Source: an uncultured Gammaproteobacteria bacterium (lineage in GTDB: Bacteria > Patescibacteriota > Patescibacteriia > 2-01-FULL-39-33). Taken from it: a DNA stretch of 56,900 nucleotides. How positions within the stretch are numbered: position 1 is the first letter of the stretch; each line of letters opens with the position of its first letter. Both the position numbers and the translations under genes were made by a program. Of the stretch, positions 1-56,900 are shown one piece after another. Under the pieces are notes generated by a model that was not told the DNA's origin, did no database searches, and was given only the letters and a program-made list of their open reading frames with translations. Location of the stretch: the NCBI GenBank assembly GCA_964350585.1, contig CAYGKC010000004.1:1-56900 (forward strand). Reading direction: 5' to 3'.

Positions 1-1
1 A

Positions 2-379
2 GAAAGCTATAAAAGTATAAAAAAAGTTAATAATGCTATTGAAAAAATTTTTGGTAAAAGAGAAAAAAAAGAAAATAACGATTTTACTCAGCAAGTTCCA
101 AGGTTTTATTATAATCAAGGCATTCTACATAGGGATTTTTGTAAGGAAGTTTTGATAATTAAAGGAGAAAATACTCAAGAATATAGGCTTTTGGATATAG
201 CATTCAATTTGCCTATTAATGAAAGGATTGATGCATTAACAGACGGCGTAGAAATGAAATGGAGACAGGTATATGACACAGCCAGGAGATTGAATGAAAA
301 GATTAAGGAAACATTTAAAGTTGATAATTTTTTTGAAATTGATTTTGAGAATAAAAAATTATGTAGAACGGTTGAATAG
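2..379 (+). CDS. hypothetical protein, 5' end cut by the window edge
   Basis: The frame of the listed 152..379 ORF has no stop back to nt 2 (..ESYKSIKKVNNAIEKIFGKREKK..), so the gene probably starts upstream of the window. No recognisable motif. Confidence 0.5.
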   Translation, partial: ESYKSIKKVNNAIEKIFGKREKKENNDFTQQVPRFYYNQGILHRDFCKEVLIIKGENTQEYRLLDIAFNLPINERIDALTDGVEMKWRQVYDTARRLNEKIKETFKVDNFFEIDFENKKLCRTVE

Positions 380-419
380 TTGAGTAAAAATTACTCACCG
401 TTGACTCACTGGCCATAAG

Positions 420-452
420 GTAAGCTAAATAAAAAGCTTACTTTTTTATTTT
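420..452 (+). terminator. rho-independent terminator
   Basis: Stem GTAAGCT / AGCTTAC with an 8-nt loop, followed by TTTTTTATTTTT. Confidence 0.6.
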
Positions 453-462
453 TGAAATAATT

Positions 463-536
463 TCAAGCCATTGCCCTATCAGGGTTTCCTTCGGAGGGTC
501 GCCGAGATGGGCAATGACTTGAGATTTAGACCCTCC
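463..536 (+). promoter_or_regulatory. structured 5' leader of the HTH gene
   Basis: A 14-bp stem TCAAGCCATTGCCC (463-476) / GGGCAATGACTTGA (509-522) encloses a small CCT-TCGG-AGG hairpin. GGAGGGTC (493-500) is also complementary to GACCCTCC (529-536), which sits 5 nt before the ATG. Confidence 0.35.
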
Positions 537-540
537 TATT

Positions 541-942
541 ATGGCTAAAAATTATAACTACAGATTAATTTATGCAAGAGAAAGCTATACTCCCAGCGAA
601 ATAGCAAGGTTATTTAATTTAGACAAAAAGACAATTTTTAGGTGGGTTAAAGAAGGGCTGAGGCCTATTCAATTTCATACTAATCCCTTGTTAATAATGG
701 GGTCTGATTTAAAAGACTTTATCATGAAAAGGCGGAAAGCAAGGAGAAATTCTTTGAATAATGAGGAGTTTTATTGCTTTAAATGTAAAAAGGCGGTGAA
801 GAGCAAAGAAGATAAAATTTGTATTGTTCAATCAGATAAAACAATTGGCAAAAACAAGGCGAAACAATTGATTAAAACAGGGATTTGTGAATATTGTAAT
901 GGCAAAATTAATAAATATTTGAAGCTATATCAAAAAGATTGA
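541..942 (+). CDS. helix-turn-helix DNA-binding protein with C-terminal zinc ribbon (excisionase/regulator-like)
   Basis: SEIARLFNLDKKTIFRWVKEGL resembles an excisionase/MerR-type HTH. The C-terminus has CFKC...CEYC, four Cys. It sits directly upstream of a recombinase gene. Confidence 0.6.
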   Translation: MAKNYNYRLIYARESYTPSEIARLFNLDKKTIFRWVKEGLRPIQFHTNPLLIMGSDLKDFIMKRRKARRNSLNNEEFYCFKCKKAVKSKEDKICIVQSDKTIGKNKAKQLIKTGICEYCNGKINKYLKLYQKD

Positions 943-1005
943 TAGGTAATTCAGTTAGTCTCTTAAATGTCCACATAAAGCATATTAACTAATCGAAAGT
1001 GAAAT

Positions 1006-2124
1006 ATGGAAAAAATTAAATACAAAAATGAAACAATAAAAAGAAGATTTTATAAAGATTTTAATAACTCCAGGGGATATTCCGATAAGTCTATTTTATG
1101 CTTTAAAAAAGCTATTTGGCTATGGGAGGAATTTACCAATGATGATGATTTTATGCATTTTAGCAAGACAAAGGCTGAAAATTTTAAAAATTGGCTGAAG
1201 AAGAGGAAAAAAACAACTACGGAAGATTATATAAGTTTGAGTTATTGCTATGACGTTTTAAGGCACATAAGGCTATTTTTTGGCTGGCTTTCTGAACAAA
1301 GCGGATATAAGTCAAAAATAAATAAAGAAGCTATTGAGTATCTAAATTTAACAAGGGGGGAAATTAAAATTGCAACACAGCCCAAATCTAAGAAAATACC
1401 ATCCGTGGAAGAGATTAAGGTCGTTATTGAAGGCATAGAAGGGAAAAATGAGATAGAAATGCGAGATAAAGCATTAATCTCATTGATTTTAATGACGGGA
1501 GCGAGAATTTCAGCTGTAAAATCATTGCCGATTAAAAGTTTTGATAGAGAAAAGATGATTTTAGAGCAAGACCCTCAAATGGGAGTAGAAACAAAAAATA
1601 GCAAAAGAATTACAACATCTTTAATAACTATTTCTTATTTAGAGCCGAAGAAATACTTTTTAGATTGGTATGACTATTTGGTTAATCAAAAGATGTTTAA
1701 GGGGAATGACCCTATATTTCCAGCAACCAAAATTGAATATGGTCAAGATAATAATCTTGGTTATTTTAATACTGAAAAAGTTGAGCCCGTATTTTGGAAA
1801 AATTCAACATCTATAAGAAAAATCTTTGATAAAAGATTTAAGAATGCTGATATTCCATATTATCATCCTCATAGCCTAAGGCATTTGTTGGTTAAAGAAA
1901 TAAGAAAAATACCCTTAACAGAAGAACAAAAGAAAGCGTTAAGTCAAAACTTTGGTCATTCAAACGTGGGCACAACCTTTGGCTCTTATGGTTATGGCGC
2001 AATAGAAGATGATATACAAGTTGAAATTATTAACGAGATTGATTTTACGGGCCAAAAAACAAAACATGTTTCACTCAGTCTTGATGATTTAAGACAAATT
2101 TTAAAGGAAAAGGATAATGATTAG
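1006..2124 (+). CDS. tyrosine recombinase / phage-type integrase
   Basis: Catalytic-domain signature: TGARISAV (Arg), HPHSLRHLLV (HxxR), FGHSNVGTT, GSYGYG (Tyr). The N-terminal region looks like a core-binding domain. Confidence 0.85.
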   Translation: MEKIKYKNETIKRRFYKDFNNSRGYSDKSILCFKKAIWLWEEFTNDDDFMHFSKTKAENFKNWLKKRKKTTTEDYISLSYCYDVLRHIRLFFGWLSEQSGYKSKINKEAIEYLNLTRGEIKIATQPKSKKIPSVEEIKVVIEGIEGKNEIEMRDKALISLILMTGARISAVKSLPIKSFDREKMILEQDPQMGVETKNSKRITTSLITISYLEPKKYFLDWYDYLVNQKMFKGNDPIFPATKIEYGQDNNLGYFNTEKVEPVFWKNSTSIRKIFDKRFKNADIPYYHPHSLRHLLVKEIRKIPLTEEQKKALSQNFGHSNVGTTFGSYGYGAIEDDIQVEIINEIDFTGQKTKHVSLSLDDLRQILKEKDND

Positions 2125-2254
2125 CGAGGAAAATTTGCAAAAATTTATTGAATTGTATTACAAAAAATATTCTGTTAAGTTAAGAAGACAGGAGGCTTTT
2201 GAATTATTTTCGCAATTGGTTAGGATGGTGAAAATTGCAAATTCTCCTATGTAG
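2117..2254 (+). CDS. small hypothetical ORF (45 aa) overlapping the integrase stop
   Basis: The ATG at 2117 overlaps the integrase stop. Translation: MISEENLQKFIELYYKKYSVKLRRQEAFELFSQLVRMVKIANSPM. Below the ORF-track length cutoff, with no motif support. Confidence 0.2.
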   Translation: MISEENLQKFIELYYKKYSVKLRRQEAFELFSQLVRMVKIANSPM

Positions 2255-2384
2255 GTTAATTTTACTAATCGCTAAATTTATGATATTATATAAATGCATA
2301 CACATTCATATTCAAAGCGTTTTTTTATTGGCCAGAAATGGGCAACTAACCGAAACCATTAAAGAATCGCTTTGATTTGATAAT

Positions 2385-4085
2385 GTGTATGCACGGCTTA
2401 GTTGCCCCTTTTTGTTTAATAAAATGGAAAATCAACAAGAAAAACTTAAATATGTAATTTATAGACGCAAATCATCTGAGGCAGAGGATAAGCAAACTTT
2501 AAGTTTGGCTTCCCAAAAAAGAGAGCTATCAAAATTTGCAAGTCAAAATAATCTTAAAATCGTAGCCGATTTTGAAGAATCGCAATCAGCTTATAAGCAA
2601 GGTAGAGAAAAATTCGCAGAATTGGTTAAGATGATTAAAGAAGGTAAGGCAAATGCCTTGCTTGTTTATCATATTTCGAGATTGGCAAGAAATATGACGG
2701 ATGGAGGATTAATAATAGATATGCTTAAAGATGGCGTCTTAAAAGAAGTTAGAACTCCAGCTGAAATTTATGCCAAAAATTCTGGACAAGAATTTTTTCT
2801 AACATTGCAATTTGCAATGTCTAAAAAAAGTTCAGATGATACCTCAGAATTTGTTAAAAGAGACATTCAAGCTAAGTTGAATAAGGGTGAGTTGCCAAAT
2901 TTCGCTCCAAGAGGTTATTTAAATATAGACCCTAATGGAAAAATATCAGGTAAAAGTTATTCTTTGGAAAAACAAATAGAGCTTGGCAATTTGAGACGAC
3001 CACTAAAAAGAGTTGAGAAAGACCCAACACTTGCGTCATTAATTTTGAGGTTATTTGAAGAGTGTTCTACTGGTAGATATACTCTTGATAGATTAAGGGA
3101 TGAATCTTATAAGTGGGGTTTAACAGGTGGAAGAAGCGAGAAAAAAATTAGCAAATCAACACTTTATAGAATATTAACTAATCCCTTTTATTATGGTGGT
3201 ATACGATGGAAAGGAAGAATTATTGAGCCTTCGGAATTGCCAGAAGAAACAAAGCATGAATCTATTATAAGTAAAGAATTATTTGAAAGAGTTCAAGAAG
3301 TTCTTGGCTTAAGAAGTTTACCAGTTAGTAAAAAAAGATTTTATGTTTATTCAAATTTAATGACTTGCGGAGTATGTGGAGGAAATATTTCGGGCATAAC
3401 AGCAAAAGGCCATACTTATTATCGCTGTTGTAAATGCACTGGTTTGAGTTATGTGAAAGAAGATGAAGTAGAGGGTCAGACTTTAGAGAAACTAAAACAA
3501 CTTACTGCTGATGAAGAATTTTATCAATTGGCAATGCAGGAAGCCAATCGTGAAAATGAAAAAGAAATTTTGCAGAGGGATGCAATTAAGAAACAACAAC
3601 AGTTAGAACTATCACGTTGTCAGCAAAGACTTGATAATTTACTTCGTTTAAAAATATCTCCCGACAATAAGGATGGAGAACTGCTTTCTGATGAGGAATT
3701 TATCAATCAAAAAAAAGAGACTTTAGAGGAAATGAGAATAATTAAGGAAAAAATGGGAGAGATAGAATCTCAAGGTCAGCATTGGTTTGATTTGTGTGTT
3801 AGTTATGTTGATTTTATGAAAAATCTTGCAGATAGATTTGAAAATGGCTCGCCAGAGTTAAAAAGAGATATTTTTCAATTTATCTACTATAACCCATCAA
3901 TAACCTCAAAAACATTGGGATTTAATATACTTTCTCCCCATAAATACATTTATGAGTATAATACCGAAAGCAAGGCCACTATAACCACAGAAAACCCTTT
4001 AAATATAAGCAAAAAAGACGCTTTCGCGTCTTCTTGTTCAATACTGCGGACTGGACGAGACTTGAACTCGCAACCTCCCGCGTGA
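2385..4085 (+). CDS. large serine recombinase
   Basis: N-terminal resolvase-type domain with the Ser motif YVIYRRKSSEAED and LVYHISRLARN. Central recombinase domain (YRILTNPFYYGG), Cys cluster CGVCGG..YYRCCKC and a long coiled coil. The likely true start is ATG 2424 (MENQQEKLKY). The last ~13 codons are antisense to tRNA-Asp. Confidence 0.85.
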   Translation: MYARLSCPFLFNKMENQQEKLKYVIYRRKSSEAEDKQTLSLASQKRELSKFASQNNLKIVADFEESQSAYKQGREKFAELVKMIKEGKANALLVYHISRLARNMTDGGLIIDMLKDGVLKEVRTPAEIYAKNSGQEFFLTLQFAMSKKSSDDTSEFVKRDIQAKLNKGELPNFAPRGYLNIDPNGKISGKSYSLEKQIELGNLRRPLKRVEKDPTLASLILRLFEECSTGRYTLDRLRDESYKWGLTGGRSEKKISKSTLYRILTNPFYYGGIRWKGRIIEPSELPEETKHESIISKELFERVQEVLGLRSLPVSKKRFYVYSNLMTCGVCGGNISGITAKGHTYYRCCKCTGLSYVKEDEVEGQTLEKLKQLTADEEFYQLAMQEANRENEKEILQRDAIKKQQQLELSRCQQRLDNLLRLKISPDNKDGELLSDEEFINQKKETLEEMRIIKEKMGEIESQGQHWFDLCVSYVDFMKNLADRFENGSPELKRDIFQFIYYNPSITSKTLGFNILSPHKYIYEYNTESKATITTENPLNISKKDAFASSCSILRTGRDLNSQPPA

Positions 4086-4120
4086 CAGGCGGGTGCTCTA
4101 ACCAATTGAGCTACCAATCC
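4045..4120 (-). tRNA. tRNA-Asp (anticodon GTC)
   Basis: The reverse complement folds canonically: GGATTGG TA GCTC AATTGGTTA GAGC A CCCGC CTGTCAC GCGGG AGGTT GCGAG TTCAAGT CTCGT CCAGTCC G. No full CCA is encoded; the tail is GCA. Confidence 0.9.
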
Positions 4121-4146
4121 TTAATCCCTGTAGAGCAGGGAATAAA

Positions 4147-4491
4147 TTATTTTACCTTTTCAACAATTTTTGCAAATATTTCTGGATTCTTCCAAGCTAT
4201 TTCGGAAAGAATTTTTTTATCCAAACCGATGTTAGCTTTTTTCGCTAATGAAATAAATTTACTATAGCTAAGGCCATGTTCTCTTGTAGCTGCATTAATT
4301 CTGATAAGCCACAATGCTTTGTTTGTTCTTTTTTTTGCTTTTCTGTGTACATAAGCATTAACACCTGCTTTTATCACAGCTGTTTTGGCCAGCTTGATTC
4401 TATTTTTTAGCCCGCCTTTAAATCCTTTTGCTTTTTTAAGTATGTTCTTTCTTCTTTTGCTATGTAGAACTCCTCTTTTTACTCTTGGCAT
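4147..4491 (-). CDS. rplT: 50S ribosomal protein L20
   Basis: MPRVKRGVLHSKRRKNILKKAKGFKG.. is a typical L20 N-terminus. Part of the infC-rpmI-rplT order. Confidence 0.95.
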   Translation of the reverse strand: MPRVKRGVLHSKRRKNILKKAKGFKGGLKNRIKLAKTAVIKAGVNAYVHRKAKKRTNKALWLIRINAATREHGLSYSKFISLAKKANIGLDKKILSEIAWKNPEIFAKIVEKVK

Positions 4492-4525
4492 ATTTTTGCT
4501 TTAAAGTTAAATTATATCTTATCCA

Positions 4526-4723
4526 TTAATTATATGGCAACATTTTTATGATGTTTTTGGCATCAGATTTGTGGATGGAATCATCTCTCTTTTTGTTTCT
4601 TTTGGTCGATCCGCTTTCTCTGGCGTTAAAATGATCTTGACCAGCTTTTCTTTTCAAAACTTTTTTAGTCTTTGTTACTTTAAATCTTTTTACTACTGAT
4701 TTTCTTGTTTTTATCTTCGGCAT
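4526..4723 (-). CDS. rpmI: 50S ribosomal protein L35
   Basis: MPKIKTRKSVVKRFKVTKTKKVLRKAGQDHF-type sequence, in conserved operon position. Confidence 0.95.
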   Translation of the reverse strand: MPKIKTRKSVVKRFKVTKTKKVLKRKAGQDHFNARESGSTKRNKKRDDSIHKSDAKNIIKMLPYN

Positions 4724-4750
4724 ATTTTTGTATAAATCGCTCTGTTAAAT

Positions 4751-4772
4751 AATCCGCCGTAAAAGGCGGATT
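4751..4772 (-). promoter_or_regulatory. hairpin in the infC-rpmI spacer (possible L20 operator or processing structure)
   Basis: AATCCGCC / GGCGGATT 8-bp stem with a 6-nt loop. No U-run follows on the transcribed strand, so it is not a clear terminator. Confidence 0.3.
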
Positions 4773-4804
4773 GGCGCTTTGCGTCCAGAGCTATAATTAA
4801 ATTG

Positions 4805-5368
4805 TTATAAAGTTATTATCGCAGATATCTTGCTTCCCAGCTTTATTATTTCTTGTTCCATTTTCAATTCTTTGCCCTCAAGTCTGGTTGAAATTGCTTC
4901 AACTATCTTAGCTATGCTTTCTTTGGCAATATTTATGTGTTGATGTTCTCTGCCTTTCAGTAGCAGTTCTATTCTTACTTTGTCTCCATCTTCTAAAAAT
5001 TTAGCAGCTTGATTTGCCCTTACATCAATGTCATGCTGGCTTATTCTGCTGGAAACTTTTACAGTTTTTAATTCTACTGTTTTAGTTTTTGATTTTTGTT
5101 TGCGTTCTTGTTTTTCTTTTTGATATTTAAAACTGCCATAGTCCATGAACTTTGCTATAGGCGGAACGCTTTTGGGGGAGACTTCTACAAGATCGTAACC
5201 TCTATCTCGGGCTTCTTGAAGCGCCTTAAACTTATCCATCAAGCCAAGTTGTTGGCCGGTCTCATCAATAATCATCAGTTCGTGTGAAAAAATTTTTTCG
5301 TTTATTTTGAAATCTTTGGCCTGTTGCTTCATTGTAGCCTTTCCTCTGAAAGATCTTCGCATTCTCAA
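4805..5368 (-). CDS. infC: translation initiation factor IF-3
   Basis: INEKIFSHELMIIDETGQQLGLMDKFKALQEARDRGYDLVEVSPKSVPPIAKFMDYGSFKY matches the IF-3 N-domain and linker. The true start may be internal (MKQQAKDF, near 5332) or non-canonical, as is common for infC. Confidence 0.9.
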   Translation of the reverse strand: MRMRRSFRGKATMKQQAKDFKINEKIFSHELMIIDETGQQLGLMDKFKALQEARDRGYDLVEVSPKSVPPIAKFMDYGSFKYQKEKQERKQKSKTKTVELKTVKVSSRISQHDIDVRANQAAKFLEDGDKVRIELLLKGREHQHINIAKESIAKIVEAISTRLEGKELKMEQEIIKLGSKISAIITL

Positions 5369-5374
5369 TTTTTA

Positions 5375-5430
5375 ATTATGAATTAGGAACTATGAATTAG
5401 AGAAGAAGGACTTAATTCCTAATTCCTAAC
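5375..5430. repeat. AT-rich palindromic element 3' of tmRNA (copy 1 of 2)
   Basis: GAATTAGGAA (5380-5389) pairs with TTCCTAATTC (5416-5425). It shares the AATTATGAATTA[G/A]GAA and CTTAATTC motifs with the element at 13885-13952. Confidence 0.5.
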
Positions 5431-5442
5431 CCTTAATTGTTG

Positions 5443-5819
5443 TGGAGATGAGGAGCTATGAACTCCTGTCTAGAAGAAAGTTGCAATTGGGTTTACATGC
5501 TTTCGCTCTTTTAATTTTAGCTCATATTTATAAAAAGAGCAAAAAAATATGGGCTTTGTCCTTAATTTAAGCAAGAACCTCGGACAGATCCTTGCCGGTC
5601 CCGATGATATGACACCACTTATCGCTTACCGGGAGTGGGCGAGGTGATGGCTATTTGCCTTATTAGGCGATAGCAGGTGCGAAGGCTAAGCCGCTGAAAG
5701 CGGTTTTTACCTTAGCAAATAAGTTGTTTGCACTTATATATTTTGATGATATTTAACGAGATATTATCAATCTCGGCATGCTCGCAGGCAAAATGCCTTC
5801 TATCGAAACAAACATCCCC
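5443..5819 (-). ncRNA. ssrA: tmRNA (SsrA)
   Basis: The 5' end GGGGATGTTTGTTTCGA..GCGAGCATGCCGAGA matches the conserved tmRNA 5' region. The acceptor GGGGATG / CATCTCC has a G3:U pair, and the T-arm is AGGAG TTCATAG CTCCT. An internal tag frame ends in a double stop. CCA is not encoded (tail ACAA). Confidence 0.85.
5666..5731 (-). other. tmRNA tag reading frame: ANNLFAKVKTAFSGLAFAPAIA, then TAA TAA
   Basis: The resume codon GCA follows ..ATATATAAGT. There are 22 sense codons ending in AIA, then tandem stops at 5660-5665. Confidence 0.7.
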
Positions 5820-5820
5820 A

Positions 5821-6294
5821 TTATTTATTTTTTAAAGACCGGCTTATTTGTCTTTGGATTTCCCTATCTTTGATCTTTTCTCTCTTGTCAATCTTTGTTT
5901 TTCCTCGCGCAAGAGCTATATCAACTTTTATTAATCCTCTTTTAGTATATACACAAGTTGGCATAATTGTCAAGCCTTTTTGCTTACTTTTGCCTATTAG
6001 CTCAGATATTTCCTTTTTGTGCAGAAGAAGCTTTCTTGGCTTTTCTTGCTGGTAGTTTTGCTGGATTCCTTTGGCTGGTCCATAAGGAGCGATACTGCAA
6101 TTGATAAGCCACGCCTCATTGTTCTCTATTCGTATATAGCTTCCTTTTAAACTTATTCTTTTATTCTTAACGGATTTTACCTCAGGTCCCGACAAAACTA
6201 TGCCAGCTTGAAAAGTATCAATTATTTCGTAGTTGAAAAAAGCTTGTACATTCTTGACAATATATTTATTTCTTGTTGACGCTGTATCTTGCAT
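5821..6294 (-). CDS. smpB: SsrA-binding protein SmpB
   Basis: YEIIDTFQAGIVLSGPEVKSVKNKRISLKGSYIRIENNEAWLINCSIAPY and a basic C-terminal tail are typical of SmpB. The stop codon ends 1 nt before the tmRNA 5' end. Confidence 0.9.
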   Translation of the reverse strand: MQDTASTRNKYIVKNVQAFFNYEIIDTFQAGIVLSGPEVKSVKNKRISLKGSYIRIENNEAWLINCSIAPYGPAKGIQQNYQQEKPRKLLLHKKEISELIGKSKQKGLTIMPTCVYTKRGLIKVDIALARGKTKIDKREKIKDREIQRQISRSLKNK

Positions 6295-6335
6295 TTACTA
6301 TAATTAATGTATAAATAATTTAATCATTAATAACT

Positions 6336-7376
6336 GTGGCTGTCCAGTCTAAAAATTTAAACCTAGAAATTTCTTTAAAAACGATTTTTAGGATTTTACT
6401 TGTAATTGTTGCTGTTGCTTTTCTTTATTTTATCAGGGATATTTTAATAATTGTTTTTGTTTCTCTTATTTTGTCTGCCGCCTTTAATCCTTGGGTGGAT
6501 AAGATGCAGAAGAAAAAGATTCCAAGAGTAGTGGGGATTTTAATAATTTATTTAGTTGCTTTTTTGATAATCTCTTTTTCCATTTACTTGATTATACCAC
6601 CTATAACCTCCGAATTAAATGATTTGGTAAAGAATTTTCCTGCCAGTTGGGATAAGGCTTCTGTTTATATGCATGGTGTTTCGCAGTATTTGGATAGCAA
6701 AGGTTTAGGGGAAGGATTGAATAAAATTCTAAATACGGCGCAAAACAGTCTTGATAATTTTGCTGGTGGATTGTTAGGGGGAGTATATTCATTTTTTGGC
6801 GGAGTTTTTTCTGCTTTTATGATAATTGTTTTAACATTTTATTTTACTGTTCAGGACAAACAATGGAAGAAAGGAATGGAAGCTTTAATTCCAAGCAAAC
6901 ACAGGGAATATGTAGTTGATTTAATTGCCAGGATGCAAGAAAAAATAGGATATTGGTTGAGAGGGCAGTTATTTTTATGTTTAATAGTTTTTTTAGTAAG
7001 TTGGTTTGGCCTTACATTGCTTGGAGTAAAATATGCTTTGGTGCTAGCGATATTTGCCGGCGTGATGGAATTTATTCCATTTATCGGACCTTTTGTTTCA
7101 GCAGTTCCCGCAATTTTTATTGCTTTGACTCAGGCGCCTTTTTTGGGGCTTCTAGTTTTAATCCTTTACTTAATTATCCAGCAGGCTGAAAATTTGATTC
7201 TAGTTCCTACTGTTATGAAAAAGGCGGTGGGTCTTAATCCGCTTGTTATATTGATAGTAATACTGATAGGCGCAAGATTGGCAGGCGTACTGGGAATTTT
7301 ATTAGCCGTTCCGGTCACTACGGCAATAGGCGTAGCTTTAGGTGATTATATTAAGTATAAATATAATAATAAATAA
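6336..7376 (+). CDS. AI-2E family (PerM/UPF0118) membrane transporter
   Basis: Multi-pass membrane protein with the characteristic C-terminal block FIPFIGPFVSAVPA..QQAENLILVPTVMKKAVGLNPLVILIVILIGARLAGVLGILLAVPV. Confidence 0.8.
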   Translation: MAVQSKNLNLEISLKTIFRILLVIVAVAFLYFIRDILIIVFVSLILSAAFNPWVDKMQKKKIPRVVGILIIYLVAFLIISFSIYLIIPPITSELNDLVKNFPASWDKASVYMHGVSQYLDSKGLGEGLNKILNTAQNSLDNFAGGLLGGVYSFFGGVFSAFMIIVLTFYFTVQDKQWKKGMEALIPSKHREYVVDLIARMQEKIGYWLRGQLFLCLIVFLVSWFGLTLLGVKYALVLAIFAGVMEFIPFIGPFVSAVPAIFIALTQAPFLGLLVLILYLIIQQAENLILVPTVMKKAVGLNPLVILIVILIGARLAGVLGILLAVPVTTAIGVALGDYIKYKYNNK

Positions 7377-7426
7377 TTTTAAAAATAATTTTTTGCAGGT
7401 GACTGTAAAAATAAGGAGACAAAATA

Positions 7427-7969
7427 ATGGTTAATGTAAAAAACAAAAGGTCAATTGAAATGGCCGATGAAGGTGAATTTGGTGAAGCCCCCAAAAAAGA
7501 GTCCAGTGGCTTTACAAAAGGTCTGATTATTATAATTTTAATTGCAATTGTAATATTAGGCGGTTGGTTTTTGGCATCGAAGACTTTAGGTGTAGGTTTC
7601 TTCGGAACAAATAATATTGCTAAGGTTTCCAATGATTGGCAAGCAATATTTTTGACTAATGGCCAGGTATATTTTGGCAAAGTCAAAAGTGTAAGTAATA
7701 AAGCCATTGTTTTAAATGATATTTACTATTTGCAAGTTGTGACAAAACCTCTTCAAGGGACACAAGATAGCGCAGCTAATACTCAGGCACAACAAGAATT
7801 AACATTAGTAAAGTTGGGAAATGAAATTCACGGTCCTTATGACTATATGATTATAAACAGGGATCATGTTTTGCTAACTGAAAGATTAAAAAATGATTCT
7901 AGAGTGGTCCAGGCAATTGATGACTATCTTTCAAAAAAGGATAAGGGAGAATCAACCCCGGTTCAATAA
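7427..7969 (+). CDS. hypothetical membrane-anchored protein
   Basis: RBS AAGGAG lies upstream. One N-terminal TM helix (LIIIILIAIVILGGWFLA). No known motif. Confidence 0.55.
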   Translation: MVNVKNKRSIEMADEGEFGEAPKKESSGFTKGLIIIILIAIVILGGWFLASKTLGVGFFGTNNIAKVSNDWQAIFLTNGQVYFGKVKSVSNKAIVLNDIYYLQVVTKPLQGTQDSAANTQAQQELTLVKLGNEIHGPYDYMIINRDHVLLTERLKNDSRVVQAIDDYLSKKDKGESTPVQ

Positions 7970-7983
7970 ATTATTTATAAAAA

Positions 7984-8006
7984 AGCCTCTCAGGAGGCTT
8001 TTTTTG
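7984..8006 (+). terminator. rho-independent terminator
   Basis: AGCCTC-TCAG-GAGGCT stem-loop followed by TTTTTTT. Confidence 0.7.
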
Positions 8007-8035
8007 TTATGGATTTTTTCTGCTATAATACAATT

Positions 8036-8308
8036 ATGAAAAAAGAAGAGCACAAGATATTATTTGGCGGGGAAGAATTCATTTCTCTGCAAGAAGCTGC
8101 AAACTGTTTTGCTATTGAGTTTAAATACTTAATGGCTATGGCAAAAAAAGGAAAGCTAAAAGTTTTTAAGTCTGAAAATAATTGGTACACTTGTGAAAAA
8201 TGGATTTTGGATCATAAGGCTAAAATTTTGCATCTTTTGCATAAGGAAATAAAAGAACAAGAAAAAAACCTTAAACATTTGGGTAAATGGGTTAAGGAAG
8301 TTTTTTAA
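8036..8308 (+). CDS. small HTH (excisionase-like) DNA-binding protein, possibly leaderless
   Basis: ISLQEAANCFAIEFKYLMAMAKKGKLKVFKSENNWYTCEKWILDH resembles an excisionase-family HTH. An extended -10 TGCTATAAT (8021-8029) ends 6 nt before ATG 8036. The track start at 8009 lies inside the upstream terminator U-run. Confidence 0.5.
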   Translation: MKKEEHKILFGGEEFISLQEAANCFAIEFKYLMAMAKKGKLKVFKSENNWYTCEKWILDHKAKILHLLHKEIKEQEKNLKHLGKWVKEVF

Positions 8309-8324
8309 AAATAATATATATTGA

Positions 8325-8999
8325 ATGAAAGAAAAAAGTATAAATACAGATATAAAAAAAAGCCCTGATAAAGATATTGAAAAAAAATTAAAAGAATTGG
8401 GAATTGAAAGGGACAGTGAAGGTAAGATTATCTTGTATCACGTAACATTGGCAAAGTATTTTCCTGACATTGTTAGTTCACAATCTTTAAAACCACGCAG
8501 TATGACGGGTAATATGGCATGGAGTTTGAAATCGGAATGGCAAAATGAAGGAAAAAATAATAAAGTATATTTAACAACAAAAGATCAGGCGGAAAACATT
8601 GCAAACTTGTTTCAGGAAAAGTACGGTGGAACGGTTTATGTTTTAGAAGCGCATGCTGACGAGAGTTCGCTTTTGCCTGATGAGGATAATATAGGTGAGG
8701 GTGGAAATTGGCTGGACAGTTTGATGTGCGGAGACTTGGGAAGGAGTGCTTATGGCAGGACTTGTTCTTATAAAGGCGAAGTTAGCGATGTCACGCTGTA
8801 TAAAACAAAGAAGTTTGAGTTTTCAAGTGATGAAAAATCAAAATATATTGCCAAAAGTGTCAAAGCGCTTGAAAGTGGAAATAAATCATTGGCGGATGAA
8901 ACCTTTCAGCAATATGAAGAGGACGTTAAGAAAGCAGAAATGCTTGAGCAGGAAAAAATTCAGGAAAAAACATCCTCAAAACTATCCGCCAAGCAATAG
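8325..8999 (+). CDS. hypothetical protein, possible ADP-ribosyltransferase-fold (Tpt1/KptA-like) core
   Basis: ILYHVT, SLKPRSMT, KVYLTT and VYVLEAH..LPDED occur in the same order as the LYHGT / GL.PM.R / VHLS blocks of the Tpt1 catalytic lobe, as I recall them. This is a weak, motif-only resemblance. Confidence 0.5.
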   Translation: MKEKSINTDIKKSPDKDIEKKLKELGIERDSEGKIILYHVTLAKYFPDIVSSQSLKPRSMTGNMAWSLKSEWQNEGKNNKVYLTTKDQAENIANLFQEKYGGTVYVLEAHADESSLLPDEDNIGEGGNWLDSLMCGDLGRSAYGRTCSYKGEVSDVTLYKTKKFEFSSDEKSKYIAKSVKALESGNKSLADETFQQYEEDVKKAEMLEQEKIQEKTSSKLSAKQ

Positions 9000-9059
9000 T
9001 TAAATTGCTTGCAATAATGGTTATTATTAGTTAATATGAAAAGAATTTAAGTTATATTT

Positions 9060-10436
9060 ATGAAAAAAGAAAGTGAACAAATGCAAAAAATAGTTTCGCT
9101 TTGTAAAAGGCGCGGTTATATTTTTCCCGCATGTGAAATATACGGCGGTTTTGCTAATGCTTATAGTTATGGTCCTTACGGCGCAGAACTTAAGAACAAT
9201 ATTAAAAAGTTATGGTGGAAAAAATTTGTTCAACAAAGAGAAGATATTGTTGGAATGGACGGACCCATTTTGCTTCATAGCGGACTTTGGGAAGCATCGG
9301 GCCATTTATCAGGTTTTAATGATGCTATGGTAGACTGTAAATCCTGCAAAAAAAGGTACCGCGCAGATTCTTTGATTGAAGAAAAAACTGGTGAGGATTT
9401 GGAAGGTAATTTAGATAAGATGAATGCGGCTCTTAAAGAAGGTAAAATAAAATGCCCGAATTGCGGAAAAACAGAATGGACTGATGCAAAATTTTTAAAT
9501 TTAATGTTTAAAACAGAAATGAACGGCATAGATGGACCTGTTTACTTGCGTCCGGAAACAGCGGGAGCGATATTTGCAGATTTTAAGAATATAATTGATT
9601 CAATGAGAGTCAAAGTTCCGTTTGGTATCGCGCAAATAGGCAAAGCGTTTCGCAATGAAATAGTGGCTGGTAACTTTATATTTCGTTTAAGGGAATTTGA
9701 GCAAATGGAAATAGAATATTTTATTTCGCCAGATACCAAATGGGAAAGTATTTTTGAACAGTGGCTGGACGCTCAGGAGGAATTTACTTTGGCTTTGGGA
9801 GCAGATAAGAAAGATATCAAAAGGTTTGAACATCCAAAAGAAAAATTATCTCACTACTCACGAAAAACAGTCGATATTCAGTATAAATTTCCTTTCGGTT
9901 GGGGTGAGCTTTTCGGTCTAGCGCACAGAGGCGACTATGATTTATCAAAACATCAGGAGTTTTCCGGACAAGATCTTCATTACACTGATTCTGTAACTGG
10001 CAAAAAATACCTTCCGCATGTTTTGGAACCGACCTTCGGCACCGATAGAAGCGTACTTGTGGCGTTATGTTCTGCTTATGCAGAAGAAGCTGTTGATGAC
10101 GGCTCAAGAACAGTAATGAAATTTCCAAATGAAATAGCTCCAATTAAAGCAGCGGTTTTTCCTTTGTTGAAAAACAAGCCTGAACTGGTTGGAAAGGCTA
10201 AAGAAATTTTTAATTCCATTAAGGGAGAATTTATGTGCGAATTTGATGATAATGGAAATATTGGGAAAAGGTACAGGCGACAAGATGAAATTGGCACTCC
10301 TTATTGCATCACAGTTGATTTTGAAAGTTTGGAAAAAGAAGATGTTACCATAAGAGATAGGGATTCGATGAAACAGGAAAGAGTCCAAATTTCCCAGTTG
10401 AAAGATTATTTAAAAAATAAATTAAGCAATGTATAA
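9060..10436 (+). CDS. glyQS: glycine--tRNA ligase (dimeric alpha2 type)
   Basis: VSLCKRRGYIFPACEIYGGFANAYSYGPYGAELKNNIKKLWWKKFV is the hallmark GlyRS N-terminus. Class II motifs and a C-terminal anticodon-binding domain are present. Confidence 0.95.
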   Translation: MKKESEQMQKIVSLCKRRGYIFPACEIYGGFANAYSYGPYGAELKNNIKKLWWKKFVQQREDIVGMDGPILLHSGLWEASGHLSGFNDAMVDCKSCKKRYRADSLIEEKTGEDLEGNLDKMNAALKEGKIKCPNCGKTEWTDAKFLNLMFKTEMNGIDGPVYLRPETAGAIFADFKNIIDSMRVKVPFGIAQIGKAFRNEIVAGNFIFRLREFEQMEIEYFISPDTKWESIFEQWLDAQEEFTLALGADKKDIKRFEHPKEKLSHYSRKTVDIQYKFPFGWGELFGLAHRGDYDLSKHQEFSGQDLHYTDSVTGKKYLPHVLEPTFGTDRSVLVALCSAYAEEAVDDGSRTVMKFPNEIAPIKAAVFPLLKNKPELVGKAKEIFNSIKGEFMCEFDDNGNIGKRYRRQDEIGTPYCITVDFESLEKEDVTIRDRDSMKQERVQISQLKDYLKNKLSNV

Positions 10437-11691
10437 AAAGAAAGTTTTAAAAAACGGACTAAGGATGATTCTGGCGCCTTTGCAAGAGACTAAGACAGCT
10501 AATATTTTAGCGTTATTCAGAGTGGGCTCGAGATATGAAAGTAAAAAATTAAATGGCGCTTCGCATTTTGTAGAGCATATGATGTTTAAGGGTACAAAGA
10601 AAAGGCCAAATACTTTGGAATTGTCAAAAGTTTTAGATGGCGTAGGAGCTGAATATAATGCTTTTACAGATAAGGATTATACCGGTTATTACATAAAAGC
10701 TGATAATAAGCATCTTCAATTGGCTATTGACGTTATATCGGATATGCTTTTGGAATCAAAGTTCGACGAGAAAGAAGTTGAAAGAGAGAAGGGAGTAATA
10801 GTCGAGGAAATTAATATGTATGAGGATAATCCGCTTCTTTTTGTTGAAGAAAATATGCATAAAATAATGTACGAAAATAATCCTCTTGGCATGTTGATTG
10901 CCGGAAGCAAGGAATCGGTAAAAGGTGTAACGAGAAATGAATTATTTGATTACAAAAATAAAATGTATTCCGGTAAAAATGCAGTTATATGCCTAACAGG
11001 CAATTTCTTGCAAAAAGAAATTGACTTGCTAGAAAAAAAACTGTCACTATTTCCTGCAGGAACCAAAAATAATTTTAGAAAATTTTCTTCTGATCAAAAA
11101 AAGCCAAGACTCAAATTAGATTTTAAAGATAGCGAGCAGGTTCAAATATGTTTGGGTTTTCCCGCATATTCCTATAGCCACAAAAAAAATATTATTTTGC
11201 AGATGCTTTCGATTATTCTTGGCGGAAATATGAGTTCGAGATTATTTTTGAGCGTTAGGGAAAGGCAAGGCCTGGCTTATTATATTCACTCATCAGTTAG
11301 TAATTTTGAAGATACAGGTTCGCTTCATGTGCAGGCGGGCTTGGATAAAAGTAGGATTTTTGATGCTATAAAATTAATTTGGGAAGAGCTTAATAAAATT
11401 TCTAAAGGGGTAAAAGCTGAGGAATTGCAAAGAGCCAAAGATTTTATTTCCGGAAAAATCGCCATCAGCCTGGAAGACAGCTCAAGTTTGGCTAGATGGT
11501 ACGCTTTGCAAGAATTAATGATTGAAAAGATTTTGACACCGGAAGAAAGAATAAAAGAAATTAACCGAATAACGACAAAGGAAATAGCTGAAGTGGCAAA
11601 AGAATTGATTATTGCAAATAAATTGAACTTGGCAGTTATAGGTCCGTTTAAAGAAGAAAAAAAATTCCGTAACCTAATTGAAAGCTTATGA
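10429..11691 (+). CDS. M16 family zinc peptidase (insulinase-like)
   Basis: HFVEHMMFKGT inverted zinc motif (HxxEH). The length and two-domain layout are typical of M16B. Confidence 0.85.
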   Translation: MYKKKVLKNGLRMILAPLQETKTANILALFRVGSRYESKKLNGASHFVEHMMFKGTKKRPNTLELSKVLDGVGAEYNAFTDKDYTGYYIKADNKHLQLAIDVISDMLLESKFDEKEVEREKGVIVEEINMYEDNPLLFVEENMHKIMYENNPLGMLIAGSKESVKGVTRNELFDYKNKMYSGKNAVICLTGNFLQKEIDLLEKKLSLFPAGTKNNFRKFSSDQKKPRLKLDFKDSEQVQICLGFPAYSYSHKKNIILQMLSIILGGNMSSRLFLSVRERQGLAYYIHSSVSNFEDTGSLHVQAGLDKSRIFDAIKLIWEELNKISKGVKAEELQRAKDFISGKIAISLEDSSSLARWYALQELMIEKILTPEERIKEINRITTKEIAEVAKELIIANKLNLAVIGPFKEEKKFRNLIESL

Positions 11692-12974
11692 AAATAGGCA
11701 TTGATTGCAGAACAATACTTAATTCAAAAGGGGGAGAATTGGCAGGTGTAGGCCACTACACTTATTATCTCGTTAAAAAACTGCTAGAAATTGATAATGA
11801 TAACGAGTATGTGCTTTTTGTTGATCATCGTTTTAAATCTGCGGAAGATTTTGAAAGTCCAAGATGCAAAGTGAAGAAATTTCCATTTTACGAGTATAAA
11901 AAATACCTTCCCGTAGCTTATTCCCAAATGCTAATCAGTTCATTTTTAAACAGGGAAAAGTTAGATTTATTTCATTCTCCCGCAAATATTATCCCTCTTT
12001 TTTATAACAAGCCTTCTGTTGTTACTGTCCATGATTTGGCAATATATCGCTACCCCGAATTTTTTCCAAAAACGTTTTTGAGCAGACAGGCATTTTCAAC
12101 AAAAATTCTGGTTCCCAAAACATTGATAAAAGCAAAAAAAATAATTGCAGTTTCCAAAAATACAAAAAGAGACATAATCGAAAACTTTGGAATTCCTGAA
12201 GAAAAAATTTCAGTAGTTTATGAAGCTTGCGATGAAAATGCGAAAGAACTGTCAAAAGCAGTTCCAATTTCCCAACTAACTGACAAATTCGGTCTGAAGG
12301 AAAAATATTTTCTTTTTATTGGTACTATAGAGCCTCGAAAAAATTTAGTGCGACTTATAAATTCATTCAGAAATTTAATGACGGCTTATGATTCTCCGGC
12401 ACAAGATTGCCAGTTAATTTTGGCGGGCAACAATGGTTGGAATTCTGAGGAGGTTTATAAAGCAATAGCTGCTGCCAACTCTAGTATATTAGCCAGAGAT
12501 AAAAGAAGAAGCGGAAAAGAGAGAAGAAGCGGATTTGACACTCGTTCGCAGGAGTTGAAAGAGAAAGAAGGCGAAAGAAGAAGCGGCCAAGAAAGAAGAA
12601 AAAAAGATCCTATCAAATACATCGGCTATGTTTCTAATGAAGAAAAATTTTCATTACTGGCAAGTGCATATTGTTTTGTATTTCCAAGTATTTATGAAGG
12701 CTTTGGTATTCCGGTACTGGAAGCCATGACAAGCGGTTCTCCTGTTATAGCCTCAAGCGGAAGTTCTTTAGAAGAAATTGCAGACTCAAATAGCGGAATC
12801 CTTGTCGATCCTTGCAGTGAAGCTGAAATAACAAATGCCATGCAAATAATGTTAACAGATGAAGGTTTTAGAGAAATGGCAAAGAAGCGAGCCGTAGAAA
12901 AATCTTCTCATTTTAACTGGGATAAATGCGCAAGAGAAACTTTGAGCATATATGCAGAATCGGTAGCAAAGTAA
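11688..12974 (+). CDS. GT1/GT4-type glycosyltransferase with a basic repeat insertion
   Basis: C-terminal block FVFPSIYEGFGIPVLEAMTSGSPVIAS (E-x7-E region). An N-terminal Rossmann-like half is present, and a basic (E/K)RRSG repeat insert lies at about 12490-12610. Confidence 0.85.
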   Translation: MKIGIDCRTILNSKGGELAGVGHYTYYLVKKLLEIDNDNEYVLFVDHRFKSAEDFESPRCKVKKFPFYEYKKYLPVAYSQMLISSFLNREKLDLFHSPANIIPLFYNKPSVVTVHDLAIYRYPEFFPKTFLSRQAFSTKILVPKTLIKAKKIIAVSKNTKRDIIENFGIPEEKISVVYEACDENAKELSKAVPISQLTDKFGLKEKYFLFIGTIEPRKNLVRLINSFRNLMTAYDSPAQDCQLILAGNNGWNSEEVYKAIAAANSSILARDKRRSGKERRSGFDTRSQELKEKEGERRSGQERRKKDPIKYIGYVSNEEKFSLLASAYCFVFPSIYEGFGIPVLEAMTSGSPVIASSGSSLEEIADSNSGILVDPCSEAEITNAMQIMLTDEGFREMAKKRAVEKSSHFNWDKCARETLSIYAESVAK

Positions 12975-12997
12975 AATCGAACATAAGTAAATTTAAA

Positions 12998-13019
12998 AAA
13001 CTCCCTTAGGGAGTTTTTT
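12998..13019 (+). terminator. rho-independent terminator
   Basis: AACTCCC-TTA-GGGAGTT followed by TTTT. Confidence 0.7.
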
Positions 13020-13034
13020 GCAGTTTAAAAATAT

Positions 13035-13532
13035 TTAAATGAAGTAAAGGAGAGAAATTATCAGTGCTAAAGCGATTCCCTGGAGCAACATCCCGTATTT
13101 AATGGGAATGTCGTTTTCCATTTTATCAAGAATAAAATAATGGACTTTGTGGTGGAAGTCATTAAACCATTTGAGGAATTTTAATTTTGTCAGTTGATAA
13201 ATTGCAACTAAAATATCGGGGAGCACACTGCCTATTATGGCAAATGAGACGCTATCGGATTGGGCAAATTCAAAATTTCGGAAAATAAAAATAAGATATA
13301 AAACAAGGGCGGAAGCATCAAGAGTTCCGTAAAGCGTCATGGCTTTGAGCTGATCTTCTTCTTTTAGTTTTTTGACTTGCAAGCCAAAGAATTTTTTGCC
13401 AAGTTCTTTATCGCCATGAGGAATAATATCAAAAATAAAATGCAGGCCGAGGCCGGCAAAAAAGGCTATTAAAGGATTTTGGATTTGTGATCCCGCCAAG
13501 GTGGCTATTGCAGCGTGAACTGTTATAAACAT
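13035..13532 (-). CDS. small polytopic membrane protein (possibly YdjM/DUF457-like metal-dependent hydrolase)
   Basis: Several TM helices. FDIIPHGD and SVLPDILV resemble the His and LPD motifs of DUF457. Weak assignment. Confidence 0.45.
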   Translation of the reverse strand: MFITVHAAIATLAGSQIQNPLIAFFAGLGLHFIFDIIPHGDKELGKKFFGLQVKKLKEEDQLKAMTLYGTLDASALVLYLIFIFRNFEFAQSDSVSFAIIGSVLPDILVAIYQLTKLKFLKWFNDFHHKVHYFILDKMENDIPIKYGMLLQGIALALIISLLYFI

Positions 13533-13580
13533 TTTGATTTTATTATATTAATTTTAACAGCATATTAATTTTTTTTCAAT

Positions 13581-13602
13581 AAAAAAAACGCCCATTGGCG
13601 CT
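13581..13602 (-). terminator. terminator-like hairpin downstream of the tRNA cluster
   Basis: On the minus strand, CGCC-AATG-GGCG is followed by TTTTTTTT. Confidence 0.45.
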
Positions 13603-13702
13603 ATAGATAAAACAGAGTTATTTAATGTTACTATCTATCATTATAGCACATTTTTCTAAATTTGTCAATAGATAATAAAAAACTCACAAAATAGACTGAT
13701 TT

Positions 13703-13787
13703 TGGTGCCGAAGGAGGGAATCGAACCCTCACATATTGCTATACACGATTTTGAGTCGTGCGCGTCTACCAGTTCCGCCACTTCGGC
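13703..13787 (-). tRNA. tRNA-Leu (anticodon CAA), CCA encoded
   Basis: GCCGAAG TG GCGG..., anticodon arm CACGA CTCAAAA TCGTG, long variable arm, T-arm GAGGG TTCGATT CCCTC, 3' end CTTCGGC A CCA. Confidence 0.9.
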
Positions 13788-13795
13788 TTTTTTAG

Positions 13796-13869
<74 letters not shown>

Positions 13870-13884
13870 ATAATTTATTTTTAA

Positions 13885-13952
13885 ATTAAAAAATAAGAAT
13901 TATGAATTAAGAAATTAATTGCTGTTCTTAATTGATAATTCTTAATTCTTCA
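13885..13952. repeat. AT-rich palindromic element 3' of tRNA-fMet (copy 2 of 2)
   Basis: AAGAATTATGAATTAAGAA pairs with TTCTTAATTGATAATTCTT with one mismatch. The motifs are shared with 5375-5430. Confidence 0.5.
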
Positions 13953-13959
13953 CTGCCTT

Positions 13960-14034
13960 TGTAGCGGGGGCGGGACTCGAACCCGCGACCTGCGGGTTAT
14001 GGGCCCGCCGAGCTGCCAACTGCTCTACCCCGCG
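13960..14034 (-). tRNA. initiator tRNA-fMet (CAT)
   Basis: CGCGGGG TA GAGC AGTTGGCA GCTC G GCGGG CCCATAA CCCGC AGGTC GCGGG TTCGAGT CCCGC CCCCGCT A. It has an unpaired 1:72 position (C1/U72) and three consecutive G:C pairs closing the anticodon stem. No CCA is encoded. Confidence 0.85.
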
Positions 14035-14158
14035 TCATTTATATCGGCCTGCATCAAAATTTAGCAATTGCCGTTTATCAATAAAATTATAGCATAAATT
14101 CAGTATTTTGCAAGTTTTGGCAGTTCCATTAATAAGTTAATTATGTTATAATTTATTA

Positions 14159-14923
14159 ATGGGACAGATAATTTCTATAGTCAATCAAAAAGGAGGCGTT
14201 GGAAAAACCACTACTTCCATTAATTTAGCGGCTTATTTAAGTTCGCTGGGCAAATTTGTTTTATTGGTTGATCTTGATCCTCAAAGTAACGCTACATCCG
14301 GCTTAGGAATTGATAAAGAGGGCATTGAAAAAGGCGTCTATGAAGTGCTTGTCGGTCCTCACAGTTTCACAGAAGTAATAGTTGATACAGATCATGATTT
14401 TTATAAGTTAGCTCCGTCAACAACTTCTCTTGCCGGTGCCAATATAGAATTGGTGGGAGTTGATAGAAGGGAATTTAAACTTTATGATAATTTGCTTCAA
14501 ATAAAAAACGATTATGATTATATAATAATTGATTGTCCTCCTTCTTTGGGTTTGTTGACTGTAAATGGTTTAGTCGCTTCTGATAAAATTTTGATTCCGG
14601 TTCAGGCGGAATATTTCGCCTTAGAGGGGTTGGGCCAGCTTTTATCAACTATCGGTCTAATCCAAGAGAACATAAAACCGGAGCTTGATATTCTGGGAGC
14701 AGTTCTGACTATGTATGATAGCAGATTTAAATTGGCAAACGATGTATTAAGGGAGCTTTACAAATATTTTCCAAATAAAATTTTTAGGACAGTCATACCT
14801 AGAAGCGTAAGGCTTTCCGAAGCTCCAAGCCATGGCAAAACGATATTGCACTATGATCCAAAGTCAAAAGGAGCCAGAGCTTATGATAGATTGGCTAGAG
14901 AATTTATTTACCTAACTTCTTAA
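14159..14923 (+). CDS. parA: chromosome partitioning ATPase ParA/Soj
   Basis: Deviant Walker A NQKGGVGKTTTSINLA, plus DCPPSLG and a MYDSR block. Confidence 0.9.
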   Translation: MGQIISIVNQKGGVGKTTTSINLAAYLSSLGKFVLLVDLDPQSNATSGLGIDKEGIEKGVYEVLVGPHSFTEVIVDTDHDFYKLAPSTTSLAGANIELVGVDRREFKLYDNLLQIKNDYDYIIIDCPPSLGLLTVNGLVASDKILIPVQAEYFALEGLGQLLSTIGLIQENIKPELDILGAVLTMYDSRFKLANDVLRELYKYFPNKIFRTVIPRSVRLSEAPSHGKTILHYDPKSKGARAYDRLAREFIYLTS

Positions 14924-14928
14924 ATATT

Positions 14929-15813
14929 ATGTCAACAAAATTATCAGGGCTTGGCAGGGGTCTTGGTTCACTAATACCAAACAAAAAGCTTTCAACTATT
15001 CCCATAGATGAAGATTCTCCGATTGCAAGCGTTATGTCAAGAAATGAATCAATCCTGGAAATACCAGTTAACAAAATTGAGCCAAACCCGTTTCAGCCAA
15101 GATTTGATTTTAGTGAAGAGTCTTTGACTGAATTAATGGAATCAATTAAAGAACACGGCATTATCCAACCACTAATTGTCGTAAGGTTATCTGCTGATAA
15201 GTGGCAGCTTATTGCCGGGGAAAGAAGATGGAGAAGTGCCAAGAAGTTGGGGCTGGCTACTGTGCCCGCCATCGTCAGGGATATGGACGACCAGAAAAAA
15301 ATGGAAATTGCTTTGATTGAAAATTTGCAAAGGCAAAACCTTAATCCTTTAGAAGTCGCCCTTGCTTATCAAAAACTTGTTGACGAATTTAATTTAACAT
15401 TAGAAAAACTAGCCAAAAAAGTCGGTAAGGATTCATCAACAGTAAAAAACACTATGCGATTGCTTACCGCGCGCGAAGAAGTGCATCAGGCGATAAGGGA
15501 AGGAAAAATTTCTGAAGGACACGCCAGAGTTTTGGCAGGTTTGCCGGAAGAGGATCAGCTTATTGTACTGAAAAGAATCTTGGACGAGAAATTAAATGTT
15601 CGCGATACGGAACGAGCCGGAAGGGAAGTTGTCATAAAGAAAAAAATAAGGAATCTTTTGAAAGACCCTGAGCTTACAGCGATGGAAGGAGAGCTTGAGA
15701 AGATTTTTAACACCAGAATAGAAATAAAAGGATCAACCAAAAAAGGCAGTATTCTCATAAAGTTTTTTTCAGAAGAAGAGTATCGCGAAATTATAAAAAA
15801 ACTTACTGAATAA
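14929..15813 (+). CDS. parB: chromosome partitioning protein ParB/Spo0J
   Basis: NPFQPR, IIQPLIV, LIAGERRWRSAKKLG and ALIENLQRQNLNPLE boxes, and an HTH region. Confidence 0.9.
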   Translation: MSTKLSGLGRGLGSLIPNKKLSTIPIDEDSPIASVMSRNESILEIPVNKIEPNPFQPRFDFSEESLTELMESIKEHGIIQPLIVVRLSADKWQLIAGERRWRSAKKLGLATVPAIVRDMDDQKKMEIALIENLQRQNLNPLEVALAYQKLVDEFNLTLEKLAKKVGKDSSTVKNTMRLLTAREEVHQAIREGKISEGHARVLAGLPEEDQLIVLKRILDEKLNVRDTERAGREVVIKKKIRNLLKDPELTAMEGELEKIFNTRIEIKGSTKKGSILIKFFSEEEYREIIKKLTE

Positions 15814-15839
15814 ACCGGCAATAGCCGGTTTTATTTTTT
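15812..15839. terminator. bidirectional terminator between convergent parB and rel
   Basis: AAACCGGC-AATA-GCCGGTTT flanked by A-run and T-run. It overlaps the rel stop codon. Confidence 0.6.
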
Positions 15840-17309
15840 GATAAAGAATGATCCAAAACTCCTTTTGTTAATGGCGTTGCGTATTTTGCTTCTTGCCATT
15901 GAAGTTTTGGCAAATTCCAACCAATCAGGGTTTGGTGTTTTTCTGTTCTTATCGGTAATAATTTCAATAATATCTCCGCTTTTTAGGTTGTGTGCCAGGT
16001 TAACCATTTGTCCGTTTACTTTAGCGCCGGCGCATTTGTCTCCTAAGGAGCTGTGAACATGATAGGCGAAGTCAATAGGTGTGGCATCTTCGGGAAGGTC
16101 TATAACATCTCCTCGAGGCGTAAAAACAAAAATCCTACTTTGGAAAATATCAAGCTTTGCATCGCTTAAAAATTGTTCGCTGTCCTTTATTTGTTTCTGC
16201 CATTTTAGTAGTTCATCAATCCATCTGATGCTTGCTTTGTTTGCTTTGCCCGTGTCTTTATAGCTCCAGTGGGCTGCTATTCCGTACTCAGCTTCTTCAT
16301 GCATTTGTCCGGTTCTAATTTGGAATTCAATTGTTTTTCCCTTTTCGGCAAATACAGTCGTATGCAAGGATTTATAGCCGTTTGGTTTTGGCTGGGCTAT
16401 GTAATCTTTGATTCTTCCTGGCACCGGCCTGTATAGGTTGTGAATTACACCAAGAGCAGAATAGCATTCGCTGACCGTGTTTGTAATTATTCGCAAACCC
16501 AGAAGATCATAAATTTTACTAATATCCATATTGATATATGGTTTTTGCAGTTTCTTAAAAAGGCTGTACAAATGTTTTGTTCTTCCTTGTATTGTAACAT
16601 TTCCGAATGATATTTTATTTTCCTTTAATTTTTCCGTCACGGTTAACATGATTTTTTCAAGATACTTTTCTTGTTTTTCATATTCTTTTGGAATTATTCT
16701 ATTTATCCAATCGTATTCTTCCGGATAAACGAATTTAAAAGCAGTATCTTCAAGTTCGCTTTTAATTTTACCCATATTCAGACGATGCGCAATAGGAGCA
16801 TAAATTTCCAAGCTTTCTGTTGCTATTCTTATTTGTTTATCTCTAGGCAGTGCTTCTAAGGTTTTTAAATTGTGAAGCCTGTCTGCAAATTTTATTACAA
16901 TAACTCTAATATCGTTACTCATGGCAACAAACATTTTTCTTAAATTTTCTGCATACCTTTCGAGTCCACGGTATTTAATTTTTCCAAGCTTGGTAATGCC
17001 TTTAACGAGATTGGAAATTTCTGAACCAAAATTTTGTTCAATTTCTTCTAATGATCTTTCTGTGTCTTCAGGAACGTCATGCAATAAACCGGCTATGACT
17101 GTATTTAAATCAAGTTTCATTTCGGCAAGCTTCTGTGCTACAGCCAAAGGATGGACAATATAAGGGTCTCCTGAAAAGCGCAGTTGCTTTTTATGGGCAT
17201 CATTGGCATAATCGAATGCCAATTTCAAAAGATCAAGATCTTTATGGCCATTATTCTCCATTGTTTCCAATAAATGCTTAAAATTTTCCTCAATGTTTAT
17301 TTCGCTCAT
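15831..17309 (-). CDS. short bifunctional RelA/SpoT homolog (HD hydrolase + synthetase + TGS, no C-terminal ACT/RRM)
   Basis: HD motif LLHDVPEDT, synthetase block RIKDYIAQPKPNGYKSLHTTV, and TGS FVFTPRGDVIDLPEDATPIDFAYHVHSSLG. The protein ends about 40 aa after TGS. Confidence 0.9.
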   Translation of the reverse strand: MSEINIEENFKHLLETMENNGHKDLDLLKLAFDYANDAHKKQLRFSGDPYIVHPLAVAQKLAEMKLDLNTVIAGLLHDVPEDTERSLEEIEQNFGSEISNLVKGITKLGKIKYRGLERYAENLRKMFVAMSNDIRVIVIKFADRLHNLKTLEALPRDKQIRIATESLEIYAPIAHRLNMGKIKSELEDTAFKFVYPEEYDWINRIIPKEYEKQEKYLEKIMLTVTEKLKENKISFGNVTIQGRTKHLYSLFKKLQKPYINMDISKIYDLLGLRIITNTVSECYSALGVIHNLYRPVPGRIKDYIAQPKPNGYKSLHTTVFAEKGKTIEFQIRTGQMHEEAEYGIAAHWSYKDTGKANKASIRWIDELLKWQKQIKDSEQFLSDAKLDIFQSRIFVFTPRGDVIDLPEDATPIDFAYHVHSSLGDKCAGAKVNGQMVNLAHNLKSGDIIEIITDKNRKTPNPDWLEFAKTSMARSKIRNAINKRSFGSFFIKK

Positions 17310-17400
17310 ATTATTAAATATTATAAGTTACATTTTACCATTTAGCAATCAGATTATAAAACAGTAGTTAACTGCAATACTACAGAACTGGTTTTGTGCA

Positions 17401-17431
17401 TTTTAAAACTCCCATTTGAAATGGGAGTTTA
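17401..17431 (-). terminator. terminator-like hairpin after topA
   Basis: AACTCCCAT / ATGGGAGTT 9-bp stem, followed on the minus strand by TTTTAAAA. Confidence 0.5.
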
Positions 17432-17444
17432 AAAGTTTAGCGGG

Positions 17445-27329: not shown

Positions 27330-28829
27330 ATGGCCAGACCAAAAAAAAATGAAGAAAAGGAAGGAATGGAGAAAGATTTAAAAAAGGCAAAAAAAATTAA
27401 AAAAGAATTTGCTACTGTTACTGGTATGAGAGATATTCTTCCTCAAGATCAAAAGTACTGGGACTTAGTTGTTAAGGTTGGAGAAAAAATAGCATTGGAT
27501 TACGGTTATGGAAAAATTGATACGCCCATACTTGAATATACCGAAGTTTTCACAAAAGGCTTGGGTAAAGTAACTGACCTTATTGAAAAAGAAATGTATT
27601 CTTTTGAAGATCGAGGAGGTGATAATTTAACCATTAGACCGGAAGGCACAGCTTCAATTGTTAGGGCTTACATACAGCATGGCATGATAAATCAAACTCA
27701 ACCTGTTAAGTTGTATAGTTATGGTCCAATGTTTAGGCATGATAAGCCTCAGTCGGGCAGGTATAGGCAACTTCATCAGTTTGGATATGAAGCTATTGGT
27801 GAAATAAATCCGGCGTTGGATGCTCAAATGATATTAATGGGTTGGAATATGATAAACGAAGTTGGTTTGGATTCAATAATTCAAGTCAATAGTATAGGTT
27901 GTCCTAATTGCCGAGAAGAATACAAAAAAGCGTTGGTAAAATATTATAAAACCAAAGTTAAAGTTCTTTGTCCGAATTGCCAAAGAAGGCTTCAAAAAAA
28001 TCCTTTGCGCCTTCTGGATTGCAAAGAAGAGGAATGCGTGAAACTAAAAATTGAAGCGCCTCAAATATTGGATTATCTTGATGAAGAATGTAAAAGTCAT
28101 CTTATGAAAGTTATAGAGTACTTGGATGAATTGGATTTACCTTATGTTTTAAACACTCAAATTGTAAGGGGATTAGATTATTATACTAAAACGGTTTTTG
28201 AATATTGGGCTGCGGATGATGCAGAAGGAAAGAGCGCTTTAGGCGGGGGAGGAAGATATGACGGATTAGTGCAACTCTTAGGTGGAAGACAAGATGTTCC
28301 TGCATGTGGATTTGCCATGGGTATGGATAGGGTAGTTTCAAAGTTGCGAGAAAAGGAAGTCGTTGTTCCAGATATATACCAACCTGATATCTTTGTAGCG
28401 CAGTTGGGTGAAGCTGCCAAAAAAAAGGCTTTGAAAATGTATGAGAGACTGCGTCAAAAAGGCTTCAAGCTTTCTCAAGCATTTTATAAGGATAATTTGA
28501 AAGCTCAACTGGAAATAGCAAATAAGCTAAAAGTTAAGTATACTTTGATAATGGGGCAAAAAGAGGTTGGCGACGGTACGGTATTGGTAAGGGATATGGA
28601 TGGTGGAATACAAGAAAATGTGGATTATAATAAAATAGATAGTGATCTTGCAAAAAGAGTCCAAAAATGGAAAGGCGACAGGTTGGATATTTCCGCTAAT
28701 GAAGAGCAAGGATTGTTGCCTAAGGTAAAAAGGCCAAAAGCTGATTATGGAGATTATATGGCTGTAGATACTGAGGAAGAAGAGTTTGGCAACGGAAGTT
28801 CTGGAGTAGATGAAGTCGATAGTTTTTAA
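27330..28829 (+). CDS. hisS: histidine--tRNA ligase with basic N-terminal and acidic C-terminal extensions
   Basis: GMRDILP, LTIRPEGTA, FRHDKPQSGRYRQLHQFGYE, NPLRLLDCK, GGGRYD, and a C-terminal anticodon-binding domain. Confidence 0.95.
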   Translation: MARPKKNEEKEGMEKDLKKAKKIKKEFATVTGMRDILPQDQKYWDLVVKVGEKIALDYGYGKIDTPILEYTEVFTKGLGKVTDLIEKEMYSFEDRGGDNLTIRPEGTASIVRAYIQHGMINQTQPVKLYSYGPMFRHDKPQSGRYRQLHQFGYEAIGEINPALDAQMILMGWNMINEVGLDSIIQVNSIGCPNCREEYKKALVKYYKTKVKVLCPNCQRRLQKNPLRLLDCKEEECVKLKIEAPQILDYLDEECKSHLMKVIEYLDELDLPYVLNTQIVRGLDYYTKTVFEYWAADDAEGKSALGGGGRYDGLVQLLGGRQDVPACGFAMGMDRVVSKLREKEVVVPDIYQPDIFVAQLGEAAKKKALKMYERLRQKGFKLSQAFYKDNLKAQLEIANKLKVKYTLIMGQKEVGDGTVLVRDMDGGIQENVDYNKIDSDLAKRVQKWKGDRLDISANEEQGLLPKVKRPKADYGDYMAVDTEEEEFGNGSSGVDEVDSF

Positions 28830-28878
28830 ATAGTTAACATTTATTAATAAAAAAATAGAGAAAGTGAGGTGAATTTAA

Positions 28879-29115
28879 GTGGCTGAAGTAAAAAGAAAGA
28901 AAGGGGAGACTTTTGAATCATTAGTTCGAAGGTTTACAAAAAAAATACAGCAAAGCGGAAGACTGCTACAAAGCAGAAAAGTTAGGTATCATGAAAAAAG
29001 AAAAAATAAAACAGCAGTAAGATCTGCCGCAGCTAGAAGAGACGAAATTGGTTCAAAGAGAGAATACTTGAAAAAAATTGGAAAGTTAGTAGAAGAACCT
29101 ACCAGAAGAAAATAA
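28879..29115 (+). CDS. rpsU: 30S ribosomal protein S21
   Basis: GTG start with RBS GTGAGGTG. VKRKKGETFESLVRRFTKKIQQSGRLLQSRKVRYHEK. Confidence 0.9.
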   Translation: MAEVKRKKGETFESLVRRFTKKIQQSGRLLQSRKVRYHEKRKNKTAVRSAAARRDEIGSKREYLKKIGKLVEEPTRRK

Positions 29116-29119
29116 ATAT

Positions 29120-29575
29120 ATGAACTTACAAGAGCAAATTAACGCAGATTTTCTCCAAGCTTATAAGAATAAGGATGAAAAGTTGGTAATGACATTAAGA
29201 ATGATAAAATCGTCCTTGGTAAATAAGATGATTGAGAAAAAAATGGCTAAAGAAGAGATGTTAGAAGATAGTGAAATTATAGCAGTTATAAAATCTGAAA
29301 TAAAAAAAAGAAAAGATTCTATAGAAAGTTATAGTCAAGGTAACAGAAATGATTTGGCAGAAAAAGAACAAGAAGAAATTAATATTTTAGAAAAGTATTT
29401 GCCGGAACAGATGAGTGAAGACAGAATTAGGGAAGAAATAAAAAAAATATTGCAAGATAAAAATTTTACTTCTTCGGATTTTGGCAAAGCAATGGGAGCA
29501 GTTATGGCAAGTATTTCAGGGCAAGCAGATGGACAAATCGTTTCCATAATACTAAAAGAAGAACTATCTAAATAG
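29120..29575 (+). CDS. GatB/YqeY domain protein
   Basis: I..D...A.K.KD....TLRMIKS, plus EINILEKYLPEQMSE, typical of YqeY. Confidence 0.8.
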   Translation: MNLQEQINADFLQAYKNKDEKLVMTLRMIKSSLVNKMIEKKMAKEEMLEDSEIIAVIKSEIKKRKDSIESYSQGNRNDLAEKEQEEINILEKYLPEQMSEDRIREEIKKILQDKNFTSSDFGKAMGAVMASISGQADGQIVSIILKEELSK

Positions 29576-29583
29576 CTAATAAA

Positions 29584-29612
29584 AAATCCGCTTTAAGACA
29601 GCGGATTTTTTA
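29584..29612 (+). terminator. rho-independent terminator
   Basis: AATCCGCT-loop-AGCGGATT followed by TTTTTAT. Confidence 0.8.
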
Positions 29613-29647
29613 TTTTGCCATTTATTTATTTATCAACAGTTTGATGC

Positions 29648-29677
29648 TTGGAAGTTAAAGCGTAATTGTGTTATAAT
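29648..29677 (+). promoter_or_regulatory. candidate sigma70-type promoter of the giant-gene operon
   Basis: TTGGAA, an 18-nt spacer, then an extended -10 TGTTATAAT. It lies 33 nt upstream of ATG 29710. Confidence 0.35.
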
Positions 29678-29709
29678 TAATAACAAATACAATTTTTAAA
29701 ATCAAAATT

Positions 29710-32700
29710 ATGAATCAACGACGGCTCTTTTCCATGCAAAGGTCGTTAATTAATTTCTATGCTGTTTTCATCTTGCTGATGATTATAACGGTGATGTTTG
29801 TTTTATTTATACCTCACCAATCATTTGCCCAAACAGTAGCTGATGAAAACACCTCCGCTTTTGCTCAGTCGGCTGGAATAGAAACTGAAACATCTTTGGT
29901 TACCATTATCGGCAATATTGTCAGAGTTCTTTTAGCGCTTCTGGGTATCCTCCTTATTCTTTTGATAATGTACGGAGGATGGATTTGGATGCAGTCTCAG
30001 GGTGATCCCGCGAAAGTTGACAAGGGTAAAAAAATTATTACCAATGCAATTATTGGAGTTATTATTATTTCTCTTGCTTTTGCCATTACAACTTTTGTGA
30101 TGGGAATATTAAATGGTACTTTTGGCGGAGGCGGCAGAGGAAGAGGTCCGGTAATTCCCGGAGGTTACAATGATTGGAACCGTTCAATGATTGGCAAAGG
30201 ACCGATTGAAAGTGTCTATCCGACTCCTAATCAAAAAGATGTATTTATCGATACTTTGGTTGTTGTTACATTTAAACAAGAAATCCAAGCAGATACTATT
30301 TACGGAGCCAATGATAAGATTGTAAGCGATAACATTGAAATTTGTCAGGTTAACGCAGAAACATATGATTGCGTAGAAACAGACGATTTTAAAATAGAGG
30401 CCTTCAATGATACTACGGTAACGAGCACTATTGACAATAGGACTTTTGTCTTTTATCCAAATAAGCCGTTAGGTTTAAATGACGGATTGAAAAGAATTTT
30501 TAAAGTCAAATTAAAAAATGGAATAAAAAATATTTCCGGGGATAATATCTTTAAGGGAGGATATTACGAATGGGTTTTTGAAACAAACGGAAAACTTGAT
30601 TGGAATCCTCCAAAATTATTATTACGAGAAATTTATCCTGTTCCTGATGATTATGCAGATGAATATGGTGATTTAGCTGATCCTAATGCCGGAACAGCTT
30701 CCATAACTATGACCATAGCTGATATAACTCCCGAATTGCCACAAAGGATTGCAACAAGTTCGAACTTATTGTTATATAGAGGGCAACCTTTAAGTTTACC
30801 AATAACTCATGGAGATACTGGACAAATTCTTTATTTAAAAACTGATACGGGCTTTGAATTCAAAACATCAACTTTGACTAATGTTTCTGTTAATATAGTT
30901 TCCAATGGAACGCAAGCTACAGTTTCTTCACCTGATTTATTCGGTTTAGCAGAATCATCTTTACCATTGACTGATACTCAAACTCAATTGAGTTTCAAAA
31001 ACGGCCTTTATTTGCAAACAAGCGGAGGTCCTTTTCAAAAAGGTTTAACTTGGCAGTTTTGGGTAGCAGGCAATAGGGATGGAAAGACTTTTATTATAAA
31101 AAACGGCAATCAAGAATATAGATACCTTTTTGTTGACCAGACATATGACACAAGAAGCACATTATCCAAAAATAATGTTTCTTATCATACTGTTCTTGTG
31201 CCTACAAATTCAAGCTTGACAAATTCCGTTAGTGCTTTGGTGGACAAAATAAACGCGACAGCAGGAGAAGTTGTTGTGGCTTCTTCTTCGGAAGGCACTT
31301 TAAACCTTACTGCCAAATATGCCGGTTCAGCTTCCCAAAATATTGAGGTAGGAACAAGTACAAATTCCCTGACAAAGTTATTAGGAGGAACGGATACTTT
31401 TAAAGGAAGAAGTTTGGTAAGAGGTGCATTTGATCCGTATAACAATTCGCTATTTCAATTTACATTTGATAAGGCAATAAATCCCGTTACTATAGAAGGA
31501 ACTATTATTGTAAAATATGACACTAATGGAGACGGTGTGTTAGATGGAACTGTTCAGGCTTCAAGCTCTATTTCAAATCAGTATAGAACCATTACTTTAA
31601 GACCGCCGAATGTCTGTGGCGTAAACACTTGCGGAGATCCTATCTATTGTTGGATGGAAGTTGCTCCCGAAAATCCCACATCCACTAAATTTGAAATTGA
31701 AATTATTCCTGCTCCGCTTAGAACCTGTAATTCAAATTGGTGCGGCTCTGGAGATTCTAGTGTCGGTTTTGGCGGATCTTGCGAAACCGGTACCACAAAC
31801 AGATGTTTTAAAACAGTTGATGAGAAAAATGCTTTTTATCCGAAAGCGGAAGGCACAAGCGGAATAAGTGATTTATCAAATAATTCATTTAATGGTAATT
31901 TCAATGAATATGTCGATGTCAATGGGAAAACTTTAGGAATTGCAGAAGGTCCAAGTACTAGCACATGCGCTTCAACTGCAGGTTGTTCTGGTATGTCACC
32001 ATATGTTCTTACCACTACGACCAATGTTGTTGCGGGTACTAATACCGGAGATAATGTTAAGTGGAGTTTTTATCTTTCATCTGAAGTAGATACAAAGTCA
32101 CCGCTTATAAACAGAATTTTTCCTGTAGGTAATCAGGATTATGGAATTATTGAAGAAGAGTTGTCAAATAGGGAAGTGGAAGTGGAGTTTGACAGATTAA
32201 TGGATTCTTCTTCTTTTAAGCCGGGATGGGGGTATGGTACAAGTACGGGTAGTACATATTCTAAAAATTGGTATCAAAGATATTTTGTACTTCAGACTTT
32301 AAATAAGGGCGCAAATCCGATTGGTTATTGGATTTCAAAAACAGAAAGTCATGTAAATGGTGATAACGTTCCTGATCGAACCATAGCTTTGATTAAACAC
32401 AATAATTTTGATAATGCAGTGCAGTACGGTCCGCTAATTGGATCGGGAGCTAAGTCAATAACGCAAAATTGTTTTATGCCTGGGGGCGGACCAAGATATG
32501 CCGGCGCGGATGGTGATTTCAATACAGTAACGTCTTCTAATAATTGCATATATACATCTAACGCCAATAATAATTTAAATACTGACGGTTGCGTTAATGA
32601 TAGTATTATTGCTGAACAATACCGTGTTTTTAGCGATAACCCTGCATCTTATGCCCATATGAAATGCGATCAGATTGAAGGTGCTGAAGTATGCGATAAT

Positions 32701-32829
32701 ACTGAAACTTGTAAGCCGTTTTATTCTGCAGGAGACAATATGGCGGGAAGCTGGATAATATCTTCTGATTATGGCACTTCAACTGGAAACGAAAGAAGAA
32801 CTGGATGTTGTTTTGGTAAATGTGAATAA
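29710..32829 (+). CDS. giant secreted/anchored protein 1 (1039 aa): signal peptide + pilin-like two-helix module + Ig-like domains + Cys-rich C-terminus
   Basis: Uninterrupted 3.1-kb ORF. Signal peptide ends ..HQSFA|QT. The module at aa 51-134 is homologous to the N-terminus of the next gene. A Gly-rich linker GGGGRGRGPVIPGG follows. SbsA/Big_5-like strands occur (SVYPTPNQKDVFIDTLVVVTF.., INRIFPVGNQ..VEVEFDRLM). The tail is Cys-rich (..RTGCCFGKCE). Confidence 0.85.
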   Translation: MNQRRLFSMQRSLINFYAVFILLMIITVMFVLFIPHQSFAQTVADENTSAFAQSAGIETETSLVTIIGNIVRVLLALLGILLILLIMYGGWIWMQSQGDPAKVDKGKKIITNAIIGVIIISLAFAITTFVMGILNGTFGGGGRGRGPVIPGGYNDWNRSMIGKGPIESVYPTPNQKDVFIDTLVVVTFKQEIQADTIYGANDKIVSDNIEICQVNAETYDCVETDDFKIEAFNDTTVTSTIDNRTFVFYPNKPLGLNDGLKRIFKVKLKNGIKNISGDNIFKGGYYEWVFETNGKLDWNPPKLLLREIYPVPDDYADEYGDLADPNAGTASITMTIADITPELPQRIATSSNLLLYRGQPLSLPITHGDTGQILYLKTDTGFEFKTSTLTNVSVNIVSNGTQATVSSPDLFGLAESSLPLTDTQTQLSFKNGLYLQTSGGPFQKGLTWQFWVAGNRDGKTFIIKNGNQEYRYLFVDQTYDTRSTLSKNNVSYHTVLVPTNSSLTNSVSALVDKINATAGEVVVASSSEGTLNLTAKYAGSASQNIEVGTSTNSLTKLLGGTDTFKGRSLVRGAFDPYNNSLFQFTFDKAINPVTIEGTIIVKYDTNGDGVLDGTVQASSSISNQYRTITLRPPNVCGVNTCGDPIYCWMEVAPENPTSTKFEIEIIPAPLRTCNSNWCGSGDSSVGFGGSCETGTTNRCFKTVDEKNAFYPKAEGTSGISDLSNNSFNGNFNEYVDVNGKTLGIAEGPSTSTCASTAGCSGMSPYVLTTTTNVVAGTNTGDNVKWSFYLSSEVDTKSPLINRIFPVGNQDYGIIEEELSNREVEVEFDRLMDSSSFKPGWGYGTSTGSTYSKNWYQRYFVLQTLNKGANPIGYWISKTESHVNGDNVPDRTIALIKHNNFDNAVQYGPLIGSGAKSITQNCFMPGGGPRYAGADGDFNTVTSSNNCIYTSNANNNLNTDGCVNDSIIAEQYRVFSDNPASYAHMKCDQIEGAEVCDNTETCKPFYSAGDNMAGSWIISSDYGTSTGNERRTGCCFGKCE
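29860..30111 (+). other. VirB2/TrbC-like (T4SS-pilin-like) two-TM module, copy in giant protein 1
   Basis: AQSAGIETETSLVTIIGNIVRVLLALLGILLILLIMYGGWIWMQSQGDPAKVDKGKKIITNAIIGVIIISLAFAITTFVMGIL. Layout is helix 1, a G-x-x-x-x-S-x-GDP-x-K-V-x-K-x-K loop, then helix 2. Confidence 0.55.
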
Positions 32830-32846
32830 TAAAAAAGTTTAGACAA

Positions 32847-35800
32847 ATGGACTCTTCTCAAAATTTAAAAAATATAAGAAGGAGCGCACTATTTTTTGTA
32901 CTTTTTTTATTTCTTTGTTTTGTTTTTATTCCAAATTCAGTTTTAGCTCAAATAAATGTTTTTAGCGAAGCTGCCGGAATCAGTTCAGCGAGAACTTTAC
33001 CAGAAATTATAGGAAGAATTGTCCAAGTTGCCTTGGCATTTTTGGGTATTTTGGCAATTATCTTGATTATGTTCGCCGGCTTTAAGTATATGACTTCAGA
33101 CGGCGATCCTACAAAAGTGGAAAAGGCCAAAAAAATGATTATTCAGGCAGTAATCGGTCTTGTAATAATTTTTGCTTCTTTTGCAATAGTAACATTTATT
33201 TTTAGTAATCTTACAAATATAGTAGAGCCCGATGATAACTCGCTTTGCACTGTTGGTGATGTTCAGTATAGCGGTGTTGATAACTGCGCCTATAGATATT
33301 GCATCAGTGAAAACAGTTGGGGCCAATGGAATAATGATGGCTGTTATTACTATACTGCTAATCAATATTCATACGTGACCGGATTTAAAGATGAATCTCT
33401 TTTGATTAATGGTGTTATTTGGCAAATCGGTGTAACAAAAAGCTTTACCGGAGTAAAATCAATTCCCTTAAGCGCTAATTTGCAAGTTCGCGGATATGGT
33501 CATTATAAGGGAACTTCCAATGAAATTACCGCAATGAATTTAAGGTGGATAGACATTGCTTCAGGGTCAAGCGCTTTTTCTCCAATAGAAAATGTAATAA
33601 AAAATATTAATGGCAATGAGTTTAATGTTGTAGAAAATATTTACGCTCCTTGGAATACCTCGCAATATACAACTGGAACAACTTCCACTATTGACATTTT
33701 TTTAACTCCTCAAGACAGCAGTTATTTTTTTAAAAAATTAAAAGTGAAATTTATTCCCGATCATTGTTTTGACGGAATAAAGAATTTTGGAGAAACAGGC
33801 ATAGATTGCGGTTCTGTTTGCGGTGGAGCTTGTCCGGGAGAATCCTGTGATAATGAACCGTCAACTTCTTCTTGTCAGGCTAATGATAATATGTGCAGAT
33901 ACGGGGTTTGTAATTTAGATACCTGTAGTTGCATTGATGTTCCGCAGATTGATTACATTTCACCTGTACTTGATGTTTTGGGAGATACAAAATTAAATCG
34001 CCCAAATACCTGGAGTGATGATATACCAAACGGAGCTAACGGAAATTTGATTACTATATGGGGAAGCGGTTTTGGCAATTCAACCGGTACTGTAACATTT
34101 GTTGATAATGCCGGTAATTCTTATAATGCGGAATTTCCGGGAGCGCCATGTTCGAATCTTTGGTCGGAAAATCAAATAATTATTAAAGTTCCAAACACTC
34201 CAAATGTTATACCCGTTACCAGTACTTCTCAAATGCGATTCAACACTTCAACTAATTATTCTGTAAAAGTTAACTCAGTTTATGGCATTGAAAGTAATGG
34301 AAAGCCATTTCAGGTTAATCAAATTGAAAGACCGGGAATTTGTTCTGCAACAGCAGGATCTTATCCGGCTACAACCACAATATATGGTCTGAAGTTTCCT
34401 ACCGGAGCTACTAAAAATGTTCTTTGGTCTATTGGTTCTTATGTTAATGGAACATGGATAAACGGGCGTTTAACAGATGCTGTTTGGGCCCAAACTAATG
34501 TTACTAGCACTAGGTCATATGATTGGACAAATAATTCCGTGATCGATTATATTCCCGAAGCAAATTCGACAAATACTGCTAAGGTAAGAATTTTTAACGG
34601 AGCAGAATACAGTAACTATTACTCGTTTATTTTAAGCCGTGGAGGCGTTGGAGAAAGTTGCGGATATTACGATAATGCCTGCTCGGTAAATAATGGATTA
34701 TGTCAAAGCGGTTTGACTTGTGATTACAGCACTTGTTTATGTGAACCGATTCTGGGTACTTGTGTTCCAAATCAAGCCAGCACCACTTCTTGTACGGTTG
34801 CTAATCCGATTGCAAATTGCAGTTACAAATTCAGATGCAATTCAGCGGGAACGAGTTGGGATTGTGCGCCGGATCTGACTGATGCTGATTGTAGTATAAA
34901 TCCTTATACTACTTTTTCTAAACAAATTTTTTATGCATGGGCTTTTAACTCTTTGGGTTGGGGAAATATTGATCAAAGTTGCGGCATTGATCCTTGGGGA
35001 GCATGTGATCCAAGAGGATGCAACAGAGGACTTAGTTGTAATTTAGAAAGTTGTACATGTGTTCAGGCTCAAACATGTAAAAAAGGAGAGGTGAATCCAT
35101 GTACGATTGAAGGCGCTCCAAATCCAAACGGTACCTGTAAATGGCAAGAGGTATGTGGTAATGATGGAATTTTTGGTCAATGTCAATTAGTAGATCCTTT
35201 TTGTTATAATCCTGTACCGCAAGCCCAGCAGACAATGTATAGTTGGCTTTTTAATTTTAATGCCGGCAGTTTAGAAGGCAATCCCTACATTATTGAAAGT
35301 TGTTTATCAAATTGCAATGTAAGGATTCCAACACCTTCACCTTGGTATAAGTTACATATAACTAATGAAGTTGAGGGTTGGGCGACGAATAAGGGCATAG
35401 CAGCCGCCTACGCTCCGGCATGTTCCAATGCTTTGATCACAGCAGAATTTAACAGGAGAATGAATGCAAATACTATAAATAGTTCAACAGTAAAAATATA
35501 TCGTGTTTCTACTACTGGCGAAAAAATACCTTTAGATATCCAGATTAATCTGGAAAATGATAAGTTTCTCCAATTAAGCGTTGCTGAAGGATTGACGACT
35601 TCAACCGTTTATCAGGTAAACCTTTCTGATCAGATTTACAGTTATGAATATAAAAAATTAGTTTTTACGCCTAATTCGCAATTTGCCAAAGATAAAAGAG
35701 GCTGTGATGCTAACGCGGCTTATTGTTGGAATTTTACAACCAGAAACACATTACAACATTGTGAAGAAGGCTGTATCGGTTGCGCTCCAAATCCTACCAA

Positions 35801-38800
35801 AATGTATTGGCAAGGTGCTACAACATCTAATTTTTCTTACTTAACTAGTCAAGATAACTACTGTCTGACACTTAATACTTGGGATTACAATTGGCAATGG
35901 GATGTTTTACCTGGTCCGAGCAATCAATTAGGAGACTTAAGGTATAACAATTATATAGCTATTACTAACAAGGACTTCTGCGATAGTACGGCAACAACAA
36001 CTGAAAGATCAGATTTATGCCGTTTTCAATTGGCTGTAACTGATAATAAAGTTGATCCTTTTCAGGTTAGTGCTGCACTGGGCGACAATAGGCTTGGCCC
36101 TAATGCCACTATTACCGCTGCTATACCTGGAAAACCGCTAAGAGGTGAGTGTAAGGTGATAAATAATTTTACTGATGTAATGGTGGTCGAAGACAGAGAT
36201 TGTACTGATACCACTCAAAGTCCTTCGCCATTTAAAGGTGCAACAGACGCTTGCACAAATGCGCTTATTTCCGCCAGATTTAACAGGCCTATTGTGGATG
36301 AAACCTTAACTTTAAGCACATCAACACGAAACGGAAACATTATTATCGAAGATTGCGGTTCGACTGAACCAACTCCAACTTCTACATGTACGTTAGTAAA
36401 TCTTAATGAAGAAGGAATTACACCCACAATTAGAATTTTTGAATATAGCAGGCCTTTGGCATATGAAAATCTATTTACTTCATCCACTTCTGCTACTACC
36501 TCTTTGCCAGAAGGTTTTATAATTGATGTCGCTTTAAATCAAAAAATCAAATACAACGAAAAAAATGCAAAGACTATTATTGAAAGCGGATATCTCGATC
36601 CCAATAAATGGTACAGAGTTATTATTAAGGGAGGTGAAAACGGCTTGAGAGGTTCAAAGGCCGGCAGTGATAATCTTAAAGAAGGCCATTTAATTACGCC
36701 AAGCTTTGGCAATAATGGATGGGTTTACAATGGTGGAACTAATGCAAATCCACCATCTGAGTCTACTGATTCAGATGCCTATAAAGATTATTATTGGAAA
36801 TTTAAAACTGCAACCAGTACCTGCGAAGTTTCCTCGATAAATGTCCAGCCCAAAAACATATTTCTTTCCTTTATAGCGCAATTTCAACAGTACGATGCTG
36901 TTCCTCAGGCTGGAAATTGCAATGTTTTGGCAAGATGCTTTATAAATTGGGATTGGTGGTCTTTGGTTAATTATACCGATGAACATTCTTATCGTCCTCC
37001 GCATAGTGAATTAACAGAAACGGGAGCATCTATAGCCACTATTTCAAAAAATCCTTCAACGTTAAACGTTTGCGGAATTGTAGATAGTAATGGTACTGAT
37101 AATTTCAACTTAGTCGATCCTGTTCAAACTGCTGAATCAGTATCGGAAGGATCTGTTTTTATTACGGCAATGGCGCATGCTAATCGTGAAGGTTGGGCAA
37201 AACTCAGAGTAGGATCTGATTCATTTAGAGTTGTAAAGCATGGACCGGAGGACACTATGTGTACAAATCCGGATCTTGAAATTACTTTTTCCAGGGATGC
37301 AAGTTTAAATAATATCTATAACTATGTAAAATTATACGAGTGCACTGGTGACTCTAACTGTAATAATATTAGTAATGATCATTTAATTGATTTTGCTTGG
37401 TATAGGCCAAATGTAAATTATAGTAATAAAATAACTTTTGGAACAAATAATCTCGACGGTCGTTATCGAGTTATGGTTAATGGAATATCATCTTTTGATA
37501 ATTTATCTCTATCAGGTTTGAACTATAGATTAAATGGAGAGACTGTCGGCGAGGCTTGTGAACAAGGAATTTACCCTTGGATAAATAATGATCAAGCATA
37601 TTGCAGTTCAACAAATTGCTTGTTTGATTCCACAATGGATTTATGTGGCAAAGAATTTAAGCAGTGCACTACAACAGAATCAAATCTGATGGCTTATTGT
37701 TCGACAAATTGTAAAAATTTAGGAAACACAAATATTGCATCATGCGGAAATGGAATAATTGAGCCTGGAGAAGATTGTGACGATAACAATATTACCAGTG
37801 GCGATGGCTGTTCTTCAAACTGTTTACTTGTTGAAGGATCAAAAGCCGTTTGCGGTAACGGTAAAATAGAAAAAGGTGAGCAGTGTGATGATGGTAATTC
37901 TGCAAACGGCGATGGTTGCTCTTCCATATGTCTTTATGAATCAAATTATGCAACATCGACAAATTCAAATTCGTTGTATAAAGATTTTAATTGCGCAAGC
38001 AGTACTGGCGCTACAAGTACTATTGTTGTTGACATTGCTGGCAATGCTGTGAAGGTAAAAGTAGCTTGTATGGCAGGAGAACCGGGATGCAATAATAACT
38101 GTCTTAATCAAGGTTCAAATCCGAATGCTCCAGTTTGTGGCAATGGAAAAATAGAGTTTGGGGAAGACTGTGACTATGGAGTTAATAATGGCAACGGTAT
38201 TTGTTCGGATCAATGCTTATGGGTAGGTTCTTCTGAAGATACAGGTTGCGGAAACGGAACTTTGGACAGGGGTGAAGCGGATGCTTATTCATGGACTTTT
38301 ACGGTTGATCCTACTGCGCAAAGATGCGGTCCGGTTGTAGCTTTGAATCCATGCCAAACAGGCATATGGAGGGTATCTGTTCCAAAAAACATAGAAGATC
38401 TTCGCATTGTTATTGATAAGAAATATGAGACTGCTGATGATTTTGGTGAAAATGAATGCCAAATTATTGCACAAGGACCTCCTGATAACGCTTCTATATT
38501 CGTAAAAATTTGGTATAAGATAAAAGCTTTTGTAAAAAAATTTATAGGTTCAGCCACGGCATCAAATTATTTGTGTCTGATATATGATCGACAATTTACC
38601 TCCGAATTGATCCAAATGGACAAGGGTAACTACACTGCAACTTCCACTTTAGCAAATAATAATGGAATGATAAGCTTAGTAGCGTATGGCAATGATTCCG
38701 GAGAAAGGATTATAAATTTTATAAATGATCAAAATTGGTCAGACGGAGAAACTTATAGAATGAGGTTATTTGTGAATGGAAACTTCAGCATTCAATCAAC

Positions 38801-41800
38801 AACGACTATCTTTAGACAGGAAGATCAAAGATGCCAAATAAATAACGTAAAATCAGAAATTTGGCCCCTTGGTTGGGAAAGGAACAAAGATAATTTCTTT
38901 TGTAATGGGGATTATTGCGGTTCATTAACACCTGAACAAAAAGCCGATGATGATCAGAGTGCCAGTTGGAATAATGATTTTGATTTTAGTAATCAAAATA
39001 ATTTGCCTCGCAATCAGCACCTTTATAGATTTTGGGCTTATGGCAGTACAGGCTTTAGAGTTAAAGCAGATTTCAAAGAATTTAGATTTACTTATTTTGG
39101 TTTTGCAAATGAAGGTGGAACTTTAGTAAAATTAGACGATACGGAATTTTATCCGACATCTACTTATTCTACCACTACTTACAATGGAGCAAGATGGATT
39201 AACTCTGGTAATATTCAAGGTATGGATTTATACCATGCTTTAGCTTTTAATCCTGCTAATCCAGATGCTGGAACAATGGCTACGGGAACTGTAACTATTA
39301 ATACTTTTAACTGCGATAATCCATGGCCCGATCCTTCAAATTTCCCTTTTATTGATGGACAGGATAATTGTATTTCTAATGATGGCAGTGCTTGTCCAAA
39401 CACTAACTTTTCAACTTTTTACTGCCGTGATAATGGAAAAGTTTCAGCTTGTTGGAATGGAAGCAGTTATCTTAATGACTGTAAAACCAATAGTGATTGT
39501 CAGATTGGTGTTTGTCGACTTCATACCGAAGATGATTTGCCCTCAATAGGCGATTATGATGTCACAACGGAAGAGCTTAATGTTGCCATTTCCGGTATGC
39601 GAAAAGAACAGTGTAATAATTTACCTAATGAATTTTATCCAACAGTAGGGTATTTTGAGATAATAAATACAATTCAATCAGTACATCTATGGTCTGAAAA
39701 AGAATATTATAGATCAACCAGTAGCGGAAACACAAACTTGGGTTGGGAAAAGGTTTCTAGAGGAGAACTGGCGTTATTCGGCTTGCCAGGCAACTTTAAC
39801 CCTATAGCCGGTTATAATTTAGAAGGTAAAACATATTTATGGTCAAATGACGGAAATTTTTATTATAAAATTGACAGTGATCAAGTTTGGCGCAAGGGAA
39901 ATAGGAATGATTTGGTGGCACCAGGCTATCCGCTTAGTAAAAAACCGTTATTTGCTATAAGACGTTCTGATGATGTAATTATTTGGAATAGCGATCGTTC
40001 AGCTTATATTTTTAATGGGAGTTATACTGCTACTACTACAATAGTTTTGCCTAACGGTTTTGCACCTGTTACGGGCAATTTCTGCAGTAACTGTTTAAAT
40101 AATAATATTCATTTATGGGATAAGGAAGGTAACGGTTATGAATGTCCCAACAATCTAGCAATAACATCAAATTGCATTAAAATTGATAAAACTGCCAGAG
40201 GCTTAAGTGGAGTTAATCCCACAATGGGTTATTATGCAAATTTAATTGATAGTACAGTTACAATCTTATGGGATGGAGGAAATACTCATTACGTATACAA
40301 TTCAGTTACTGCAAGATTTGAAAAATCAACTACAAATGAGTCTGATTGTCAGACCAAGTTAAAAGAATTTTTATTTGTTAAAAATTATAGTAATTTAATA
40401 AATTCCTCTCATCCGGTTGTGTCTAAAAATGGTAATTTAGCAACATTTACGCCAGTAGCTAACACATGTACATCAATAGGAACTGATTTTATATATCAAT
40501 GCAGAGCCACTACTAACGGAAATCCTCTAGCGGAACCGATAATATTCAACATTACTGTAACTTCTACAGACATTTATAATTTATCACTTCTTACTTCGAA
40601 TAATAATGCAAGTGCTTCTGTTGCTTCTACTCCTCCCACCACTCAATATTGCGATATTGGAAACACAAATCCAATATGTTATGGTGATCATTCATGTTAT
40701 CGTGATGATGGAACAGGAGAAGAAAAAGTGTTCCAAGATATTATAATTTTTATAGATAATCAGACAGTTCCCGTTGATTATATTTCAGCATGGGCAAGCG
40801 CTCCGGATAATAAGCAATTGAATTATTCTAGACCGTTTTATTTAAGTCAAGGTGATCATACTATAACCTTAAAATGGGTAAATGATTGCAACTATAGTGC
40901 AAACGGACAATCTCCATATGTTTGGGATTCAAATTTGAAAATTTATAACTTGAGTTTATATCGCCAGAAAGAATATGATGAAGATGCAATCGGCATAAGG
41001 ATTATGTCAAATGATAATCATTATCCGGCCCTTACCTGGTACAGGAATACTTTTAATGTTTCTGGCAACCCTACTGCAAAAAGCGTTGATTCTTACAGGG
41101 CAATTACTGATGGCAGAACTGTTTACGTAAATGCTGCCAACACCTCAACTGATGATTCAATATATACCAACATATACTTAATGAGCAGGACGCAAGGCAA
41201 TAGTTCTGAGATGCAAAATATTTTCAATCAGATGGTTAATAATTGGACATTTAACTATAATTTTATTGACCAAGTTAATTTTAGCCAATGCTATGGAACT
41301 GGGTATAACTGTTTTAGTGACAAGGATTGTCCTACCAACAGTTATTGTCTTTCTCCAAAAGCAAAGTTGACCAGGGATGTTAAAAGAGTCGAAGACATTC
41401 ATCAGATGCAAGAAAAGCTCTTAGCTTATTATGATATTAAAAAATGCAGTAATGATCAAAGCCGAAGATGCTTAGATGATACAAACTGTTACGGCGGAGG
41501 CAGATGTTCAAATTTCTTCCCTGACATAAAGGCGGGAAGTTATATAACTGGCAAAACATATAGCGTATGGCCATCTTGGCAGGAAACATTAGGCAAGAGT
41601 CTTGGCAGTGTGATGGCTATTGATCCCATAAACAAACTTTATGGTTGTTCAGGCGATTATGATTCGACAACTTGCTGGAGTAATGAAAACAAGCAAATGT
41701 TAAGCCCTGATATCGATTCATCAGTCTATATTTACTTCGCTTATACTACTAATGGAGCAAACGCCAGATTTTATGCTAAAAGCGAATATGATCTTACGGG

Positions 41801-43637
41801 TGGAAATAAATGGAGACCTTATTGGCAACGGGTAAACGGCTTAAGATACAATCCATTTTATTCCGGTTGGGAAAATGTTATAGAACAAATGGCGTCTTCA
41901 GTTCTTCCCACTTGCGGAAATGGCACATTTAATACCGGCGAAAACTGTAGTAATTGTCCTTATGATGTTCCTTGCGCTGGAGTATGTAACGGTGGTACTT
42001 GTTTAGAGAATTGTGGTGATGGAACGAAACAAGCAGCGGAAGGGGAAGAATGTGATAAAGGTCCCAATGGTGGTTACGATGGAGCAAGATACTGCGCTTG
42101 GAATTGTAAATATGTAGCAAGTTGTGGAGATAGTAATATAGATCCCGGTGAACAGTGTGATGGAATTAATTTAGGCGGCAATACCTGTGAAACCGTTGTT
42201 CCGGGAACCTGTGATTATTCTGGTGCTACTCTTTCTTGTGATAGTAACTGCAGATTTAACGTTTCCCAGTGTAAAGTGCCTATATGGAATACTACTGCCT
42301 GGTCGCCAGCCACTTGTGGTCCAACTACACTATTTCAGATTAGAACTACTACTGCAGCTTTTTCCTATTCAAATCCAACTTGTTTATCTAATTCTCGCAC
42401 AAAGCCGATAGAAAAAAGATCTTGTAATTGTGATGTTGACTATGCGGCAGTATGTTCTGGTAAGTGTGGTATTATGATAGATAAATGTGCGGGGCAAATA
42501 GATTGTGGAAATAATTGTCTTACGGGTGGGGTTTGTGAATTACATAATTTATGCACTCCACTTGGCGAGTTACCTTGTCAGGGCTCTTATCAAACTATAA
42601 GTAGTGATAATACTAGATGCATTTGTGTGCCCGGAACATATTTTAACGGATCGGCATGTGTCTGCGAATCTTGGGCTTCTTGTTTAGCAACAGAGCCTGA
42701 GCCTACATGTACTGATCCTTTAGGATTAATTTCAAACAAGTGTTGCCAAGAAGGATATTATAGAAACACTTCAGGTGTCTGTGTTTTTGATACTTCAGTC
42801 TGTACTGATGTAAGTTGGGCGGAAACTTTAAATTCTGCACCTAATCCTTGCCCATGTTCTGGGACATATATAAGTAAGACATATAAATGTATAATGAATG
42901 GAGTGGAGGTGGATAGTTCAATTTGTGCAAATTGTAATATTTCAGCAATACCGGATGTAATTGCTTCTTGCAATCATTTTAATGATGGTTATTGTGATTC
43001 ATCCTGTACTGGTTCTCAGGCAGAGAATTTTAATAATGACAATAGCTGTCCTTTGAAAAATGGAGACTTGTTTACTCTAAAAACAAATGATGGCGGACAA
43101 TGGTTGCACATAGGAATTAACTACATAAATAACATCTATACTGATGGGCCGTTTAATAATAAAGGTTCGTTTAAATTTATTAGAAATGATGCACTTAATA
43201 ATGAAATAGAATATAGTATTCCACTAATTTTTTTCGGTATTGCAGCAGATGGAACGGAAAAACATTTAAGAACATATTCTAATTACGATTATTTATATAC
43301 TGATAAGCCTGCAATTAATGCAAGCAATCAAATTTATTTATTCACGCTCAATGGCGGCAATGGTATGTTAATGAGAGGATCGGTCTTTACTATTAGAGAA
43401 TTTGGCAGTAGGACAATTAAAGCAAAACTTAAAGATAATCGACCATATTTTGAATCTGGTAATCCGCTTGAGCTAACATTGTGTAATTATTCTGGTAATT
43501 GTGACTCCTTAATTGTATCAGCTGATTTTGAACCTAAAGTTGCAGGAGTGTTTGAAAAACAAGAGTCATCTATATTTGAAAAAATATTGAAATTCTTACT
43601 TAATCCATTTTATAATATATTAAAAATAATAAAATAA
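32847..43637 (+). CDS. giant secreted/anchored protein 2 (3596 aa): signal peptide + pilin-like module + IPT/Ig-like domains + cysteine-rich repeat arrays + 5-fold repeat region
   Basis: Uninterrupted 10.8-kb ORF starting 18 nt after the previous gene. Same N-terminal architecture as protein 1. An IPT/TIG-like segment is present ([28 protein letters not shown]). Y-x-W-x-F-x-T strand motifs recur. There are two arrays of CGNG..GE.CD.GN...GDGCS..C repeats and very many Cys residues. Confidence 0.9.
32958..33206 (+). other. VirB2/TrbC-like (T4SS-pilin-like) two-TM module, copy in giant protein 2
   Basis: [81 protein letters not shown] aligns residue for residue with 29860-30111. Confidence 0.55.
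33942..34200 (+). other. IPT/TIG-like Ig-fold domain in giant protein 2
   Basis: [12 protein letters not shown]...[47 protein letters not shown] follows the IPT pattern (P.I..isP..G...G...vtI.G.gFg.....V.f). Confidence 0.5.
37743..38280 (+). repeat. cysteine-rich repeat array 1 (Myxococcus-type CGNG..E.GE.CDDGN...GDGCS..C)
   Basis: [87 protein letters not shown], and [10 protein letters not shown]. Confidence 0.8.
39650..40320 (+). repeat. five tandem ~40-50-aa repeats (propeller-blade-like) in giant protein 2
   Basis: Each unit starts P-x-x-G and contains h-h-[LI]-W-[SND]-x3-5-Y: [59 protein letters not shown]. Confidence 0.6.
41913..42275 (+). repeat. cysteine-rich repeat array 2
   Basis: [15 protein letters not shown].., [34 protein letters not shown], and [30 protein letters not shown]. 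Confidence 0.75.
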
Positions 43638-43638
43638 A

Positions 43639-44457
43639 ATGTTTGATAATTTACAACAGCAAAATCCAACTCCGGGAGCTGATTTAGATAACCAAAATGC
43701 GCAACAGCCCCTACCTAAACCTGATATTTTTAAGCCCAAAGAACCTTCTACGGTGAATTTCAACACTCCACAACAACAAATTAACAATCCTAACCCTTCA
43801 GGAAGTGTCGAAGATATTTTTTCAAAGACAGATAATCCTTTTTCTCATGATCAGGGCGCAGCGGGAGGTTTTGCTCCATCATCTAATCCCAATATCAGTT
43901 ATAATAATGGAGGTGTTAAAAGATCAAGCTTAGCGGTCTTTTTAATTCCCGTGCTTGTTGTGGCTATAATTGCATTAATTGTAATTGGTTCTTGGTTGAT
44001 ATACGGCAAAATGCAAGAATCCTTCTTTAAGCAATCAAATCCTGTTGAGAATATGCAAAATATGGAAAATGAAGACTTTCTTTCACCGGTAAATAAAACC
44101 GAACCATTAGTTGAGACTCCCACGCCTCCTTTGCCTGAAGTTCAACCGGAAGAAATTCCTCAATCTGTTTTGGACGCTCAAGTTACTACTACTACTACTA
44201 CTACTACTACTACAGAAAACAGTAACGAAGAGATTGACACAGATCAAGACGGGTTAACCGACAGAGAAGAAAAACTTTTAGGTACAGATCCAAGAAATGC
44301 TGATACTGATGGCGATGGCTTAACAGATTATGCAGAAGTTAAAACATATAAAACTGATCCTTTAAATCCTGACACTGACGGAGACGGATTCAAAGACGGA
44401 GAAGAAGTAATTAATGGTTATGATCCCACAAAGACGGGAGGAGTCAAATTATATTAG
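43639..44457 (+). CDS. single-pass membrane protein with thrombospondin-type-3-like DxDxDG calcium-binding repeats
   Basis: The start is 1 nt after the giant-gene stop. Disordered Q/N/P-rich N-terminus, TM helix [25 protein letters not shown], a poly-Thr run, then [43 protein letters not shown]. Confidence 0.75.
44185..44211 (+). repeat. (ACT)9 trinucleotide microsatellite encoding poly-Thr
   Basis: Nine perfect ACT units followed by ACA give a run of 10 Thr. Confidence 0.95.
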
Positions 44458-44472
44458 GTAATTATAAAAAAT

Positions 44473-45492
44473 ATGGAATTAAATACCGTTGAACAAAACA
44501 CAGCGGCATCAAATACTTTGCCTCCGCAAAATATTTATGTGATGCCGGATAAATTTCAACCAAAAGAAAAAAAATCTTCTTTCTCTTCTTTTGTGGTGGC
44601 AATAATTCTTTTAATTATTGTGCTAGTAGCTGTTGGATCATATTTTGCATATGATTATTTTATTAAGGCGAAAAATAAAGATGTCAAAGAAACACCTGTC
44701 GATAACAGTGCAGTCGTGAATTTTCAGGAAGAGGAATTTTTAACTTTAGCTCCGCCTACCGAGGAAGAAATAGTTGAAGAAGTGCAGGAGCCGGCTACAA
44801 CTACTGAACCTGTAAAGGAAGAAGAAAATAAAGATGTGAAAGAAATATCACTTGTCCCTCCGGTTGAAAGTCCGGATACTGATAATGACGGTTTGACTGA
44901 TATTGAAGAGAATTTAATCGGCACTTCGCATTTGGACTCTGATACTGATAAAGACGGATTTAAAGATGGAGATGAAATAATTAGCGGTTATAATCCATTA
45001 ATCCCTGAATCATCGGAGAAAGCAAAATTGGAAAATGCTGATTTTCTAAGAATTGCAGTCACAGATTTTGCAGATGATAATTTTTCAATCCCTGTGATGA
45101 AAAAATGGTCCTTTTCAACAGTAAAGGCCACAAAACAAGCTATTATAACTACAGAAACCGGAGAAATAATTAAAATATCAGTAAAGGAAAACGCCGACAG
45201 AATATCGGCAATTGATTGGTATTTGAAGCTTAATCCTCAGGTTATGCCAGTACAGCTCAAACAAATAGAATACGGCAATCTTTCAGGCTTAATAGCGCCA
45301 GATAATCTTTCTGTATACTTTAGTGACAGTTTAAAAACAAAAATTTATAGTTTTGAATATATTATGGATGCAGGCTCACAACTCAGATATCCAAATATAG
45401 TAAAAATGATGATTAAGAAATTTACCTTGGTAAAATTGGCGCCAAACACGAACAACTCAACTAATACTTCATCAGAAGAAACTTTACCATAA
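44473..45492 (+). CDS. paralogous single-pass membrane protein with DxDxDG repeats plus C-terminal globular domain
   Basis: TM helix FVVAIILLIIVLVAVGSYFAY, an acidic linker, then DTDNDGLTDIEENLIGT..DSDTDKDGFKDGDEIISGYNP, the same ending as the previous ORF. Confidence 0.75.
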   Translation: MELNTVEQNTAASNTLPPQNIYVMPDKFQPKEKKSSFSSFVVAIILLIIVLVAVGSYFAYDYFIKAKNKDVKETPVDNSAVVNFQEEEFLTLAPPTEEEIVEEVQEPATTTEPVKEEENKDVKEISLVPPVESPDTDNDGLTDIEENLIGTSHLDSDTDKDGFKDGDEIISGYNPLIPESSEKAKLENADFLRIAVTDFADDNFSIPVMKKWSFSTVKATKQAIITTETGEIIKISVKENADRISAIDWYLKLNPQVMPVQLKQIEYGNLSGLIAPDNLSVYFSDSLKTKIYSFEYIMDAGSQLRYPNIVKMMIKKFTLVKLAPNTNNSTNTSSEETLP

Positions 45493-45495
45493 AAC

Positions 45496-45957
45496 ATGTC
45501 TGATTTTCAGTTCAATAATAATACCAAATATAAAGTTAGGCCTTTAATTTTAAAAAAAGTCAGCCACATTTTTTTTAAGGTTGCTAAATTAGGTTATGAA
45601 GCGGAGTATTCACTGGCTTTTGTTAAAGCTAAAGATATTAAAAAGTTAAATAAAATATACAGGAACAAAGATTCCGTGACGGATGTATTAAGTTTTGCCG
45701 AAGAGGATGATTTTATTGAGGCGCAGAAAGACAAAAAATATTTGGGTGAAATACTAATTTGTCCTACGAAAGCGAAAGATCAGGCAAAGGAATACGGCTG
45801 GAATTTTGAGAAGGAGATTATTCGACTTTTAATTCACGGCTTAAGCCATTTAATAGGATATGATCATGAAAATGTATCCAAAAAAAAAGCTGAAGAGATG
45901 TTTTCTTTCGAAAAAAAGCTTATGATTGCGGTAGATAAAATTTTAAATTGTAAATAG
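45496..45957 (+). CDS. ybeY: rRNA maturation endoribonuclease YbeY
   Basis: HGLSHLIGYDH zinc-binding motif (H-x3-H-x5-H). Typical size. Confidence 0.9.
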   Translation: MSDFQFNNNTKYKVRPLILKKVSHIFFKVAKLGYEAEYSLAFVKAKDIKKLNKIYRNKDSVTDVLSFAEEDDFIEAQKDKKYLGEILICPTKAKDQAKEYGWNFEKEIIRLLIHGLSHLIGYDHENVSKKKAEEMFSFEKKLMIAVDKILNCK

Positions 45958-46022
45958 TGTTTAAATTTAAGAGTTAAATCGTTATTGAATAAATTATTTG
46001 TTCGAATTTTGCCATTTCATAG

Positions 46023-46059
46023 TTGATAAAAAGACTGTTTTTTATTACAATTATATAAT
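46023..46059 (+). promoter_or_regulatory. candidate promoter upstream of ftsA
   Basis: TTGATA, a 17-nt spacer, then TACAAT, with a second TATAAT 2 nt further on. Confidence 0.4.
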
Positions 46060-46079
46060 AGAACTGTAAATGAAATACC

Positions 46080-47318
46080 ATGCCCAAAGATAATATAATT
46101 ACTGGATTAGATATCGGCTCAAGCTGTATAAGAGTTGTAGTCGGTCAAAAAAATAGAAACGATGATAAGTTAAGGATAATTGGAGCAAGCCAAGCGCCAG
46201 CGCAAGGAATAAGCAAAGGTGTTGTGGTAAGCATTGAAGATGCCGTTTCTTCAATTTCTACTGCTTTGGAAAAAGTGGAAAGAATGGTGGGGCAGCCAAT
46301 TCCAAACGCATGGGTGGGTATTTCCGGAAGTCATATTATAGCTCAAGAAAGCAGAGGTGTTTCTGCAGTTTCAAAAGCGGATGGAGAGATAAGGTCTGAT
46401 GATATTGAAAGAGCGTTAGATGCGGCAAAATCAGTCGCCGTTCCTCCAAACTATGAAATTCTCCATGTTGTTCCAAAAAACTTTACTGTGGACTCTCAGA
46501 CAGGGATAAAGGATCCAACCGGTATGACAGGCATAAGGCTTGAAGTCCAAGCCCAAATCATACAAGGCTTGGTCGCACAGGTAAGAAATCTTACAAAATG
46601 CGTTTATAGGACCGGGCTTGATATTGATGATTTGGTGCTTTCCGTGTTGGCTTGTTCTGATAGTATTTTAACTAGCAGGCAGAAAGAATTGGGAGTGGCT
46701 GTTGTAAACTTAGGCGGGGCCACTACAAGCTTAGCTGTTTTTGAAGATAATGATATTTTGCATTGCGGGGTTCTTCCGATCGGCTCTGAATATATTACCG
46801 GCGATATTGCCATAGGGCTTAGAATTCCAATTGAAACTGCGGAAAAAATTAAGGTTAGGGAAGGAAGTTGCCTTCCATCTGAATTTAAAAAACAGGACAT
46901 GGTAAGATATGAGGATATCGGAGTAAGTGAGGAAGGTTCATTTTCAAAAAAAGAAGTTGCTGAAATAATCGAAGCAAGAGTTGAAGAAATATTTGAGCTT
47001 GTAGATAAAGAATTAAGGAAAATAGGAAAATCAAGCATGCTTCCTGCCGGAATTGTTTTAACCGGAGGAGGGGCAAAACTTGATGGTTTGATAGAAGTAG
47101 CTAAAAGGGAGTTAAGATTGCCAGCTTCGTTGGGATATCCTCATGAAATAGTTTCGAATATTGAAAAAATCAACGACCTATCATTTACCACTGCCGTTGG
47201 TTTGGTTTTGTGGGGGGAAGAGATGCGTAAAAAAAGATCAGGTGGTTACTTTCCAAAACCGAACGTTAATGGTGCTTTTGGACAACTGAGAAAATTGTTT
47301 AAAAATTTTTTACCTTAA
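46080..47318 (+). CDS. ftsA: cell division protein FtsA
   Basis: Actin-fold motifs GLDIGSSCIRVVVG, VVNLGGATTSLAVF and GIVLTGGGAKLDGL. A C-terminal amphipathic tail is present. Confidence 0.9.
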   Translation: MPKDNIITGLDIGSSCIRVVVGQKNRNDDKLRIIGASQAPAQGISKGVVVSIEDAVSSISTALEKVERMVGQPIPNAWVGISGSHIIAQESRGVSAVSKADGEIRSDDIERALDAAKSVAVPPNYEILHVVPKNFTVDSQTGIKDPTGMTGIRLEVQAQIIQGLVAQVRNLTKCVYRTGLDIDDLVLSVLACSDSILTSRQKELGVAVVNLGGATTSLAVFEDNDILHCGVLPIGSEYITGDIAIGLRIPIETAEKIKVREGSCLPSEFKKQDMVRYEDIGVSEEGSFSKKEVAEIIEARVEEIFELVDKELRKIGKSSMLPAGIVLTGGGAKLDGLIEVAKRELRLPASLGYPHEIVSNIEKINDLSFTTAVGLVLWGEEMRKKRSGGYFPKPNVNGAFGQLRKLFKNFLP

Positions 47319-47328
47319 CAATATAAAA

Positions 47329-48384
47329 ATGCCATCACAAAAAAAGAAAAATCCTATTAAAAAGGAAATTAAAAAAAAGATTGTTTTACCAAAGCGAAAA
47401 AATAATAAAGCCATTATAGCAGTAATTATTTTTTTGTTGATAGTGGCTGGAATTTTGTTTTTTGGTAATGTTAAAAATCGAACAAATAGTTTGCTCGACA
47501 CAGTAGAAAAGGACGATACTTATCAAATACCCTTGGGAATAAATTTAGATGATGGTAATAATTTAAATCCTTTTGAGGGTTGGACAGTTTTTAAAGACCA
47601 GGATAAAAAGTTCGGATTTTATTATCCTTCTGATTGGGTCATTGAATCAAAACTAAATAGTGTACAAATTTTTTATCCGGAAAGACCAGATGTGGTTGTT
47701 AACGCATCTTGGCAAAGCATAAAAAAAGATTTTAGTAACTATATTTCAGAGTCCGAAAAATCGATGCAAAAAACGGCTAACCAATTGAAAGACGAACAGA
47801 AATTTAAGCTAAATGATTTTGAGGCTGTTAAAAGATTTTATTATAGTTCCTCAACTGAGTCTGAGATGATAGCTACTTATATCTTTCACGATAAAACTGT
47901 TTTTGAAATTTATCTTTCAGCTCAAAAAATAGATGAGTCTTTGAAGTCAACGTATGATTTGATTTTATCAAGCTTTAACTTTAATATTTCATCTCCTTCT
48001 GTAGAAAATAAAGAAACTGTTTATAAAAATAGTTTATATGGTTTTGAATTGAAATATGGCGAAGAATATGTTAAGAAGGAAGTTAGTGAAGGAATAATAT
48101 TTGATTTCGGATCTGATTCTTATTTATCTGTCAAAGGAAGTACTTCTAAAATCCCTTCGCTTGTCGACTATCATCCTAGTGGCGCAAATGTGGCAGGGCA
48201 AGTAAAAATAGCCGAAAAGGGAGCCATGAAATACCTTTTACAAAAAGAAGATGGTGTAGCATATGTCCAGTACGTACTGCCTATTGATGAAAAAAGGTGG
48301 TTGCAAATAGAGTATGATGGAAAAGAAAAAGAGATAGCTAGTTTTGAAAAAATTATTTCCACTATTAATTTTTTAAAGAAATAA
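47329..48384 (+). CDS. hypothetical membrane-anchored protein inserted between ftsA and ftsZ
   Basis: Basic N-terminus, one TM helix (AIIAVIIFLLIVAGILFF), then two similar domains beginning FGFYYPSDWVIE and YGFELKYGEEYV. Confidence 0.6.
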   Translation: MPSQKKKNPIKKEIKKKIVLPKRKNNKAIIAVIIFLLIVAGILFFGNVKNRTNSLLDTVEKDDTYQIPLGINLDDGNNLNPFEGWTVFKDQDKKFGFYYPSDWVIESKLNSVQIFYPERPDVVVNASWQSIKKDFSNYISESEKSMQKTANQLKDEQKFKLNDFEAVKRFYYSSSTESEMIATYIFHDKTVFEIYLSAQKIDESLKSTYDLILSSFNFNISSPSVENKETVYKNSLYGFELKYGEEYVKKEVSEGIIFDFGSDSYLSVKGSTSKIPSLVDYHPSGANVAGQVKIAEKGAMKYLLQKEDGVAYVQYVLPIDEKRWLQIEYDGKEKEIASFEKIISTINFLKK

Positions 48385-48399
48385 AATACTTATAAATAT

Positions 48400-56900: not shown

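Follow-up and report, generated by a model that had tools for sequence, protein, structure and literature searches.

The window, i.e. the whole 56.9-kb stretch of DNA that was analyzed, carries a cassette of four co-directional genes (A to D), the first two of which encode modular VirB2-like pilins. Both consist of a Sec signal peptide and a ~75-aa helix-loop-helix, followed by a very large extracellular part. Our overall reading, which we hold with reasonable but limited confidence, is that the cassette specifies modular pilin-headed surface fibres and TSP3 membrane partners with a role in contact. It is a concrete candidate for how ultra-small Patescibacteria/CPR cells build a contact surface.

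All features described here lie on the + strand. Gene A (29710..32829) encodes a protein of 1039 aa with a signal peptide (aa 1–40) and a T4SS_pilin hairpin (aa 60–134), and gene B (32847..43637) encodes a protein of 3596 aa with the same arrangement (signal peptide aa 1–34, hairpin aa 48–122). Genes C (43639..44457, 272 aa) and D (44473..45492, 339 aa) encode bitopic proteins, with TM segments at aa ~98–122 and ~38–60, respectively. As stated in the first-pass annotation, which the ORF coordinates match exactly, the genes are spaced 17, 1, and 15 nt apart, and ybeY (45496..45957; endoribonuclease, PF02130, E 6e-34) starts 3 nt past D. As judged by synteny, ybeY is the downstream edge of the cassette in all relatives. 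No terminator-like site was found on the + strand between the cassette genes or between D and ybeY, which is probably co-transcribed with them. Upstream, a terminator-like hairpin with a U-run 3' of yqeY (29578..29614) divides the cassette from the preceding genes in the source genome. This hairpin, absent from the output of a simple terminator scan, folds at −16.6 kcal/mol with z = −6.3, and 0/200 shuffles fold equally well. Scanning of the cassette region yielded a single candidate promoter, a sigma-70-type site (29648..29677; TTGGAA-18-TATAAT with a TG extension) that sits 33 nt 5' of gene A and is defined by its consensus match alone (10/12 positions). Of the first-pass annotation, the terminator is backed by RNA folding, and the candidate promoter agrees with the consensus scan.

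On sequence grounds, the N-terminal module of A (29887..30111; helix, short basic loop, helix) and B (32988..33212; Pfam match aa 48–118) genuinely belongs to the VirB2-like T4SS_pilin family. Against PF18895, which has a gathering score of 26.6 bits, the two proteins span 37–46 bits (37.4 for A, 43–46 for B), and a custom HMM built from 133 homologues gives 148 bits for A. NCBIfam NF045849 (pilin-like conjugal transfer protein) matches both, and TrbC matches B slightly under its cut-off (27.5 versus 27.9 bits). Similarity between A and B is limited to this module (48% identity over 101 aa, E 5e-23). Hydropathy analysis shows that each protein has three N-terminal hydrophobic segments, the signal peptide and two helices, and none elsewhere. 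AlphaFold2 predicts helices at residues 51–82 and 88–126 of B, separated by a 5-residue loop, with a pLDDT of 88–95. A pilin-like anchor preceded by a cleavable-looking signal peptide, as first annotated, is found in both A and B. Searching with a profile of the module retrieves at least 3914 proteins (module total, 75,037 cluster representatives), the best 120 of which are stand-alone 110–142-aa PF18895 pilins that display 35–58% identity and come from the same lineages as the cassette. Among the matches listed, proteins with a single module always carry it at aa ~40–140, at lengths from 125 to 3481 aa. Between distant lineages, column identity of the module averages ~64%; a Gly/Met/Gly pattern is invariant and the loop is retained. 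Conservation in the cassette is as strong as in stand-alone pilins, GDPxKVxKAKK loop included. Inside three genomes the A and B modules are 67–75% identical, versus 40–55% across genomes, suggesting that they evolve in concert in three of five genomes. Solved T4SS pilins showed no similarity to the module in Foldseek or in a profile search.

Because A and B combine a cleavable signal peptide with an out-in-out hairpin topology, what follows the hairpin is expected to lie outside the cell. In A, a Gly-rich linker leads to a Big_5 Ig-like domain (aa 166–292; PF13205, 24.9 bits, cut-off 23.6), with a Cys-containing C-terminal part beyond it. Twelve full-length homologues (26–54% identity) all have PF18895. 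The B ectodomain is ~3470 aa long, non-repetitive, and Cys-rich. It contains a Big_5 domain at aa 860–938 (35424..35660; PF13205, 34.5 bits, same cut-off) and acidic Cys-rich CGNG...GDGCS-type repeats (DUF4215/myxo_disulf_rpt) at aa ~1620–1800 (37704..38246; PF13948, and TIGR02232 with 82.2 bits for a cut-off of 20.8). Motif positions place a further cluster of these repeats at aa ~3020–3110, and most of B (aa ~1900–3596) is without a recognized domain. Neither an LPxTG nor an RTX motif was found in B. Two features of the first-pass annotation stand in part. Of the Ig-like/IPT domains, Big_5 passes the Pfam threshold in both proteins, but the TIG match in B is below it (E 0.006). Similarly, "extremely Cys-rich" describes B (175 Cys, 4.9%) but not A, which is modest in this respect (20 Cys, 1.9%, 18 of them beyond residue 636). 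At E <1e-10, B has 213 homologues, nearly all of 2000–5100 aa with PF18895, and its orthologues differ in the domains that they carry (LamG, VWA, fn3, TIG).

The giant-protein family has a signature region of ~320 aa (B aa ~2690–3010; 40914..41876), which 114 of 131 giant homologues carry. AlphaFold2 models it confidently across residues 20–320 (pLDDT 70.8, pTM 0.71), with a predicted fold that comprises an alpha/beta sub-domain and, C-terminal to it, a long helix packed against a beta-sheet, with inserts rich in Cys. The region has no Pfam match, Foldseek returned nothing below E 1e-3, and a profile search of PDB sequences returned nothing. Its first sub-domain (40914..41261) is homologous to the C-terminal domain of D (45094..45438), as indicated by hhalign (probability 96.3%, E 1.9e-9, 105 aligned columns). 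By this profile comparison, the best-conserved element of the B ectodomain also forms the C-terminal end of D. The D domain itself (conserved, aa ~208–322) found no match in a profile search of PDB sequences.

The cytoplasmic N terminus of C bears a conserved ...EDIFxxTD motif; past the TM segment, a Pro/Glu/Thr-rich linker with a poly-Thr stretch leads to three extracellular TSP3_bac repeats at aa ~199–262 (PF18884, 79.6 bits in three stretches; cut-off 25 bits). Its orthologues occupy the equivalent position in related loci. In D, a cytoplasmic N terminus with a ...MPxKF motif, invariant in an alignment of five orthologues, and an acidic linker accompany two TSP3-type repeats, likewise extracellular, at aa 135–175 (PF18884, 29.6 bits). 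These two proteins had been annotated as paralogous single-pass proteins with calcium-type repeats. The topology and the repeats hold, but C and D resemble each other (E 6e-15) only in the TM segment and the TSP3 repeats, and paralogy is therefore only weakly supported.

The order yqeY-A-B-C-D-ybeY-ftsA-ftsZ recurs in ~40 species-level genomes, so that the four-gene synteny suggested as a check at first pass is seen among relatives. These ~40 species-representative genomes have a giant Cys-rich ORF, C-like and D-like genes, ybeY, ftsA, and ftsZ, with the D orthologue directly 5' of ybeY. The cassette occurs in Buchanan-, Uhr-, Magasanik-, Kerfeld-, and Falkowbacteria as well as in other lineages (the closest relatives of the window are labelled Candidatus Buchananbacteria), and gene order is kept among loci at 25–54% protein identity. 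In all lineages examined, it lies between yqeY and ybeY, near lytR, lepB, ftsA, and ftsZ. We consider it fairly probable that Patescibacteria inherit it vertically as a cell-envelope cassette. Linkage with T4SS or type IV pilus ATPase genes, likewise suggested as a check, was not observed: the cassette is part of a housekeeping operon by ftsA/ftsZ, no T4SS genes adjoin it in any locus examined, and no T4SS component (VirB4, VirB6, VirD4) was found within the window. T4SS loci of ABY1 accompany comF/recG/radA (PMC12102498).

In our proposed mechanism, cleavage of the signal peptide would leave the hairpin embedded in the cytoplasmic membrane, its basic loop facing the cell interior. Projecting through the wall, the ectodomains would form long disulfide-stabilized fibres, which in the case of an extended B could reach ~100 nm, and would mediate contact with a surface or with another cell, be it partner or host. 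As membrane-embedded partners, C and D would bind or organize the fibres via the shared domain and Ca2+, a role suggested by synteny and by one profile-profile match. An adhesin or tether function, possibly in an episymbiotic setting, is suggested by the domain types. Signs of coupling between the components include the apparent concerted evolution of the A and B modules, the domain shared by D and B, the tight gaps, and the one candidate promoter. The A and B hairpins may bind one another or engage a common machinery, as opposed to anchoring passively, and may in addition be pulled out of the membrane for assembly into a T4SS-type pilus.

The last possibility, taken further, is the strongest competitor of this reading, although we regard it as unlikely. 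A and B would be minor or "tip" subunits of a T4SS-type pilus, co-polymerizing with small VirB2-like pilins from arrays encoded elsewhere. Their hairpins would be extracted by the Patescibacteria T4SS, displaying giant adhesive modules as a T4SS counterpart of modular type IV pilins. In VirB2/TraA-type pilins the termini face the pilus exterior, so a C-terminal extension would be displayed. At the profile level, the hairpin is indistinguishable from stand-alone pilins of the same lineages and equals them in conservation, loop included, and the putative concerted evolution of the A and B modules also fits this alternative. Moreover, related genomes hold arrays of seven small PF18895 genes, whose products form a size gradient between 123 and 292 aa, and pilin arrays are essential in Southlakia (PMC10633639). 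However, the cassette never adjoins T4SS genes in the loci examined, solved pilins gave no structural match, a T4SS pilus in a monoderm is yet to be shown (PMC12857230), and a 75-aa subunit with 3470 further residues attached would be sterically difficult to accommodate save at the tip or at very low stoichiometry.

Less probable still is that the hairpin is a passive, generic N-terminal anchor of many Patescibacteria surface proteins, the cassette being a structural envelope or division-associated part, e.g. a surface layer or wall spacer, instead of a host-contact device. A structural envelope or division-related role could be indicated by the site near ftsA/ftsZ; the core-genome location, the same in all lineages examined, suggests constitutive housekeeping expression. 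The lack of T4SS genes nearby and the presence of the module at the head of proteins of every length among the matches listed fit this alternative too. On the other hand, the strong conservation of the module would be unexpected of a mere anchor, as would concerted evolution of A and B, and the ectodomains diverge and shuffle domains fast, which is less typical of a structural layer than of interaction surfaces. Finally, an artefactual origin of the giant ORFs, by chimeric assembly, gene fusion, or pseudogene decay, is extremely improbable. Nothing in its favour was found beyond the usual warning that repeats may be wrongly joined in metagenome assemblies. The identical 3596-aa B product occurs on two contigs, each from a different source, and orthologues of 2241–4729 aa occupy the equivalent position in independent assemblies, both of which argue against the chimerism raised at first pass. 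In addition, the B frame is open for 10.8 kb in 36% GC DNA, the cassette is uniform in composition with the GC content of its surroundings, DNA tandem repeats are absent except for (ACT)10 in gene C, and the B protein has no internal BLAST repeats.

Pilin-headed surface fibres with TSP3 partners would be assembled from components that are already known, i.e. VirB2-like pilins and pilin arrays (PMC12102498, PMC10633639) and CPR giant membrane proteins (PMC8080830). In agreement with the initial impression that no system of such composition had been described, our literature searches found no paper on the pilin-giant fusion or the cassette. A and B share signal peptide, helix-loop-helix, and PF18895 membership with the VirB2/TrbC-like T4SS pilins of Patescibacteria, but they are 8–30 times longer than stand-alone pilins, with large ectodomains past helix 2. 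Like the pilin arrays (PMC12102498, PMC10633639), they comprise more than one divergent copy side by side, but in a housekeeping locus rather than a T4SS cluster or array, and with two TSP3 membrane proteins; fusion proteins go unmentioned in the pilin survey papers. Giant bacterial adhesins, be they Ig-repeat proteins with LPXTG anchors, e.g. a 7651-aa Mobiluncus protein (PMC10619420), or T1SS RTX adhesins, e.g. SiiE (PMC6272769), are likewise very large, extracellular, partly Ig-like, and tied to calcium-binding elements. In contrast to these, B lacks an LPxTG sorting signal, RTX repeats, and a tandem-repeat architecture, and A and B are disulfide-rich, core-genome proteins anchored by an N-terminal pilin hairpin, with dedicated TSP3 partners. 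The predicted giant membrane proteins of the predator Vampirococcus lugosii (1400–4200 aa), likewise from a reduced-genome CPR bacterium, have been proposed to form its fibrous surface and to bind the host (PMC8080830). They belong to another CPR lineage and, as described in the main text of that report, have WD40, PKD, saposin, and integrin domains, without a pilin module, conserved cassette, or TSP3 partners. C and D have bacterial TSP3 calcium-binding-type repeats in common with the Myxococcus surface proteins CglD and MtsD (NF033765, NF047639), but match only over these repeats (40 and 17 bits versus cut-offs of 400 and 800) and are small bitopic proteins rather than lipoproteins of 650–1100 aa. 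A parallel in concept is provided by the modular type IV pilins PilB and PilC of Streptococcus sanguinis (PMC8179133, PMC9934059), in which an adhesive module is C-terminal to a pilin module, the binding domain thus being displayed by a filament or membrane anchor. A and B belong to a different pilin superfamily, no class III signal peptide/prepilin motif being present anywhere in the 56.9-kb window, and their incorporation into filaments is a proposal. Whereas PilB and PilC carry one domain on their pilin module, A and B graft up to ~3470 aa.

The four co-directional genes of the cassette, which we term A to D, lie on the forward strand at 29710-32829 (A, 1039 aa), 32847-43637 (B, 3596 aa), 43639-44457 (C, 272 aa), and 44473-45492 (D, 339 aa). 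Between them are 17, 1, and 15 nt, and another 3 nt separate D from ybeY; re-reading of the ORFs returned exactly the lengths and gaps of the first-pass annotation. Upstream, a 15-bp hairpin followed by a U-run (29578-29614, folding at -16.6 kcal/mol with z = -6.3) is located 3' of yqeY (PF09424), and a candidate promoter matching the consensus, TTGGAA-18-TATAAT with a TG extension, spans 29648-29677. No terminator-like site was found on the coding strand between D and ybeY. The cassette is thus probably co-transcribed. Its base composition is that of the remaining window, and the only DNA tandem repeat in the cassette region is a perfect (ACT)10 microsatellite within C (44184-44213), which encodes a poly-Thr run in a predicted extracellular linker and is possibly slippage-prone.

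The window carries housekeeping DNA from a bacterium of low GC and reduced genome. Among its genes are those for RelA/SpoT, TopA, DprA, Der, the CCA-adding enzyme, LytR-CpsA-Psr, signal peptidase I, HisRS, YqeY, YbeY, FtsA, FtsZ, NrdD/NrdG, a release factor, ComEC, ParA/ParB, IF3, SmpB together with tmRNA, and several tRNAs. The cassette is found between (rpsU-)yqeY and ybeY(-dgkA), both in the window (29120-45957) and in the related loci L005-L007 and L090. Because we take rpsU-yqeY...ybeY-dgkA to be one ancestral operon, as in Firmicutes such as Bacillus subtilis, this places the cassette inside a ribosome-biogenesis operon rather than in a mobile element or a secretion-system island. It would seem, then, that an operon for ribosome maturation received the giant surface genes by insertion and is transcribed together with them. 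Elsewhere in the window, positions 541-4120 look like the edge of an integrated mobile element, with an HTH protein (541-942), a tyrosine integrase (1006-2124), and a large serine recombinase (2385-4085) adjoining tRNA-Asp (4046-4120), and a GC content (0.31-0.32) below that of the remaining window. In addition, just 5' of tRNA-Asn, ARAGORN reports a tRNA with a two-base "anticodon (ag)" (20981-21055; Rfam tRNA, 48 bits), which may have an unusual anticodon loop or be an intron-bearing gene.

The same arrangement recurs in relatives. In related loci chosen at decreasing similarity, wherever the contig or read-out extends far enough, the order is lytR, lepB, hisS, (rpsU), yqeY, an A-type gene, a B-type gene, one or two genes for proteins with thrombospondin type 3 (TSP3) repeats, a D-type gene, ybeY, (dgkA), ftsA, and ftsZ. 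The A-type pilin proteins of these loci have 531-1113 aa and the B-type giants 2241-4729 aa. A species scan, in which a D alignment was run against one genome per GTDB species, identified a D-like gene immediately 5' of ybeY-ftsA-ftsZ in about 40 species-level genomes. Most of these loci have a C-like gene in front of it, together with a Cys-rich ORF (typically 4-6% Cys) that continues unbroken to the limit of the 10-kb flank; up to ~3200 codons of it can be seen. The exceptions are a few loci that end at contig ends and one locus labelled Saccharibacteria (L038), which has no giant ORF. The four-gene synteny, which the first-pass annotation had made a check on its reading, is therefore present in the neighbourhoods that were read and, as far as visible, in most of these genomes.

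A has 12 full-length homologues (26-54% identity), all 12 with PF18895, and B has 213 at E < 1e-10, nearly all of 2000-5100 aa with an N-terminal PF18895 and with varying sets of Big_5, TIG, DUF4215, LamG, VWA, and fn3 domains. Cassette homologues are labelled in databases "Ig-like," "IPT/TIG," "LamG-like," "DUF4215," or just "pilin." The closest are annotated as Candidatus Buchananbacteria or "Patescibacteria group," and record titles in the scan name Buchanan-, Uhr-, Kerfeld-, Magasanik-, and "Parcu"-bacteria; many TPA records are evidently mislabelled "Gammaproteobacteria."

Several smaller features accompany the loci that we read. A few genes upstream of the cassette there are always lepB, for signal peptidase I, and a lytR-cpsA-psr gene. 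In some lineages (L006, 19507-19968; L007, 20021-20806; and several other loci), the giant and C-type genes flank one more gene, for a small Cys-rich protein of about 150-300 aa (about 4% Cys) in which TSP3 repeats are sometimes present, and in one of the closest relatives (L002) the C-type gene is in two pieces (138 and 127 aa). Between ftsA and ftsZ, the window encodes a 351-aa single-pass membrane protein without Pfam match (47329-48384). This slot is occupied by genes for 265-379-aa proteins in the closest relatives (L002 and L003), and ftsA and ftsZ are adjacent in more distant loci. The 351-aa protein was considered as a relative of D and rejected upon comparison, which found the two to be unrelated.

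The similarity between A and B is confined to the N-terminal ~130 residues, with 48% identity across 101 aa (E 5e-23). This part matches T4SS_pilin (PF18895) with 37.4 bits in A and 43.2-46.0 bits in B, for a gathering score of 26.6. TrbC (PF04956; TrbC/VirB2) scored 27.5 bits, just under its cut-off of 27.9, and NCBIfam NF045849, a pilin-like conjugal transfer protein of mycoplasma ICEs, also matches. As assessed by hydropathy, each protein has a signal peptide and two further hydrophobic helices, with no other hydrophobic segment, and AxA-like sites are conserved, in agreement with a signal peptide that is cleavable. An AlphaFold2 model of B, built from a 35-sequence alignment, predicts helices at 51-82 and 88-126 joined by a five-residue loop (pLDDT 88-95), which we refer to as the hairpin. 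A profile of the 81-column core of this module matched at least 3914 proteins in a 5.8-billion-protein collection, and the best 120 of these are all stand-alone pilins (110-142 aa) from Uhr-, Magasanik-, and Buchananbacteria, with 35-58% identity to the module in B. In view of these profile scores, and of stand-alone pilins being the best relatives, the N terminus of A and B, as judged from sequence, truly belongs to the family of VirB2-like pilins in Patescibacteria. The pilin-like character suggested in the first-pass annotation was thus upheld by profiles and relatives; comparison with solved structures gave generic helical hairpins only, a result that weighs in neither direction. A Foldseek search of the PDB with the hairpin model returned no match at E < 1e-3, its top 50 contained no T4SS pilin, and no PDB chain was matched by the sequence profile of the module.

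A (1039 aa) and B (3596 aa) are outside the size range of stand-alone pilins (about 100-150 aa), and they have company. An exhaustive HMMER search of 1.84 billion cluster representatives produced 75,037 matches at E <= 1e-3 and 22,872 at <= 1e-10. Among the single-module matches listed, the module is always at residues ~40-140, in proteins that range from 125 to 3481 aa. On the evidence of this size range, a pilin module with a C-terminal extension of any size is a widespread architecture. The same set of representatives (P0254-P0375) contains many proteins with 2-17 tandem pilin modules per chain, such as a 1775-aa protein with 17 stretches. These may be true "polypilins," or pilin arrays joined by gene calling, perhaps in recoded lineages.

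The topology model for A and B consists of a signal peptide, an out-to-in helix, a basic loop, and an in-to-out helix, so that, on the established Sec/VirB2 topology, everything beyond residue ~130 would be outside the cell. This location fits the content of the ectodomains, with their Ig-like domains, Cys-rich repeats, and many cysteines. Of the Ig-like/IPT domains reported earlier, Big_5 is over threshold in both proteins and the TIG match is weak. The description "extremely Cys-rich" holds for B, which has 175 cysteines; A has just 20, 18 of them past residue 636. B also contains Cys-rich acidic repeats that match TIGR02232 (myxo_disulf_rpt; 82.2 bits against a cut-off of 20.8) and, in one segment, PF13948 (DUF4215; 31.2 bits against 27). 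There is no Pfam match in about half of B (residues ~1900-3596), and neither protein has sequence resemblance to any PDB entry. LPxTG and RTX (GGxGxD) motifs, and the matching Pfam domains, are absent from A and B, and BLAST finds no internal repeats in B, which is thus unlike classical repeat-built giant adhesins.

C and D are single-pass proteins by hydropathy, and both match TSP3_bac (PF18884; cut-off 25), C with 79.6 bits over three stretches and D with 29.6 bits. They had been described as paralogues, and their likeness is limited to the transmembrane segment and the TSP3 repeats (E 6e-15). Orthologue alignments show low-complexity linkers in both, short conserved motifs that are predicted to be cytoplasmic (...EDIFxxTD in C and an invariant MPxKF in D), and a conserved C-terminal domain of ~115 aa in D. 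This last domain connects D to B. When 131 homologues were mapped on B, four regions proved to be widely shared: the pilin module, residues 300-560, the DUF4215 repeats (1600-1800), and residues 2700-3050. The last of these, which has no Pfam match and is absent from A, is kept in 114 of the 131; we call it the signature region (residues ~2690-3010). Its AlphaFold2 model (pLDDT 70.8, pTM 0.71) has an alpha/beta sub-domain and, after it, a long helix that packs against a sheet. Foldseek found nothing significant for this model, the best matches being DcrB and SciW (E 7e-3 to 5e-2, only about 120 columns aligned). The first sub-domain matches the C-terminal domain of D in a profile-profile comparison (probability 96.3%, E 1.9e-9, 105 columns). 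On this evidence the two domains are homologous, and B and D would have their most conserved extracellular element in common. The second part of the signature region (41301-41876, B residues ~2820-3010) contains the motif RDxKRxxD..I....L..Y ... YP ... DPxN ... Y.Y ... LEY. A type IV pilin or pseudopilin head was considered for the B motif [25 protein letters not shown]...YP...DPINK...Y.Y and dropped, since it gained no support from Pfam scans of 17 members, from a profile search of PDB sequences, or from Foldseek with the model.

Together, the results show a conserved cassette that encodes two Sec-exported proteins, each with a VirB2-like pilin module and a very large extracellular part, and two bitopic TSP3 proteins, of which D shares a domain with B. 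In the reading that we favor as reasonably probable, the ectodomains of A and B would form long disulfide-stabilised surface fibres contacting a partner cell or substrate, C and D would be the membrane partners of these fibres, and the hairpins of A and B would interact mutually or with a common machine.

A closer tie to secretion machinery has to be weighed. Quinonero-Coronel et al. (PMC12102498) described pilin arrays of 2-11 genes and place ABY1 T4SS loci beside comF, recG, and radA, and both the T4SS and the pilin array of Southlakia are essential (PMC10633639). We identified two arrays of stand-alone pilins in related genomes, in a Buchananbacteria genome (L088, 383-4283) and in another Patescibacteria genome (L089, 8134-12131), each with seven PF18895 genes (123-292 aa). 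Both are near genes for a DUF2079 membrane protein and a GT2 glycosyltransferase, and no VirB4 family was recognised within 10 kb of either. Around the cassette no such machinery was found: there is no VirB4, VirB6, VirD4, or type IV pilus gene in the window (36 ORFs outside the cassette scanned), and no T4SS family in the flanks of 10 related loci. The window has no small stand-alone pilin gene, and the pilin modules of A and B are the only ones that a custom HMM detects there. It also has no prepilin motif (class III signal peptide, G-F-T-L-I-E) in any frame and no T2SSG or N_methyl Pfam match. With pilin-family N termini on one side and these surroundings on the other, we consider possible, though unlikely, a more specific form of the favored reading, in which A and B would be incorporated as modular minor pilins in a pilus of T4SS type. 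A bolder and more speculative version, which we hold to be rather doubtful, would make them the first "modular conjugative-type pilins." Their hairpins would be extracted from the membrane by a monoderm Patescibacteria T4SS and joined with the small pilins of the separate arrays into a filament carrying ~100-nm disulfide-rich adhesive arms at its tip or shaft, and C and D would form a membrane platform through the B/D domain.

The hairpins themselves bear on how passive A and B are. We compared the N termini encoded at 29830-30111 (A) and 32949-33212 (B) with their counterparts, in a comparison covering five genomes. In three of these (L002, L005, and L006), A and B hairpins of the same genome are 70, 67, and 75% identical, against 40-55% between genomes, and the short variable mature N-terminal tail follows the same within-genome pattern (up to 74%). 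This pattern suggests concerted evolution (gene conversion) or co-evolution of the aligned hairpins, which two passive anchors independent of each other would not be expected to show. We accordingly regard a role that is purely structural, or that of a passive anchor, as improbable. Finally, the concern that the giant ORFs are assembly chimeras can be set aside as having next to no probability, because an identical B protein is recorded from two contigs and two sources and giants occupy the same position in relatives.

Much of bacterial diversity belongs to the Patescibacteria, which live attached to other cells, and to our knowledge almost nothing is established about their contact molecules outside Saccharibacteria. 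Moreover, the VirB2-like pilins of Patescibacteria are an open puzzle, since monoderm T4SSs normally lack pilins and yet the only species in which the pilin array was tested cannot do without it. Here, one such pilin module forms the N terminus of the largest proteins that these genomes encode, in a cassette that is fixed in the core genome across a whole group of lineages and that has two dedicated partners, one with a domain in common with a giant protein. The hairpin, the signature domain, and D offer defined targets for deciding between two roles of the "pilin" module, filament subunit and specialised anchor. If A and B were modular conjugative-type pilins, this would explain the expansion of the pilin family, with its tens of thousands of members, in Patescibacteria, and also the purpose of their enigmatic, essential T4SS.

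A full-text literature search of main texts, with incomplete coverage and most subscription journals outside it, turned up neither an account of this cassette nor one of giant proteins fused to a pilin, and fusions go unmentioned in a T4SS survey that worked with PF18895. Since the components are known, it is their combination, and its conservation, that are apparently undescribed. The small VirB2-like pilins of Patescibacteria have the same module as A and B and differ in size and locus. Classical giant adhesins are similar in scale, but their anchor and build are different, and CglD and MtsD resemble C and D in their TSP3 repeats only. Among the closest known things are the giant membrane proteins of Vampirococcus (PMC8080830) and the modular type IV pilins of Streptococcus sanguinis (PMC8179133), the latter representing the same idea as A and B in another pilin superfamily.

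Follow-up and report, generated by a model that had tools for sequence, protein, structure and literature searches.

Predicted pilin-family hairpins at the N-termini of a conserved pair of giant proteins in class ABY1 of the Patescibacteria

Two giant genes and the module that they share

The window considered here (the whole stretch of DNA that was analysed, 56.9 kb in length) contains two adjacent long genes on the forward strand, termed P1 (29710-32829; 1039 aa) and P2 (32847-43637; 3596 aa), each defined by its open reading frame and translation and both present as a first-pass annotation of the sequence had described them. The bacterium that carries these genes is an ultrasmall member of the CPR/Patescibacteria. 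In each protein a signal peptide precedes a T4SS_pilin hairpin, which in turn bears a large ectodomain: in P1 a linker rich in Gly leads from the hairpin to an Ig-like, beta-rich ectodomain (Big_5 / S-layer-like) that ends in a conserved Cys knot (GCCFGKC), and in P2 the ectodomain is giant and Cys-rich (4.9% Cys).

Sec signal peptides are predicted at 29710-29829 of the forward strand in P1 (aa 1-40) and at 32847-32948 of the same strand in P2 (aa 1-34), each with a hydrophobic window centred on aa 18-31. According to the AxA rule P1 would be cleaved at SFA/Q (local sequence PHQSFAQT), and the corresponding site predicted for P2 is VLA/Q. A type IV pilin was also considered as a candidate and was rejected, because the prepilin-peptidase motif (G-F/M-T-L-x-E) is absent and the N-termini, with their AxA-like sites, positively charged n-regions and h-regions, are of the classical Sec type.

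The module of P1 (29887-30111, forward strand), delimited by a PF18895 match to aa 60-130, by hydropathy and by the AlphaFold2 model, comprises helix a1 (approximately aa 63-95), the basic loop QGDPAKVDKGKK and helix a2 (approximately aa 100-134). That of P2 (32988-33212, forward strand; PF18895 match to aa 48-118), delimited by profile scores and AlphaFold2, has helices at approximately aa 51-82 and 88-125 with a short basic loop between them, and AlphaFold2, given a 90-sequence alignment, modelled these two segments as a helical hairpin with a mean pLDDT of 83. A hydropathy scan identified three hydrophobic segments in each protein, all N-terminal and corresponding to the signal peptide and the two helices; since there are no others, they constitute the only anchor that either protein possesses. 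The P1 ectodomain (30112-32826, forward strand; 905 aa, approximately 100 kDa), in which no further hydrophobic segment was found, is predicted to be extracellular. The P2 ectodomain (33213-43634, forward strand) measures 3474 aa and approximately 380 kDa; counted from the end of the second helix, both lengths agree with the figures of about 900 and 3470 aa given at first pass.

The N-termini of P1 and P2 align by BLASTP with 48% identity over 101 columns (E 3e-27) and a single 6-residue gap, which lies upstream of the module. The gapless alignment reported in the first-pass annotation is therefore real, and its limits in P1 (aa 51-134; 29860-30111) are exact, but the matching block in P2 is aa 39-122 (32961-33212) rather than aa 38-120, the earlier frame having been off by one residue and the earlier end by two. 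The pattern that had been read from that alignment (IIG.IV.V.LA.LGIL...GDP.KV.K.KK.I..A.IG..II...FAI.TF) is correct in both modules.

Beyond the hairpin, Big_5 (PF13205) matches both proteins above its gathering score of 23.6 bits (24.9 bits for P1, 34.5 bits for P2). The P2 ectodomain contains DUF4215 and myxo_disulf repeats as well, and it is variable among relatives, where LamG, VWA or LTD domains are found. The best PDB matches of the P1 model in a Foldseek search are the S-layer proteins SbsC (E 1.3e-5) and EA1 (E 5.2e-4), a resemblance that must be regarded as soft because the full-length AlphaFold2 model is of moderate quality (pLDDT 61, falling below 50 at aa 131-178). The Pfam scan of P1 and P2 listed no wall-binding family, SLH included.

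Pilin kinship and sequence constraint of the hairpin

Profile searches bear out the pilin-like layout that had been proposed for the module. Against PF18895 (T4SS_pilin; gathering threshold 26.6 bits) the N-termini of P1 and P2 score 42.0 and 48.4 bits, respectively, over profile positions 2-71 of 71, and the whole proteins are still above threshold at 37.4 and 43.2 bits. For PF04956 (TrbC/VirB2; gathering threshold 27.9 bits) only the N-terminal fragment of P2 scores above (29.4 bits), with whole P2 (23.9 bits) and P1 (10.2 bits) below. Against NCBIfam NF045849 (cut-off 40 bits) the P2 module reaches 44.2 bits, with P1 below the cut-off at 31 bits. The signal peptide, two hydrophobic helices and short basic loop that hydropathy and AlphaFold2 indicate for P1 and P2 are those of PF18895 pilins, and the proteins most closely related to the module are PF18895 pilins that stand alone, nearly all of them 95-240 aa long. 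On the evidence of sequence, the hairpin of both proteins is a member of the Patescibacterial VirB2-like pilin family, in which the term 'pilin' denotes a family assignment and pilus formation is putative. Public databases already list the Pfam match on these giants, although the names that they carry there follow ectodomain features only.

Structural comparison gave no confirmation of VirB2 kinship, and the evidence for a link to VirB2 accordingly comes from the Pfam and NCBIfam profiles. When PDB sequences were searched by profile with the hairpin, VirB2 (8cue) was recovered only at E 9.2, the other matches being spurious 'Pizza' designer proteins, and a Foldseek search of the PDB with the hairpin model returned no match at E <=0.001 and only generic helical hairpins at E >=1, short hairpins being poorly discriminating in such searches.

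The first-pass annotation had named as its own refutation the lack of a pilin profile match together with a module that proved to be a generic double-TM anchor. Neither was observed. Among 73 orthologues of P1 the hairpin helices are 0.53-0.55 identical, compared with 0.19-0.21 for the h-region of the signal peptide and 0.23 for the linker. Because the helices retain approximately 54% identity across about 75 species, against approximately 20% in the signal-peptide core, the hairpin appears to be constrained far beyond simple hydrophobicity, and is not, so far as conservation can tell, a generic double-TM anchor.

The two modules also evolve in a linked manner. Their mutual identity is 0.59 within a genome and 0.43 between genomes, and the P2 module of a P1 protein's own genome lies at the 97th percentile of likeness to its P1 module. 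At the codon level, the P1 and P2 modules of one genome are more alike than expected (identity up to 0.73, against an expected 0.48), whereas modules of different genomes are not, and this excess, which led to the rejection of selection-only co-adaptation as the full cause of the likeness, indicates that gene conversion contributes in some lineages. The modules are thus kept alike within each genome, apparently in part through gene conversion, signs of which are seen in some lineages; in the present window there is no codon-level sign of recent conversion between P1 and P2. A comparison within one related genome, represented by the contig that bears locus L008, showed 45-61% identity between the fused modules and members 3-5 of an array of five stand-alone pilins, and those three are 27-60% identical among themselves; in sequence, the fused modules of that genome are as near to the array pilins as the latter are to one another. 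The closest stand-alone relative of the modules in the window likewise belongs to a pilin array.

A conserved cassette among housekeeping genes

A word-indexed search with the P1 ectodomain returned five proteins and gave the impression of a rare family, which was overturned by exhaustive HMM and GTDB scans. An exhaustive HMM search with the module found 52,659 clusters, the best 150 of which include approximately 24 single-module proteins of 600-4069 aa; the survey of fused against stand-alone modules that had been recommended at first pass is answered to that extent. P1 relatives are encoded by 581 stretches of GTDB species genomes, with orthologues of P1 in 78 GTDB loci, and all of the homologues of its ectodomain that were found are orthologues of the same architecture. 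The P1-P2 pair is adjacent in 75 of the 82 loci examined (median gap 21 nt), in the Buchananbacteria, the Falkowbacteria and their relatives (class ABY1), and the P2-class orthologues that follow P1 in those 75 loci range from 1500 to more than 4000 aa. Throughout class ABY1, P1 and P2 are inherited vertically as neighbouring genes. The earlier description of the fusion as novel can be retained insofar as the arrangement is real, and unusual beside stand-alone pilins of mostly 95-240 aa, but not in the sense of an isolated case, because it is a conserved cassette, present in 75 or more loci and in numerous clusters at 50% identity.

The synteny of the cassette is fixed, in the order signal peptidase I, HisRS, S21, YqeY, P1, P2, two TSP3-repeat membrane proteins, YbeY and FtsA, within a wider neighbourhood of housekeeping and cell-envelope or division genes (from LytR and signal peptidase I to YbeY, FtsA and FtsZ) that is similar in related loci. 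The first of the TSP3 genes (TSP3a; 43639-44457, forward strand), which starts 1 nt past the P2 stop and also follows the pair in 26 related loci, encodes a protein that spans the membrane once and bears bacterial thrombospondin-type-3 (Ca-binding) repeats (Pfam TSP3_bac, E 1.4e-22). The second (TSP3b; 44473-45492, forward strand; downstream in 25 related loci) encodes another single-pass membrane protein with a TSP3 repeat. The signal peptidase I gene (S26; 26729-27304, forward strand; Pfam Peptidase_S26, E 9.6e-45), approximately 3 kb upstream of P1 and likewise upstream in 56 related loci, is a possible candidate for the enzyme that processes P1 and P2.

No VirB4, VirB6, VirD4 or other T4SS family was found in the 56.9-kb window by a Pfam scan of its open reading frames (those of at least 90 aa outside P1 and P2, except where a larger annotated gene contained or overlapped them, together with the 78-aa S21 frame). 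Nor does the window contain a stand-alone pilin gene: a pilin HMM run on all open reading frames of at least 70 aa matched the two fused modules only. At least four related genomes that carry the pair are VirB4-positive according to Table S1 of PMC12102498.

Possible roles of the hairpin and comparison with known systems

The VirB2-like pilins (PF18895) of the Patescibacteria are described, in the relevant passages of three papers, as products of stand-alone genes that often form arrays of 2-11 (PMC12102498; PMC10633639; PMC12857230), and such pilins together with their T4SS are reported in one of them to be essential in Southlakia epibionticum, the one genetically tractable species (PMC10633639). 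P1 and P2 resemble these pilins in sequence family and layout (with 45-61% identity in one related genome), but the former are proteins of 1039 and 3596 aa in which the module is N-terminal and the gene neighbourhood is of the housekeeping kind, whereas the latter are proteins of approximately 95-240 aa that consist of the module alone and are often encoded near virB4. Fusions of the module to giant proteins are not mentioned in the pilin and VirB2 passages of the Patescibacterial T4SS papers that were searched. Surveys that score every PF18895 match as 'VirB2' may include giants of the P1/P2 type; in one of these, no length filter is set in the methods and the table carries no column of protein lengths (PMC12102498).

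Four other systems invite comparison. With VirB2, TrbC and TraA (PF04956) the two proteins share hairpin topology with a basic loop, and the N-terminus of P2 passes the TrbC score; P1 is below that threshold, however, and neither sequence nor fold searches gave a significant match to a solved VirB2 or TraA structure. The host of P1 and P2 is, moreover, described as a monoderm, and their genes lie outside a T4SS operon. Classical conjugative pilins lack an ectodomain and are trimmed or cyclised instead. The Mycoplasma ICE 'Mbov_0395 family pilin-like conjugal transfer protein' (NF045849), for which the P2 module is above the cut-off, provides a link to small pilin-like conjugation components, although that family is an 80-position stand-alone protein and P1 falls below its cut-off. 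Gram-positive S-layer proteins of the SbsA-type Ig class (SbsC, 4uj6; EA1, 8opr) share Big_5 (PF13205) with P1 and are its best PDB matches, but with low TM-scores and moderate model confidence, and P1, in which no SLH or wall-binding domain was found, is anchored by a pilin hairpin instead. A parallel in design (a pilin moiety followed by a bulky C-terminal module) is provided by the type IV modular minor pilins (PilB, PilC and GspK). In Streptococcus sanguinis, PilB and PilC are bulky modular pilins, encoded together and located at the tip, which are proposed to cap the type IV pilus because nothing fits above them (bioRxiv 10.1101/2022.08.25.505150). Those proteins, nevertheless, belong to an unrelated superfamily, with a class III signal peptide cut by prepilin peptidase and a single N-terminal helix, whereas P1 and P2 have Sec-type signal peptides, a two-helix hairpin of the VirB2 type and ectodomains that are 2-8 times larger.

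The explanation proposed here, for which the chances appear close to even, is that P1 and P2 are 'modular' VirB2-type pilins, exported by the Sec pathway, in which a true T4SS_pilin hairpin bears a giant C-terminal ectodomain of S-layer-like or adhesin-like character. After cleavage by signal peptidase the hairpin would adopt an N-out/C-out orientation with its basic GDPxKVxKxKK loop in the cytoplasm, as in VirB2 and TraA, which would leave the ectodomain outside the cell. [quoted passage not shown] The hairpin could then pack P1, P2 and the stand-alone pilins into one oligomer, either a pilus or a membrane-embedded pilin assembly. [quoted passage not shown] They may take the place of VirB5, a tip adhesin that is not among the Patescibacterial T4SS locus components listed in a T4SS review (PMC12857230), and the conserved S-layer-like P1 together with the variable, Cys-rich P2 might mediate contact with the envelope or with a host cell. 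In its most complete form, which is a good deal more speculative and rather unlikely to be correct in every part, this explanation would make P1 and P2 the first VirB2-type 'modular pilins', co-assembled with the stand-alone pilins of the Patescibacterial T4SS, with the ectodomain pair (one S-layer-like, one variable and Cys-rich) carried by a monoderm's T4SS pilus at its tip or its base, replacing the missing VirB5 tip adhesin and serving as the host-contact device of class ABY1 episymbionts.

A tentative alternative, improbable on balance yet to be taken seriously, is that constitutive envelope proteins (an S-layer-like P1 and a giant coat or adhesin P2) took over the pilin hairpin in the distant past as their two-helix membrane anchor, and that the hairpin stays in the membrane and never meets a T4SS or stand-alone pilins. 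The position of the cassette among core housekeeping and envelope or division genes, rather than beside T4SS genes, fits such a history, as do the class-wide conservation of a P1 ectodomain whose best structural matches are S-layer proteins and the sheer bulk of both ectodomains, which speaks against regular polymerisation. A mere anchor, however, should drift like the signal-peptide core (0.2), whereas the helices and loop remain at approximately 0.54 with the signature residues of the pilin family kept. The closeness of the fused modules to the stand-alone pilins of their own genome (seen in one genome) and the homogenisation of the two modules within genomes also argue against it. Co-assembly with stand-alone pilins is putative, and gene conversion by itself could account for the likeness of the modules.

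TrbC/VirB2 propilins undergo C-terminal trimming. By analogy, P1 and P2 might be polyproteins, cut past helix a2 to yield a pilin of normal size and a separately secreted giant protein, although this seems very unlikely. The flexible Gly-rich linker that follows a2 in P1 is poorly conserved (identity 0.23; pLDDT below 50 at aa 131-178) and a conserved signal peptidase I gene lies nearby, as such processing might lead one to expect, but the linker has no evident conserved cleavage motif, P2 has no long Gly linker, the peptidase resembles the housekeeping LepB and sits in a translation-gene neighbourhood, and the arrays of stand-alone pilins in related genomes leave no obvious need for a pilin made in this way. 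That the fusion is an artefact, created by a gene-calling or assembly error that joined a small pilin gene to a giant one or by the generic likeness of hydrophobic helices (which can yield spurious profile matches, and here gave weak ones to MFS_1, 7tm_1 and DUF973), is effectively refuted by the pairwise E value, a full-length PF18895 match above the curated threshold, uninterrupted reading frames of the same architecture in 75 independent assemblies and conservation that is residue-specific when set against the signal-peptide control.

The combination of a pilin module with a giant ectodomain, in a pair, suggests a so far undescribed way to display huge adhesin-like proteins. If the hairpins of these modular VirB2-type proteins co-assemble with stand-alone pilins, they would introduce a new principle for conjugative-type pili, that of cargo-bearing 'modular' VirB2 pilins, as a counterpart of the modular minor pilins found in type IV systems; if they do not, S-layer-like proteins would have recruited pilin hairpins as anchors under sequence constraint. 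A pair of giants that is syntenic throughout the class and has a pilin module as its sole anchor connects, in a concrete and testable way, the pilin system of these bacteria with their surface or host-contact proteins.

The shared N-terminal module

The two giant surface proteins of the window are encoded on the same strand by adjoining reading frames, P1 (29710-32829; 1039 aa) and P2 (32847-43637; 3596 aa), with a spacing of 17 nt. In a BLASTP alignment of their first ~167 residues (E 3e-27), 48% of the 101 columns are identical and 66% positive. A lone 6-residue gap falls after the signal-peptide cleavage region and ahead of the module; beyond it, an ungapped block pairs P1 aa 51-134 (29860-30111) with P2 aa 39-122 (32961-33212). 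The first-pass annotation had placed the P1 module at exactly these coordinates, and the sequence pattern that it described as common to both proteins agrees with the alignment; the gapless block that it reported is likewise real, but its P2 boundaries (aa 38-120) were off by one residue in frame and by two at the end. Three hydrophobic segments are found in each protein by a Kyte-Doolittle scan, all of them N-terminal (the signal peptide and the two helices of the module). Because there are no others, the module is the sole possible membrane anchor of both proteins, with 905 (P1) and 3474 (P2) residues lying C-terminal to it. The N-termini are predicted to be of Sec type, not type IV prepilin leaders; the AxA-like sites are SFA↓Q in P1 and VLA↓Q in P2.

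The assignment of the module to the pilins, proposed earlier from sequence inspection, was upheld by profile searches: PF18895 (T4SS_pilin) matches both N-termini across profile positions 2-71 of 71, with 42.0 bits for P1 and 48.4 bits for P2 (gathering score 26.6). For TrbC/VirB2 (PF04956), the isolated P2 N-terminus exceeds the gathering score (29.4 versus 27.9), but full-length P2 (23.9) and P1 (10.2) fall below it; NCBIfam NF045849 (‘Mbov_0395 family pilin-like conjugal transfer protein’; cut-off 40) scores the P2 module at 44.2 and P1 at 31. From an alignment of 90 sequences, AlphaFold2 predicts two helices folded into a hairpin (mean pLDDT 83). Solved VirB2 or TraA structures were not retrieved with this hairpin (the sequence profile places VirB2 8cue at E 9.2, and Foldseek returned generic hairpins only), and the kinship with classical conjugative pilins stands on profile matches, not on structure.

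A word-indexed search with a two-module profile returned 138 proteins, nearly all stand-alone PF18895 proteins of 95-240 aa; the best match, which bears only the annotation ‘Ig-like domain-containing protein’, was a P1 orthologue of Candidatus Buchananbacteria in truncated form. An exhaustive HMM search with the module gave 52,659 50%-identity clusters at E <=1e-3 (12,343 at E <=1e-10). The survey of fused versus stand-alone forms that had been recommended at the outset was sampled in the best 150 of these 52,659 clusters, which display three architectures: stand-alone pilins of ~130 aa, large proteins with a single N-terminal module (~24 clusters, with size classes of ~600-680, ~1000-1150 and 2000-4069 aa), and many ORFs with 2-17 tandem modules. 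Thus the module is used in architectures well past the small stand-alone pilin, and the database names of the large proteins reflect ectodomain features only (‘LamG-like jellyroll fold domain-containing protein’, ‘cysteine-rich repeat protein’). The tandem ORFs, here termed ‘polypilins’, include P0126 (1775 aa, 17 modules), P0129 (1147 aa, 11 modules), P0149, P0017, P0039 and P0055; shorter forms, with 2-4 modules in 220-400 aa, are frequent.

The P1-P2 cassette and its ectodomains

Close homologues of the P1 ectodomain retain the PF18895 N-terminus, and in two metagenomic relatives the gene order (LytR, signal peptidase I, HisRS, S21, YqeY, a pilin-fused protein of ~1050-1100 aa, and a pilin-fused giant of 4193 aa or >3345 aa) is identical to that of the window. 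A GTDB scan of one genome per species with a 15-sequence P1 alignment yielded 581 confirmed stretches, of which the best 78 derive from Buchananbacteria, Falkowbacteria and unclassified Patescibacteria/Parcubacteria MAGs; where Table S1 of PMC12102498 lists a Buchananbacteria or Falkowbacteria genome from this set, it gives the class as ABY1. When all ORFs of the loci were scanned with HMMs, 75 of 82 sources displayed a P1-class ORF (860-1160 aa) followed directly by a P2-class ORF (~1500 to >3470 aa), each with its module at the N-terminus and with a median spacing of 21 nt; the remaining sources include truncated contigs. Upstream of the pair lie signal peptidase I (56 loci), HisRS (58), S21 (64) and YqeY (38), and downstream YbeY (17), FtsA (10) and two single-pass membrane proteins with bacterial thrombospondin-type-3 (Ca-binding) repeats, TSP3a (26 loci; 43639-44457 in the window, 1 nt from P2) and TSP3b (25 loci; 44473-45492, 15 nt from TSP3a), which may be accessory partners of P1 and P2. 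Given this fixed synteny, the cassette is a vertically inherited core feature of the chromosome, and neither a mobile element nor an assembly artefact.

At the related locus L006 (6659-11602), two pilin modules lie in one ORF of 1648 aa or more, the P1 and P2 frames apparently having been joined by a sequencing error or the loss of a stop codon. Many GTDB MAGs with the cassette (L005, L006, L011 and L016 among them) are titled ‘uncultured Gammaproteobacteria bacterium’ in TPA records, which looks like a labelling error of the submissions. Elsewhere in the window, the left end (541-4120) probably marks the border of an integrated mobile element: genes for an HTH protein, a tyrosine integrase (1006-2124) and a large serine recombinase (2385-4085) abut tRNA-Asp (4046-4120). 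ARAGORN calls a tRNA with an undetermined two-base anticodon (‘ag’) at 20981-21055, immediately upstream of tRNA-Asn (21071-21148); it may have an unusual anticodon loop or contain an intron, or be a pseudo-tRNA.

The P1 ectodomain contains a Big_5 (SbsA-type Ig) domain according to Pfam. In its AlphaFold2 model (pLDDT 61) the hairpin is followed by a disordered Gly linker (aa 131-178), Ig-like beta domains that are well modelled at ~aa 180-300 and 330-550, and a Cys-rich C-terminal part of poor model quality. In the PDB this model, of limited pLDDT, matches two S-layer proteins best, SbsC (E 1.3e-5) and EA1 (E 5.2e-4), both at low TM-scores. P2 (4.9% Cys) combines Big_5, DUF4215 and myxo_disulf repeats, and its orthologues extend from ~1500 to >4000 aa with LamG, LTD or VWA domains, so that, of the two partners, P1 is conserved and P2 varies. 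The Cys motif GCCFGKC is invariant at the end of the P1 family, and the P2 orthologues of Buchananbacteria have in common a C-terminal tail of ~25 aa that is hydrophobic or amphipathic (43560-43634 in the window, and likewise at the C-termini of P0144 and P0212; one example ends ...IYDKIVNIFIRPFNFLIGLFNFNK); either could be a sorting or interaction signal.

Constraint and joint evolution of the hairpins

Across 73-75 orthologues, mean pairwise identity is 0.53-0.55 in the two helices and 0.43-0.46 in the loop, versus 0.19-0.21 in the hydrophobic core of the signal peptide (the internal control, standing for hydrophobic helices in general) and 0.23 in the Gly-rich linker of P1. The consensus keeps the signature residues of the pilin family (..LgfLG.iav.lI.YaGflWMTs.G...Ki.kAKkil.na.IGL.IIlsafaI..F). 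The generic double-TM anchor, which the first-pass annotation had set against its own pilin assignment, does not fit these values; judged by sequence conservation, the hairpin is not such an anchor.

The P1 and P2 modules of the same genome share a mean identity of 0.59, versus 0.43 for P1 and P2 modules of different genomes and 0.45 for orthologous P1 modules, and the P2 module of the same genome stands at the 97th percentile among all P2 modules for a given P1. At identical residues, the same codon is used within genomes in a mean share of 0.51 (0.42 expected from codon usage; maximum 0.73 versus 0.48) and across genomes in 0.39 (0.38 expected, no excess). An excess within but not between genomes indicates, at the level of codons, episodic gene conversion of the neighbouring modules in some lineages. 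It appears recent, and to involve the 5' ends of both giant genes, at the related loci L054, L052 and L034 (codon sharing 0.66-0.73 versus 0.38-0.48 by codon usage); the window bears no sign of recent conversion (0.42 versus 0.43, with 43-48% amino-acid identity between modules). Tolerance of conversion implies functional interchangeability of the two hairpins.

Stand-alone pilins and possible roles of the fusions

On the contig of locus L008, five stand-alone pilin genes form an array that follows the gene of a 472-aa protein, ~60 kb from the pair; the fused modules of this genome share 45-61% identity with array members 3-5, and the array pilins share 27-60% among themselves. The closest stand-alone relative of the window modules, P0002, likewise takes third place in a five-pilin array that follows an SBP_bac_1 gene. 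Such an arrangement is conserved in related genomes, as at L082 (6642-10381) and L083 (7689-11394), with a protein of ~454-472 aa (SBP_bac_1 in L083) preceding five stand-alone T4SS_pilin genes, members 3-5 being the nearest stand-alone relatives of the fused modules; VirB4 is absent within 10 kb on either side of both. No T4SS components were detected among the ORFs scanned in the 56.9-kb window. Entries in Table S1 of PMC12102498 list four pair-carrying genomes as VirB4-positive, one with VirB4 and TrsD elsewhere in the genome. VirB2-like pilins and pilin arrays, essential in Southlakia, are described for Patescibacterial T4SSs (PMC12102498, PMC12857230, PMC10633639), and the pilin/VirB2 passages of these papers do not mention pilin-ectodomain fusions.

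By analogy with VirB2/TraA, removal of the signal peptide would leave the hairpin N-out/C-out, with its basic loop cytoplasmic and the ectodomain outside; in the F pilus (PMC5018250) both pilin termini are on the outside and the loop faces the lumen, and if the hairpin enters a polymer of this kind, a C-terminal fusion would face outward. Ectodomains of ~100 and ~380 kDa are too bulky for every subunit of an 87-Å filament, so P1 and P2, if incorporated, would be low-copy subunits, forming a cap, a nucleus or sparse insertions. The same logic is established for type IV pili, whose modular minor pilins sit at the tip: two bulky ones that are encoded together cap the fibre (bioRxiv 10.1101/2022.08.25.505150).

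We tentatively favor, at close to an even chance, the reading that P1 and P2 are modular VirB2-type pilins, whose hairpins would pack with each other and with stand-alone pilins and present S-layer-like or adhesin-like ectodomains for envelope or host contact, because the constraint on the hairpin is sequence specific, because it is close in sequence to stand-alone array pilins in one related genome, because the two modules are homogenized within genomes and because VirB4 is present in related genomes. In the main rival reading, the hairpin would serve constitutive envelope proteins as a static anchor and nothing else; this reading draws on the housekeeping context of the cassette and the S-layer-like character of P1, and is a serious if doubtful possibility. 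A propilin-like precursor from which the ectodomain is cleaved off is conceivable but unsupported, and quite improbable. Artefact or chance is effectively excluded.

That this pilin family exists and abounds in CPR is already known, and the Pfam match on P1 and P2 is precomputed in public resources. What appears to be undescribed is a pair of giant surface proteins that is syntenic across the class and whose sole anchors are true VirB2-like pilin hairpins, which are kept alike mutually and, where this can be checked, similar to stand-alone pilins. Co-assembly into a pilus, if true, would make the finding of much higher interest.
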